Source: an uncultured Planctomycetota bacterium (GTDB lineage Bacteria; Planctomycetota; Planctomycetia; Isosphaerales; Isosphaeraceae). Taken from it: a DNA stretch of 64,000 nt. The stretch lies in NCBI GenBank assembly GCA_963845755.1, contig CAWJTV010000034.1, positions 96,001 through 160,000 of the forward strand, given 5' to 3'. The notes beneath the pieces were generated by a model. That model was not told the origin of the DNA and did not search any database. It was given only the letters and a program-made list of their open reading frames with translations. This document shows, piece by piece, positions 1 through 64,000 of this stretch. The position numbers and the translations under genes are program-made. Numbering within the stretch: the first letter of the stretch is position 1; every line of letters begins with the position of its first letter.

Positions 1-471
1 TTGCTCCTGCTCGCGCCCGATGGCAAGGCCACGCTGCTCCACGACCGACACTGGTTCAGCTTCTGGGACGACCCCAAGTTGAGTGTCCTGAAACGGGTGG
101 AGGGCGGGCAGGTGGTGGCCCAATGCAATCTTTCGGTCGGGCCGGCCGCCGGCCAGGGTCGGCACCAGGACCCGACCCAGTTCCGGGACGACGTCCGCCG
201 CGCCCTCAAAGGTCGGTTCGTGCAGTTCCTGGGCTCGGGCGAGGTCGGCGGCGATCCGGCCGGAGGATTCCGCTACAAGGTCGGCATCCAGGGACACGAA
301 GGCGACCTGGGCGTCGTCTGGTATTATTACCTCGTCGCCAGCCCCGCGGGGGATCAGCTCGTGGCCATCTTTACCCTCGCCGATCAGTACGCGAAGGCAT
401 TCGGCGATCAGGACGTCGCGATGCTCGGCACGCTCCGGTGGAACCGGGCGGCCCCGTCCGCAGCCCGTTGA
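1..471 (+). CDS. Hypothetical protein, C-terminal part (5' end outside the window)
   Basis: ORF open from the window edge with GC3-rich codons; no family recognised. Confidence 0.7.
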   Translation: MLLLAPDGKATLLHDRHWFSFWDDPKLSVLKRVEGGQVVAQCNLSVGPAAGQGRHQDPTQFRDDVRRALKGRFVQFLGSGEVGGDPAGGFRYKVGIQGHEGDLGVVWYYYLVASPAGDQLVAIFTLADQYAKAFGDQDVAMLGTLRWNRAAPSAAR

Positions 472-659
472 GCCTCGTCCCCGCGCCATGTCCCGGGCTT
501 GTCCGAAGAATCGTCCTTGCACGAGGTTTTCTGTCGCCCCGGACTTACCATGAGCGGGGTGCGATATGGTTTAATAGATCGGGCGTCTCGAGCATTGAGT
601 GCCGAAGAGCGCGTGGAATCGAGGTCGGCAAGGAAGCAAAGTTCCGAAGGCGGTGTCGT

Positions 660-2540
660 ATGAGCGAGAGCCAAGGCGATAATTTTCGTCGGATGGAGAG
701 TGAAGGCAGCCGCGGGGGGTCTTGCAGCGAAGGAGAAACACCGCGACGGCATTCCGGCGGTTGCGGCCGCTCATCGATCGGCCTCTTGGCACTCCTGGTC
801 GTCCTGGGACCAGGCCTGATCCCGCCGTCACAGTCCTGGGGGCAGCAGCCGTCGGATCCGCCTGCGGCGGAGAAGGATGCCGCAACGGAGCCATCGCGAG
901 ACCTCGTCGAGCCACTGGGCGTGAGGTATCGGTTTCTCGAGGCCTACGGCGTGGTTGAAAACTCCGCCAAGCCTTATCTGATTACCCAGTACCAGGTGGG
1001 CGCCCAAGATGTTTTCAAGATCGAGACAGAGAAGCCGCAGGGCGCGCCCGAACAATCCGGGGGCAGCATCCTCACCATCTATACGGAGGGGGCGGCGGTA
1101 ACCAAGGCGGGAGAAGCGACGGATGTCGTCCGACGATACGACCACGTCCGCATGAAGGGGACACTCCCGTTACCTCTCAACATGGCTCCGCAACTCGAAG
1201 GCTTGAACATCTGGTACCGTCTTCGTAGGGGTGGATTTCCGGAGATCATCAACTTGAATCAGGGCCGGGCGCTTTACGAGCCCGTGCGCAATGAGATCAT
1301 CAACGAGATCTTCCTCCCCTCGCTCTCGCTAATCCTGCCTACGACGCCGAAGCGAGTCGGCGATACATGGGTGATCACACGCCAGGCGGGCCGTGCATTG
1401 CTGGGCATTTCCGTGCCGGAAGACGGCAATTTTCAGCTCGAAGGGACCCTGGTGGAGGTTCGGAAGGCGACGTCGGGGACCACCCTGACCGCGGTGTTCG
1501 AGATCGCCGGCGACCTGGACCTTGCGGAAGGCAAGGGGGCGATCAAAGCCCGGGTCGAGTTTGCGTTCGCGACGCCGCCCGCCACGTCGCCGCCCGCCGC
1601 GACGGCCCCCGCACCGGCGGCTACCGGCAAACGTGCCGCGAGCCGAGCGACCGTCGATGCGCGCGGCCAGATCTCCAAGGTACTGATGGGCCGGGTGCAA
1701 TCGTTCCCCATCGACAAGGATGGCCGACTCAAGCGGAACATCTACCGCGACCTCATCCTGGAGCGGCGGCCGGTCAAGCCACCGGTCGTGGCGTTGACCA
1801 TGCCGAATGAGCCTCCGACCGCGAACGAGGCCAACTCGTGGGTGCTCTACGACGACCCGAAAGGGCGATTTCACCTCCTCCATCCCCAGGAACTCATACC
1901 GAGACCAGGCGACCTTCAGTTCAACAAAAATGGGGTCGATTTTGTGTCTATGGACGTGGCTCACGGCGACGATTGGGTCCGCATCATCTTGCCTCCCCCG
2001 GTTGAAGATCCGGGAGGCAACCAGGAATTCCGCGACCCAGGCGCCATGAAGAGCTGGCTCACCAATTATTTGAAGGAAAATGGCATACCCCAGATGGTCG
2101 GACACTCGGGCTGGCTCGCCGACTCTGAGTGGAAACCCTTGGGGCGCAGGGTTTACCACCATGAGGTCGCGGCGGACAAGGAGGATTCGGAGGGGAATAA
2201 ACTGCGTGTTTACGTGGATGCCTATCTCATCAACTTCGAGCGCAACCTGCGCGTCCGCGTTGACGTCGTGACCCGGCGCGACGACCACGCCCATTTCCGC
2301 AAACAGGCCCTGGACCTAATCCGGAGTCTCACCCCCGGACCGGCCAAGGGCACGGGTGCTCCCCCGAACACCGGCAGAGGATCGGGTCCAGTCCCGGGCC
2401 AGCCCCCCGCCGCGACGGGTGCCGCGCCGGCCGTGAGTCCGGCGCCGGTTCCTGGCGTCGGCGAAACACCGCCGACAGGCGCCGGCTCACCACCTCCAGC
2501 ACGTGTCGAACCGCCGATCCCCCCAGCCTCACCGCGGTGA
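660..2540 (+). CDS. Secreted/membrane-anchored hypothetical protein with Pro/Gly-rich tail
   Basis: Long ORF with hydrophobic segment IGLLALLVVLGPGLI near the N-terminus; start uncertain. Confidence 0.65.
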   Translation: MSESQGDNFRRMESEGSRGGSCSEGETPRRHSGGCGRSSIGLLALLVVLGPGLIPPSQSWGQQPSDPPAAEKDAATEPSRDLVEPLGVRYRFLEAYGVVENSAKPYLITQYQVGAQDVFKIETEKPQGAPEQSGGSILTIYTEGAAVTKAGEATDVVRRYDHVRMKGTLPLPLNMAPQLEGLNIWYRLRRGGFPEIINLNQGRALYEPVRNEIINEIFLPSLSLILPTTPKRVGDTWVITRQAGRALLGISVPEDGNFQLEGTLVEVRKATSGTTLTAVFEIAGDLDLAEGKGAIKARVEFAFATPPATSPPAATAPAPAATGKRAASRATVDARGQISKVLMGRVQSFPIDKDGRLKRNIYRDLILERRPVKPPVVALTMPNEPPTANEANSWVLYDDPKGRFHLLHPQELIPRPGDLQFNKNGVDFVSMDVAHGDDWVRIILPPPVEDPGGNQEFRDPGAMKSWLTNYLKENGIPQMVGHSGWLADSEWKPLGRRVYHHEVAADKEDSEGNKLRVYVDAYLINFERNLRVRVDVVTRRDDHAHFRKQALDLIRSLTPGPAKGTGAPPNTGRGSGPVPGQPPAATGAAPAVSPAPVPGVGETPPTGAGSPPPARVEPPIPPASPR

Positions 2541-2571
2541 TCGATCGGAGGGACTCTCCCGGCGCCCCGAG

Positions 2572-3597
2572 TCACCGCGTCGCGGCGAGCTCGGCGGCGA
2601 CTTCTCCGGCCAGGCGTGCGTTGGCGACCAGGAGCGCGCAGTTGGCGCGGAGGCTGTGCCCTCCCGTCGCCCGTCGGATCGCATCGAGCAAAAAAGGCGT
2701 CAGCGGCTTGCCCGCGATACCGAGGTGCCGGGCGTCGGCCTCTGCGACATCGAGGGCATTCCGAAGGGCGTCGGGATCCAGGGCATCGGGTTCGGGGACC
2801 GGCTGGGTCAGGACGATCGCGCCAGGCAGCCCCAAACTCCGGTGGACGCGGACCAGTTCGGCCGCCTCTGCGGGGGATTCAACCTGGTGCTCCAGCGGTA
2901 GACCGGCCGATCGCGTCAGGAAGCCAGGCAGCTCGCTGGTGCGATAACCCACGACGAGAACGCCCCGGGTCTCCAGCGACTCGAGGGTCGCCGGCAGATC
3001 CAGGATCGATTTCATCCCGGAGCAAACAACCAGGGCACCGTCAGAACTCGCCAGCTCATCAAGATCGGTGGAGATATCGAAGCTGACGGCCGCGTCGCGG
3101 TGCACGCCGCCCAGACCGCCGGTGGCCATCACGCGGGGTTCCACGGCGAACCGTCGCGCGAGCCAGAGTGTGGCCGAGACCGTGGTCGCCGCGTGCCGCC
3201 CCGCCGCGACGATCGCGGCCAGGTCGCGGCGATTGGCCTTCGCCCACCTTCGTCGCGTGCATTCCGTATCCATCAAGGTTCGCACACTCGCATCTTCTCT
3301 CGCCGCCACTCCTTCCGCGGGTTGCAATTCGTTTCCCATTTCTGTCGCGGCTGAGTGGGCGACTTCGACCAAATCTGGATCGGCCAGGCCGATCCGGACA
3401 ATGCCCTCCAAGACGGCGATTGTTGCCGGCTCTGCCCCCGCCTCGCGTACGGCCGCTTCCATCGCTCGTGCGGTGTCGAGGTTAGCCGGCCAGGGGAGTC
3501 CCTGCGCGATCACCGTTGATTCCAGTGTGACCACCGAACGACCATGAGCCATCGCGTCGAGTATCGCGGATGTCCAAGCGACTCTCTCGCCAATCAT
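2572..3597 (-). CDS. psuG: Pseudouridine-5'-phosphate glycosidase
   Basis: Motifs LESTVIAQGLPWP, ATTVSAT, ATGGLGGVHR, DISTDLDEL, GKPLTPFLL. Confidence 0.9.
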   Translation of the reverse strand: MIGERVAWTSAILDAMAHGRSVVTLESTVIAQGLPWPANLDTARAMEAAVREAGAEPATIAVLEGIVRIGLADPDLVEVAHSAATEMGNELQPAEGVAAREDASVRTLMDTECTRRRWAKANRRDLAAIVAAGRHAATTVSATLWLARRFAVEPRVMATGGLGGVHRDAAVSFDISTDLDELASSDGALVVCSGMKSILDLPATLESLETRGVLVVGYRTSELPGFLTRSAGLPLEHQVESPAEAAELVRVHRSLGLPGAIVLTQPVPEPDALDPDALRNALDVAEADARHLGIAGKPLTPFLLDAIRRATGGHSLRANCALLVANARLAGEVAAELAATR

Positions 3598-4414
3598 GGA
3601 TCAATCCTCTTCTCGGTACGGCCAGGACCTGGAATCACTTTTCCCGGACGACGGCCCGGAAACGGCGTAGATTCTTCAAGAATCCTTGGCTCCTGAGCAA
3701 GACGCCTACCCGCGGTCTTACTGAGTCTCATTGCGATCGTGTCTTGAGGGAATTCGCGGGGAACACGGGATATCTCATGGAACAATTCTCGCATGAGGGA
3801 GGAGTGGCTGCAGGGAAGGCCGTGGTTCGACGACCCCGGATGAGCCCTAACTCTCGAAGAGCCCGAAGACTTAAGGTGGCATGGGAGGGCGGCGATACCG
3901 CGCGCTCAGGTAGACTGGCCAGGCCGGTCGATCGAACACCTTCTGGAATTGCTGGCGAGAGTGCATCGCATTCCGCTCGGCTCGTGCCACTCTTCATCGG
4001 ACCGACGAGGAATCACCCGCGCCGGCTTACATGCATAGCAAGGATGAATGCAAGGTGTATGAGTTTGTTGGTCATCGAACCCAGGGGCGGCGACAATCGA
4101 GGGAGCGTTTGCGTATAATAATAAGTTCCCCTACGGTTTTCCGGCCCTACCAAGAATGAGCGGCCGACCGAGATGCAATTTCTTGCATGAATCTTGATTG
4201 TGTGGAGGAATCCTCCTAGTCCTTTCCCTGGGGATTCCGACATCCGCGCTCTAACCACTCGGCACTTGGTTCGTAGAACTTCAGGGGGGATCACCACGTG
4301 CTCTCGGAGAATCCCAGTCCGCTCCTCGGAGAATCGGAGTCGATCGGTACGGAAGACCCGCGACTGTCGGTCCACCGGGCAAGCGACCTCAGATGGAGCC
4401 CTTGGGGCATTTTA

Positions 4415-5739
4415 ATGCGTGTGATACTGGATGTCGTCCAAGGCCCTCTCAAGGGTCGCCAGTTCGTCCTCGACCGCCAGGAGACCTATATAGTTGGTCG
4501 GTCGCGGTTTGTGCAGTGCCCGATGCCGGAGGATCTGGCATTGTCGCGCGACCACTTCATGATCGACGTCAATCCACCCGAGTGCGAGCTGCGCGATCTG
4601 GGGAGCACGAATGGAACGTACATCAACAACAACCGGGTCGCTCAGCGTATGCGTCTGGGGTCCGGCGACACGATCGCCGCGGGCCAGAGCGTCTTTCGGG
4701 TTCGCGTCGAGGTGGCGGGGAATCCTTCGTCCGGTGATGATCTGTCGGAGGCGACCCTGCGCACCCACTCGCTCGAAATCAATCCGATCTGTTGCGCCGG
4801 ATGCGGGACGCAGGCGCCCGGAACCTGACGATCGCCGGCCCGGCCGGTGCGCCGTCAGGTGAGGCGATCGAGTGGTGGTGCACGGCGTGCCGTTCGGAGT
4901 CCGCGAGCCTGCCCCAACCGGTTCCTTACTATACCACGCTGCGCGAACTGGGCCGGGGTGCCATGGGCGTGGTCTACCAGGCCCGGCATAACATGACCGG
5001 CCAGATCGTCGCCCTCAAGTTGATCATGCCCGAGACCGCCACGACCCGCTCGGCGATCGATCGCTTCCAGCGCGAGATGTCCGTCATCAGCCAGCTCCGC
5101 CACCCGAATATCGTCGAATGTTATGAACAGGGAATGACCCGCGGCCAGTTCTGGTTCGCCATGGAGTACGTCGCCGGCACGAACCTCGAAACCCTGGCCA
5201 AGGCGGAGGCTGGGGCCTATCCGGTCGAGCAGGGGTGCCGGCTGGCTTGCCAGATCCTCAAGGGGCTCGAACAAGCCCATCAGCTCGGGTTCGTGCACCG
5301 CGACATCAAGCCCGAGAACATCCTGATCGCCCAGTTGCCCGAAGGCCTGGCGGTCAAGATCTCCGACTTCGGGCTGGCGAAGAGCTTCCGCGGCGTCGGC
5401 CTCTCGGGCCTGACGTTCTCCGGCGAGATGCGCGGCACCATCCCGTTCATGCCCCCGGAACAGATGCTCGACTTCAAGACCGTCACGCCCCTGGCCGACC
5501 TGTATGCCACGGCCGCCACGCTCTATTATCTATTGACTTGCCAGTATATCTACGATGAGCCCGCCGGTGGCGACCTGATTCACATGCTCCTGGAAGAGGC
5601 GCCGATTCCCATCCACGTGCGCCGGCCGGATGTCCCCAAGGCGCTCGACACCGCCATCCAGAAGTGCCTTGCCCGCGACCCCAAGGAGCGCTACCCGGAC
5701 GCCACATCGATGCGCCGGGCCTTGAAGGCGTTCTGTTAG
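4415..5739 (+). CDS. FHA domain + CxxC/CxxC linker + Ser/Thr protein kinase (frameshift near 4820)
   Basis: FHA motifs VGRS, LSRDH, LGSTNGT; kinase motifs LGRGAMGVV, ALK, HRDIKPEN, DFG; joins ORFs 4298-4828 and 4792-5739. Confidence 0.85.
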
Positions 5740-5756
5740 GATGCAGTGGTCGGTCG

Positions 5757-6321
5757 TCAGTCTTCCGAAAGAAGACCGCGCACATCTTCGAGTACCGTCT
5801 TGGGCTTCAAGAACTCGAGACTATAGATCTCGCGCTGGTGGCCCTTGGTATCGAGGAGGAAGACACGCGAAGGGTGATCGAGGGCGCCGGTCGGCAGCGT
5901 CTTGACCCACATTCCCCAAGCCGTGATGACGGATCGGACCTGGTCTGGCGGGCCGGTCAGGAAGTGCCAGCCGGCGGGGTCGGCCCGGAAGAGCCCGGCA
6001 TACCGGCCGAGCACTTCGGGCGTGTCGTGCCCGGGGTCGAGGGTGACCGAAACGAACGCGACCGACTTACCCCAGAGCTTCGCCTCCTTGAGCGTGTCCT
6101 GGATGCGTACGATCGCCTGGGTCGTCCCCGGACAAACGCCGGTGCACGTCGTGTAGACAAAGGACACGAGCACGACCTTGCCTTTCACGGAGGCGAGGTC
6201 GAAGGGCTTGCCGAGCGCGTCGACCAGCAGCGTGCCGCGGAGCGGGCCCGATATCGGCCAGCGGGCTTGGGTTGGAATCGGCACCGACGATCATCAAGGC
6301 GAGAAGCAGAGAGATCAACAC
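5757..6321 (-). CDS. SCO1/SenC family copper-binding protein (frameshift near 6240)
   Basis: FVYTTCTGVCP (CxxxC), TLDPGHDTPEVL, WHFLTG, LDH; signal peptide in ORF 6067-6321. Confidence 0.85.
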
Positions 6322-6377
6322 GATTGGCTCCTGGGTCGTCGCGCACTATACCAGCGAGCGAATCACGGTCTTTGTAT

Positions 6378-8460
6378 TCACCGCTCGGTTGGCTTCGTAG
6401 GTAAGATGGGTTCGATGACCATCAGGTCATTCTGGTCATTGTAATGGTTTCCGGCTTCCGCGGCGATGCGTGTGACTCGCCCATCAACGCGGGAACGGAG
6501 CGTGAGTCTGGCCCGATGATCCTCACCCTCCTGTGGGATGTTCTTGATCTCCCCTTCGGTCATCCCGTAGCCCCGCAGTCTGTCTTGGGCGAGGCGAACG
6601 CCAAGTCCGGACCGCTCCTCAGCGATCTTGGTAGTAGCCAACCCATCTTCTGACACGAAGCCTTTCGCATTCATGTCGCGGCTCCACCGGAGTCGTCCTT
6701 TCGCACGCTCCGACTCGCTGAGGGCCGTCCTGTATTCCATCTTGGCCGACTCGAGGCGGGTGCTGAACAGCTCGAGTAGCGGATCGCCTCTCTTGACGGT
6801 CTGCCCAACCTTGACGTGGACCTTCTCCACCAGGCAATCAAACGGCGGGTGGACGATCGAGCGGGGATCGGACCGAATCGCATGGTAGGGATCGTAGAGC
6901 CGGTGGACCACGCCCTGGTGGAGCTTCTCGATATTGACCTGGACATGGCAGACGGCGCAGTCATTCGCCGTGGGTTGGGGCGCTTCATAGCTTGTTCGAT
7001 CTCCTGCGAATGGTTCACCGCATGACAAGCGATGCAGTTATTCACCATGGCTTGGGTGCGCTTAGCAGCGGATCGTGTTTCCTTCACCGAGTTCGCGGGC
7101 TGTTCCCGTGATACCTCCCCTCCAGGTTGTGGTGTGTCGGAGGGTTTCCAGGTCATTCCCCCCACCCACGATTCGTGAGCGGCCACGCATTGCCAGCGGC
7201 CCTGGCGCTTGACGTAGACGTGGGTTAGAGACTCCGGTACTGGAACGGTTTGAATCGTGATCCGGCTGGTGGCCACCACAGTCTCGTCGAAGACGCGGGT
7301 TTTGACTTCATGGAGTTGGCGCGGTTGGTTGGAGAAAGCACCGTTGCGAACGTGGGACAGGTAGGATTCCTTGAGGAAGACGATTCCCATTGGGTCAACA
7401 CCCTCGAAGTCTTCGGCGAGAATCCGGTTAATAATCGCAACATCGCGCCGAGGTATCGCGGCGGTCCAGGCGCGATCGAGCATCTCGACATCGATCGCTG
7501 CGTCGCTGGACGCGCCGGCTCGGCGGCCTTGGCGGCCACCGAGGTGTGGTCGACAATTCCTCGACCGCTGTTAAGCTTCTGCGCGGTGGCCTGGGCCACC
7601 AGGGCTGCGGAGCCGGTGAGGATCAAGAGCATCGCGACCGCCGCCAGCTTGAGCTTGGTCCAGTACATGGTCCGTAACACTCCTTGAGTCAAAGTGGCCA
7701 CCGAGGCCGAGACGATCCCAGCGGTCGTCAGCCGGCCCCCGGTCAGCGATTGAGCGGCCCGGGTCGTGGCTTCGACCAAACTCTGTGACAAGCCCATGGG
7801 GAGCGTGGGGATGGTGATCGCGAAATCGGAGGGGGCCAGGCCGCGCCGGGTCAACCGATCGCGCAGGCGTGCCCGTGCCCGTGATAGCCGGCTCTTGACG
7901 GTTCCGACCGGCCAGCCGAGCCGTCGCGCCGCTTCGAGGTCGCTCGATCCCTCCAGGTCGCAGAGGATCACGGGGGCCTGGAGGCGATCGGGAAGGCGGG
8001 CGATCTCCTGGGCCAGGATCGACTGGAGCTCGGCGCGGTCGAGGGGGGATAACGACCCTTCCTCGGCCACGATCTCGAGCTGATCGAAACCCAGACGCTC
8101 TCGACCGTGGCGACGATGAATATCGGCTCTGGACCGTGTTGCCACTCGGGTGGCCACGCCGAATAGCCAGCGACCGATCGAGCCGTCCACCCGGACCGAG
8201 GCCGCCTTGCGGACCAGGACCAGGAACGTTGCCTGGAACGCATCCTCGGCGTCGTGCGGATCGACCAGGATGCGCCGGCAGACCCCCAGCACCATCGGCC
8301 CATGCCGCTCTATCAATACCGAGAAGGCCAGTTCCGAGACTTCATCGTGACCGGTCAGGAAACGCTCCAGGAGCTGACTGTCGGAGAGCCCGCTGAAGGT
8401 GCCTACCCTCAGCAACGAGTTGATCTGACCCAGGATAACCCTGGAGTTGCGCCTCACCAT
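6378..8460 (-). CDS. ECF sigma-70 factor with C-terminal extension (TM, DUF4440/SnoaL-like, two CxxCH, HlyD-like barrel-sandwich); frameshifts near 7500 and 6970
   Basis: LSDSQLLERF, HGPMVLGVCRR, DAEDAFQATFLVL, LGWPVGTVKSRL; TM LAAVAMLLIL; DUF4440-like THVYVKRQGRWQCV; VEKVHVKVGQTVKRGDPLLEL. Confidence 0.7.
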
Positions 8461-8549
8461 CGGCCTTCCCCCTTCACTCATGCCACTCATCCTCTTCTAT
8501 GCCGTCAAGGGGGCGAGGCGTTCCCGATTTCCGGGGATCGACGGAAGTT

Positions 8550-8573
8550 GTAGGTCAGGCTTTCCTGCCTGAC
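8550..8573. repeat. GTAG-type REP hairpin (family B)
   Basis: GTAGGTCAGGCTTTCCTGCCTGAC; related doublet at 42691-42749. Confidence 0.6.
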
Positions 8574-8581
8574 GCGGTTCA

Positions 8582-9915
8582 TCACCGCTTTGGCTCCTGG
8601 AGCGTGATGGTGCCGAGGTCGCGGTCTTCGCCGGGCTTGAGAGGTGGGACGTACTGGAACGCTTCGCGACCCGTCGAACTTGCCACGATGTAGAAGGACA
8701 TCCCAGGCACGAGTGCCTCGAGAGCGAATGCGCCTTCCGCTCCCGGTTTCTCGTTGTACTCGGCCCGCGCTGAGGCTTCCAGCAGATTGCTGTAGAACAT
8801 CTGCGAAAAAACCTCGTCGCGACCGAGGTTTTCGGGATTCTTCCGCATCACGATCATCGGGAAGACCTCGCCCTCAGTCATAGGGAGACCGCGGTGTTGG
8901 ACGACCCGGCCATGGACGCGTGCGGTTGGCTGGAGGCGGATCGCGACCGGAGTCGCCGCTTTGGGGTCGGGACGGATCTCGACGACCGTGGCGAGCCGAT
9001 GCCGGGCCGAGACGACGATGAGTTGATAGGTCCGGTTCGGATCGGCCCCGGGGAAAGTCAAGCGATCCCCGGGAAACTCGACGCCGCCCAGAACCCAGGT
9101 GGTTGAGGTTCCGGAAATCTCGGGACAGAATGCCACGAAGCGGGAGACTGGCTTACCGTCGGGTCCAACCACGCGAGCAGAGAAGGTCACTCCCTTGCGG
9201 ACTGCAATCTCGACCGGCGCGATCTCCCCGTTATCGGGCACGTTCAGTGAAGCGTGACCGTGCGTGAAGAAGGCTGTGCGCTCATTCCGGCCACGCAGGA
9301 ACTTGGTACGAATGTACTCGCCCGGGGCCTCAACCAGCAGGTCCCCTGCGCCAGGCATCGCTGAGAGCACGAATCGCCCGTCGGCGTCGGTCGGCACCGA
9401 ATTCTCCCGGTCGGTTGAGGAGACAACCGCTGCGCCGGCGACCGGCCGCCTGGTGTCGCCATCGATGACGCGGCCTTTCAGGATGCGCCCGACGTTCGAG
9501 CGCGAAGTTTTTCTCGAGGACCTTCGCGCCCGCAGGCCACCCCCTTTGCTGGTCGCTCGCGATCAGATAACCGGAATCCCCCGGTGGATAGACGGTCGTG
9601 ATATAGGTATCTCCCTGGTGGCCGGAGATCCGATAGCGTCCGTCCGCATCGGTGCGCGAATGCAAAGGCATGCCGCGGCCCCGACGCCTCGCCGTCATCT
9701 CGACAAGGATTCCGGCCAAAGGCTTGCCGGTGGCCTTGTCGGTCACGCGACCCTGGACCGGCCGCGCTGATTCGAGCGTGTGCGTGAAGGTCGGCTTGAC
9801 CGCTGTCGTCTCGAGGGCCTGCAATAACGCTGTCGGGGGATCGTTGTCGGCCGTGTTGACGATGACCTCGTCAACGGCGTAGTCGGCGTGGTGGAAAGTT
9901 AGCATGGCATAAGAC
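8582..9915 (-). pseudogene. 5'-truncated protein with carboxypeptidase regulatory-like (beta-sandwich) repeats; frameshift near 9490
   Basis: Repeated GRVTDKATGKPLAG / TDADGRY / GRVIDGDT / TDADGRF / RVVGPDGKPV; no convincing N-terminus. Confidence 0.6.
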
Positions 9916-10556
9916 CCTAGACAGCGCCTCACACGTGCGTGGCACGCGCCCCCGCGCTGTGGCACGGTCTCCCGACCTGGCCACCCCGCCGATCGCAGGT
10001 CCCCTCCAGGACTCACCGACCGATGCGGGTGTCATCAAGTGGCACAATGGGACATCTTTTTCCCGGGTCGCCCTCCCCGATCTCTTTGGCTGATATCCGG
10101 TTGCGGCGACGACCTGGACCGGGAGGTGCGGTCCGGGCGTCCGTCTCGGCAGTGATCGCACGTGGGCCATACTCTCAGGATGCCGCAACTTTGGGAAACC
10201 GTTAATGCACCTAGCGGGGATTTCGGCCGATCGTCGCCCCAAATCTCAGCCCCAGCAGCAGATAAAAAATCCGAAATTATTTTCAGGCTGAAGTTTAGGG
10301 CCCGGTTCAAACCAGAGTAACACCTGGCGGAGTAACGCGTCGGCTACTTGGCCGGAACACCTTGCCCTGAAATCGTTTGTGGCCGGAACAGAACGGCCGT
10401 GCATCGCGAGAGGTGTTACCCTGGCTCCGACCGACATGAACCAGGCCGGATTACGGTCCGCTGCCGTCCCATCGGAGGATCCCCGGGCGATCGATGAATA
10501 CAACTTTTTTCGCGTTGTGTCGCTCAATGCGACGCGGCCTGACGGAGAAGGGCCCG

Positions 10557-11348
10557 TCAAAGTCCGGCCATGAACAGCAGCCGAATCGGGACCATCACCC
10601 AGCCGAGACGCGGGATGAACACCCACACGTACTGAGAATTCCCACTCCGATTTCCCATGCCGCCGTACCCGTAACCCGAGCCGTATCCGCCATTCCCGTT
10701 GCCGTATCCGCCATTCCCATAGCCGTATCCGCCATTCCCGTTGCCGTATCCGCCATTCCCGTTGCCCCAGCCGGAGAATCTCGACGTGTAGCCATTCCCG
10801 CTGTTGCCATTGCCCCAGCCGGAGAAGCCCGTCCCGTTGCCGGCCGTCGCATTCGACCCGAGAGCATTACCGAGCCGCGAGGATCGGCGTGAGCCCGCCA
10901 GGTTATTCAGATTCTGTCCGGAGTTCGCGACGCCGTTGCGGGCCGCTCCTGAGCCGGGCGTCTGCCCAACGCGCGGAATCTGATTGGAGTGGCGCATAGC
11001 GACCGGCGCGCGCGATGCTGGGCCGCGAGGAGCCGTGGAGCCACGGTTTGCCATGGGAGAACGACGGGATACACCGCCTCGATTGGTCGCTGGTCCTCGA
11101 GAGGCCATACCGACCCGAGGGCTCGTGGGGCGTCGAACGGCCATACCACCGTGATGCACAGCGCCCGAGCCGTGATGGACGGCCGCACCGCCATGATGGC
11201 CACCGCCACCCCCGTGATGGCCGCCCCCGCCATGGCCGCCACCGTGTCCTCCCTTCGCGAGGGCCGGAATGGCCAGGATCGCCAGGATCGCCAGGATGAG
11301 GCCCGAGGACCGGATCGTCCGCGGTATCGAGCTTTCGAATGGTCGCAT
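10557..11348 (-). CDS. Gly/His/Asn-rich low-complexity secreted protein
   Basis: AGGAGAG RBS, signal peptide LILAILAILAIPALA, GGHGGG and GNGNGGY repeats. Confidence 0.65.
   Translation of the reverse strand: MRPFESSIPRTIRSSGLILAILAILAIPALAKGGHGGGHGGGGHHGGGGGHHGGAAVHHGSGAVHHGGMAVRRPTSPRVGMASRGPATNRGGVSRRSPMANRGSTAPRGPASRAPVAMRHSNQIPRVGQTPGSGAARNGVANSGQNLNNLAGSRRSSRLGNALGSNATAGNGTGFSGWGNGNSGNGYTSRFSGWGNGNGGYGNGNGGYGYGNGGYGNGNGGYGSGYGYGGMGNRSGNSQYVWVFIPRLGWVMVPIRLLFMAGL
10680..10763. repeat. 21-bp tandem repeat x4 (GCCGTATCCGCCATTCCCGTT) within a CDS
   Basis: Directly visible; encodes NGNGGYG on the - strand. Confidence 0.9.
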
Positions 11349-11436
11349 CGCCGCTCTCCTTCGCAAGGGGTCGACTCCCGGAGATTCTCGGAGAGACTCC
11401 GATTCAGAAACTGTCCGAGAACGGGGTCCGGCCTTT

Positions 11437-11496
11437 GTAGGGTGGGTGAAACCCACCAAGAAGACGCTCGATCCTGGTGGGTTTCACCCACCCTAC
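11437..11496. repeat. REP doublet/REPIN (family A)
   Basis: GTAGGGTGGGTGAAACCCACC ... GGTGGGTTTCACCCACCCTAC; copies at 54146 and 50926. Confidence 0.85.
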
Positions 11497-11895
11497 TCAG
11501 TTCTCGGATCGTCTCTAAGGTTTCTACGGCCGGCGATCCCGGAGAGTTCTGCTGCGATCGACTTATTGGCTTCTTTCTCGAAAGGTAACCGGCCTTCACC
11601 CATCCGAGGGAGGTGGAATCCATTAGTCCGCAAGACCTTCCCTGACACGCCATGAGCTGAGGAATCCTGGTCGGTGTTGCGAGACATCAACACGCAGTGA
11701 GGAATTCTGTCAGCATCCCTCACAAATCATTATTGCGCGACTAACACTTTACATCAGAGGGCGAAGAGTGCGCCCGCACGAACATGCGGCTTGCTGAATC
11801 GGCGTGCCTCTGCGGGTTGATGCCGCAAGCCCATGGATCTTGCAGCGATCCGAAAAACCACCTTGAAGAAACCGACTCATTTCATGGGAGTCCTG

Positions 11896-12594
11896 ATGCG
11901 TCCGAACGCCATCTTGACGGCAATCGCCTTGTTTGCGTCCATGATCGGCGCCGCCGATGCCGGGCAGCTCACCGACCTGCAACTCTTCGATGGGACATCC
12001 GGGTCGCCCACGGTCACGATCGACTACACCAACGCCGACGGCACCGGTAAGGACTCGGCCTACGTCTACGCCGATCCCCAGGTGAGCAATGGCACAACCA
12101 ATCCGATGTATTACTGCGTGGACCTCTGGCACGACAACTACCTGGGATCAACCTACACGATCAACCGCGTCTCGAGCCTGGCGTTCAGCAACAGCACGTT
12201 CTCCGACGTGGACAACCGGATCGGCTGGCTGCTGACCCAGGACCAGAGCACGCCCGACGCCCGCGCCGCCGTGCAACTGGCTATCTGGTACACGACGGAT
12301 GACGTCCACAACTCTCAACTGGACGGCTTCTCGATCCAGACCAGTGATGCCACGATCACCAACGACTATGACAGGCTCATCGAGTTCGCCGGATACAACC
12401 CCAATACTCCCTACCTCGCCGACTTCTGGCAGGCGACCCACGATCCTTCCAACACGCTGTACCAGAACCTGGTCAGCGCTTCTGGGAGCTTCAGCCCGTT
12501 AGCAATCTCGATCCCCGAGCCCGGCAGCCTCGCCCTGGCGGGCATCGGCCTGCTCTCGGTGGCGGGCGCCGACTTCTGGCGGCGCAGGTTCTGA
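11896..12594 (+). CDS. PEP-CTERM sorting-domain protein with thioester-domain-like motifs
   Basis: Signal peptide; C-terminal IPEPGSLALAGIGLLSV...RRRF; YYCVD and VQLAIW motifs. Confidence 0.85.
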   Translation: MRPNAILTAIALFASMIGAADAGQLTDLQLFDGTSGSPTVTIDYTNADGTGKDSAYVYADPQVSNGTTNPMYYCVDLWHDNYLGSTYTINRVSSLAFSNSTFSDVDNRIGWLLTQDQSTPDARAAVQLAIWYTTDDVHNSQLDGFSIQTSDATITNDYDRLIEFAGYNPNTPYLADFWQATHDPSNTLYQNLVSASGSFSPLAISIPEPGSLALAGIGLLSVAGADFWRRRF

Positions 12595-12663
12595 ACGACC
12601 CAGGATGGGGACGGATTCCGCCGGATTCGGGCGTCGTCAGCACGCGACCCGCGAATCCGACGG

Positions 12664-14973
12664 TTACTTCGGTAGCGGGATCGATTGGCGTTCGATCGAC
12701 CGGTAGTCCGGTGCGAGCTCGGTCACCTCGATGATCTGGTCGGCCGCGATGTCGCGGAAGACCTGGCTGGTCCCACTGGTCGGCCAGTCGATCTGGAGCA
12801 CCGCGACGCGATCGGCCTTGCCCAGGCCGATCGTCTGTCGCAACGGGTTGGCCCCGAAGCTCGATCCCGAAGAGACGTGCCGGTGGACGGTCAGCGGATG
12901 CTCGCCGGCCGTGACCACCTTGATCCGGGCGCCGATGGCCGCGCGGTTGGTCTTGCTCCCGATCAGCCTGACCGTCAGCCAGTGGTTCTCCCGGCCCGGG
13001 TTCTGAAACAGAATATTATGATATTTGTCGCCATGGGTCACGCCACCCATCTGGATGAAGACGTCGATGTCGCCGTCATCGTCCCAGTCGCCGCAGGCCA
13101 CGGCATGACCTTTCTGGAGGTGGCCGGTCCCCGAGGAGCCGGTGATCTCCGCGAACCGCGTGCCGTCAACGTTCTTGAACATTCGGTTGGGGACCAGGGT
13201 GCCCAGGTCGGGATCGCCGGTACCCAGATACATGTCGAGGAAGCCGTCGTTGTCGAGATCGCCGTAATTACTCCCCATCGTGGCGAAGACCATGTCCAGC
13301 CCGGCTTCTCTCAACCGGTCCTCGAAGCCGTGGCCGCCGCGATTGTGGAAGAGGCGATTCGAGAATCGGTGGTGAGTCTGGCCGAGGAGTCCGCGGACGA
13401 CATCGGCGAGCGAACGATCGTAGCTGGTCGCGAAGAGATCCAGCCAGCCGTCATTGTCGTAGTCCCAGGCCCAGCATGAGAAACCCCCGCGTGGCCCGTC
13501 GATTTCCATCGGTGCGGTCGCGTCACGGAAGGTACCGTCGCCCTGATTGCGATACAGCCGGGGGAGTCCACTCATACAGGTCACGAAGAGGTCGGGGAAA
13601 CGATCGTTGTCGTAGTCGATCCAGGCGCACCCCTTGTTGAACGCGTCCGCATCTCCAGCGACTCCGGCCTGGGCCGCGACTTCCGCGAAAGTGCCATTTC
13701 CCCGATTGCGGTAGAGGCGGTTAGGCTGCTTCTCGCAGGCGATGAAGAGGTCGAGCCAGCCGTCGTTGTCGTAGTCGGCCCAGGCCGCCGCGTTGGAATT
13801 GACCGCTTCGAGCAGGCCGGCTTTCTCCGTGACGTCGATGAAACGGCCGTTGCCATCGTTCTTCAGCAGCGACGGCCGGATCGGGAAAGGCAGCCACGCA
13901 CCCCGCGGGATGAAGAGGTCCAGGTGGCCATCGTTGTCGTAATCGGTCTGGTAGCAGACCAGGCCGCCCATCTGGCTCGAGGCGCCGGCCGAGTCGCTTC
14001 GATCCTCGAACGTGCCATCTCCCCGGTTGTGATAGAACGCCAACGGCTGAGTGGGGTCCATGGAGGTCACGACGACGTCGAGACGGCCATCGCCGTCGAA
14101 ATCGTCCATCACCGCGCCGCCCGCTTGGTTAAGGCGGTCGAGACCCACGATATGACCGACGTCTCGGAACTTGCCGATATCGAACTCGGACGCGAGGAAT
14201 CGATCCAGGGAGACCCGGAATCGCGGCTCGATTCTCTCCGGGTATTCGCCCAGGGTCATATGGGCCAGATTCAAGAGCCAGCGGACGCCGAGGTCCTCGG
14301 GGAACCGCTCGAGATACTCGTGAAAATGCCGGATGGCCAGTCGAGACCCGGCGGGATTCGTATGCACGGCGGCCGGGACGATGGGGAGGATGCAGGAACT
14401 CTCGCCCCGGCAGTCGATGCAGTTGTCATTCTCGCCGCGACGCAGGGCGGTCACTCCCTGGAAGTAGATGACGGTATAGAGCCACCGTTCGGCCAGAGGA
14501 ACCCGCGACTCCAGCGACGTCCGAGCCTCTTCGAGGATGCGATAGGCTCGCGCCGGCTCACCCTGGTAATTGATGAGCGAGGCTTTCATCAGGGTCAGGG
14601 TGATGCGGCGTTCCTCGGACGTATCCGAACGGGCGAGAGTCTGGTCCAGGCGTTCGATGTCCCGATCGCCCGCATGGCGGAAGACATCAGCGACCTGCTC
14701 CAAACTGGCCGTGGACGGCCAGCGTTCGAGCATCGGCAGGATCGCCATGAAGCCGCCGGTATCGAGCGACGCTCGCTCCCGGTAGGCCAGTTGCGCCGAC
14801 ACGCCGGCCCGGTGAGTTGCGAGGCCCCTCCAATACTTCATGACCGCCCCCGCGATCGTCGCCGCGAGCAGTAGCAATCCGAGCAAGAGCTTCGCGATCC
14901 CGCCGACCCGGCGTCTCTGGGGGACAATCCGATCCATGGGAGGTTGCTCGCCTTGGCCGTGGCCATTGACCAT
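12664..14973 (-). CDS. CRTAC1 family protein (FG-GAP repeats + ASPIC/UnbV)
   Basis: Multiple DYDNDGWLDL repeats; C-terminal NRAAIGARIKV. Confidence 0.9.
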   Translation of the reverse strand: MVNGHGQGEQPPMDRIVPQRRRVGGIAKLLLGLLLLAATIAGAVMKYWRGLATHRAGVSAQLAYRERASLDTGGFMAILPMLERWPSTASLEQVADVFRHAGDRDIERLDQTLARSDTSEERRITLTLMKASLINYQGEPARAYRILEEARTSLESRVPLAERWLYTVIYFQGVTALRRGENDNCIDCRGESSCILPIVPAAVHTNPAGSRLAIRHFHEYLERFPEDLGVRWLLNLAHMTLGEYPERIEPRFRVSLDRFLASEFDIGKFRDVGHIVGLDRLNQAGGAVMDDFDGDGRLDVVVTSMDPTQPLAFYHNRGDGTFEDRSDSAGASSQMGGLVCYQTDYDNDGHLDLFIPRGAWLPFPIRPSLLKNDGNGRFIDVTEKAGLLEAVNSNAAAWADYDNDGWLDLFIACEKQPNRLYRNRGNGTFAEVAAQAGVAGDADAFNKGCAWIDYDNDRFPDLFVTCMSGLPRLYRNQGDGTFRDATAPMEIDGPRGGFSCWAWDYDNDGWLDLFATSYDRSLADVVRGLLGQTHHRFSNRLFHNRGGHGFEDRLREAGLDMVFATMGSNYGDLDNDGFLDMYLGTGDPDLGTLVPNRMFKNVDGTRFAEITGSSGTGHLQKGHAVACGDWDDDGDIDVFIQMGGVTHGDKYHNILFQNPGRENHWLTVRLIGSKTNRAAIGARIKVVTAGEHPLTVHRHVSSGSSFGANPLRQTIGLGKADRVAVLQIDWPTSGTSQVFRDIAADQIIEVTELAPDYRSIERQSIPLPK

Positions 14974-15118
14974 TCAGGACGCGGGTGTTGTCTTGTGCCG
15001 TACGGGCCAGTATAACGCGCCTCGATCGACGTTCCGAAGTCCGCCGCGGGGAAACCCGCAGGATTCCGGGTCGTCGCTTGCGGCTACGGCTGCACGAAGG
15101 ACATCCTGAGCGGCGTAT

Positions 15119-16261
15119 TCAGGACGACCGCGTACGACGGGCGAGGAGGGCCTCGACCAGGAGATCGTTGGCGTTTTGCCAGCGGTAGTGTCCGGCGATC
15201 GCCCGGCCCAGCATGGCCCGACGCGTCCGTTCGGAGGAGTCGTCGAGCAAGCGGCGCAGACTATCGGCGATCGCGTCCTCGGAATAGGGGTTGAAATACC
15301 AGGCCGCCTCGCCGCCGATCTCGGGCAGGGCAGTCGAGTCGGCCAGCGCGATGGGGAGTCCTTGTGACATCGCCTCGACGGCGGGGATTCCGAAGCTCTC
15401 GCAGAGCGAGGGGAAGACCAGGGCCGTGGCCTCGGCATAGACGGCACGCAGAGCTCGGCCCTGACGGTAGCCCGGCATGCGAATGAGGGCGCGTCGCCCC
15501 GCCGCGACCGCCGCGTCGCGCAACGGGCGAGCCGCCTCCTCGGCGCCGGCACCGATGAGCACCAACGCCAGATCGCCGGCTGCGACTTCGGGCAGCCGGG
15601 CGGCGGCATTGATCAGACGCACCAGGTTCTTCCGCGGCTGGAAGTTCGCCACGGATAGCAGATACGGGACCTTCGGAGGCAGACCCAGGTCCTCGCGGAC
15701 CCGTTCCCGGTCGTGGTTCGGAGCCGGCTCGAAAAACAGGTCGTCGGCCGCGTTGGGCACGTATGCCACACGACCTCGGCAGGCCGGGAACGCGTCGAGC
15801 AGTTGCTCGGTGTTGAATCGGGAGACGGAGAGGATCAGATCGGCCGGTTCGAGGACGCGGGCCAGCAGGTCCCGTCTTCGCGGCGACTCGAAGCGCAGGG
15901 TCTGCAATACGTCGTGGCTGGTCACCGCCCGCCGAGCCGTTCGGGTAGGGACCAGGAACTCGGCCGGGCAGTACAGCCAGTCGATCGGGCCGGTCCACCA
16001 CTCGATCGGCGGCCAGGGCTTGATCCGCCACCAACGCAGGAGGTCGCGGGTGCGCAAGGGCAGCTCGCGCCGCGAGGCCAGATCGAGCGACTCCCAGTAG
16101 GCCAGGCCATCAGGATGCTTCATCCGTCCAGTCAGCAGGCGGAACGCGATTCCCGGCCGGCGTGCCAGTCGTTCGAGCTGTGCCAGGGCATGTCGGGTGA
16201 CGCCAGTCGGTGTGCGACAGGCGTCCATGTCGTACAGCAAGGCGACCCGCAAGTCCGGCAT
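15119..16261 (-). CDS. Glycosyltransferase family 4
   Basis: PRKNL; FPSLCESFGIPAVEAM (ExFGxxxxEA); start could be 16324. Confidence 0.9.
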   Translation of the reverse strand: MPDLRVALLYDMDACRTPTGVTRHALAQLERLARRPGIAFRLLTGRMKHPDGLAYWESLDLASRRELPLRTRDLLRWWRIKPWPPIEWWTGPIDWLYCPAEFLVPTRTARRAVTSHDVLQTLRFESPRRRDLLARVLEPADLILSVSRFNTEQLLDAFPACRGRVAYVPNAADDLFFEPAPNHDRERVREDLGLPPKVPYLLSVANFQPRKNLVRLINAAARLPEVAAGDLALVLIGAGAEEAARPLRDAAVAAGRRALIRMPGYRQGRALRAVYAEATALVFPSLCESFGIPAVEAMSQGLPIALADSTALPEIGGEAAWYFNPYSEDAIADSLRRLLDDSSERTRRAMLGRAIAGHYRWQNANDLLVEALLARRTRSS

Positions 16262-16605
16262 CGCCGGCGCGGAGGTCGCCGTGTCGATCGTCCTGAGCCC
16301 GAGCTGCGCATCTCCTGTCACCATCCCTGCCCCCCACTTTCCACCCCTGGTGATCGTCGATCCTTATGGCGGGTTGATCGTAGGACAGCCCGCTTCGACT
16401 GTCAATTCCGGCGTCCGGCAGCGAGGGCCGGGCGCGTGGAACGCTCCGGTCTGACGAATCGTCGTGGCGCGGAGCTTGAATCCTGGCGAACCGGGATCAA
16501 CAATAGGAATCGATTGAACGGAGGACGCGCCGATGAGCGGGCGCTCACCCGCCCAGATGGAGCCGCGAGCGGCCAGACGGGGCCGGATCACGAAGGAGCC
16601 CAAGC

Positions 16606-17346
16606 ATGGGAATGAGTCGCGACGAGAGTCAAGAGGTACGGCGGTCATCAGGAGCAGTCGCTCCGCCCCAGGGCCGCCACGCGCTTCGCGAGCAGGAGGT
16701 GCTCTGGACCGAGTTCCTGGCCCTGGCCCGTACGGTCGTCGACTCGCTGGCCAAGAGCATCGACGCACTCTGTGAACGGCGCCTCGAGCTGGTGCCCGAA
16801 GTCAAGAGCGTGGAAGAAGAGTCCGATCGGGAAGAAGTGCGCATCGAGCAAGAGTGTCTGCGGATCCTGGCTCTCTATGAGCCGGTCGCCTCGGACCTGC
16901 GGCGGCTGGCAACCATCTTGAAGGTCAATCACGATTGGGAACGGATCGCCGATCTGGCGGCCCGGATCGCGCGACGTGCCCGCAAACTCGCCAAGAAGTG
17001 GGAGGGCGTCCCGATCCCCGAGCCCCTCAATACGCTCGCACGCGACGTGCTCGGCCAGGTTCGCGCGAGCTACGACGCCCTGAGCAACCGCGACTCCCAG
17101 CGAGCCCGGGCCGTCATCGACGGAGACCGCGCGATCAACCGGCAATATCACCAGCTCCGCAAGGGGCTCAAGGAAGACCTCCGCTTGCATGCCGGCCAGC
17201 TCAACGTCTGGCTCCAGTTCATGAGCACCGCACGGAACCTCGAGCGCATTGCCGATCACGCCACCGACATCGCGCAGACGATCGTCTACCTCCAGGAGGG
17301 GATCATCATCCGCCACAAGACGGAACCCTCCCCCGCGAACCCGTGA
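16606..17346 (+). CDS. phoU: Phosphate signalling protein PhoU
   Basis: PVASDLR, WERIADLA, NLERIADHATDIA. Confidence 0.9.
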   Translation: MGMSRDESQEVRRSSGAVAPPQGRHALREQEVLWTEFLALARTVVDSLAKSIDALCERRLELVPEVKSVEEESDREEVRIEQECLRILALYEPVASDLRRLATILKVNHDWERIADLAARIARRARKLAKKWEGVPIPEPLNTLARDVLGQVRASYDALSNRDSQRARAVIDGDRAINRQYHQLRKGLKEDLRLHAGQLNVWLQFMSTARNLERIADHATDIAQTIVYLQEGIIIRHKTEPSPANP

Positions 17347-17452
17347 TCGCCCCGTACGGATGATGGGTCGCGTGTGGCGAGGCGAGACCGGTTCTCGAGC
17401 TGGTGACTTCGAACACGCAACGCTTCTCGAACAGTCGATTTCCCGGAGATCC

Positions 17453-18013
17453 ATGATGCCGCACCCGATTCGCCGATTTCGAGCTACGGGACTGGCCACG
17501 GTCCTGACCTTCGCAATCCTCGGCCTTGCCGCCGGAGTGCGAGCCGGTGCGAAGCCGAGTGCGCCCCTGCAACCACAGGCCCCTACGGGATCCTCGATTC
17601 TGCTGGAAGTCCAGGGGGAGGTGGCTCATCCGCTCTCCTGGACGGCGACCGAATTCGCCAAGCTGCCGCGACAGTCGGTGCGAGCCAAGGGCCACGACGG
17701 AGTCGAGTCGCAGTATCAGGGCGTGTCCTTGATCGAGGCCCTGGCGAGAGCCGGCGTCCCGTCGGGAAAAGAGCTGCGCGGCAAGGCGTTGAGCCTCTTC
17801 GTCGTCGTCGAGGCAGCCGACGGTTACCGCGCAGTCTACGCACTTGCGGAGTTGGACCCGGAATTCACCGATCGGGTGATCCTGGTGGCCGACCGCCGGG
17901 ATGACAAGCCGCTGCCCGCCCACTCGGGGCCGCTCCAGGTGATCGTGCCCGGAGAGAAGAAGCACGCGCGCTGGGTCCGCCAGGTAATCCGGATCAAAGT
18001 TGGTCGAGCGTAG
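17453..18013 (+). CDS. Molybdopterin-dependent oxidoreductase-like secreted protein
   Basis: Signal peptide, YQGVSL, AADGYRA, GPLQVIVPGEK, RWVRQV. Confidence 0.75.
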   Translation: MMPHPIRRFRATGLATVLTFAILGLAAGVRAGAKPSAPLQPQAPTGSSILLEVQGEVAHPLSWTATEFAKLPRQSVRAKGHDGVESQYQGVSLIEALARAGVPSGKELRGKALSLFVVVEAADGYRAVYALAELDPEFTDRVILVADRRDDKPLPAHSGPLQVIVPGEKKHARWVRQVIRIKVGRA

Positions 18014-18068
18014 AACCAGGCCGCCATGGGAATCAAGCAAGTCCTCTTCCGTTGACCACGAGCGTTCC

Positions 18069-18488
18069 TTACTCGATATGCTCGACGGTCCAACCGCGCG
18101 TGGCGACCAGGAAGTCGGCGATGAACTGGCGGTGGCAGTCGGCCACGCGTTTCTCGGCGCACAACAAGCAGAAAGGCTGGAGAAGGTCATCCAGCCGGCC
18201 GATCAGCAAGTCCCCGGTGCGCTCGAAGAGTACGCGGTAGGGCGGACGCCAATCGTCAAGGTCCCGGAACAGGTTGCCGAGTTCGAGGATGGAGTGATAC
18301 GCGATCCCCCTGTCGCCGAGCAGTTTCTCGATTCCTTTATTGGCGGATCGCGCCTTGACGTAGGCGCCCATGCTGGCGCTCTCCGGTCGAATTCGGACAT
18401 CGGCGATCGAGCGTATGCCGTGGCCGACCAGGAGGTCCGCGAACTCATCCGGCCGCCGTCCGCCGTAGCCGATGGTGTAGAACGTCAT
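18069..18488 (-). CDS. DUF488 family protein
   Basis: YTIGYG, ADVR, LLCAE, CHR. Confidence 0.85.
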   Translation of the reverse strand: MTFYTIGYGGRRPDEFADLLVGHGIRSIADVRIRPESASMGAYVKARSANKGIEKLLGDRGIAYHSILELGNLFRDLDDWRPPYRVLFERTGDLLIGRLDDLLQPFCLLCAEKRVADCHRQFIADFLVATRGWTVEHIE

Positions 18489-18570
18489 CGGGAAACCCTG
18501 ATCGTCATGAGATGGATATGGAGAACCGAGACATCGGCCTCGGCGAACCGGCTTTCTTCGAGTGTGACTG

Positions 18571-18691
18571 AGAATCGGTCCCAGAAGGGCGGGCGGGGGG
18601 CGTCAGCCCCCTGTCCGGTGAGCGACGGACCTCCAAGACAGGGGGCTGACGCCCCCCGCTCGCCCGGACCGGCCTCTTCTGGGACAGACTC
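18571..18691. repeat. ~120-bp palindromic MITE-like element, copy 1 (left end degenerate)
   Basis: Near-identical to 51020-51139; nested inverted repeats. Confidence 0.85.
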
Positions 18692-18756
18692 CGAGACTCG
18701 CCCCTCACTGCGAGTGACGGTCAACCCACGTCAGACGATGAGCGTCACAGCCACCC

Positions 18757-19206
18757 TCATCGCGGCTCGACGTTCACCTCAGTCTTCACGGAGTTGGCGA
18801 TGAAGCAGGCGTGGTGGGCCTGATCGTGGAGTTGTCGAACCTCCTCGTTTGAGGGCGTCCGTTCACCGGCGAACCGGACCTCGGGTTGTAACGTCACCCG
18901 GGTCATGGCCAGGCGACCCGACGCGTCCTTTTCGAGGATGCCGACTGCCTGGTCGCGGTAACTCTCGACGTTGAAACGCTTCCTGCAGGCGATGGCCAGG
19001 AACGTCAGCATGTGACAGCTCGACAGGCTGACGACGAACGCCTCCTCGGGATCGACGCAAGATTCACTGCCCAAATAAACCGGGTTGGCCGACGCCCGGA
19101 CCCGAATGCCCGCGTCGAAGATCCAGTCGTGATCGCGGTTGTAGGTTTCGTAGGTGAAGTCGGCGGTCTCCCGCTTCCATTCGACCGTGGCCTTGTGCTC
19201 GGACAT
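18757..19206 (-). CDS. OsmC family protein
   Basis: DPEEAFVVSLSSCHMLTFL, AHHACFIANSV. Confidence 0.9.
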   Translation of the reverse strand: MSEHKATVEWKRETADFTYETYNRDHDWIFDAGIRVRASANPVYLGSESCVDPEEAFVVSLSSCHMLTFLAIACRKRFNVESYRDQAVGILEKDASGRLAMTRVTLQPEVRFAGERTPSNEEVRQLHDQAHHACFIANSVKTEVNVEPR

Positions 19207-19232
19207 GGCGTGTCTCCTCTTGATACCGGATT

Positions 19233-19814
19233 CTACCCACCTCGCCCCGCCGCTCCCACCCAGTCAGTCGGATCGGCGTCATCCCATCGGACATCGCCGG
19301 AAGGTCCGGAGATCGACGGTACGTGGCGACCGGCCAGTCGCAGCCACGTCTGGACCTGAGTCCGGTGGTGGCAGGTGTGCAGCACGCGTCGCCAGAACGT
19401 CCAGATCCGCTGTCGCGTCCCCCCGCCGAAGAACGGCATCTCGGTCGGCCACCACGCGGCGCTGGCCTCGGCGAGCTGAGGCAATCGCTGCCTTGCCAGG
19501 AAGAAATCCCGGTTCAGGTAGGCCTGGACCGTCGGTGGTTCACCCGGTGGCAACAGTTCGTCGGCTGGCGGTTCCTGAGTGCCAATGAACTGGGCGAAGA
19601 ACCGGCGCCCCGAGAGGATTTGATGGACAAGGATGTCCCGAATCGTATTCGTTTTCTCGTGCGGTCTGAACTCGAGTTGATCGTCCGGGATCGCTCGCCA
19701 GAGGCTGGCCGTTTTGTTCGTCTCGCTTGTGTACGTCGTGCGGAGGTGCAGAAAAAGCCGGTCGCTCGCGGCCGGGATGTCCTTGTCGGGGATGGCGATG
19801 AACTCGTATTTCAT
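19233..19814 (-). CDS. DinB family protein
   Basis: FRPHEK, ILVHQ, HTCHHRTQV. Confidence 0.8.
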   Translation of the reverse strand: MKYEFIAIPDKDIPAASDRLFLHLRTTYTSETNKTASLWRAIPDDQLEFRPHEKTNTIRDILVHQILSGRRFFAQFIGTQEPPADELLPPGEPPTVQAYLNRDFFLARQRLPQLAEASAAWWPTEMPFFGGGTRQRIWTFWRRVLHTCHHRTQVQTWLRLAGRHVPSISGPSGDVRWDDADPTDWVGAAGRGG

Positions 19815-20190
19815 GGAACAACCCTCGCCGCGGAAACGCCGACACTCGCTCATGCACGATCAGGAATACTCAGGCGCCCCTCGCTGCGTTGGTCAGATGG
19901 TTTCTTCGGCGCGTCAAAGGCCAGCGTCGGTCTGCGCGGCGCCGAGACTGATGCTATCATAACGAAGAGCGGCTGTCTTCGAGAAGGAACTGAGCGTGAC
20001 CAGGCATGAATACCCGGATGAGGTCTCGCCGTGAGCGCGGAACCGGGCGAGTGGTCACCAGGATTGCGAGGAGGCCATTTCCGGCAGGAGACTGGCACGC
20101 CGCAGATTCGGAGTCGGTCCCCTGCGGGAATTGGCTCGCAAGCCGCTAGCGTCTTCTCAACCAACATACCGTATCGAAGTGGTGAGCCGA

Positions 20191-20726
20191 ATGATGTCCG
20201 ACGATCTCCAGGCCATGTACCGCTACCTCGACACGTTGACGGCCGGGCCCAACCTGTCCCGTCTGCTCGAAGAATTGTCGCGATTCGAGATCAACCTTGA
20301 CGACCTGTCCGAATACATGCACTTCGCGGGGAACGGCTACAAGCGCAACCTCGTGCGCTCTCGCCGAATTACCAGGCCTGGATGCTCTGCTGGAAGAACG
20401 GCCAGCGTTCGCCAATCCACAACCATAGCGGGTCGGCGTGCGTGGTGCGCGTGCTGCGTGGCACGCTGACCGAGACGCTCTTCGAGATAGCGCCGAACGG
20501 CCATGTCAAGGCATCGTTTTCGCGCGATTTCGCCGAGGGTAGCCTGATCGGCAGCGAGGACACGGACATCCACCAAGTCTCGAACTTGCAGGCGGAGGAT
20601 GCCGACCTTGTGACACTACACGTTTACGCGCCGCCACTGACTCGGATGGAGACGTATTCGCTCTACGACGTTAGCCGCGGCTACGAGGTATGGGAACCGG
20701 AGTTCAGTGATGCCGCGGGAATCTGA
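20191..20726 (+). CDS. Cysteine dioxygenase family protein (frameshift near 20365)
   Basis: YKRNLV, LCWKNGQRSPIHNH, IHQVSN, TLHVYAPP. Confidence 0.85.
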
Positions 20727-20804
20727 ATGGACAATGGGATGAGGAGACAGGCACACGTATCCCGGCGACGCGGGTCTCCAGAGTCGAGGTTATCGATCCA
20801 CTCA

Positions 20805-21760
20805 TCAAAGTCCCCGAGGTGGTTCACATAACAGTCGTCGATGATCCTCGCGAGCGATGTTTTCGCCGGTGAGGATGACACAAATCGGCTCCTCTAGCTC
20901 TTCGGCGTGAGTCTGGACATAAGCCAGGGTGATCGCGCTCGACGGTTCGACGACGATCGCCTGAGTCTCGAAAAGCGCTTCAGCGCCGCGCGAATGTCTC
21001 CCTCCGGGACCAGGGAGACTGTCACGCCCGCTTCCGCGATCGCCTGCTGCACCTGGGAGTGGGGGATCTCCAGGATCAGACCGTCTGCGATAGTCGTCGA
21101 GCGTGCGTGGTCGAAACGGGCGTACTTCGGGTAATTGTACGGCTCGCAGCCGAACAGCCGGACCGGGGCCGGGTTGTTCCGCAGGTATGCCTGCAGGCCC
21201 ATGAGCAACCCGCCGCCACCGACCGGAAACACAAGCGACCGGCAATCGGGAAGGTCGTGCAGGATCTCGGCAGCGATGGACTGGTAGCCGTCGGTCCAGA
21301 GCGGGTCCAGGTGGGGATGTACGAAATAGCCCCCGCGTTCCTTGGCGAGGTCGGTGGCGCAGCGAAGGAGGTCGCTGCCCCCGCCGGCAATCTTGATCAA
21401 TTCCACGCCCAGGGCCCTCAGCTTCTCGTCCTTGGCCCGGGCGATGGTTTGCGGCACGACGCCGGTCATACTGAAGCCGAACGCCTGCGCGCGGTCGCCG
21501 CGCCCAGGGCGGTGTTCCCCATCGACGGCACGATCAATTGCCGCGTGCCCCCTTCCCGAATCAAGGTGCTCCAGCAGATGCACCGCCCCGCGAATCTTGA
21601 AACAGCCCGAAGGGGCAAGGAACTCGCACTTGGCGTGCACGTCCACTCCTGGGAAAGAGGTTGCCCAGGCGGATCATCGGCGTCGGCACAAGGGGAAGCA
21701 TGGCGGGTCTCTCGGCAGCAGTTGGCATGCAAGAACGCCCTGTTGTCGATGGTACTAAGT
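20805..21760 (-). CDS. PLP-dependent fold-II enzyme, threonine/serine dehydratase-like (several frameshifts; start approximate)
   Basis: KCEFLAPSGCFKIRGA, PVGGGGL, TIADGL, VEPSSA, ILTGEN spread over several frames. Confidence 0.75.
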
Positions 21761-21818
21761 CCGCCTGAAGTGCACCAGACTCGATGAGGGCGCACCTCCC
21801 GGCGCCCCGTGCATATCG

Positions 21819-22017
21819 TCAGTTGATCAGACTATCATGTCCCCGCGCTGGTCCCGTAGGGAGCTTGTTCAAGTCAACGTTGAAGAACGGGTCTACCTTC
21901 ATGCCGTCGGGGCCGATGTGGACCAACCGGAAGTAGAACCGCCCGGAGTGGTCGAGCGTCGAGAGCAGTGAGTTCATCACGTACATCCGCTTGCCGTCGC
22001 CGGTCACGTGCATCATG
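21819..22017 (-). repeat. Orphan copy of the SBP56 gene 3' end (island boundary)
   Basis: Encodes MMHVTGDGKRMYVMNSLLSTLD...PARGHDSLIN*; about 83% identical by hand alignment to 31687-31886. Confidence 0.9.
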
Positions 22018-22556
22018 CCGAAACGCCGCTTCTCGCAAGCGCCTGCCTGAGCAGCGTTTGCGACGCAAGTTCTTGCCATCCTTATTGTTTGCGACGAAAC
22101 TGGTGGTCACTCGTGATCGCTAGTCATCCCACTATGTCACAGGGAAAATCTTACCCTCGGAAGTTACCCCCGGCTCTATCTCTCTGGCGTGGCCGGATCG
22201 AACCGGCCGAACAGCTTCGAGCCGATTATGTCTCCTCCGCGCAGCGCTACGTCGACGGCGGACGGGTGGATCGCCCGTCGGCCGTCGGCGAGCCTGTGGG
22301 CTACCCTGTCGAGACACACTCTCCCACGACTCAGGATCGCGACCGCATCGCCCCCCGCCTGGTCGTGGAGGAGCCGGCCCAGGCTATCCTCCAGTTCTGA
22401 CGTTCCGGTTCGGTGGAGCAGGAGTTGAAGGGGAGTGAGAGGGTCAACCCCTTTTCTCGACAGCGACCGCCCTCCTCGCCGAAGAGCTGAGGTAATCGTT
22501 GCCACGCCAGGGATAGTAGAGTCTGATCGTTCGATCCTCGTCTAATGACTGATGTG

Positions 22557-23682
22557 TCACGGAGAGAGACCGCGGATCTCCGCTTCCTCCCAAGCGACGT
22601 ACTTCTCAGGATCCTTCCAGAACTTAACCCACGCGGAGTTCAGGAGCGAATGAACTTCGTCGGATGTGCCCGGCTCCGCCAGCCGACAGTTGACCGCGGA
22701 CGTGCCTTCCCGTGCGAGACGTACGATGCCGTCGATCAGATGGTCCGGGTAGCAGCGGTGATACTCCGGTTCCGGTTTTTGCGCCAGTTTCCGCGAGGAG
22801 CTCACACCACTTCACGGAGATCGCCGACGCTTCGACGCCGAAGCCGCCAAGTTTCAGGGCGCTCAGCATCGCCCTCATGCGGGCATCATCGGCGGGGTGA
22901 GAGGCCGCTCGGAACACCGGCACTTCGAATGGATCGTCGCCCCGCTTCGCTGTCAGGTGTAGATGAGACCAAGCGTATGCCGGCCCAAGGGTGTTCACGG
23001 CGAAGAGGTCGCAGAAGAACTCCTCGGTCCAGATCTTCACCCACGACTCGCGCCACTTCCTGAGCATGAACGCCGGTCGCTCGGGGCCGCGTCTTCGAGC
23101 TTCCTTCGCGACCTCCCCTGCGATGTAGGACAGCGCCTCCGACATCGCGTTGAAGACCGCCTCTTGATAAGGCTCGACGATCGGATCGTCTTCCTGCTGA
23201 GCGAGAGGATGGCCGAGCTCATGATAGAGGTCGGGGAGGTGGAGGAGGAATCTACCCTCCGTGAGCGGAACGAAGAGAAGGTTGAGCTCGGTGTTGACGC
23301 AGAAGTACTGCTGCGAGAGTGATGAGACGACGGGAGCGGCGAGCGGATACTGGATCTCTCGTCGGATCTTCTCGAGCAGTTGGGTGAGATGGTGATCGTC
23401 CCCCGCTGCACGACTCAGCGCGGCGATGCCGGTGCTTTCCAGGATGTCCAGGTCCGAGACGATCCGGCGGAAGGCCCTGAACCGCTCCGGCTGATTCGCG
23501 GGATCGAGGTAGTCCGCATCTTCAAGCAGAGAGCGGAGCTGATGCAGGTGGTCCTGGATCTTCCTGTGGCAGGTTTGAGAGAGCGCGTCGTAGTCCCTCG
23601 GCAGGCGCCGCGGGATCTTCGCGACGAGATGCCTCGCACGGGCGATGAGTTGGTGGGTTAACCCGGTCAGATAGTCGTTCAC
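22557..23682 (-). CDS. Zinc metallopeptidase-like protein, HExxH, ~375 aa (frameshift near 22775)
   Basis: LYHELGH (~23209-23223), EEFFCDLFA, SHP; C-terminus in ORF 22557-22805; GTGA overlap with the upstream gene. Confidence 0.75.
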
Positions 23683-24044
23683 ACCCCGCGTCCCCTCATC
23701 TTGCTGAGGAGATCCGACCTCTCATGTTCGATCGCGAGTGCGATGTTCTCGAGGCGCTCGACGAGCGTCGGCTCCACGTCCCGAGAAAGCAGAGCATCGC
23801 CGAGCGCGGACAACTCTCGGGGGTTACCCGCTTCGTCTGCGTGGACGAGGACGGCGAACACCTGCGATGCAAGGCTCTTAGCGTCGCCTCTTCCCGCCGC
23901 GATCAGAAGGTCGGCGAGCCGTTTTCTCCTGGGGTCAGAGGGCACACTCTTCCCGACCTTCAAACGCAAGATCACCTCGTCGAGAAGCTCGCCGTACTCA
24001 CGCACCCGGGAGTAGAGCCCGGAATACAGCCCGGAATGGCTCAT
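23679..24044 (-). CDS. 121-aa hypothetical, probably helical protein, Argonaute-associated
   Basis: ATGA overlap with the pAgo stop and GTGA overlap with the next gene. Confidence 0.8.
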   Translation of the reverse strand: MSHSGLYSGLYSRVREYGELLDEVILRLKVGKSVPSDPRRKRLADLLIAAGRGDAKSLASQVFAVLVHADEAGNPRELSALGDALLSRDVEPTLVERLENIALAIEHERSDLLSKMRGRGV

Positions 24045-26404
24045 GAGTGGACCTCCTCTGACTCTTCAAAATCGAGAGCGTCAGCGTCGTACTCGCTTGC
24101 GTCCTCGCCGAGCCGGCGATCGGTTAGCTTGAGGGTGATCGGATACCGAGTGCAGTCCTCCGGCCTCGTCCAGGCGAGAGCGGTGAGGTCATAGAGGTCC
24201 TCGAGGGGAGCTCTCGAAGTCCAGACTCCCCTCGACGTACCGGAGGTGGAGCGGCTGCACCGTCCCGTTCCGGCTGAACGCTCGCCCGGTGGCACAGAGG
24301 TATGCATCGTCTCCGCCGGCAAAGTGGTAGCACCCAACCTGAGGGTTGGTCACGAAATCGCGGTGGCCGTTCGAGGTGGAGACGTCGAAGAGCCTGAGAC
24401 TCGTGCGCGATGTCTTCCAGATCTCGAGCATCGTGATCGTGGCGTCCGGCTCGATCGTGCCGTCTTTCTCCAGCTCCGCGAACGCCCGCTTGAGCCCTTC
24501 GCGTTCGGATGACCAGAGGCGCCCATCTCGGTGGATGACGATGTGCCGAATCGGAGTGCCGGTTGCCGCCTCCTCCTTGATGATCTCCGCGAAGTACTTC
24601 TTCACCTGATCGGCGAGGAGACGTTCCTTCTGCCGAGACTCGTGGCACCGAGTCCGGACAAGGCTTCCGTTGCCGGCCACGACGGTGAAACCTGCGGTGT
24701 TCTGCTTGACGTCTATTCCGACCGTGACGTCGGCGTGGAGCGGCGTCGAGAGTACGAACGGCCACTTCTCGTTCGTGAGAAGGATCTTGTTCAGCGCGAC
24801 GTTCCGGAGGTAGCCGGAGAACTTGCCACGCTTGTCGTTCCGGACTCGGTTGAACGGCCTTCCGTCTCTGCCGTGCGCGAGCTCGTAGCATTCGCGGCCC
24901 ATCGCCGAGTGATTGACGGCGGCGTACACGTCGAGCTTCCTCAATTCTCTTACGACCATCGCGGCGAGTTGATCGTGCTGCCGATGCCGACGATCGCTCG
25001 TGTGATGGATCATGACGAGCGCGAAGCCGTCTTTTTTGCAGTGCTCCTCGGCAGCCGCACGAATTGCATTCCCTTGGTCGACGAATGTCTTCGGACCACG
25101 GTCGTTGTACGGCACCACGATCGGGTCGTACCCGCCGCCCTGCGGATAGAGTTCGTCTACGACCCGCTTGAGATCCGTAAGGAACTCACCGCCCCAGCTA
25201 TCCGCGACGCTCTGCGGGAGGAAGAGGTATTGCCTGTCCAGCCTGTCGCGCGAGTAGAAGCCCGCGCCCAAGTCGCGGAGGAGCTCGGCCCGGGTCCGTC
25301 CGATCATGTCGAGCGAGGCTTGCTGCGCCCGGGCGTTCCGCGGATCGAGACGATCCGATCGTTCCCGAACTCGTAGTCGGGGAGGACGAACATCTTGTGA
25401 GGGACGCTGACCGGGACCGGAGATACATCCAGCACGAACTCGCCGAATCTGAGCCGGCGGAGGAACTGTGCGGCGTAGCGATGGATCCCTTCGCGACGCT
25501 CGTGCGGCCTGAGGATCGTTCCGCCGTGATGCCGACCTGCTTCCTCGAACTTCGTGTCGATCACCGGATAGCAGAGCCCAGCCGGCGCACCCCTCAGTTC
25601 GCCCTGATTGCTCATGTAGGAGACGACGGATGCGTTGTTCGGGAGGTTTGCAAGCTCCTCGGGGACCGGCTTCTCGGTCTCGGCGAGAATGTAATCGAGG
25701 AGCGTAACGCGCGTACCGTTACGTTGGATGAGAATCTCGCTCGCGGTCAGGTCGTTGAATTCGTGGAGGTGGACGACGTACCACCGATGGCCGTAGCGGT
25801 AGACGCAACGGCTTCCGCGCCATCGCCTAAAAGCCGCCCGGTCCATGTGGAGCGGGAGCGGCTGGCGACTCGCAAGCCTGTGCTTGACGTTAACGCAGAG
25901 CCCGATTCCCCCGTCTGGCGTGACGATCGCTCGGACGGAAAAGCCCGGGTAGCGGACGACATTCCCGGAGAGGATCGTCGGGGTCTTCTCGAAAAACGGC
26001 TCTCCGGAGCCAGGCTGCCACAGAGTCGAGTTGGAGTTGAGCGGCGTCTGGACGGTGAAGTTCACAAACCGGAGGCAGATCTCGTCGTTCTCCGGATTCC
26101 GCTCGGTATAGTCGAGCGTCCTCACTCCGGGGACGCGATCGAAGTACACTGTCCGCCGCACGAGTTGATACGGACTCGGCGGCTCTGGTGCGTCGTCGCG
26201 CAGCACGAGGTACGGTTCGCCTTCGCGCTCGACAACCGTCGCTGGCGTGTGAGTCGCGTAGCTCATCCTCCGGGCGATGATCTGGCGGTTCTGGTGGTAC
26301 TCCGACTGCTCCGAGTGGAGGCCTCGAATTCGGTACAGGCGGTAGCTCGAGGAGAGCTGGGCGATGTTCGTGATCGGGAAGACGTTTGTCTCGAGCTTGC
26401 TCAT
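24041..26404 (-). CDS. ago: Long prokaryotic Argonaute, ~787 aa, with DEDD tetrad (frameshifts near 25320 and 24205)
   Basis: PIWI motifs WPFVL..VGIDVK, QKERL, IVIHRDG, GTVQPL, DLTALAW..YPITLKLTD; N/PAZ region in ORF 25304-26482. Confidence 0.92.
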
Positions 26405-27335
26405 ACATCGTCCTCCCAGCACATCACGCGATAGGAGCAGCGCTGGCACGCTTCTGGCGAGGCCGCGACCGGAAAATCGCATGGTCGGAGATCCGTGCTC
26501 TTTCGCCCGTCGAGGACAAGGAGCATGTCCGTCGCGGTCGCGGCGATGTGGGCGTCGATATCCGCGGCGTCATCCTCTGCGAGGGCGTAGGATCGCGTTC
26601 GTCCCAGCAGCAGTTGTACCTCGAGCAGGCGGACGTCCAAGGGTTGCCAGCGTGACATCGACTCCGGGAAGTCCTTGTGGGCGTTGCATCGACATAGCGC
26701 GAGCGCATATGTGGCGAGCTGAAGCCTCGCCTCCTGAACGCCGAACGCGTGCACCTTCCAGTCAACGATGAGAGGTGGTGCATTCTCGTAGAACGCGATG
26801 AGGTCGGGAACGGCTCGCACGGTCATCCCGGAGTGCTTGAACATCAGGGCGGCGTTGCGCGACCAGGTAGCTCGCTGCTTTCAGCTCCGCGGCGAGCTCT
26901 CTCATCTGAAAGAGGTTCTTCAGCGCGAGCTCGACCTCGGTCCAGGCGACGTTGATTTCCTCCTCATTGAGGGTCCCTTCGTAGGCCAACGAGTAGAAGG
27001 CGACGAAATCATCTCCCTCCTTGGTGGGGATGAGATCGAGATCGTCGAGGCGCTGCGTGCGGCCGTACGCGAGCTGCCCGTCAAAGAGCTCCCGCGCCCT
27101 CTTGACGGCCAACTGGAGCGTCACGGTCCTGCGCTCGCAACTGCGGGACGATGAATGAGCTGATGACGTCGTTAACGATGTTTCCACGCCACGAACTTAG
27201 GCTCTGGAGCTTGCCGAGCAGATATGCCCGCCGGCGCTCGCGGTCGTTCGCCCTGTGACTCGCGAGGACGTTCTTGAAGTACCACTGACGCTGGCATCTC
27301 CTAAACGTCTTGCTCTCCGAGATCGACCAATACAT
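26401..27335 (-). CDS. PD-(D/E)XK nuclease, Cas4/AddB/RecB-like with 4 Cys, ~310 aa (frameshifts near 27130 and 26850)
   Basis: WSIS..F..CQRQWY, VPDLI, IVDWK, QLATY, CQRCSYRVMC. Confidence 0.88.
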
Positions 27336-27694
27336 CAGCGCTTCCTCCCCGCATGCTTCGAGCGGAGGAAGGCGAGATAGTCCGCGAGGGCATCCTCCTC
27401 CTCTTTGGTCGTGGGGCCGAGGCGGGCCGAGAGCCGCGAAGCTGATTCACGTCGCTTGGTCGGCCCGGGTACAGGATATCCCGCGTACTCGAACAGGGTC
27501 TCGTACGGGACCTCATAGAGCTCGCTCAGCTTGTGGAGGTGCGCCGGGGAGGGCTCGCGGATCTTCCCGGTTTCAAGCTGGCTGAGATACGCGTTTGAGA
27601 TCCCGGTCTCAGCCTCGACGGCGCGTAGGGACAGGCCCTTCGAGCGGCGTAGCACGGCGAGGAATGAGCCAAGGCGATTGGGTTCGGTTGACAT
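27335..27694 (-). CDS. XRE-family HTH transcriptional regulator, 119 aa
   Basis: LRRSKGLSLRAVEAETGISNAYLSQLETGK..PS; TGATG overlap with the nuclease gene. Confidence 0.92.
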   Translation of the reverse strand: MSTEPNRLGSFLAVLRRSKGLSLRAVEAETGISNAYLSQLETGKIREPSPAHLHKLSELYEVPYETLFEYAGYPVPGPTKRRESASRLSARLGPTTKEEEDALADYLAFLRSKHAGRKR

Positions 27695-27740
27695 GATGCT
27701 AAGTTTGCCAAGCACGCTCCGGATGTCAAGCACTCGCTCC
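27695..27740 (-). promoter_or_regulatory. Sigma70-like promoter, probably leaderless, with overlapping direct repeats
   Basis: TTGACA (27729-27724), 16 nt, CAAACT (27707-27702), 7 nt, then ATG; no SD; repeats GGAGCG(AG)TGCTTG. Confidence 0.55.
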
Positions 27741-27877
27741 GCGGATGGTTCCTCGCCTGCGGAGATTTCTCGCGGTTCGCGTGGACGACGAACGTCACAC
27801 GCGGCCTGGTATGCGAGGCGCACAAACTCCCTGTCGCCGAAGCGGCAGCTCTCGGGGTGCTTGCATTGCTCCGCCGA

Positions 27878-28096
27878 TTATGACTCGTGCTTGGCAACCG
27901 GCTTGCCCGCCCGCCCGTTCACGGGCCGCTGCGGCTTCTTCCGGTAGAGTCGGGAGGACTCGAAGTAGCCGTACCGATCCGTGTACGGATCGTCCTCGGC
28001 GACGTAGAGTCCCTCGATGACGCTCTTCATCCGGAGCGGCTTGTCGGCAGGAAGGAGGACGCCGGCGATCTTCTTCTTCGGCGTTTCAGAGGCCAT
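27878..28096 (-). CDS. 72-aa basic hypothetical protein
   Basis: AAGGAG RBS 8 nt before ATG; starts 14 nt after the patatin gene stop. Confidence 0.6.
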   Translation of the reverse strand: MASETPKKKIAGVLLPADKPLRMKSVIEGLYVAEDDPYTDRYGYFESSRLYRKKPQRPVNGRAGKPVAKHES

Positions 28097-28461
28097 CGGC
28101 GTATCTCCTTTCAGTTGAAGAGCTTGCGGATCACGTTTTCCCAGACGAGCAATCGCTCGAGCACCTCAGAACGAAGGTTCGCGCCGGCGAGGTCGGAAGG
28201 CGATCCGGGCTCCTCTAACCAGTTAGTATCGGCAAGAGGCGTCACGGAGTCAATGGACAAAGTCCCAATCGGCTCGCTCCCGGGTTGCTTTTCCGCCTCA
28301 GGATGATCCCAGATTGGCACGCTGAGCATCGACTTGCGGTGATCTGGGACGCGGCGGTGCTGCTCCGCGGTCATCCTCCATGGCGTTGGGTTGACCGCAG
28401 CGGCGCTCGAGGTCGTGCAAGCAGGCCGCCTTGCGCTCCACGCCCGTCCGCTGCATCCGGC

Positions 28462-30042
28462 CAGTGAGTTCAGGGTTTTCCTCTGGCTCTAGGGGGCCCC
28501 GTCTTTTGCTCATGTGCTTGCTGGAGAACCCGGTAGGTTGACGTATGGTTGCCGAGCACACGCTTCTTGACTTTCTGATGACCGCCACGGCCGGAGCTGG
28601 GCGCTTTCCACCAACGGTCGCTCCAGGCGCGCGCAACCGCTCCCGCAAGTACGTGCGCACCTCACTCGCCGTCGGCACGGCGCCCAGCAACGACAGCAAC
28701 GTCTTGACCTCAACCAACTCGCTGACCGACACCATTTGCCGCTCCACGTCACCGAAGAGCTTCTCGTTGGAGATCGCCTTGGCCTCACACTCTTGATGCG
28801 ATGCCAGGTGCGTCCGCACGACTTGCAGGGCGTTGTACAGCAGCAGGCAGAACGACAACTGGAACAGGACCGCCTTCGGCTGCGTGCCGATGAGGTGCTT
28901 CAGCGAGAACACGTCGGTGATCTGCTGGAAGACCGTCTCCAGACCCCAGCGACTCTGATACGTCGAGAGCATCGCCACGGCGGGATACGTCGTCTCGTCC
29001 AACAGGTCGGTGATCACGCCGAACTCCTTGCCGTCGGCCAGATGCTTGGTGATCCGGCGCACGTACACGCGGTCGGCCTTGGCGACCTTGCCCAGCCAGC
29101 CCCACTCCTGCACGATCCGGCGCCCGTCGGCGTCGCGGGTCTCCTGCGCCGGCCGGGACGCATCGGGAACGAACGTCGTATTGCTGCAGTAGCGGATCAG
29201 GAAATGGCCGCCGGCCTTCAACACCTCCCGGGGAAAACTCAGGTTGCAGTAGAGTCGGTCCAGGACCACCAACCACAACTTCTCCGGCCGGCCAGCGCCG
29301 CCAACTTCGGCAGCAGGCCCTCGGTGAGAGCCGCTTCACCGGCTTCGCCGTCGAGGTGGCCCACCATCGCGACGGCCAGGCCCGTCCGCAGGTCCAAGCC
29401 CACCGACGCCCGCGCACCGAGGATCCCCGCCTGCAAGCCGCGCAACGGCTTGAGGAGCCGGCGAACGTGCTTGATCGCCTTGCCGTCGGCCCCGAAGACT
29501 TCGAACCCGGCCCAACACGCCGGCAACGGCTCCACGGCCAGGGTCTCAGGCAGGACCGCGTTGAGCCGCTGGGTGCCTTCGGCGAGCAGGGCCTCGCTGA
29601 GGGGCAGGGGCAGGTTCCCCAACTTGTCATAGGACGAGGTGATCGAGACCGGCAGCGTGCCCTGTTCCTGGGCCCGCGTGAAGGCCTGGTAGCCACTCCC
29701 CTCGTGCTCGATCAAGGCATCGGTGATCAGATGGGCCAGCGTGCGGAACTTCAACTGCTTCTCGAAGCAGGGCCCGCGATTTCGCGCCCAGAGATCATCC
29801 AGCCACGAATCCGCCATCGCGTAGTGCAGCAACCGCCACACCGAGTCGGCCAGAGGAAGCCGACTCAGCACCTCGGCGGCAAACGGGGTGTCGTTGAGGA
29901 CCGAAGGACTCCGGACGGCTGCGGAAAAGACGGCGACCTCCATAACCGAAGGACTCCTGAGAGGACCGAAGGTGCAATCCGATGGGTATTTATGATACGG
30001 ACCTCGGATCCGCGGTGGAACGCCAAGACCCTGAACTCACTG
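28462..30042 (-). mobile_element. IS4-family insertion sequence, 1581 bp
   Basis: 15-bp IRs CAGTGAGTTCAGGGT (28462-28476 / 30028-30042); 12-bp TSD GCTGCATCCGGC (28450-28461, 30043-30054). Confidence 0.93.
28480..29943 (-). CDS. IS4-family DDE transposase (frameshifts near 29285 and 28625; end approximate)
   Basis: GADGK, VLDRLY, YQSRWGLETVF (YREK-like). Confidence 0.88.
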
Positions 30043-31625
30043 GCTGCATCCGGCGGTCTCGGCGATCTCGAGCGTGTGGTCGGAATCCATCTCATTCGTC
30101 GCCGGGTCGAACATTCCGAACGAGTAGGTGACTATCCTCGTCGGCGTACCGTCGTCGAAGGTCCGACCGGTCCGTAGCATGATGTGTGTCCGGACGTCCT
30201 CTGCGTCGGTGCTTGATTCGATATCCTGTGCCACGGCGAATAAGACGGCTTCGAAGAGCTTGGGGTCACCGTAGCGTGCTTGCAATTGACGCTGGATGAC
30301 CCCCTCCCGGATCTCGGTCTGGCCGAGGCCGTGCACTCCGAGTTGGTGGACGAAGTCCTCGGCCTGGTTATGGCGTTGAAGGATCTCGAGGTTGTCGAGG
30401 AACTCGCTCGACTGGTGGTAGCCGAGATTGAAGAGCTTGCGCCGACCATCGAGGCCGATCTTGAAGTCGAGGACGTCGAACTTGTTCGGGATGCGAATGG
30501 GGACGTGGATCACGTCCTTCAGGACCTTGCGGAGGAGCTCATCCCCAGCGTCGAGCGCGGTTGACACCATGTCCTTGAGAAACCGCTTGAGGTCGTAGTT
30601 GGTCGCGGCTTCGGGGGAGGCCTCTGAAGTCAGGTCGAACGCGAATACCGGGTGTCTTGTCCGCTGCTGCTCGTCGTGAAAGAGGAATGCGGGGAGGTTG
30701 CTCGCCAAGCCTCCGTCAACGAGCCAGCACTGGCGGTTCCGGTCTACCGGCTGAAACACGAACGGGTAGCAGGTGGACGCACGAACGGCGTCCAGCACCG
30801 AGCTGCCGTAGAGCGTCTCGTCCTTCGAGAACACGACCGGTTGACGACGAGAGACATCCGACGCGACGATCTTCAGGGGGAAGCAGCGGCGACCATTGCT
30901 CCGGACAGCCTCGAAGGCAGCTAGGCTCGCGAAACTGATGTCGCTCGCTTCATCGAGTGACGGGAGCTTGGCAGCGATCTTCTTCAGGAGGAAGACCTTG
31001 AGCACCTGACCATCATCAACTCCGAACCGTTCCATGAGCGTCTGCTTCAGAGTCCCGTAGCCGAGGTACGCGCCGAGTGCCCGCGCGACCGAGCCCAGCT
31101 TGCCGAATAGGCCCTTCTCTAGGCCCCCAACGACGGCGCCAATCTGGGACTTGAACGCTTCGACGTGTTTGCCGTTGTCGTTGAGGAGGCTCGTGAACTC
31201 TGTACCTACGAGGATGTCCTCGATCTCTTGTCCGCTGTAGCCCACCGCGGCGAGCGTCGCGATGACGCTCCCCGCAGACGTGCCGCCGAAGCCCACGAAC
31301 TCGACTCGCTTCCGCTCTGCAGCCTTGAGGGCTCCGGCGAGCGCCGCTCCGAGGACACCACCACCGTCGAAAATCGCATAGGCTTTCATCAGTTCGGTAT
31401 TCCTGCTCTTTCGCTTCGTGGCGCCCTTCGAGGTTGACAGTTCAGTACCCATCGGTCGCGAAGACGTGCTCGACGTACAGGTCGTGTTGACGCTCCAGCA
31501 GGCGGAGACAAATGGACATCTCCTCGATCCAGACGAGTTGACGAGCAGCCGGTCGTACCGTTCGGGGAGCGACGACACCGTGTAGCATGATCGGCAATGC
31601 GGAGACTCCCTCGTGCAGACGCTCC

Positions 31626-31662
31626 GGAAAAGGTTCCGAAAGAGGTAGTGGAGACCTTTTCC
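31626..31662. terminator. Hairpin just downstream of the SBP56 stop
   Basis: GGAAAAGGT-TCC...GGA-G-ACCTTTTCC; no clear U-tract. Confidence 0.3.
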
Positions 31663-31686
31663 TCGCGGGGGGCATGATGTGATTTG

Positions 31687-32923
31687 TCAATTGATGAGCA
31701 TGTCGTGTCCCCGAGCCGGCCCCGTCGGGAAATGGTTCAGGTCAATATTGAAGAACGGGTCGACCTTCATCCCATCGGGGCCGATGTGGACCAGTCGCAC
31801 ATAGAATCGTCCCGAGTGGTCGAGCGTCGAGAGCAGCGAGTTTGACACGTACATCCGCTTGCCATCGGCGGTCGACGTGCATCATGTTGGGCTGGACGCA
31901 AGGGGCGACGGTGCTGAAGAGGCGAGGATGCTCGGGGTCGGAGACGTCCCACTGCTGGATCGAGTTGTCGCCGAAGCAGCTCACGTAGAGGTACTTGTCG
32001 TCGGGACTCTGGCGCAGGTCGGCGGGGATCGCGCCGGTGTCGGCGACCTTCTTGAACTCGTAAGGACCCGAATCGGTCCCCTTGAATAGCCAGATCGAGT
32101 TGTCGAAGGCGCAGTTGGTGAAGCCGTAATTGTTCTCCGGCTTGAGGCTCCAGCGTACCTCCAGTGGCGCCAGGCCCGTCTTGCCAACCTGAAGCGGTTG
32201 GCGGTTCTTGAAGTCCCAGACGACCAGCTCGCTGCCGAAATCTTTCAAGTCCATGTTCGCCAGCGGCTTCTTGTAGTTGCGCAACGGCGTGAAGCTACTC
32301 GTTACCATGCGGTTCAGCGACGGCTTGATGGCCACGTCGTAGCCATAAGGCGCCTTCTCGGGTTGCTCGATCCGGCGGATGAACTTGCCGTCGTTGGTGA
32401 ACTCAGCCAGGCCCGTCGGCAGGCCGCCGCTGGATGAGCCGAGGAAGCTGATCAGCATCCGGCCCGGTAGCGCGTAATAGCTGTGAGGGCCGGATAACCC
32501 GGATAACTCGGGGACGTTCTCCAGCACCTTTTCCACCTTAGGCCTGGCCGGGTCGGTCGCAACATCCAGGATCCAGATCCGGCTCGAGAACAGACCGCCC
32601 GCCCAGATCTTCGTCCGGTCGTCGGTGTAGCCCCAGTGGTGCGTCTCGTTCCCCTTGGTGCCCAGGTCCACGCTATGCAGGATCGTGCCGAAGGTCGCGC
32701 TATCCGGATTCACGTCGATGACCGTCATGAAATCATTGTCTTTCGCATCCGCGTTAACGCAGAAGACATAAAGGTATTTCTCGGGGCGATCCAGCCGTTT
32801 GACGAACGGCGACAGGCAAGTCTCCGCCGGTGACCGAGTGGGCGGGATCAGCGCGGCCGATGCTATCGCGAACAGGGCCAGGCCCAGAAGCCGACCTCGG
32901 TGATTCCTCGACCGCTGTGCCAT
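31687..32923 (-). CDS. Selenium-binding protein SBP56 / methanethiol oxidase family, secreted (frameshift near 31873)
   Basis: DFMTVIDVNPDS.TFG, GNETHHWG, GPHS, GDGKRMYVSNSLLSTLD. Confidence 0.85.
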
Positions 32924-32973
32924 CGTTCGTCCTCCTCGTTGCGAGCGTCCCAAATGCAATGAATCCCATCGTG

Positions 32974-33426
32974 TCAGGAACTGACCTGGCTGATCTCGCG
33001 TTCGCTCGATTCCGCGGGCGTCGGGGCGGGGGCCCGACCTGGCCATCGGGGCGGCGCCAGGATGAACGTGCCCAGGACGACCAGCCCGAACAGGATGTAG
33101 ATCACGGTGAAGCCCCACGGCGGGGCATCGTAGAATATCAGTTGATGCGCCCAGTGACCGATGAAATCGCCCGAATAGCCGGCCTGTCCGGCCGCGGTCC
33201 GGAGCTGGTCCTCCCACGAAGTGAGCGGGCACTTCATCCCGACGAACTCCTCGGCGACGACGATCCCGATCATGGTCAGATGGATCGAACGGAACCAGAA
33301 GTTGCGAATCCAATCCCACCGGAACCCGATCCCGATCAAGATCGCTCCCAGGCCCAGGACGATAAAGCTTGCGTAAGCCGCGTGTATTGCAACGATCAGG
33401 TCCGCGAGCAGTTTGGCCCAGGGCAT
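32974..33426 (-). CDS. DUF2784 family membrane protein
   Basis: LADLIVAIH, CPLTSWE, DFIGHW. Confidence 0.85.
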   Translation of the reverse strand: MPWAKLLADLIVAIHAAYASFIVLGLGAILIGIGFRWDWIRNFWFRSIHLTMIGIVVAEEFVGMKCPLTSWEDQLRTAAGQAGYSGDFIGHWAHQLIFYDAPPWGFTVIYILFGLVVLGTFILAPPRWPGRAPAPTPAESSEREISQVSS

Positions 33427-33485
33427 GGCTGGCCTCCTTCGACATAGAGCCCTTCCGCCCAGTGTGCGATGATCCGCCTCAACGT

Positions 33486-34728
33486 TCAAGGAGCGGCCGG
33501 AGGAAGGTCTCGCCCGAATGCCCCATCGGCGGCGCGGCAGATGTGGATCTCCGGGGTGATGCCGGTGTCCCGGGCGTACTTTGTCCGGACGGCTTCGGCG
33601 AAATCGCCGGTGCGGTCAGTATGGACCAGGTTGACGGTGCAACCAGCCCAGCCGGCACCGGAGAGCTTCCCACCGAGGTAGCCGGGGGCGGCTTCGGCCG
33701 CCTCGATCAGCGCATCGAGCGCCGTGCGAGCTGTTTTCGAAGTCGTCGCGGCTGGAGGCGTGTGAGGCCGACATCAGCCGGCCGAACGCCAGGACATCGC
33801 CCGCCTTCAGCGCCTCAACTCCCGCACGCACCCGCTCGTTCTCGCTCAGGACGTGACGGGCTCGCTTCCGCCCGATCGGGTCGAGCTGGCTCCAGTCGGC
33901 TTCGAGTTGCTCAAGCGGCACCCACGACAATTGAAATTCCCCGCGATGAGGGATCCGGTCGCGGAACGCTGCCACAACGCGCTCGCACTCCGCGCGCCGC
34001 TGGTTGTACATCCCGTCGGCCAGGCGACGGGAGGTCTGGGAATCGCAAATCACGATCGCCGGCGCCGGATTGCCCAGGGGCAACCGGTCGTGCTCAAGGC
34101 TCCCGCAATTGAGGAACAGGGCATGATCGGCCCGTCCGAAGAGGCTCGAAAACTGGTCGAGCAGGCCGGAACCAACCCCCACGAATTCGTTCTCCGAGCG
34201 CCGAAGGGTTTTGGCCAGCTCCATGCGACACTGGTCACCCGGGTCGTGCATGAACTCGCGATTCGATCGGCCCGGGACGACATCGAGCTGGATCAGGAAC
34301 CAGGCGATTGCGACCTGGAGGCTCGCGGAACTGGATAATCCTGCACCGAGCGGGATGTCGCCGAAGATGGCCGCTTCGAAGCCCGACTCGAACGGCCCGC
34401 ACGATTCGGTCAAGGCCCAGAAGACGCCTCGGGCATATCGGGGCCAGGTCCCGGCTTCGGTGCGCTCGATCGCATCGAGCGAGAAGGTATCGGACTCATC
34501 AAGATTCAGCGAGAAGAACCGGGACTCCCGGCCATTGATCCCACGCCCCAGTACGATCGTGGAACGATCGATGGCCGCGGCCATGACCAGGCCACCGTTG
34601 TAATCGGTGTGGTTGCCCAGGAGCTCCACCCGACCGGGAGCCCAGCCGAGCACCGCCGGCTCGGCGCGGAACTGGGCTGTGAACGCCGCTCGGGCTCGAG
34701 GCAACAGGTCTTCCCATGCAGCGGGCAT
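33486..34728 (-). CDS. galK: Galactokinase (frameshift near 33720)
   Basis: APGRVELLGNHTDYNGG, IPLGAGLSSSAS, GLLDQ, HVLSENERV, SGAGWAGC. Confidence 0.9.
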
Positions 34729-34861
34729 AAATGAGCCTGGGATTCCTGTGGCGGGCAACCCCGGTCAGGTCGCGCCGGGGTTCGATGTCGAGTGTGCCAG
34801 GGAGGTGGGCTCCGGCCTGGGCCATGCCGGCTCAGGCGGAGCCTCGTCATCCCGAACATGT

Positions 34862-36058
<1,197 letters not shown>

Positions 36059-36254
36059 GGAAAAGAGTCTCCTGACGGTCGATCTTCGATTGTCCCGGGC
36101 CGATGATGGAGGGAGCACCAACGTATTCTGATTGGCGAATCGGCCCTCCAGACGGCCATCGTTATGGTTCTGAGTTTAGCAAGACCTCGTCAGAATGGGA
36201 AGAATTGCCGGGCCGCATGTCGCCGAAGGACAACACGTCACCGTCGCCCCAAGG

Positions 36255-37143
36255 CTACGACTCATCGGGATCGTCGTCGAAAGCCTCGTGATCGATGTCG
36301 GTTTCCTCGTTCGGCTTCCAGCGTTCCGAGGGAGGTTCGGCGTCGCGATCGCGACGGTACCAGCTCCAGAGCAGGCGGTGGGTTGCATGTTCCAGAAGGG
36401 CCATGGAGCTGGGGAATTCATACTCGACGGGATCGCCATGCTCGAGTATCGAGTGAGTCGAAGTGGTGATATAGGCGGCCTCGGCACGGGCACAGAGGTC
36501 GGCGAGGAAGACCGGGAAGTTCTCCGCGGCCGACTGGGTGAGCCGCTCGCCCAGGTAAGCGTAATTCATCTGATTCTCGACGACGCGGAAGGCGATCCGG
36601 GGGTCGCGGCGGACGATCACGACCTCGCCGACGGGGTCGCGGGGAATCCGGGTCGCACGGGCGCGGCGGCTGGATGGTTGGGGCCTCATCAGGGTCAGTG
36701 CACGGAAGCCGGACACCATCACCGACGGCCATCGCGGCGGTTGGACGTGCCGGTATTCATCCTCGGCGCCGATCCGCCCGGCGCAGATCAGCTCGATGCG
36801 GTCCCAGGGAATCCAGTGGGTCGGCTCTCCACGCAAGCCTTCGATCCGGAAGCCCTCGTCCAGGCAGGCGGCGCGATGGACCGTCCGAGCCGGACTCAGC
36901 TCCGGGAACAGGTCGGTCCGCCAGGCTTCCGCGGCGATCCGGAGCTCAAACAGCCCGTCCAGTACGGAGCGGACTTCCTTCTCCTCGAGGAGCCAGGGCC
37001 AGGTCCCCGGCGACACGCGAAAGGCCCTGCGCAGCATCGGTCGGGTGCATCCCTGTCACTCGACAGACAAGATCTCGGGCCGGCTGGAGTTCCTCGATCG
37101 CCTGGAAGATCACCAGGCGGTAGCGGGCTGAAGTCGTGGGCAT
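36255..37143 (-). CDS. Hypothetical protein (frameshift near 37020)
   Basis: ORFs 36946-37182 and 36255-37037 join; codon bias consistent with coding. Confidence 0.6.
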
Positions 37144-37182
37144 GATCGGTGTGGACTCCACAGGCTGCTGGGTCGGCCACAA

Positions 37183-37914
37183 TCAACGACCGCGCCGCGG
37201 GCCGTTCTTCTTCCCGGTCCGCGGGCCGTTTTTCTTCGATTCCTCTTTGCCCTCGGGCCGTTTCGGCAACCGGAACAGCTCGCCGACCTGCACCGAGAAA
37301 CCCGGCAGGACGTCGCCGCCATCCAGTCGCATCGAGGCGGTCAGCCGGGTGAACCGGTCCGGAGCCGTGTAGACATCCACGACCCGGCTCCTGGGTCGAA
37401 CATACCAGACCAGGCAAACGCCCTTTTCGAAATACTCCTGAAGCTTGTCCTCCATCTCTTTTCGGGTGTTGCTGGCACTGATCACCTCCACGGCCAGGTC
37501 GGGGACCAGGAGCGGGACTGCTTCCCTGGAGAACGCGCCCCCCGGCACGCGATCCCATGAGATGAAAGACACGTCGGGGATCCGCACCAGGTTCACGTCG
37601 AGTTGAACCATCCCCCCTTCTCCGGTCACCCATCCTAGCTCTCGCGGGTCAACGAAGTTGCTCAGGTGTTTGCCGATTCTCATGGCAATGTAGGAGTCTT
37701 CTCGTCCGACGGCTTTCCTCACCAAGATACCATCGACCAATTCGTAGAAACGGTCCTCATGAGCATCCAGACGTATGACGTCCTCGACGGTGCCGCAACC
37801 CGGGCGAGGATCCTGGCGGATGCGTTCGAAAGGGATTGGGCCGAACCGTCGATAGAGATCGGCGACGGTCCAGACCATATGCGGCGGCTTCCTGACGGCA
37901 CTGGGTGCGGCCAT
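37183..37914 (-). CDS. Uma2 family endonuclease
   Basis: YELVDGIL, RIPDVSF, PDLAVEVIS, DVLPGF. Confidence 0.9.
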   Translation of the reverse strand: MAAPSAVRKPPHMVWTVADLYRRFGPIPFERIRQDPRPGCGTVEDVIRLDAHEDRFYELVDGILVRKAVGREDSYIAMRIGKHLSNFVDPRELGWVTGEGGMVQLDVNLVRIPDVSFISWDRVPGGAFSREAVPLLVPDLAVEVISASNTRKEMEDKLQEYFEKGVCLVWYVRPRSRVVDVYTAPDRFTRLTASMRLDGGDVLPGFSVQVGELFRLPKRPEGKEESKKNGPRTGKKNGPRRGR

Positions 37915-38200
37915 GGCGAAGACCCTTCAGGGATCGAGAATTGGGGCCAAGAGGTATCCTAACACGATTATCGCGGAGAGCCAATCGCCACCAGGAGTTC
38001 GGAGCCGGAACGGCCGCGGTCCGGCGATGGCCCCGGCCCCGCGGGCTGGACCCGGCATGCGACGCCGGACCGGCGAGGGGTTTCCCGACGCCTGTCTTGT
38101 GGTACGCTGTGAGAGGACTCGAATCCGCGAGGCTCAACGCCGATGGCGGCCGGGTTGAGCCTGCCGGCTCGCTGCCTTCAACTTCGTAAGGGAATGACCG

Positions 38201-39112
38201 TTGCGCCAGATCGGAACCTTGCCCAAAGGACCAGACCCAAAGGTCCTGACCGACCATCTCTTTTCTCTCGGGATCAAGGCCCGGCTCGACGAGCGGCCCG
38301 AGGGGTGGGACGTCTGGATCTTCAACGAAGACCAGGTCGCTCTCGCGCACGACGAGCTGCGGGAGTACCTCAGCCGCCCCGATGACCCGCGGTTCCGCGC
38401 TTCGGCCCCAACCGCCGCGGCGATCCGGCGCAAGCAAGAGGATCTCGACAAGCAATATCGTAAGAATTTCCGCGAGGCCAGCGACCTCTGGGCCGTGCCC
38501 GGCTTCCGTCGCCGACCCATCACGTCCCTCCTGGTCGCGGCCTGCATCGTCATCTTCATCCTGCAACGTTCGTCGCAAGGATCCGTCGTCGAGCAACGAC
38601 TCTTCTTCTCCTCGTACGAGCGCCAGGGTGGGGAACGTCGGAGTCACGGACTGGACGACATCCAACGAGGCGAAGTCTGGCGATTGATCACTCCTATCCT
38701 CATGCATGGTAATATTTTGCATCTTCTCTTCAACATGTCCTGGCTCACCGGGCTGGGGACGATGATCGAGATTCGCCGGGGGACTCTCCGGCTCGCCGGG
38801 CTGGTCCTGATCGCGGCGGTCATCTCCAATACCGGCCAATTCCTTTACATGGAACAGGCCGATCCCGGAGAGGCCCACCCCTTCTATGGCATGTCGGGAG
38901 TTGTCTACGCGCTCTTCGGCTACGTCTGGATGAAAGGGCTCTATGAGCCCGAGCAGAGGATGATCATGCACCCCAACGGCGTCCTCATGATGATGATGTG
39001 GCTGTTCCTCTGCATGACCGACAGCATGTCCAGTCTGATTGGCCCGGTTGCCAACGCGGCGCATGTGATGGGGTTGGTCGTGGGGGTGACGCTCGGCGTC
39101 TTTCGGTATTAG
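38201..39112 (+). CDS. Rhomboid intramembrane serine protease (GlpG-like)
   Basis: WRLITP, HLLFN, GMSGVVY, ANAAH. Confidence 0.9.
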   Translation: MRQIGTLPKGPDPKVLTDHLFSLGIKARLDERPEGWDVWIFNEDQVALAHDELREYLSRPDDPRFRASAPTAAAIRRKQEDLDKQYRKNFREASDLWAVPGFRRRPITSLLVAACIVIFILQRSSQGSVVEQRLFFSSYERQGGERRSHGLDDIQRGEVWRLITPILMHGNILHLLFNMSWLTGLGTMIEIRRGTLRLAGLVLIAAVISNTGQFLYMEQADPGEAHPFYGMSGVVYALFGYVWMKGLYEPEQRMIMHPNGVLMMMMWLFLCMTDSMSSLIGPVANAAHVMGLVVGVTLGVFRY

Positions 39113-39151
39113 CTCGATAGACAGGCCCTGAGAGAAATCGGGAGCCGCTCC

Positions 39152-40426
39152 ATGGGGTCACCGCGGATGATCGAGGGTGCGCCGGGGGCCGCCGTGATCG
39201 GTGGCGGGTTCATCGGCCCCGTCCACGTCGAGGCGTTGCGGCGGATCGGCGTTGAGGTTGTCGGCCTCCTGGGCCGGTCGGCCGAACACACGGCCGATCT
39301 GGCGCGGCGGCTGGGCATCGCCCGAATCTACCGGGATCTGGGCGAGCTCCTGGATGATCGGCGGGTGGGAGTTGTGCACATCGCGTCACCCAATGCTCAC
39401 CACTTCGAGCAGGCGCGGAGGGTACTGGAGTCGGGGCGCCACGTGATCTGCGAGAAGCCGCTGGCGACCTCGAGCGAGGAAACGGCGGCTTTGCGGGCGC
39501 TGGCCCGGTCGCGGCCGGAGCAAGCCGCCGCGGTCAACTACAACGTCCGCTACTATCCCCTCTGTCACGAGATCCGCGAGCGGATCGCCAGCGGCGACCT
39601 GGGCCGCGTGCTCAGCGTCACCGGCTCGTACGTCCAGGACTGGCTGCTCTACCCCGAGGACTTCAACTGGCGCGTCGAGCCCGACGGCGGGACGAACCTC
39701 CGCGCCGTGGCCGATATCGGCACTCACTGGATGGACCTGGCCCAGTTCCTCATCGGCATGCCAATCCGCGCGGTCAATGCCGACCTGGCCACGTTCCATC
39801 CTCGCCGGTTCAAGCCCGTCGGTCCAACCGATACGTTCCAAGGCGCCACGGGAGCCTCCGGGCCGCGACCCACCGAGGCTGTCGAGGTCCGGACCGAGGA
39901 CCATGGCGCGGTGCTCCTCCGGTTCGACGCGGGCGCACGAGGGGCCTTCCATGTCTCCCAGGTGACCGCCGGCCGCAAGAACCGGCTCACGATCGAGATC
40001 GCCGCCACCGAGGCGGCCGTCGCCTGGGACAGCGAGTCGCCCAACCAGCTCTGGATCGGGTCGCGGCGCGGGCCCAATCAACTCCTCGAACGCGACCCCG
40101 CCCTGCTCCATCCGGACGCGGCGGCGATCAGCCACTATCCCGGCGGTCATGCCGAGGGATTCCCGGATACCTTCAAACAGCTCTACCTCGACGTCTACAG
40201 TTGGATCGTCGAGGGCCGTAAGGCCGGGCGGAAACCTACCTTTCCCACGTTCGCCGATGGGGACTGGGAGGTCGGACTCTGCGAGGCGATCGCCCGCAGC
40301 GCCGCCGAATCGCGATGGGTCTCGATGTCTGAGGTACTTCTCCACACAGAGGATGCTCCCCCACCGGCCGCCTCGCCGTCGCGATCGGAAACGGGGGATG
40401 CCGAATCCGTGAAAAACGGGGGCTGA
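39152..40426 (+). CDS. Gfo/Idh/MocA oxidoreductase
   Basis: GGGFIG, CEKPLA, DIGTH. Confidence 0.9.
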
Positions 40427-40431
40427 CGATC

Positions 40432-41349
40432 ATGAAGCTCGGATTCGTCTCGGCGATCTTGCCGGATTACACGCTGGAGCAAGTCTTTCGCTTCGCTCAC
40501 GACTCGGGCTTCTCGAGCGTCGAGCTGATGTGCTGGCCGCCCGGCAAGTCCGAACGCCGCTACGCCGGAGTCACCCACATCGATGTGACCAACCTTTCGA
40601 TGGATGCGATCGCGAAGATCCAGGACCTCATGACGATCCAGCAGGTGGCGATCTCGGGGCTGGGGTATTATCCGAATGCATTGTCGGCCGACCGGGCCGA
40701 AACCGAGGTCGCCGTGACGCACCTTCGTCAGGTCATCGATGCCGCCGCGGCCCTGAGAGTCGGCGTCGTGAACACGTTCGTCGGCCGCGATCCATCCCTG
40801 TCGGTGGACGACAACTGGCCGCGGTTCCTGGAGGTCTGGCGACCTTTGATCGCCCATGCTGAGAGCCGGAACGTCCAGATCGGCATCGAGAACTGCCCGA
40901 TGCTGTTCAGTCGGGACGAATGGCCCGGCGGCAAGAACTTGGCGACCTCACCGTCGATCTGGAGGCGGATGTTCCAGGACATCCCCAGCCCGAACTTCGG
41001 ACTGAATTTCGACCCCTCGCATTTCATCTGGCAGCAGATGGACTACCTGGCCCCACTCGCCGAGTTCCGCGACCGAATCTTCCACGTCCACGCCAAGGAC
41101 GCCCGGATCGATCAGGCCGCCATCAACCAGCACGGGGTCCTGGCCTATCCCAAGCTCTGGCACATACCGAAGATCCCCGGTTTGGGCGACGTCCGCTGGG
41201 GTGCCTTCCTGGGCGCCCTGAGCGACATCGGTTACACGGGACACGTCGCCATCGAGGTCGAAGATCGGGCATTCGAGGGCTCGCTCGAGTCGCGGCTCGA
41301 ATCGCTGCTGATCAGCCGGCGGTACCTGCTCCAGTATTGCAGCGGTTAG
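40432..41349 (+). CDS. Sugar phosphate isomerase/epimerase (xylose-isomerase-like TIM barrel)
   Basis: IENCPM, FDPSH, HVHAKD, IEVED. Confidence 0.9.
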
Positions 41350-41443
41350 GGGCTGCTTCGGTCCAGTCTTCCGGGTTCAGAAAGTCTACGATTTATCAAC
41401 GGAACACCGAACACGGAACACCAAGCGAGCGGAGCGAGCGGAC

Positions 41444-42538
41444 ATGACGGATGGATCGGCTGAGAAACGGGACCTCGACCTGTCGGTCCTGGTCCCGGTT
41501 TACAACGAGGTTGACAACGTCGAGCCGCTGTACGACGAGCTGGATGCGGTCCTGCGCCGGCAGTCGCTCCGCTACGAGCTGATCTTCGTCGACGACGGCT
41601 CGTCCGACGGTACGGCCGCGCGGCTCGAGGCGATCCAGCGGAGAGATCCCGCGCATGTACGGGCCGCATTCCTGCGTCGGAACTGCGGCCAGACGGCAGC
41701 CCTCTCGGCCGCACTCGACCTGGCTCGGGGCGAGATCCTCATCCCGATGGACGGCGACCGTCAGAACGACCCGGCCGACATCCCCCGCCTCCTGGAGGCA
41801 CTCGGTGCGGGCTACGACGTGGTCTCCGGCTGGCGGAAAGACCGGAAGGATGCCCTGATCTCACGAAAGTTCCCGTCGTGGATGGCCAACCGCCTGATTG
41901 CGCGGCTCTCCGGCGTGCCGTTGCACGACTTCGGCTGCACGATGAAAGCCTATCGACGTCACATGCTCGAAGGCGTCCGGCTTTATGGCGAGATGCACCG
42001 GTTCATCCCGATCTTCGCCAGTTGGCAAGGCGCGCGGGTCACTGAGCTGGTCGTCCACCACCGCCCGCGCACCGCCGGCAAGACCAAGTACGGAATCGGA
42101 CGAACCTTCCACGTTGTCCTCGACCTCATCCTGATCCGCTTCTTTCAGCGCTACTCCCAACGTCCGCTTCACTTCTTCGGCCAGTTCGGGCTCTGGTCGT
42201 TCGGGTTGAGCATCCTCTGCTTCATGACGATGCTCTACTTCAAATATATCTTCCCTTGGCCCTCTCTCCTGTGGGGCTCCGATCCTACGCTCAAGGGGAA
42301 ACCCTTCGTCGAGACCCCCCTGCCCTCCCTGACGGTGATGTTCTTCCTGTCCGGTATCGTCAGCATCCTGCTGGGCATCCTGGCCGAAATCATCATGCGT
42401 ACCTACTATGAGTCGCAGGGCAAGACCACCTACCTGCTGCGCGAGGTGCGCCAAGGACCCCCGCCGGATCAGGACAAGCCCCAGGAGGTCCGCCCTGAAG
42501 ATCCCGGTCCCAGTCGAAATCAGAGGGTGAGACTATGA
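41444..42538 (+). CDS. Glycosyltransferase family 2 (ArnC/DPM synthase-like)
   Basis: PVYNE, VDDGSSDGT, MDGDRQND, HRFIP; C-terminal TMs. Confidence 0.9.
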   Translation: MTDGSAEKRDLDLSVLVPVYNEVDNVEPLYDELDAVLRRQSLRYELIFVDDGSSDGTAARLEAIQRRDPAHVRAAFLRRNCGQTAALSAALDLARGEILIPMDGDRQNDPADIPRLLEALGAGYDVVSGWRKDRKDALISRKFPSWMANRLIARLSGVPLHDFGCTMKAYRRHMLEGVRLYGEMHRFIPIFASWQGARVTELVVHHRPRTAGKTKYGIGRTFHVVLDLILIRFFQRYSQRPLHFFGQFGLWSFGLSILCFMTMLYFKYIFPWPSLLWGSDPTLKGKPFVETPLPSLTVMFFLSGIVSILLGILAEIIMRTYYESQGKTTYLLREVRQGPPPDQDKPQEVRPEDPGPSRNQRVRL

Positions 42539-42690
42539 GAATACGTATCCTCTTGAGTTCGCCCAAGGTCGATGAGACACCTCCAACGCGCCGTCCTCCT
42601 CTCACGGTAGACGGCCTGGGTATTACCCGAGCCGAGGGCCTGGCCCGTCTTCGGGAAGCGATCGAGCGGCGAATGATGGAGGGAGAATCC

Positions 42691-42749
42691 GTAGCTCAGG
42701 TTTTCCAGCCTGACGGCACCGGAACGTCAGGCTGGAACGCCTGACCTAG
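42691..42749. repeat. REP doublet (family B) between convergent genes
   Basis: GTAGCTCAGGTTTTCCAGCCTGAC...GTCAGGCTGGAACGCCTGACCTAG. Confidence 0.65.
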
Positions 42750-43491
42750 GAACAGACCGATACCACTCCAGCTCCCCAGGCAGGTTCTCTGCGGCGTACT
42801 CCAGGTGGATCACTCGGCGATGCCCCGGGCCGGTCCCCGACGCCGAGGCGTGCAGGATCAACGGCCGCATGATGACGACTCCTCCGGCCGGGACGAGGCA
42901 ATCGACGGCCAGCGCACCGGCGCGAGACGCCCAGACCGCGATCGCGCCGGCATCAAGCTTGCCCGAAGCGTGCGAGCCGGGCAGGACCCGCATTGGCCCG
43001 CTCTCCAGACCGCAATCGTCGAGATGGAGCCGGATCGTCACCATCCGCGCGAGCAGGTCTGCGGGCGCGTGAACGTGCGGAATCCCTCCCTTGAGCGTCC
43101 AGGGGCCGAAACCGGGCACTTCACGCCGGGCACGGACGGCGATCGTCAGATCCTGATGCCATGGCAAGTTCCAGTTGGCGGTCGGTGTCTTGTCGAAGAA
43201 CAGCCCGCGAACCGCAAACGATCCCGGTCCGAGGATCGTCTCGGTGATGCCGGTCAACTCGCGGGATTGGGCCAATTGGCGAACATCCTCGATCCGCCAG
43301 AGTAGATCGCGACCGCCGTAGACCTCGCCGCGACGGTCGAGCAGGCCGTCGTGGCCGCCCGTCGCGTACATCTGGGTCGCCTCGATCAGCTCGACCACAC
43401 GATCAGTCGACGTGATTTGGTCCAGAATCGCATATCCGTCGCGGTCGAGGCGCTCGCGACAATCCCGGGCCTGCTCCACAACCGCGGTCAT
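42727..43491 (-). CDS. Phytanoyl-CoA dioxygenase family protein
   Basis: WHQD, HLDD, VLPGSH, LHAS, RRVIHLEY. Confidence 0.88.
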   Translation of the reverse strand: MTAVVEQARDCRERLDRDGYAILDQITSTDRVVELIEATQMYATGGHDGLLDRRGEVYGGRDLLWRIEDVRQLAQSRELTGITETILGPGSFAVRGLFFDKTPTANWNLPWHQDLTIAVRARREVPGFGPWTLKGGIPHVHAPADLLARMVTIRLHLDDCGLESGPMRVLPGSHASGKLDAGAIAVWASRAGALAVDCLVPAGGVVIMRPLILHASASGTGPGHRRVIHLEYAAENLPGELEWYRSVPRSGVPA

Positions 43492-43674
43492 GCCCCATCC
43501 CCCCCTTATGGCGGTCGCCGGACGGAACCGGCTCTCGGATGTGGAGTTTCCACGAAATCCGAAACCTTGGCCAGTCCACTTGGCCGACCGAGGCGACCAA
43601 CCGTTGAGAGGGCACTCCCTGCGGCCAGGCCGGTTCTGGTAAGGTAAAAGGATCTACCCGAGGAGGTTCCAGTC

Positions 43675-46566
43675 ATGGGATACCGCATCGTCATCGCCGC
43701 GGCAATCGCCGTCGCCCAGGCTCCGGCACCGGCACCGAAGGCTCAGGAGAAAGCCCCGGCGGCCGCGGCGTCGGACCAGGCACTCAAGGACGCGCAGCGG
43801 TTGTTGCAGAACGGCCGCTATGCGGAGGCGGAGGAGGCCCTGTCGGCGATCCTGACCGAAGCCAAGAAGGAGCCCGCGCGGCTCACGCCCGCGCGGAAAG
43901 GCGCGGTCGTGCTGGGACTGGTCGAATGCGCGGCCAGCCAGGGCGAGCATGGCAAGGCGATCGAACGGCTCAAGGCGGCCGAGGCTGAGGAGCCGAAGAA
44001 CGCCGGCCTGCCGGCGCGACTGGCCGAATTGTACCTGACTCGCGGCGACTGGGAAGCCGCCGAGGCCGCCATGCGCCGTGCCGAGGCGATCGACCCCGAT
44101 CACTTGCTGGCGCGCTGGGTCGAGGCTCGGCTATATGATCTCCGCGGCGATCTCGACAAGGCGGTCATCGCCTGCAAGTGGTTCGTCAACCGGTACAACG
44201 ACCGGCGTGCGGAGATCATCAAGGACGCCGAGGCCCTGCTCCTGGTCGGCCAGGCTTGCGAACGGTACTATCGCGCCAACGCACGGGGAGAGGAACTCAG
44301 CGATGCGCTCAACGATGTGATCAACGAGATCTATGAGACCGCACTGCGGGTCGACCCCAATTGCTGGCGAGCCCCCTGGTTGGAGGGACGGCTGTTCCTC
44401 TCCGGTTACAACGAACGGGCCGCGGCGCGTGAGCTATCCCGGGCCCAGCAGATCAACCCGCATTCGCCCGAGGTGCTCGTCACGCTCGGCCAGTCCGACT
44501 TGCAGTCCTATCGCCTGGCGTCGGGCCGGGCCAAGGCGGAGCGGGCCCTGGCCACGAATCCCCACTTCGCGCCGGCCCATATCCTCCTGGCCGACCTGAA
44601 CATCTCCGACGAGCGGTTCGTCAACGCCCATGCTGCGGCGCGAAAGGCGGTAGCGGAGAACCCGCGCGACGAGGAGGCACTTGGCCGGCTGGCCGCGTCG
44701 TGCCGGCTGCTCGTCGACCCGGTGGGGGCGGCCGCCGCGGAGCTGGCCGCCCTGGGCAACAATCCTCGTCCGGCCACCTTCTATGCGTCCCTGGGCGAAC
44801 GGCTGGCCGACCGCCGCAAGTATCCCTCCGCCGAACGCGCCTTCCTGCTCTCGGCCGCGGCCGACTCCACGCGAGCCGAGGCTCCCATCGGACTGGGAAT
44901 GCTCTACATGCAGGTCGGTCGCGAGACCGAGGCCAAGAGCCTCTTTGACGCCGCCTTCGCCGCCGACCCCTTCAACGTCCGGGCGAACAATATGATCGAG
45001 GTCCTCAAGCACATGGCCCCTTATACCAACGTCGTCTCTAAGCACTACAGCGTGCTGATCGACCCGACGCAGGATGAGCTGCTGGGCCGGTACATGTCGC
45101 GGTACCTCGAATCGATCTACGCAACCCTGACCTCGCGATTCGGCTACATCCCGCCGGGGAAGACCAAGATCGAGATCCTCAAGGACCACAAGTGGTTCAG
45201 CGCCCGGACGATCGGCCTCCCGTTCGTCCCAACGGTCGGGGCCTGCACCGGGCGGCGTCGTGGCCCTGGCCAGCCCCCGGGCCACCCGCGTCCCCTTCAA
45301 CTGGGCCCGCGTACTCACCCACGAGGTCACCCACGTCATCACCTTGCAACAGACCGAGTTCAACATCCCGCACTGGTATACCGAGGCCCTGGCCGTCGAG
45401 AGCGAGGGATTCCCCCGCCCCCAGGAATGGAACAAGATGCTCCTGGTTCGCGTACCGGACCGCAAGCTCCTGAACCTCGACACCATTAACCTGGGATTCA
45501 TCCGGCCCAAGGAGCCGGAGGATCGCCAGTTGGCCTATTGCCAGGCCCAGCTCTATGCCCGGTACATGCTCAAGCGATTCGGCGATGACGCGTTGATCAA
45601 GATGCTCATGGCCTACCGCAGGGGCGCACGACCGACAGCGCGATCGCCGAATGCTTCCACGTCGAGAAGGCCGACTTCGAGAAGGGCTACCTGACCTACC
45701 TGGACGAGGTGATCAAGACGATCCGCACCCGAGTCGATGAGGAGAAGACGATCGAGTTCTCGCGGCTCGAGCGCCAATACAAGGAGAAACCCGAGGACGC
45801 CGACTTGAACGCGCGGATGGCCTACGAGCACTTCGCCCGCCGCAATTTCTCCGAGGCGCGGCCGTTCGCCGACAAGGCGCTCGAGCTGAAGCCGCACCAT
45901 CCGCTCGCCAGCTACGTCAAGGCGCGGCTCCTTCAGTCGATCGGCGACAACGATGCAGCGCTCGCGGTGCTCGAGCCCGCGCACGATCCGAAGAATCCCA
46001 ATGAGCGGGTGATCGACCTCCTGGGACGGCTGAAGATGGAGGCCGGGCAGCTTGATGAAGCGGAGAAGCTCTACGAGCTGGCGCGGAAGGACGACCCGTT
46101 CCATAGCAAGTGGATCGCGGGCATGGCGCAGGTCCACCTCCGCCAGAAGAGGACGGACGCTCTGCTCAACGACCTGGCCATGCTCGCCGCCAACGACGCC
46201 GACGACCTCCGGGTGCGCAAGGCGCTGGCCGAACGCCACCTGGCCCTGGGGCACGCCGCCATCGCCGAGAAATGGGCCAACGAGTGCCTGTACATCAACG
46301 TCTACGACCCGACCGTGCATGTCTTGCTCGCCGACGCCCAGGTCGCCGGAAAGAAGTTCGCCGAGGCTATTGAGGAGTACGAGGCCGCCCTGGAGCTGAA
46401 GATCAAGAAACCCAACGATCTGAAGGTCAAGCTGGCCCAGGCACAACTGGGCAAGGGCGACCGCACCGCCGCCAAGGCCACCCTCGACGGCATCCTCAAG
46501 GAAGATCCCGAGCACCCCGAGGCAAAGGCACTCCGGGAACAGATCGAGCGCGTGAAGAAAGGATAA
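43675..46566 (+). CDS. Large TPR protein with central peptidase MA-like domain (frameshifts near 45255 and 45625)
   Basis: TPR-like repeats; LTHEVTHV..PHWYTEALA. Confidence 0.8.
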
Positions 46567-46604
46567 AGTTCATGCGCAATCCTTTACTCTTGTGAGGTGT
46601 TCCG

Positions 46605-46835
46605 ATGCAGTGGCGCGACCGGATCGAGGCGAATCCGAAGCTCCTCGTGGGAAAACCCGTGATCAAGGGAACGCGGCTTGCCGTCGAATTCATTCTCGAG
46701 CTGCTCGCGGAGCGGTGGACTCACGAGCAGATCCTCAAGAGCTACCCGCAATTGACGGAAGATGACATTTGGGCCGTTCTCTGGTACGCGACGGAAACGA
46801 TCAAGCAGGAGAAAGTTTACCCCGTCCCGGTGTAA
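46605..46835 (+). CDS. DUF433 antitoxin-like protein
   Basis: GKPVIKGTRL, YPQLTEDDI. Confidence 0.88.
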   Translation: MQWRDRIEANPKLLVGKPVIKGTRLAVEFILELLAERWTHEQILKSYPQLTEDDIWAVLWYATETIKQEKVYPVPV

Positions 46836-46838
46836 ACG

Positions 46839-47198
46839 ATGAGTAAATTCTTGGCTGATGAGAATGTGCCGATCGAAGTCGTCGAGGCCGCTCGGCAAGG
46901 CGGCTTGGATGTTGAATGGATCAAGGAGCTCTCGCCGGGAGTCGATGACGACGTCGTGATCGCAACGGCTCGTTTTGATGACCGGGTGTTGATCACCTTC
47001 GACAAGGACTTCGGAGAGATGGCTTTTCGACAAGGCAAGACATCGACTGCGGGTGTGATCTTGCTCCGGCCTCGATTGCGGGATCCCGACTATTTGACCC
47101 GCTTCACCCTGGCCGTCTTGATGCAGCCCAGGATCTGGGAAGGTTTCTTCTGCGTTGCCCGTGAAGCTCGGATGCGTATGGTTCCTCTCCCGGAGTGA
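46839..47198 (+). CDS. DUF5615 PIN-like toxin
   Basis: FLADENVP, LITFDKDFGE, GVILLR. Confidence 0.88.
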   Translation: MSKFLADENVPIEVVEAARQGGLDVEWIKELSPGVDDDVVIATARFDDRVLITFDKDFGEMAFRQGKTSTAGVILLRPRLRDPDYLTRFTLAVLMQPRIWEGFFCVAREARMRMVPLPE

Positions 47199-47206
47199 TC
47201 CCATCG

Positions 47207-48562
47207 ATGCACCTGGAAATACCATTTTCGAGGCCGAGTGGCGTGGTTCGCACCCTGGCGCTACTGGCTACGTTGATTGGTGTTCCATCGCGCGCCGGGG
47301 CCGACGATGACAACTCACGACAACCCAACGTCGTCTTGATCATCGCCGACGACATGGCCTGGACCGACTACGGCTTCATGGGGCATCCACAGATCCGCAC
47401 GCCCCGGCTCGACCGGCTGGCAAGCCAGAGCCTGGTGTTCCGGCGCGGGTATGTGACGACCAGCCTCTGCTCCCCCAGCCTGGCCAGCATCCTCACGGGG
47501 CGGTATCCCCACCAGCACAGGATCACCAGCAACGACCCTCCGCTTGCGCCCGGCGTAAGCGAGCGGCTGGCCCAGCGAAACACGGCGTTTCTCCAGCAGC
47601 GCCAGGAGATGATCAAGTACTTCGATGACATGCCATCCATGCCTCGACTATTGACCGCGAAGGGGTACCTCAGCTTCCAGTCGGGGAAGTGGTGGGGCGG
47701 GTCGTACAAGCGGGGCGGCTTCACCAACGGCATGACCAGCGGCGACCCCGAGCGCGGCGGCCGGCACGGCGACGCCGGCCTGGCAATCGGCCGTCGGGAG
47801 ATGAAGCCCATCTCGATGTTCATGGAGATGGCGCAGACGCGCAAGGCCCCGTTCTTCCTCTGGTACGCGCCGATGATGCCCCACCAGCCTCACAACCCGC
47901 CCGAGCGGTTCCTCGCCCACTACCGCGATAAAGTCCCGTCGCTGGAAGTCGCGAAATACTGGGCGATGTGCGAGTGGTTCGACGAGACTTGTGGGCAGTT
48001 GCTCGACTTCCTCGATGCTCACAAGCTGGCCGAGAACACCCTCGTGATCTTCCTGGCCGACAATGGCTGGATTCAGGATCCGCAGGCCGACCGGTATGCA
48101 CCTCGGTCGAAGCAGTCGCCGAACGAGGGAGGGCTTCGGACCCCGATCCTGGTCCGATGGCCCGGCAAGGTCGCTCCGCGGACCAGCATTACGCCCGCCA
48201 GCGCGATCGACGTCGCGCCCACGATCCTCCAGGCGGCAGGACTCCCGCTCGAGCCCGGCACCGAGGGTGTCAACCTCCTTGACGACAAGGCCGTTTCCGG
48301 CCGTCCGGCGATCTTCGGCGAGATCTTCACTCACAATGCCGTGAGTATCCACGACCCGTCATCGAGTCTCCGGTACCGCTGGATCGTCGCGGGCGACTGG
48401 AAGCTGATTGCCCCCGACCGCCGCCATTCCCCCAATGACGTCGTCGAGCTCTACGACGTGGCACACGACCCGGGCGAGACTCGCAACCTTGCGGCAGAAC
48501 AACCTCAGAAGCTCACCGACCTGATGGCGCGGCTGAACGCCTGGTGGCCGGCCGGCCCGTAG
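47207..48562 (+). CDS. Sulfatase (S1 family)
   Basis: PNVVLIIADD, CSPSLASILTGRYP, GKW, ADNG, ELYD. Confidence 0.9.
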   Translation: MHLEIPFSRPSGVVRTLALLATLIGVPSRAGADDDNSRQPNVVLIIADDMAWTDYGFMGHPQIRTPRLDRLASQSLVFRRGYVTTSLCSPSLASILTGRYPHQHRITSNDPPLAPGVSERLAQRNTAFLQQRQEMIKYFDDMPSMPRLLTAKGYLSFQSGKWWGGSYKRGGFTNGMTSGDPERGGRHGDAGLAIGRREMKPISMFMEMAQTRKAPFFLWYAPMMPHQPHNPPERFLAHYRDKVPSLEVAKYWAMCEWFDETCGQLLDFLDAHKLAENTLVIFLADNGWIQDPQADRYAPRSKQSPNEGGLRTPILVRWPGKVAPRTSITPASAIDVAPTILQAAGLPLEPGTEGVNLLDDKAVSGRPAIFGEIFTHNAVSIHDPSSSLRYRWIVAGDWKLIAPDRRHSPNDVVELYDVAHDPGETRNLAAEQPQKLTDLMARLNAWWPAGP

Positions 48563-48574
48563 TCATCGGTGCGT

Positions 48575-49942
48575 TCATCGTCGCGTCATGTTCATCTTGA
48601 CCCCCCGCGCGGGTCGGAGGGTCATCGAGGGCAAGGGCGTGACCACGGCATCCGGCGCCAGCGATAGTCGGTACTTCTGGGCAATCGTGGCCAGGACCAG
48701 CGTCGCTTCCATCAAGGCGAAGCTGTTGCCAACACAGATCCTCGGGCCGCCGCCGAAGGGGAAATACGCATAACGAGGAATCCGCTGGATCAGTCCGTCG
48801 GCCCAGCGCTCGGGGCGAAATGCGGCGGGGTCATCGAACCATCGCGAGTCGCGGTGGATCACGCAGGCGGTCATGAAAACCGTCGTTCCTTTGGCGATGC
48901 GATATCCGCCCAGCTCGAGTGGCTCGATCGCCTCGCGACCGAGCATCCAGCCGGGAGGATACAGACGGAGCGTCTCATTGACGATGTTCTCGGTATAGGT
49001 CAGGCGGGGAAGCTCGGCGAGTGTAGGCGGTCGCCCATCCAGGACGCTCGCGAGCTCGTCGTGAAGCCGGGCCTCCACCTCGTGGTGTCCGGAGAGCAGG
49101 AACCAGGCCCAGGCCAGCGTGTTGGCCGTGGTTTCATGACCCGCCAGGAACAGCGTCATGCACTCGTCGCGGAGTTGCCGGTCGGACATCCGCCGGCCAC
49201 TCTCTTCATCTTCGACCCGGAGGAGCATCGAGAGCAGGTCTCCCCGGTCCTCGCCGCTGCGCCGACGCTCAGCGATGATCCCGTAGAGGATCTGCTCCAG
49301 TCGCCGCACTGTCCGCGCGACCCGGACTTTCATCGGTGTGGGAATCCAGCGGGGGATGATGACCGGGCTCGCCGTGCTGGCGACGAAACTGTGCATCAGG
49401 GTCTCCATCGCCGCGCTCACCTCGGCCGTCTCCCCGCCCATCTCTGCGTCGAAGAGCGTCTTGGCGACGATTTCCAGCGTCAGCCGCATCATGTCAACCT
49501 GAATATCGCGGACTTGACCATCCGCCCAGGACTCCATCAATCTCTCAGTATAGTCGACCATGAGACGGCCATAGGCCTCGATCCGCTCGCGATGGAAGGC
49601 CGGCTGGACGAGCTTGCGCTGGCCGCGCCAGAAGTCGCCTTCGCTGGTCAACAACCCGTCGCCCAGCGTCTGCTTGGCCTGCCGCAGGCGATAGTGCTTG
49701 ATGAACTTGCGATTCTGGTGGACCAGGACCTCTTCAACCAGGTCCGGATGGTTCGCGAAGAGGATCCAGCGCGGGCCAAACCGGGCGGCGACGAGGTCGC
49801 CGTATTCTCGAGCCCAGCGCGTCAGGGAGCCGAGCCGGTCGGCGCTGAACTCGCCGAGATTGCCGAAGAGACCGCGTGCCGGCGGTCCGGGTGGTCGCTT
49901 CGGGCTAGTCGATGCGCCCTGGATCACACTGTCCCGAGCCAT
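48575..49942 (-). CDS. Cytochrome P450
   Basis: AGHETT, ETLR, FRPERW, FGGGPRICVG. Confidence 0.95.
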   Translation of the reverse strand: MARDSVIQGASTSPKRPPGPPARGLFGNLGEFSADRLGSLTRWAREYGDLVAARFGPRWILFANHPDLVEEVLVHQNRKFIKHYRLRQAKQTLGDGLLTSEGDFWRGQRKLVQPAFHRERIEAYGRLMVDYTERLMESWADGQVRDIQVDMMRLTLEIVAKTLFDAEMGGETAEVSAAMETLMHSFVASTASPVIIPRWIPTPMKVRVARTVRRLEQILYGIIAERRRSGEDRGDLLSMLLRVEDEESGRRMSDRQLRDECMTLFLAGHETTANTLAWAWFLLSGHHEVEARLHDELASVLDGRPPTLAELPRLTYTENIVNETLRLYPPGWMLGREAIEPLELGGYRIAKGTTVFMTACVIHRDSRWFDDPAAFRPERWADGLIQRIPRYAYFPFGGGPRICVGNSFALMEATLVLATIAQKYRLSLAPDAVVTPLPSMTLRPARGVKMNMTRR

Positions 49943-50913
49943 CAGGATCCTCCGAGCACGTAAGACTTGGGGATCTCCGCGCCGGCGACCGGCCGCAGGT
50001 TACGGATCCGGCACATCTGGTACACGTTGATGCGGAAGTCCGGACACGTGCTCACCAGGCAATACGCATCGACCGGCGAGACGCCGTGCTCGGAGATCAG
50101 CCAATCCATCAGGTGGGTCGTCGCCGTCTCGACGGCGTGATCGAGCGGCCGGTCGGTATGGATGGCGATCAGGCTATTCGGCTTCTCGATGCGCATGCCA
50201 GGAACCCGGTAGCCCCTCTTCACCTCGAGCCGGAGCCGGACGGTGGCCTTGGTCTCGGCGGCCGTGCCGGTGAACTCGGTGTCGCCCTGACTGGCGTGGA
50301 CGTCGCCGAGGTAGAAGCGCGCGCCTTCGTGGAAGATCGGCAGGAAGATCCGGTTGCGGGGTGCCACATCGCGGATGTCGAGGTTGCCGCCCCATTCCCC
50401 CTGTCCGTCGATGCTGGTGGTCACCTCGCGGTCGGGGGCGACGCCCAGCGTCCCGACGAATGGCGTGATCGGCCAGGATCGGCGTTCGTCGAAATGGAGG
50501 GTGCCGTCACGGGTCGTGCCGCTGGGGCCCGGCGTGTGGCGGAAGATCTTGGTGGTATACTCGCCCGATAGCTCGGGCCATCGCGTGGATTCACCCAGCG
50601 GCCCGCGCCGAGGGCCGATCGCGATCCAAGAGTAGTCATCCACCTCGATCTCGTCGATGATCACGACGAGAGCGTCGCCGCGCGCGGCCCCTTCGACCCA
50701 GATCGGACCGGCGATCGGGTTGGCCTGAGGAGGGACCCGGTCGAAGCCCGGCCGCCGCGCCGGGATCGCCTTATCCTGCTCGGTCCGGATGTAGCCGTTG
50801 CTGGCGTCGAATGTCTCGACCTCGAACGGCTCGCCCGGCTCGACCCGGAGCAGCGGCTCGTCACGCCAATCGAAGGCGAACTTGCGGGCCTGTTCTCGTG
50901 CGATGTGTTTCAT
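49942..50913 (-). CDS. Acetamidase/formamidase family protein
   Basis: GPIWVEGA, GGNLD, GDVHASQGDTE. Confidence 0.88.
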   Translation of the reverse strand: MKHIAREQARKFAFDWRDEPLLRVEPGEPFEVETFDASNGYIRTEQDKAIPARRPGFDRVPPQANPIAGPIWVEGAARGDALVVIIDEIEVDDYSWIAIGPRRGPLGESTRWPELSGEYTTKIFRHTPGPSGTTRDGTLHFDERRSWPITPFVGTLGVAPDREVTTSIDGQGEWGGNLDIRDVAPRNRIFLPIFHEGARFYLGDVHASQGDTEFTGTAAETKATVRLRLEVKRGYRVPGMRIEKPNSLIAIHTDRPLDHAVETATTHLMDWLISEHGVSPVDAYCLVSTCPDFRINVYQMCRIRNLRPVAGAEIPKSYVLGGS

Positions 50914-50925
50914 GAGACTCTCACT

Positions 50926-50945
50926 GTAGGTGGGTGAAACCCACC
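50926..50945. repeat. Single REP (family A)
   Basis: GTAGGTGGGTGAAACCCACC. Confidence 0.7.
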
Positions 50946-51019
50946 GATGCAAGGCTCGTTAGCGAGGTCCAAGGAATCGGCGGGTAACGCTGAGTTGAGC
51001 TTAGCTCAAACCGCACTAA

Positions 51020-51139
51020 GAGTCTGTCCCAGAAGGGCGAGCGGGGGGCGTCAGCCCCCTGTCCGGTGAACGGCGGACCTCCAAGACAGGGGGCTGACGC
51101 CCCCCGCTCGCCCGGACCGGCCCCTTCTGGGACAGACTT
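51020..51139. repeat. ~120-bp palindromic MITE-like element, copy 2
   Basis: Terminal IR AGTCTGTCCCAGAAGGG / CCCTTCTGGGACAGACT with an internal long hairpin; TAA on both sides. Confidence 0.85.
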
Positions 51140-53950
51140 TAAGGAACTCGGCTCGGGTCGCCTGCCTTGGGGCGGCTACTCAAGAAGGCGAGGAGATCGC
51201 GGAACTCCTGGATCGTCATGGTGGTCACGAGGTCATCGGGCATGATCGAGGTCGTCTGAGGCTTGCGCTCGGCGATCTCATCGGACTTGACCGCGATCCG
51301 CCGGCCCTGCGAGTCGGCGAAGTCGAGGACGCCGTCGGCCGACTGATCGAGGAGGATGCCGGTGAAGACGGTCCCATCCGTCCGCGCAACGCTCCAGGGG
51401 ACGAACTGGGGCGCGATCTCCCGGCTAGGCGCGACGATCGACTCGACGAGCCGGCGACGATCGGTGGTGGAGGCCAACGTGGAGAGGTCTGGCCCGGCGC
51501 GTCCACCACGGCCGTCGACCGGGTGGCAGCGATAACAGCCCGGTCCTTTGGTGTGGAAGAAGACCCGCTCTCCGGCTGCGGGATCGGCAGGACCTTCCAG
51601 GCGAGCCAGCCAGGCGTCGATGTCATGGTCCTGGGATGCCTTGCGATCCGGTTGCGATGACGTGGCCTTGCCGTGCTCGAGCCAATCGATCAACGCCATC
51701 GACGCGTCGTCACCCCGATTCGCGTCCCGGAGTCGTGCGACCTCCTCCCTCGACGACGCAACGCCGCGCAGGCTCCTGAGCGCTTCGTGGCGAATCACCG
51801 GAGGAGTCTCTGTCGCCAGCTCGACGAGAAGTTCACGATGATGGGTCGCGTCATCGGCCAGGGCGGCGATCGCTTCGACTCGGACCGGTTCGGGAATCGT
51901 GTTATCTCCGGCGAATTTGGCAAGTAGATCGAAGCGGCCGGCATTCGGGCACTGAGAAAGACTGCGCACCGCCTCGATCCGGATCGGCTGATCGGGCGAA
52001 TCCAGGAAGTGTTTCAAGCGACCGAGTGTCAGTGAAGGATGATCGGGCCGAAGCATTCGCAGGCCGCGGCGCAGGACGCCCGCCGATGTGCGTGGGTTGC
52101 TCAAGAGCGCGACGATGTACTCTTCGCCGGACCGCTCGTTGCGTGGGTCATTTCGCAGGCCGTCGAGCTGCTCCAGTGCTGCCAGCGTGGCTTCGAATAG
52201 CTCGCGTGTCGCCGCCGTCGAGGTCAAGCCGGCCAGCAGGAGGGCGCGGAAGGCCTCCAGCCGATGCTCTCCAATCCACTGAATGGCCGCAAAGTGAAGA
52301 GTCGGGTCGGGATCCGCCAGGAATTTCGGCAAGAGCGCGGCCTTCAGGCCGATCGGCGTCTCGGAGGATCAGGAGCAGACCGAGCCGCTGGCTGGCAACG
52401 CGGTCGGTGTCCTTGGCCATCGCGATCATATCGTCCATGGCAAACGTATGCCGCAAGCCTTCCCGCGCCGCTTGCTGGACGAACGGATCATCCGATTCGA
52501 GGGCTTTCGAGAAAAGGTCCTTCGCGGACGGGTCGGCGAGTCGGCGCATCGCCTCGGCGCGGACCAGGGGCGACTTGTCCGATGCCGCGAGCCTCTTGAA
52601 ATCGATGTGGCCCTTCGGCGCAACGCGGACGGCCATCGCGCGAACGTCCGAGGAATCGTCGCGGAGAGACTGGTTGATCAATTGATCCTTCATCATGCGG
52701 CCTGCCGCAACCGTCGCGAGCATGCGGGAGCGAGTCCTCGGATCGGTCATGTCCGACTCCGGCATGTTGTTCGGACCTTTCAACTCATGGGCGTTCCGCA
52801 GCCGCCAGATCCGCCCCTTGCCGTGCAGCGAGTATTCCTTGTCGACCCAGTCGCTCATGTACAGCGACCCCTCGGGCGCGACCGCGATGCCGACCGGCCG
52901 AAAATCCTCACCACCGACGACCACGGGCTTCATGGTCGCGTGAAAGGACGCCCCGCGCGGCTGGAGGTCGTATCGTTCGATCCGATGGTCGCCCCACGAG
53001 GTGACCAGGAGCGCACCGCGGTAGTCCGCGGGCAGGTTCTTCGACTCATACGCCACGATTCCGCTGGGAGCTTCACCGGTGCCGGCGACCATCCCCAGGG
53101 TGCCCGGCAACTCGCCATTCCACGCGGTAAACGGATGCAGGCCCTTGCGACCGTTTCGAAAGCGGTAGCCGTAGTCGCCGCCGTCGACGATGTGGAGCAA
53201 ACGGCATGGCGGTCGCGAGTCGGGGTCGTTGTCCACGGCGAAGAGCCGCCCAAACGCGTCGAACGTCATGTGGAACGGGTTCCAGAAGCCGGTCGCGACC
53301 TTCTCGAGCTTCGTCCCATCGGGCCGGCATTTGTAGATATTCCCGCCCTCGCCGCCGCCCGAGAGCGTCGTCCCGTCGGAACCGATCAGGCGATAGTCGG
53401 CACCCAGGTTCTCGCCCAGGCCGAAATAGACCCATCCCAGGCAGTCGAACGCGAACCCCGACAGGCCGTTGTGGGGATAGTCGCCGGGCGTGTCGAGCCG
53501 GACGATCGGCGCGGGGACTTTGCCCCCATCATTGCCGTCAGCCCGACCGTCGTCATCGTGATCGAAGAGGTGATAGACGGCCCACCGTGTCGCGACGAAG
53601 ACCGAGCCGTCACCCGCGACCGCCAGGTTCATCGTGAATCGCGTCCCTTCGAAGAACGTGCCGACGCACTCCGGCCGGCCGTCGTGATCGCGATCCTCAA
53701 ACACGCGGATCCGGTCCGCCGGGGGACCCTTGTAGCCCCGGGGCCGGAAGTGCGTATGGCTCTCGATCACCAGGACCCGGCCGCGGGCATCGACCGCCAG
53801 CCCCGTGGGCGTGACGATCTCCGGCTCCGCCGCGATCCGCTCGAACACTAGCCGCGGGTCGACCGAGCGCGGAGGTTCGGACGCCGGGGCGTCTGCTCCC
53901 GTGAGTGTGATCGATACGGCAATCCAGAGACCAAGGCCGGCGCGGATCAT
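51139..53950 (-). CDS. PVC-type heme-binding CxxCH protein (sorbosone-dehydrogenase-like propeller + HEAT + cytochrome c; frameshift near 52335)
   Basis: AAEPEIVTPTG, FRPV, DW, CYRCH, GPDLS, SIMP. Confidence 0.85.
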
Positions 53951-54145
53951 CGTTGTGGGTGCTCCCAGGCGGTTGTCGGGGTACCGGCAACTTGCCGGCT
54001 TCTGCGCGCGACGCAAGCGAGACGCCTGCAACAGGATTCCTTGTTGCGCAGTATAACCGCACAGGTCGCATGGGTCCAAGGAAGGAACCCGGACCGGCCG
54101 CGAAACCTGGCCTTGGTCACGATTCGAGAACGACTTCCGGCCTTT

Positions 54146-54205
54146 GTAGGGTGGGTGAAACCCACCATGATCGGGCCGTTCTTGGTGGGGTTTCACCCAC
54201 CCTAC
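54146..54205. repeat. REP doublet (family A) overlapping the stop codon of the sigma-WD40 gene
   Basis: Same arms as 11437-11496 plus shared flank TCCGGCCTTT. Confidence 0.85.
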
Positions 54206-57200
54206 TTCAGGCGCCGCAACGCGGCCCGGGCATCGCGAGTCTCGCGTGCACCATCGAGCCTCGTCACCATCCGTTCCAGCAATCGACGTGCTTCGAGCGT
54301 ACCGAGCTTCTCCAGCACGGAGATCGCCCGCAGGCGCCGCAATGTCTCCCCCTTGGCGATCGGCCCCAGCGACGTGTCCTTCTTTGGGTCGTTCTCCTGG
54401 ATGGGCTCGAGCCGTTCGGCCAGGAACGGCACGGCTCGCTCGGGGTCCGCCGCCAAGGCCCAGATTGAGCGATAGGCCTTGGCAGCATCGGCACCGGCCA
54501 GGTCGGACCAGGCCTGGCCTAAATCCAGTGGTGCAGAAGGCGCGGCCGGCGCAGTGCGAGCCAGTTTCGCGGTGTCCCAGATCAGCACAGTGCCATCATC
54601 ACTGGCCGAGGCCAGCCAACGGCCATCGCGCGAGAAGGCGAGCTTGTTGATGTTGTTGCGGTGCCCAACAAGTTTGCAACTCAGGACTAGTGCGGACAGG
54701 TCCCAGATGCGCACAGAATGATCCATGTTCGATTCATCCCAACGTCCGCCCGAGGCCAGCCAACGGCCGTCGCTCGAGAAGGCCAGCGAATGGATTGGGC
54801 AAGGATGCGACTTCAACCTGGCAACCTCCTGACCGCTTGCCATTTCCCAGAGCTGGATCGAATTGTCCTGTCCTGGTTCTCCGCCCTTGGCGATGACATC
54901 GTCACCGAACCCCAGAAGACGCTCATCCGGTGAAATGCTGATCTCCTCATACACGTACTGAGGGGGCTTGGCGACGATGCCAAGGAATCGCGCACGGTCA
55001 TCGGCATCCCGTGCCTGGACGCCGCACCAAGTCGCGAAGAGGAGGGTCCTGCCATCCGACAAGAATCGCGCGGGGCGTGTATAACTTCCTTCGTCCTTTT
55101 CGTCTTCGCGCGTCGGGAATTCAGCTTGAACGGTCCCCGTCGCGATATCGATTAGGCTCTGCCCGACGATCAAGGTTCGGCCGTCGGGCGAGACCGCAAC
55201 AAGGTCTAACCCACGTCGGTATTCTTTGTATCGGCGGACCTCGCTGCCTGCGGCGACATCCCAGAGTCGGCAAACCTGGCCATATGTGACCAACCGCTTT
55301 CCATCCGGCGTGAAGATCATGCCCTCCACGTCCTCGAACCGACCGGAACCACACTTGCCTATGAGGCGCGGGCGGACCGTCGCGGGATTCCACTCCCGGA
55401 TGGCGCCAAGAAAGTCGCCAGTCACCAGAGTCTTCCCATCCGGTGAAATCGCCATCGCCCGGATCGGGCAGCATGGTGTCTCGCTCGGGAGGAGTTCCGC
55501 GCCATCGGCGATGTTCCAGAGACGGATGGCGTTCTCGTATCCGCATGAAGCGAGCCGCTGGCCATCGGGCGAGAAGGCAACATCGAGAACATAATAGGGA
55601 TTCCCATCGATTCGACGAATCAAGCTCCCAGTCTCCACATTCCAGAGTGAGATGGGGGATCTTTCGGCAGGAGGTTGGCCACGGTCCGCCTCCCTTATCT
55701 GGACATAACCACCGGACGCGAGCAACGCGCCCTCGGGCGAGAACCTCAGACACGTCAGCTCGCCTTTGGTGTCGATCCGGCGCACCTCGCGGCCGGTCGT
55801 CAGATCTAGGAATCGGATCGAGCCGTCGGAGATGCATACCGCGATCCGTCGGCCATCAGGCGAGGCTGCCACGAAGACGACATGCGCCTCCTTGATTGGA
55901 AATCGCCAGCGTTCCTGTCCTGTGGCGACATCGAACGACGCGACCGAATCCGCCGATATCGGCTTGACGTTCGGGTCTGCGTCGAACGGCGAGGCTCCAG
56001 CCGGTAACTCCTTCGGCTGCTCCTCCCGTGGCGGGTAATCCGTATCGTCTCCCCCGGTGATGAGAGTCCGCCCGTCGGCCGCGAACGCGATCGCATCGGT
56101 GTTCCCGCGATGGGCCTTGATTCGCCGGAGAACCTTCCTTGATCGAGGCTCCCACAGGATGATTTCTCCTGATGCTCCTTCCGTGACGCGGATGTAGGAA
56201 CCGACCGCGATCGTCCGGCCGTCGGGGGAGAAAGCCATTGACCATACGCGGCCCTCGAACCGATCGCTCCGGCTCAACTCGCGGCCGGATTCCACATCGA
56301 AGAGGATGATTCTTCCTTCGTTTGCCAGAGTCTCTCCGGCAGCCATCACCTTGCCGTCGGGCGAGAAGGCCATGCTCATGTGGAGGTCCCGGGGTTGACC
56401 GAGTTGACGGACCTCCCGACCCGTCCCGGGATCCCACAGACGAATCACCCCATTTCCCGAGGAGGCCAGGAACTTCCCGTCCGAAGAGAAAGCCACATGA
56501 TCGACCATCGCACCATGATTGAGCCTCAAGGTTCCGAGCCTTGTGGCGGCGCCGGCGGGGAGCGGATTGCCATCGGCGTCGGTACGATCCGAATCGGCCG
56601 GTTTCGGAGCTGGCCGGGCGGCCACGCCGACGGCGTGGGTCGGAGGATCTTCAGGCGGAGCCGATCTCCGCAGCGAGAACGCGGTCAGGACCACGCCACC
56701 AATTCCCAGTGACACGACGAGGAGGGTCAACACGACTCGGCGCAATCCTCGAGGCCAGTAAGCCTCGCGGAATCGACCCGGTCAGCGCGGCGACGGTCGT
56801 CGTGACGGAACCCTTCGAAATGGTAGCCGTCACCGCCTCGATCAGCGCGGGTGTCAACATCGCCGCCGAAGACAGCCCCGAATCCAGCACGCTCGTTGCC
56901 AATGCAGGCGCGACTCCGCGCCGGACCAGCCGTGTACGGAGCAAGTCGCGAGCGCGAGCCAGGTAGCCGCGCACCGTGCCGACCGGCCAGTGGAGCGAAG
57001 CAGCGGCCCGGTCGTGCGTCAAACCTTCGAAATAGCACAGCACGATCGCCGCACGGTACTTCTCGGGAAGCCGGGCGACCTCCTCGTGCAAGACCCGATA
57101 TTCATCGTGGTCGAAGGAGGTGGGATGTTCGACTTGGCCGATCGTTGCAGCTCGATCGGCCGCACGGCGTTCTCGTGCCTGGCGGCGCCGTCTGGCAATC

Positions 57201-57534
57201 CGAGCCTTGTGCGCCGTGCGGCAGGCGACTTGATGGAGCCAGGGGCCGAGTGATCCACTCGGATGGGCGCAATCGCGCCGGCGCGGCGGGCCAGCACCAT
57301 GAAGGTTGCCTGGAAGGCGTCCTGAGCGTCATCGTGGTTACCCAGCAGTCGGCGGCAGACCTCCAGCACCATCGGACCGTGCCGGCGGACGATCGTCTCG
57401 AAGGCCAGGTTGGATTCGTCCCGCGCCGTGATGAACCGCGAGAGCAACTGATCGTCGCTCCAGCCCGCGACGGTTCCCTCGGTGTACAAGTGATCGACGT
57501 CCCGAATCACCGTCTTCCACAACCCGCGCACCAT
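54202..57534 (-). CDS. ECF sigma-70 factor fused via TM to WD40 repeats (planctomycete type; several frameshifts)
   Basis: SDDQLLSRF, HGPMVL, DAFQATF, WPVGTV; many AFSPDG...WD repeats. Confidence 0.82.
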
Positions 57535-57647
57535 GGCCGGTCCTCCGCTCGGTTCGAGGCGGTCTTTTTCCCTCCATGATGACTATGCCCGCAGGGGCAT
57601 GGATCAATACAAGACTTTGGCGGGTTTCTCCGTCTGAATAGCTTGCC

Positions 57648-59039
57648 CTACGTGTGACGCGCAAGCTTCTTGTCATCCACGGTCTTCTCGGGGTTGATGA
57701 GACTCCAGAAGATCATTCCGATCACGGCGATGAGCACGTAAGCATAGAGCGACGGATCCCACTGGGCTCGGCCGGTGTAGCCCAGACCTTTCCTCCAGTC
57801 GGCGAAGCGGCCGATGAGAATCTGAGAGCCCAGGCGGCCGAATCCTCCGAGCATGTTCATCATTCCGAATAACGCCCCGATGTGCCGGCCGCTGACTCGG
57901 GTTGCGGTGGCCCACCAGGCAGCAAGCTGGAGCTGGACGAAAAAGGCGGCCAGCGCGACGAAGACCGAAGCCATCACCGTCGAATCGGTCCAGATGCTGG
58001 CCAGGATGCCGAGACCGCCGAATCCCGCGCCGGTCACGGCCTGCGCGGTGCGCCCCCATCGGAGACTGCCGGTCCTCTGCACGAGCCAGTCCGTCAGCCA
58101 GCCGCCGGAAAACGTGCCTAATGCCCCGGCGCCCAGCACCAGGCTCGCCAGCCGGCCGGACAGGTCCGGTGATGCCCCTCGCGCCTCCTGCAAGTAGGTC
58201 GGATACCACGACGACAGGATTTCATACGTCGCCGACATGGTCACCATGGTGCCGCTCAGCAGCCAGATGTTCGCGCACGGGACCACGCGATCCCACGGAA
58301 TCGGTCCGTGGGCAATCCCCTTGTCGACGATCGGTTCGCCCGGCAGAGCGTCGTCATCGATCGGCATCGGCGGGGAGGCGTTCTGGCCCTCGGCGATCAG
58401 GGCGCACTCGGCCTTATTGGTGGACGGGTGCTCGGAGGGATGGTCGTGGAACCAGGCGTAAAAAGCGATCGCCCAGAAGACGCCCAGCACGGCAAACACG
58501 GCGAATGTCCATCGCCAGCCGACCCAGTCGATCAGCCACTGCGAGGTCATCGGCGCAGCCGCACCGCCGATCATCATCGCAGTGGTGACGAAGCCTTGCG
58601 CGCGGCCACGCGACGCTTCGGGAAACCACTGGCGCAGCACCCGGGCCGAGTTCGGCAACGCCCCCGCCTCGCCCGCCCCGAACAGGAAACGGATGATGAC
58701 CAGCGTCACGAAGCCCCACGCAGCACCGGTCAGCGCGGTGAAGATCGACCACCAGACGACGATCCGGGTCAGGACGCCACGCGAGCCATACCGATCGCCC
58801 CACCAACCGGCCGGGATCTCGAAGATGGCGTACGCGATCGTGAACGCTCCGAAGATGATCCCCTTCTGTGTCTCGCTGATGCCCAGCTCCTCCTTGATGC
58901 GCGGCGCCGCCTGGTTGATGCAGGCACGATCCAGGTACAGAACAAACGTCATCGCCGCGAGGAAGGCGAGGACCATGTAACGCACCCGAGTCGGGGATTC
59001 GGATGGGACCTCCAGCGGAAAGGCCTCGGCGTCAGTCAC
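57648..59039 (-). CDS. MFS transporter (ACS/sugar-acid-like)
   Basis: YLDRA, GDRYGSR, RFLFGAGEAG; about 12 TMs. Confidence 0.9.
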   Translation of the reverse strand: MTDAEAFPLEVPSESPTRVRYMVLAFLAAMTFVLYLDRACINQAAPRIKEELGISETQKGIIFGAFTIAYAIFEIPAGWWGDRYGSRGVLTRIVVWWSIFTALTGAAWGFVTLVIIRFLFGAGEAGALPNSARVLRQWFPEASRGRAQGFVTTAMMIGGAAAPMTSQWLIDWVGWRWTFAVFAVLGVFWAIAFYAWFHDHPSEHPSTNKAECALIAEGQNASPPMPIDDDALPGEPIVDKGIAHGPIPWDRVVPCANIWLLSGTMVTMSATYEILSSWYPTYLQEARGASPDLSGRLASLVLGAGALGTFSGGWLTDWLVQRTGSLRWGRTAQAVTGAGFGGLGILASIWTDSTVMASVFVALAAFFVQLQLAAWWATATRVSGRHIGALFGMMNMLGGFGRLGSQILIGRFADWRKGLGYTGRAQWDPSLYAYVLIAVIGMIFWSLINPEKTVDDKKLARHT

Positions 59040-59094
59040 TCACTGTCTCCGAATGAAGTTGTGATGATCTAGGCTAATCACGCAGAAAACGGTT

Positions 59095-60138
59095 CTACTT
59101 GCCAAGCTGCGACCTGGCCTTGGCCATGACGCTCTCGATCATCACGGGCTTGCCGCCCTGCCGTTTACTCTCATCGGCGGCTTCCATGAAAGCGAAAATC
59201 TCGATCGTCTCATCGGCGGCGACCGGCGGCGTTCCCGTCCTGAAGAACTTGACGATCTCGACCACCAGGGGCTCATAACCGCCGTAGTCACCGAGTGTGG
59301 CGTTCCCCTTGGTCCCGAGGACGGTCCCACCGTACTTGTAAGGGCCCTTGCGCATGCCACGGAACGTACCCACGCGGCCGTTTTCCCAGATTCCGACGAC
59401 CACCTCTGTACTATCGGTCTGGGTGCGCGAGACCGACCGACAGCCCGTACCCATGATGGTGTAGAGGGTCTCGACCCCGTGGACGCCGTACCAGAACAAA
59501 TCAGGGTGATGCTCTTCCAGCGAGCAAGGGCCGAAGGTGTCGCAGCCGAGGACGTCGCCCACCTTGGGATCGTGTCGCCTGGCGGCGATCCCGGGGCTGA
59601 ATCGGAGTGAGGAGCTGGAGAAGCACGGCGTCCCTGACTCTCGGGCCAGGTCGAAGATGGCAATCGTGTCGGCCAGCGACCCGGCAACCGGCTTGTCGAT
59701 GAAGACCGGCTTGCGCGCTTTGAAGACCGGCCGCGCCTGTTCGAGGTGCGGGCGGCCGTCGACGCTCTCCAGCAAGACGACGTCCACTTTCGAGAGCAGG
59801 TCGTCGATCGAGCCGACGATCTCGACGCCGAACTCCTTGTGCAGCTTCGCGGAAAATCCGGCGACGCGGTCGCGGCTGGACGGAATATCCGGGCTCCCAC
59901 CAGGATAGGCTGCGACGACGCGCACGCCCGCCACCTCGGACTTCGGGCTCGAGGCATTCAAGAGCTTGGTAAACGCCTCCACGTGCGAGGTGTCCAGGCC
60001 AATGATACCGGCCCGGAGCGGTTTCGCTTGCGGCGGGTCGTCCCCAACTGCCGCCTCGCCAGCCGTGGCGCACGCCGGCGCGAGGATCCCCGCAATCAAC
60101 AACAGGAACGCGCCAACCTCGACCATGCGACACAACAC
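59095..60138 (-). CDS. Gfo/Idh/MocA oxidoreductase with signal peptide
   Basis: GIIGLDTSH, FIDKP, FWYGVHGVE. Confidence 0.88.
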   Translation of the reverse strand: MLCRMVEVGAFLLLIAGILAPACATAGEAAVGDDPPQAKPLRAGIIGLDTSHVEAFTKLLNASSPKSEVAGVRVVAAYPGGSPDIPSSRDRVAGFSAKLHKEFGVEIVGSIDDLLSKVDVVLLESVDGRPHLEQARPVFKARKPVFIDKPVAGSLADTIAIFDLARESGTPCFSSSSLRFSPGIAARRHDPKVGDVLGCDTFGPCSLEEHHPDLFWYGVHGVETLYTIMGTGCRSVSRTQTDSTEVVVGIWENGRVGTFRGMRKGPYKYGGTVLGTKGNATLGDYGGYEPLVVEIVKFFRTGTPPVAADETIEIFAFMEAADESKRQGGKPVMIESVMAKARSQLGK

Positions 60139-60365
60139 GGGAAGACCCTCATCAAGCCGGATTCTCGATCCCCAACGCCCGTCCTTCGATCATCATCGGC
60201 CCTGACAGCCGGTGATGCAACGCCCTGGCTCTCGATGCGCTCGGAATCTCCCCCGCGCCTGGATTGTTCGAGGGACTTCTCTCGATCTAAGATGGTTCGT
60301 GCTCGGGTAACGTTGCGCGGCATATTGACAGGTTCGGGAATCGTGTCGGTGTGGAGTCACGACTC

Positions 60366-62294
60366 ATGGCTGATTGGTCTCGAGGCTGGCTGCTCGTCTC
60401 GGCCGGACTCTTCCTCGGCGGGCTGGGAGGCCTCCCCGGTGCCAGGGCTGGTGAGGGCCCGACTCTTCAACTCGAGATCGATGCGCGCGACCTGCCGCGC
60501 CGATTGATGCACTCGCGGATCGAGGTCCCGTGCCGGCCAGGAAAGCTCGCGCTGTGGTATCCCAAGTGGGTGCCGGGCACGCATTCGCCTTGTGGTCCCG
60601 TGCAAGACGTTGCGGGGCTTCGCCTCGAGACGCCCGAAGGGAAGGTGGTTCCCTGGCGTCGCGACGAGACCGATCCCTACCGTGTCGAGTGCGAGGTGCC
60701 GTCCGGTGTGAGTTCGATCGCAGTCCGGCTCGACACGATCTGCAACGAGGCCGCCGTCAGCGCCGCGGGCTACCTCACGTTCGGCAACGAGTCGGTTGGA
60801 ATCATCAACTGGAGCACCTGCTTGATGTATCCCGAAGGTCCCTCCGCCGACGACACGCGCGTGGCACTAACCCTCCGGCTGCCGCCCACCTGGAGCTTCG
60901 CGTCCGCACTCGAGCCCGATTCCGGGGGAAGCGGTCCGGCCAGCGGCAAGCCCATCAAGTTCCGGACCGTCTCGCTCACCGAGCTGGTCAACAATCCGAT
61001 GATCGCCGGCGAGTACATGCGGACCATCCCGCTCGATACCGGCAAGAACCCGCCGGCCTTCCTGGATCTGGCATCGGAGTCGGCCGCCGCGCTCCAGGTC
61101 CGGCCGGAGGTGGTGGCGATCTACAGTCGGGTGGTCCAGCAGGCTGGTGCCATGTTCGGCACCTGCCATTATCCGTCGTTCCACTTCCTGGTGACGTGCA
61201 GCGATCGTCTCGGCTACCTGGGTCTGGAGCACCTGGCGTGCAGCATCAACGGCGTTCACGAGCGCGACCTGATCGAACCGGGGCGGCTTCGCGGTTGGGT
61301 CGCGAATCTGTTGCCCCATGAATACGTCCATTCCTGGTGCGGGAAATACCGGCGCCCCGCGGGGATGTGCACGTCGGATTTCCAGACGCCTCAGAAGACC
61401 CGATTGCTCTGGGTCTACGAGGGGCTGACGGAATACCTCGGCGAGCTCCTGATGGTCCGTTCCGGCATGATCGACGCGGCGGAATACCGGCGGACGCTGA
61501 CGGCGACCATCGGCTCGCTGTCGCACCGCGAAGGCCGACGATGGCGCTCGCTCGAAGACACCGCGGTGGCCTCACACTTGCTCCGTGGCGGCAGTCCGAA
61601 CTGGATCGAGCTCCGGCGCGAGCAGGATTATTACTTCGAAGGGGCGCTCATCTGGCTCGAGGCGGATACCATCATCCGCGAGCGATCCCACGGCAAGAAG
61701 AGCCTCGATGACTTCTGCAGGGAGTTCCTGGGCGGCCCACCGACGACCGCCCACGTCGCTCCCTACGAACTCTCCGACGTGGTCCACGTACTCCGGGAGC
61801 TGGCCGACTTCGACTGGGACACGTTCTTCCTCAAGCGCACGACACAACCCCTGGACGCGCTGCCGCTGGAGGTCGTGGGCCGTTGCGGGTATCGCCTGGG
61901 ATATGCCACCCATCCTCCGGGAACTGCCAGCGGCATCAGTCGAAGGGGCGGGGGCGGGGTCTCAGCCCGCGATTCGCTCGGCCTCAGTTTCGACGGCGAG
62001 GGCCGGGTGGTTGATGTCGTCCCCGGCATGATCGGCGACCGGTCGGGCCTGGCGCCGGGCATGAAGGTCATCGGCGTGAACAGCAAGACCTTCAGCGCAC
62101 AACGGCTCCTCGACGCCCTGGCCGACAGCGTCGCCCGCCGCAAGATCGAGCTCCTCCTGATCGAAGGCGAGAATTTCCGCACCATCGTCCTGGACTACGG
62201 GGACGGACCGCGCTATCTCGAGCTGGTCCGCGACCCCGCGAAGCCCGATGTCCTGGCGGAAATCCTCAAACCCATCGCGGGACGGGCTCATTGA
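60366..62294 (+). CDS. M61 glycyl aminopeptidase with PDZ domain
   Basis: PKWVPG, GLEH, PHEYVHSW, LWVYEGLT. Confidence 0.9.
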   Translation: MADWSRGWLLVSAGLFLGGLGGLPGARAGEGPTLQLEIDARDLPRRLMHSRIEVPCRPGKLALWYPKWVPGTHSPCGPVQDVAGLRLETPEGKVVPWRRDETDPYRVECEVPSGVSSIAVRLDTICNEAAVSAAGYLTFGNESVGIINWSTCLMYPEGPSADDTRVALTLRLPPTWSFASALEPDSGGSGPASGKPIKFRTVSLTELVNNPMIAGEYMRTIPLDTGKNPPAFLDLASESAAALQVRPEVVAIYSRVVQQAGAMFGTCHYPSFHFLVTCSDRLGYLGLEHLACSINGVHERDLIEPGRLRGWVANLLPHEYVHSWCGKYRRPAGMCTSDFQTPQKTRLLWVYEGLTEYLGELLMVRSGMIDAAEYRRTLTATIGSLSHREGRRWRSLEDTAVASHLLRGGSPNWIELRREQDYYFEGALIWLEADTIIRERSHGKKSLDDFCREFLGGPPTTAHVAPYELSDVVHVLRELADFDWDTFFLKRTTQPLDALPLEVVGRCGYRLGYATHPPGTASGISRRGGGGVSARDSLGLSFDGEGRVVDVVPGMIGDRSGLAPGMKVIGVNSKTFSAQRLLDALADSVARRKIELLLIEGENFRTIVLDYGDGPRYLELVRDPAKPDVLAEILKPIAGRAH

Positions 62295-62363
62295 TCGAAT
62301 CGCTGGGACAACCGATATTCCGAAATCCGACACGTACGAGGTGGCCAGACCGGCCAAGTCTCC

Positions 62364-63518
62364 ATGACAAGGATCGTGATGACCGGACGGAGATGGCTGC
62401 CGTGTGTTGCTTGGGCCATGGTCTGGATCGGCGCAGTCTGGCCGGCCCTGGAAGAGGCTAGCTCTTCCGAAACCGACCCTGCCGCAAGCTTTCCTCTAGC
62501 ACCGCCCGCCGCGCAGAAGGGCTCGCTCCCTGCTGCGCCCAAGGGATATCTCTGCTACCGCTCTGCGGGACCGATCCAGGTCGACGGCCGGCTCGACGAA
62601 GCCGCCTGGCAAACAGCTCCCTGGACCGACCCGTTTGTCAACATCGAAGGGGACGTCAAACCGAAGCCGCGGTTCCAGACCCGCGTCAAGATGCTCTGGG
62701 ACGACCAGTTCTTCTATGTCGGCGCCCTGCTGGAAGAGCCGCACGCCTGGGCAACTCTCACCAAGCACGACGCGGTGATCTTCCAGGACAACGACTTCGA
62801 GATCTTCATCGACCCGGACGGCGATAACCACGAGTATTACGAGATCGAGATCAACGCGCTGAACACGGAATGGGACCTGTTCCTGAGAAAGCCATACCGG
62901 GACGGAGGGCCGGCCCTCAACGAATGGGAGATCTCCGGATTGCAGACCGCCGTCCACGTGGACGGAACGCTCAACAACGCGAGCGACACGGACACGGCGT
63001 GGTCCGTCGAGTTCGCCATCCCCTGGAACGTACTCGGGGAGTCCGCCCATCGTCCTGCACCGCCGCGCGACGGCGACCAGTGGCGCGTGAATTTCTCCCG
63101 GGTCGAATGGCAACACCAGATCGTGGACGGCCGGGACCGCAAGGTCCCGAATACCAAGGAGGATAACTGGGTGTGGTCGCCGCAGGGCGCGATCGACATG
63201 CATCGACCCGAGCGTTGGGGATATGTTCAGTTCTCGACGGCCTCACCCGGCCAGGCGAGCTACCGGCCCGACCCCGCGGGGCCAATCCGCGACCGCTTGA
63301 TGCAGATCTATCAGGCTCAGCGCGCTTTCCACGAAAAAAACAACCGCTGGGCCGCAAAAGTCGAGGACCTCATACTCTCCGACTCAACCGGACTGCCCCA
63401 GCATACGACGAGCCTTCGGCCGACGGCCGACGGCTACGAGGCGTCCATCACCTTCACGCCGAGCGGCGGAACGCCGCAGACCTGGACGATCCGTCAGGAT
63501 TCGCGGATCAGCCACTGA
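62364..63518 (+). CDS. Carbohydrate-binding family 9-like protein
   Basis: VDGRLDE..W, EIFIDP, WSVEFAIPW, WRVNFSR. Confidence 0.85.
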   Translation: MTRIVMTGRRWLPCVAWAMVWIGAVWPALEEASSSETDPAASFPLAPPAAQKGSLPAAPKGYLCYRSAGPIQVDGRLDEAAWQTAPWTDPFVNIEGDVKPKPRFQTRVKMLWDDQFFYVGALLEEPHAWATLTKHDAVIFQDNDFEIFIDPDGDNHEYYEIEINALNTEWDLFLRKPYRDGGPALNEWEISGLQTAVHVDGTLNNASDTDTAWSVEFAIPWNVLGESAHRPAPPRDGDQWRVNFSRVEWQHQIVDGRDRKVPNTKEDNWVWSPQGAIDMHRPERWGYVQFSTASPGQASYRPDPAGPIRDRLMQIYQAQRAFHEKNNRWAAKVEDLILSDSTGLPQHTTSLRPTADGYEASITFTPSGGTPQTWTIRQDSRISH

Positions 63519-63993
63519 ACGACTCGGCCAGCCGGCGATAGCCTCCGGCAAAATACAGGAGTGGCTCGCCACCCTGATACTCGCCCGCAACGAGCTCGCC
63601 GACGAAGATATCGTGATCGCCGCCTGGCAGAATGTCGTGAACCCGGCAGTCGAGGAATGCGAGGCAACCGGCCAGGATCGGCGCGCCGGTCGCCGCCGTC
63701 GTGACGTTGAGGTCGGAGAAATCCTTGGGTCCCGGAGTGGCAAATCGAGCCGAGACGTCCTGCTGCTCGAGACGGAGGATGTTTACCGCGAAGCAGCGGT
63801 TCTTCTTCAAGTAGTCGAGCGTCGCGGCGCGTTTATCGACGGCGACCAGCACGAGAGGCGGGTCGAGCGATAGCGAGGCTACGGCGTTGGCCGTGAGGCC
63901 GTGGCTGCCCGCTTCGCCATCGGTCGTCACCACGGTGACACCCGTGGCGAAGTGGCCCATGATCTTCCGCTGCATCTTCGAGTCGAACGCCAT
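63508..63993 (-). CDS. Flavin reductase family protein
   Basis: FATGVTVVT, SLSLDPPLV, GDHDIFVG. Confidence 0.92.
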   Translation of the reverse strand: MAFDSKMQRKIMGHFATGVTVVTTDGEAGSHGLTANAVASLSLDPPLVLVAVDKRAATLDYLKKNRCFAVNILRLEQQDVSARFATPGPKDFSDLNVTTAATGAPILAGCLAFLDCRVHDILPGGDHDIFVGELVAGEYQGGEPLLYFAGGYRRLAESFSG

Positions 63994-64000
63994 GGAAGGT

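Follow-up and report, generated by a model that had tools for sequence, protein, structure and literature searches.

A PliAgo-group Argonaute cassette in a planctomycete genomic island carries a conserved gene pair that may encode a latent protease

Does a five-gene Argonaute operon from an uncultured planctomycete (family Isosphaeraceae) represent a new defence system, and what might its last two genes contribute? The operon lies in a window of 64,000 nucleotides, the whole stretch of DNA that was analysed (GenBank assembly GCA_963845755.1, contig CAWJTV010000034.1, positions 96,001 to 160,000). Five genes follow one another on the minus strand from 27694 to 22557 and encode an XRE-family regulator, a Cas4-like nuclease, a prokaryotic Argonaute (pAgo), a 121-aa protein and an HExxH protein. 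All four junctions overlap and read on that strand as a preliminary description had stated, i.e., TGATG at 27337-27333 (the XRE stop and the nuclease start have 1 nt in common), ATGA at 26404-26401 between nuclease and pAgo, ATGA at 24044-24041 between pAgo and the 121-aa gene, and GTGA at 23682-23679 between the last two genes. The outer limits are the XRE ATG at 27694-27692 and the last stop at 22557. The same gene order was found in a related locus (L002), where the junctions overlap or abut, and in the annotation of a Runella plasmid, with three 4-nt overlaps and one 2-nt gap. The arrangement is not due to chance, given that order and packing recur in these two loci and the gene set in every related locus examined, and the description of the cassette as one conserved, tightly packed unit was correct.

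The pAgo gene (24041..26404, minus strand) is read in three frames as a result of two frameshifts, and its pieces match positions 2-356, 366-729 and 729-779 of the 782 in the PADLOC profile PDLC02382 pAgo_II (E-values 3.5e-121, 1.5e-138 and 2.3e-19). The translations contain the motifs GIDVK, QKERLL, HRDG, LKLTD, VNHSAM and SGYLRN, and the equivalents of K565, K759, H498 and Y530 are kept. The L002 pAgo, 68% identical to that of the cassette, matches the PliAgo structure 7r8f-k (E ~1e-163). Its sequence places the protein in the PliAgo/RslAgo group, published as DNA-guided RNA cutters, whose members load 5'-phosphorylated DNA guides and cut complementary RNA in vitro, according to the available text of PMC9360449. 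The DEDD tetrad is also retained, in agreement with the earlier claim of a catalytically intact pAgo; the protein is thus predicted to be catalytically competent, and a cassette with such a pAgo has no evident need of a further effector, which counts against the second output proposed below.

The nuclease gene (26401..27335, minus strand) is likewise spread over three frames by two frameshifts, with pieces covering 1-71, 68-161 and 164-307 of the 308 positions of PADLOC PDLC02406 Aga_Cas4-like_Nuc, and it also matches Pfam PDDEXK_1. It shows a PD...DxK motif and four cysteines (C...CxxCx5C), by which it classifies as a Cas4-like Fe-S PD-(D/E)XK nuclease, as had been called, and L002 carries an intact homologue of 310 aa. 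Together with the profile matches of the XRE protein given below, these results uphold the first three gene identities. The claim of newness fares differently. An HTH-nuclease-pAgo operon "with the same gene composition" has been published (PMC9360449, available text), the PADLOC search that had been suggested returned existing models for pAgo plus nuclease ("Class II" models match XRE, nuclease and pAgo), and the operon type is present at RslAgo. What stands of the proposed new defence system is that the last two genes are unstudied: the PMC9360449 text, as available, mentions no pAgo companions other than nuclease and regulator, and the searchable literature text neither names nor studies the pair, which Fig. 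1b and Supplementary Fig. 1 of that paper may draw unlabelled. The cassette is a further member of a known operon type and carries a conserved, unstudied and probably latent protease pair.

To determine whether the pair is generally linked to pAgo, we profiled related loci in genomes, metagenomes and plasmids. All five genes are present in six of six genome loci found with the pAgo. Of the metagenome loci that the peptidase retrieved (the best 80 of 407, near-duplicates included and so not independent), all 71 whose upstream DNA extends for 500 nt or more have a pAgo there, full length in 38/39, and the small gene is present in all 71 (69 by tblastn and two more by ORF reading); the nuclease was found in 37/39 and the XRE gene in 30/33. 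Within 72,556 plasmid records, pAgo and peptidase match the identical five and adjoin in each, and these include two sigma-70-type operons and RslAgo's own locus (WP_013921749.1), which has all five genes in identical order; the small protein and the HExxH protein follow the pAgo in five of five plasmids. Both downstream genes are thus conserved beside homologous pAgos in all three sets, and this part of the earlier proposal stands.

The 121-aa gene (23679..24044, minus strand) is intact and encodes a helical protein that had no match in Pfam or PADLOC and is predicted to pair with, or plug, the HExxH protein. An alignment of 36 sequences shows a conserved N-terminus (MSxxGLYSGLY), a conserved C-terminus (LExLAxxLExER...KMRG) and a variable middle. 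The HExxH gene (22557..23682, minus strand) encodes a zincin-like HExxH...E protein of ~375 aa in two frames separated by one frameshift, matched by its family profile at 2-304 and 298-374. Across 49 sequences H154, E155, H158, E221, C224, D225 and H262 are invariant, and in aligned XRE-type, sigma-70-type and regulator-less cassettes the HExxH motif and the E..CD block were each kept in five of five, the distant ones being ~25% identical overall. Searches with the sequence gave no Pfam, PADLOC (at 0.01) or PDB-sequence match. The models (pLDDT 94.8 and 94.1, the latter for the domain) show an N-terminal three-helix bundle followed by a gluzincin-like domain; Foldseek gave no match, and the best VIA rows for the domain, with middling Z scores below 8, were almost all zincins, topped by peptidases of the M48 and M13 families (Z 6.4-7.9), among them BepA (7.9; rmsd 3.9, 138 aligned), Zmp1 (7.8), neprilysin (7.4) and ZMPSTE24 (7.3). 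The signature and the modelled fold agree with the earlier label of HExxH peptidase, and the protein is probably a cytosolic gluzincin-type zinc peptidase.

Co-folding of the two proteins gave ipSAE values of 0.78, 0.80 and 0.78 in three runs, against 0.00 for the best of three controls; the score is a model confidence obtained with alignments built in this analysis, and of 157 solved pairs 116 attain the mark used for it, as do 2 of the 215 mismatched ones. At least 90% of contacts are common to the runs, and the partner pLDDT is at least 76. The small protein is predicted to pack on the N-terminal helical bundle of the peptidase with its conserved N-terminus in the active-site cleft, where residues 2-13 contact peptidase residues 126-132 (an edge strand), E155, H158, E221 and H262. 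In the model, a tail placed in this way could be that of an inhibitor or, equally well, of a substrate bound beforehand.

Given these patterns, we consider it reasonably probable that the locus is a PliAgo-type "D-R" pAgo cassette, acquired with an island and garbled in assembly, that encodes a latent, plugged protease pair as a second output. The XRE protein, by homology a repressor-type HTH protein encoded by the first gene, would autoregulate the operon. The PliAgo authors propose that the nuclease provides guide DNA (PMC9360449, available text), and following them we infer that invader DNA would be processed by the nuclease into guides for the pAgo. Infection or target engagement by the pAgo may then displace or use up the plug, and the protease, once free, could cleave a regulator or some factor of the host. 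It is the linkage of the genes that suggests a possible coupling of guide sensing to proteolysis.

Alternatively, the pair could be a regulatory module, in which the peptidase is a functional analogue of CapP, ImmA or IrrE and is kept off by the small protein until a signal, e.g., ssDNA from the nuclease, leads to cleavage of the XRE protein (or of the 180-aa sigma partner in sister operons) and turns the cassette on. The XRE gene (27335..27694, minus strand; intact, 119 aa from the ATG at 27694) matches Pfam HTH_3 (2.9e-12) and the PADLOC models HTH_VI (2.9e-10) and capH (5.4e-7), the last of which favours such a module. Its product, with a mean column identity of 55% over 25 homologues, begins with the HTH, followed by an AGYP motif that is invariant and a linker that is variable; a conserved helix with a basic tail forms the C-terminus, and the whole is a plausible layout for cleavage and dimerisation. 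Repressors and sigma factors with a partner are kinds of regulator often freed by proteolysis, and both occur here, since in the sister operons on Emticicia and Spirosoma plasmids a sigma-70 factor and a 180-aa protein with weak likeness to the XRE HTH (hhalign E 0.023 and 0.3) replace the XRE gene. An XRE-type repressor with a zinc HExxH peptidase in a single immune operon is also the pattern of CapH+CapP, ImmR+ImmA and DdrO+IrrE (10.64898/2026.05.16.725639, available text), and PprI/IrrE is among the VIA structural rows at Z 4.5. However, the M48 and M13 peptidases outscore it, and the cassette peptidase has neither the HTH and GAF domains of CapP nor a Pfam Peptidase_M78 match even at E 10, nor any PADLOC match. 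CapP latency involves an active site occluded by a cysteine-switch loop (same source), whereas the occlusion predicted here comes from a separate protein rather than the peptidase's own chain. The XRE and peptidase genes also form the two ends of the operon, whereas capH and capP adjoin, and the pair persists in cassettes in which XRE is missing (L022 and L023), truncated (L084), not listed (an Aphanizomenonaceae plasmid) or replaced by sigma-70. As it accompanies nuclease and pAgo under each type of regulation seen (XRE, sigma-70 plus 180-aa protein, or none), the pair appears to be part of the core machine rather than an XRE accessory, and we regard the regulatory module as unlikely.

Less probable still is that the small protein is a pre-bound substrate, as in CalpT/CalpL or Csx30/Craspase, from which a released fragment acts on a regulator or on the cell. 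The CalpL/T/S system is a precedent for a small protein as protease-bound substrate. In the model, the conserved N-terminal peptide does run along the cleft by the edge strand, near E155, H158 and E221, and the conserved termini around a variable middle look as if the middle bound a variable partner, XRE or sigma; Craspase/Csx30 offers a further precedent (PMC11106740 and PMC9729208, available text). The co-fold is equally compatible with an inhibitor, though, binding of the small protein to XRE or sigma is putative, and if bound from residue 2 onwards, the small protein would have hardly any chain N-terminal of a scissile bond.

An IS4-like insertion sequence adjoins the cassette (28448..30056, minus strand; transposase in two frames, Pfam DDE_Tnp_1 2.9e-9), bounded by 32-nt inverted repeats (28448-28479 and 30025-30056) that are 84% complementary. 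A 188-nt direct repeat has its distal copy at 21818..22005, 82% identical to 31686-31873 at a spacing of 9868; the latter is the 3' end of an SBP56-like gene, and both pieces match Pfam SBP56. The copies bracket a 9.7-kb island with the cassette, the insertion sequence and a patatin gene. A genome of the same genus has the repeat duplication with merely ~1.5 kb between the copies, the cassette family was detected in 0 of 20 relatives' genomes, and pAgo_II had no match in 400 other sampled genomes of the phylum. Horizontal acquisition of the island is the best explanation of this sequence pattern.

The preliminary description rightly mentioned frameshifts, which we place at ~27130-27140 and ~26851 (nuclease), ~25327 and ~24207 (pAgo), and in an A5 run at ~22776-22780 (HExxH gene); the XRE and 121-aa genes are intact. 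All five sit in homopolymers or short repeats. The four covered by reads (the HExxH-gene site lies outside coverage in this comparison) are absent from ~90-99% identical relatives, and length differences occur at all four in two relatives' contigs, e.g., +2 nt and -1 nt at the nuclease sites. In the source genome (87.9% complete, 49 contigs), rpoB, rpoC, dnaE, gyrA and secA were all frameshifted (5/5 tested, seven events in ~16.5 kb), and assembly error is therefore the likeliest cause in the cassette as well. The density in the cassette, five in 5.1 kb or ~1 per kb, exceeds the ~0.4 per kb of these essential genes ~2.3-fold (Poisson P ~0.05-0.07), which leaves room for some real decay. A genuine decaying pseudogene copy in a degraded island would also fit the other broken genes in or beside it (IS4 transposase, CDO_I and PALP) and damaged cassettes elsewhere, such as a pAgo interrupted by an IS (L030) and the truncated XRE of L084. 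We nevertheless find it distinctly improbable, as every indel is a length error of the kind described, like breaks in the essential genes are impossible as real in a living cell, premature stops, deletions and catalytic-residue substitutions are all absent from the cassette, its proteins are otherwise full length and 58-68% identical to those of L002, and the completeness and contig number fit indel-ridden long-read data.

Zincin-like folds are also found in non-protease roles, and the middling structural scores and lack of peptidase family membership at sequence level would suit another metal-dependent hydrolase or a structural adaptor on a zincin scaffold, but this is very unlikely given the invariance of HExxH, the distal Glu and further His, Cys and Asp across ~25%-identical homologues, the zinc peptidases or peptidase-like proteins in all of the top 17 VIA rows, and the peptide modelled in the cleft.

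We also compared the cassette, read as a D-R pAgo operon with a probable latent protease pair, with known systems. Long-B pAgos (BPAN and the like) are catalytically dead, and their co-encoded nuclease is the effector (Ryazansky 2018, available text). The cassette has in common with BPAN a pAgo co-encoded with a PD-(D/E)XK nuclease; its pAgo is instead, by sequence, an active long-A-type RNA cutter accompanied by two further core genes, which makes the earlier frame of "long pAgos with nucleases" unsuitable. Lit (Peptidase_U49, prophage e14) is also a cytosolic HExxH zinc protease, with a role in phage defence by abortive infection. The nearest named Atlas clusters of the HExxH protein are U49 and M48 (0.78-0.79, a lead only); membership in Lit/U49 was rejected, as hhalign aligned just a 7-residue HExxH stretch at a probability of 0.4%. 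The type III CalpL-CalpT-CalpS cascade resembles the cassette in that nuclease, protease, small partner and regulator are encoded together. Craspase (type III-E: gRAMP, TPR-CHAT, Csx30 and RpoE; PMC11106740 and PMC9729208, available text) similarly combines a guide-dependent RNA-targeting nuclease with a protease, a small partner and a transcription regulator, and the likeness to both extends to the sigma factor that serves as regulator in the sister operons. The cassette protease is a predicted zinc gluzincin, whereas theirs are caspase-like or Lon, and the cassette guide would be DNA.

The remaining comparisons are with other D-R pAgo operons. Those of the PnyAgo/MbpAgo type, putatively represented by the Emticicia and Spirosoma plasmids, share the core of nuclease, pAgo, small protein and HExxH protein and differ in having sigma-70 and the 180-aa protein instead of XRE, and their MID pocket is of the standard type (PMC9360449, available text). 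Their pAgo and peptidase are 23-24% and 25-27% identical to those of L002, with HExxH and the E..CD block kept, and their assignment follows from the sigma factor and this low identity, not from comparison with PnyAgo itself. The PliAgo/RslAgo D-R operons (Lisitskaya et al. 2022, PMC9360449, available text; structures 7R8F-7R8K) match the cassette in pAgo clade, in DEDD, K565 and K759, in two residues of the RHSY MID pocket (H and Y), and in the Cas4-distant PD-(D/E)XK nuclease and HTH regulator before the pAgo; their gene content is identical, and the cassette copy described here differs in being frameshifted in the assembly.

The five minus-strand genes of the cassette run from the ATG of the XRE gene at 27694 to the last stop at 22557, and the four overlapping junctions read exactly as in the preliminary description (TGATG at 27337-27333, ATGA at 26404-26401, ATGA at 24044-24041 and GTGA at 23682-23679). 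By ORF listing and profile scans, the XRE gene and the 121-aa gene alone each occupy a single frame. The nuclease gene is in three pieces, matching positions 1-71, 68-161 and 164-307 of the PADLOC profile PDLC02406 (Aga_Cas4-like_Nuc; 308 positions), and so is the pAgo gene, at positions 2-356, 366-729 and 729-779 of the 782 in PDLC02382 (pAgo_II). The HExxH gene is in two, with family profile matches at 2-304 and 298-374. A scan of 22200-28200 returned no promoter-like sites and four terminator-like sites against 3.9 expected, which has no bearing either way on co-transcription. Between the IS and the XRE gene are two minus-strand ORFs of 72 and 87 aa (27878-28096 and 28111-28374), the latter with coding-like GC3 and no Pfam match.

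To place the pAgo, we used an intact homologue (68% identical) from a Schlesneria MAG locus, L002, which matched the PliAgo structures 7r8f-7r8k over its full length (E ~1e-163). The text of PMC9360449 describes two groups of DNA-guided, RNA-cleaving 'D-R' pAgos, with an HTH regulator in one and a sigma-70 factor in the other. Residues discussed in that paper were mapped onto the window via the printed L002-7r8f alignment, by eye for the MID pocket. The DEDD tetrad (PliAgo D563, E592, D626 and D762) is kept in the window pieces as GIDVK, QKERLL, HRDG and LKLTD, and the first and last of these motifs also hold the group-specific lysines K565 (beside the first Asp) and K759. For the RHSY MID pocket, the same text reports absolutely conserved second (His) and fourth (Tyr) residues, without the (Y/H/R)KQK motif; the equivalents of H498 and Y530 are kept in VNHSAM and SGYLRN. 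R467 is replaced by His and S501 by Met in the window and L002 alike, at positions that are, according to PMC9360449, not invariant.

The nuclease pieces, which lie in three frames, matched PDLC02406 with E-values of 8.4e-30, 7.2e-21 and 3.4e-54 and together covered positions 1-307 of 308, with the D...DxK signature (VPDL...VDWK) and the four-Cys cluster (FRRCQ, CQRCSYRVMC) present. The window thus has the upstream PD-(D/E)XK nuclease and HTH regulator by which a PliAgo-group operon is recognized. Given the clade match, the kept residues and the published operon groups, the pAgo, nuclease and regulator are, as judged from sequence, a known operon type, 'Class II' in PADLOC. Clade membership suggests that the window pAgo would use 5'-P DNA guides and cleave RNA, not DNA. 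At the pAgo C-terminus, the acidic tail that follows LKLTD (24041-24130) is better conserved than the remainder, with 83% identity to L002 against 60-68% for the other pieces; this tail is described in PMC9360449 as disordered in PliAgo, with no role in guide binding, and it could be a partner docking site.

The two downstream genes, which the preliminary description had coupled to the pAgo, do stand beside homologous pAgos, in 6 of 6 genome loci, 71 of 71 checkable metagenome loci (from the best 80 of 407) and 5 of 5 plasmids. In every pAgo-seeded genome locus (Verrucomicrobiota, Planctomycetota, Latescibacterota and Cyanobacteriota records), the order is XRE, nuclease and pAgo, followed by a gene for 118-122 aa and an HExxH gene for 374-381 aa. 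The HExxH protein has 936 homologues, every one of them 'hypothetical' and without Pfam domains. Among the 80 metagenome loci seeded with it, the pAgo was detected wherever there was enough upstream DNA and was full length in 38 of 39; the small gene was found by tblastn in 69 loci and by ORF reading in another two (L055 and L065), the nuclease in 37 of 39 and XRE in 30 of 33. Because several of these loci nearly duplicate one another, they are less independent than the counts imply.

Of 72,556 plasmid records searched, five matched the pAgo and the same five matched the HExxH protein, and the genes are adjacent in every one. On Runella slithyformis pRUNSL03 (cassette genes WP_041344179.1 to WP_013921747.1) the pAgo (WP_013921749.1) is RslAgo, the protein used in PMC9360449, with HTH and nuclease genes upstream and, downstream, genes for two products annotated 'hypothetical protein', of 125 and 378 aa. 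The Emticicia and Spirosoma plasmids encode a sigma-70 factor, a 180-aa protein, the nuclease, the pAgo, a 128-/132-aa protein and a 382-/387-aa protein, and the Aphanizomenonaceae plasmid has no regulator in its annotation. Across regulator variants, the HExxH motif and the E..CD block (E221, C224 and D225) are kept in five aligned sequences at ~25% identity. Since this core is kept across XRE, sigma-70 and regulator-less loci, the conserved unit is nuclease, pAgo, small protein and HExxH protein, and the regulator is exchangeable.

Several individual loci hold decayed or reduced forms of the cassette. In L030 (1627-3375), where the small and HExxH genes are intact, only the final 72 pAgo codons are left, the rest having given way to an IS-borne ORF of 489 aa; XRE is reduced to its C-terminal 54 codons in L084 (3171-3335), and L022 and L023 have the cassette without XRE. 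A search with PDLC02383 (PnyAgo-type) of 400 other genomes sampled from the phylum was negative, and loci of this type came from the plasmids instead. In the sigma-70-type operons, the gene for the 180-aa protein overlaps the stop of the sigma gene (L105 2459-3001; L107 2472-3017). This protein has a faint XRE-like HTH signal (Pfam HTH_19, E 0.076), its hhalign matches to the XRE profile (E 0.023 and 0.3) are too weak for a call, and an anti-sigma factor and a repressor that has diverged are both conceivable identities for it. Ubiquitin-like conjugation genes adjoin the Argonaute cassette in three loci, on the Runella plasmid (L106 8229-10370), on the Spirosoma plasmid (L107 1-1478) and in L002 (2779-4416); the two plasmids encode a multiubiquitin-domain protein and a ThiF-family adenylyltransferase, and L002 has a 545-aa ORF that by eye resembles a JAB and E1-like fusion. 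Such neighbors probably reflect defence-island clustering.

Residues H154, E155, H158, E221, C224, D225 and H262 of the HExxH protein (L002 numbering) are invariant in 49 of 49 sequences, and the HExxH motif is also kept in the sigma-70-type homologues. AlphaFold models are confident (full protein, pLDDT 94.8; residues 96-374, 94.1) and show three N-terminal helices in a bundle, then a small sheet, the helix of the HExxH motif (151-162) and a long helix (202-232) bearing E221, the putative third metal ligand. A wide VIA run with the full model was filled by generic helical bundles on residues 1-92, and the catalytic domain was therefore modelled alone. With this domain model (exhaustive alignment, 48,161 chains), nearly all top VIA rows were zinc peptidases, at middling scores with Z below 8: BepA (Z 7.9), Zmp1 (7.8), PepO (7.5), neprilysin (7.4) and ZMPSTE24 (7.3). 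Further rows were minigluzincins (Z 4.8-5.4; zymogens 5.2-5.4) and BlaR1 (Z 5.1).

Other searches yielded little for family assignment. Foldseek against the PDB gave no match at E <= 0.001 with the full or the domain model, Pfam and PADLOC gave nothing meaningful for the two downstream proteins (window pieces and four intact homologues of each), and a profile of the HExxH family against PDB sequences gave coiled-coil noise only, at E 0.04 or worse. The nearest named ESM Atlas clusters were U49 and M48 at 0.78-0.79, with structural rows at TM <= 0.39, and are leads only. Membership in Peptidase_U49 (Lit) was rejected, with an hhalign match to E. coli Lit of 7 columns at 0.4% probability and no Pfam match. 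Peptidase_M78 (ImmA/IrrE/CapP) was likewise rejected, with no Pfam family at E <= 10 for four intact homologues, none at 0.01 for the window pieces, and no PADLOC match. The HExxH protein is predicted to be a zinc protease. It has the gluzincin (clan MA(E)) signature, HExxH on a helix with a Glu further downstream, and this motif basis is strong; the resemblance of the model to the zincin fold (mixed sheet with an edge strand, active-site helix and Glu helix) is middling.

Both ends of the small protein are conserved, and its middle varies. Co-folding of its alignment with that of the HExxH protein scored 0.78, 0.80 and 0.78, and the highest of three control scores was 0.00; of pairs with known outcome, 116 of 157 solved and 2 of 215 mismatched ones attain the mark used. 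At least 90% of contacts were common to the runs, with a partner pLDDT of at least 76, and a peptidase-partner complex is thus predicted. In the co-fold, the small-protein helices pack on peptidase helix 57-83, and its residues 2-13 follow the edge strand 126-132 and contact E155, H158, E221 and H262. Inhibitors of metalloproteases that act by N-terminal insertion, such as TIMP and the serralysin inhibitors, sit likewise. The modelled pose in the cleft is inhibitor-like, and a pre-bound substrate would look identical.

From these parts, we propose that the XRE protein would autoregulate the operon, the nuclease would make guide DNA, the pAgo would cut invader transcripts, and the protease pair would act as a second, latent output. 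Chief among the alternatives is a switch like that of CapP/CapH, with the XRE protein as the substrate of the peptidase; the XRE protein indeed matches PADLOC capH, and the arrangement fits the general repressor-peptidase pattern in the text of 10.64898/2026.05.16.725639. The domain architecture, however, is unlike that of CapP: CapP, according to the same text, and IrrE have C-terminal HTH and GAF domains, whereas the HExxH protein model consists of a helical N-terminal bundle and a helical catalytic domain without GAF. The HExxH protein also lacks these HTH domains and an M78 signal, PprI reached only Z 4.5 in VIA, and the protease pair is kept where XRE is absent or replaced.

The five breaks in the window copy are most likely assembly errors, because relatives carry indels at the covered sites and essential genes are broken likewise. 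We compared the operon with contigs of two public runs holding 90-99% identical relatives, which are other strains and leave 22500-22861 and 27568-27900 uncovered. Relatives have indels at 4 of 4 covered frameshift sites. Compared with the window, they lack a base at 24207, in a coding-strand run of four C (run X1), and, in both runs, have one more after 25327 that lengthens a G run, lack one at 26851 and have two extra in the GC repeat at 27130-27140. The fifth, in the A5 run of the HExxH gene at ~22776-22780, has no read cover and was placed by family-consensus alignment only. The source genome (14.27 Mb, 49 contigs, completeness 87.9%) has frameshifts in 5 of 5 essential genes tested (rpoB 1, rpoC 2, dnaE 1, gyrA 2, secA 1), or ~7 events per 16.5 kb, on contigs C34, C33, C11 and C25. 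Among 59 other ORFs scanned in the window, Pfam domains are split across overlapping ORFs for CDO_I, PALP, an ECF sigma factor with DUF4440, TPR with Peptidase_MA_2 and DUF7133-HEAT with cytochrome c; split genes lie at 20131-20726, 20805-21646, 6671-8490, 43675-45694 and 51139-54196. The frameshift density of the operon is ~2x the background, and we therefore leave a slim chance for real decay.

Pseudogene calls anywhere in this genome accordingly need read support, and the window copy is of poor quality and adds no new architecture. The preliminary description had interpreted the cassette as a candidate new defence system. Its observation of the genes and junctions stands, as does the core linkage of the two downstream genes to the pAgo; the interpretation is supported in part only, as the cassette is a further copy of a known operon type with a published group and PADLOC models, so the system itself is not new.

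A 9.7-kb island (22006-31685) contains the cassette, a patatin gene and an IS4-like element, and is bracketed by a 188-nt direct repeat (21818-22005 and 31686-31873; 82% identical) that is the duplicated 3' end of an SBP56-like gene (31742-33445). Repeat analysis resolved the two SBP56 pieces as a complete gene plus its duplicated 3' end, and one gene split by the island was rejected. In a same-genus genome (G001, locus L102) that lacks an HExxH-family gene, the two copies of this duplication are just ~1.5 kb apart. None of 20 genomes of relatives has the HExxH family, and a pAgo_II search of 400 other genomes sampled from the phylum was negative. The cassette is horizontally moved cargo. The patatin-like phospholipase (30037-31578, minus strand; Pfam Patatin 3.9e-25) weakly matches PADLOC 'Effector phospholipase' models, and the 3' end of its gene overlaps the right-hand inverted repeat (30025-30056) of the IS4-like element; the phospholipase may be a defence effector in its own right within the island.

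PliAgo-type pAgos are under development as programmable RNA cutters, and we know of no established natural role for them. Only two of their operon partners are named in print, and the linkage of these pAgos to the predicted zinc protease and the small protein is as tight as that to the nuclease, with both regulator variants, on plasmids and at the RslAgo locus. We found no mention of a protease or small partner in these operons in the searched running text, which included PMC9360449 (figures and large supplement aside), PMC13346755, PMC11162769 and PMC6299218. Experimental interest lies in the conserved, unstudied protease pair, which raises the question of whether an Argonaute controls a protease, as CRISPR type III systems do. 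By analogy, D-R Argonaute operons might be the Argonaute counterpart of Craspase or CalpL, with guided sensing freeing a protease that acts on a regulator or host factor, a comparison that we regard as conceivable but rather doubtful. If so, DNA-guided pAgo recognition of invader RNA, or nuclease-made ssDNA, would strip or consume the small plug protein, and the freed zinc protease would cut the XRE repressor, the sigma-70 partner (in the sister operons) or a host factor, turning nucleic-acid sensing into a proteolytic, transcriptional or growth-arrest signal. As in Craspase or CalpL, sensing and proteolysis would then be joined, here with nuclease, pAgo, plug and protease forming a conserved four-part machine and the regulator serving as its exchangeable read-out.
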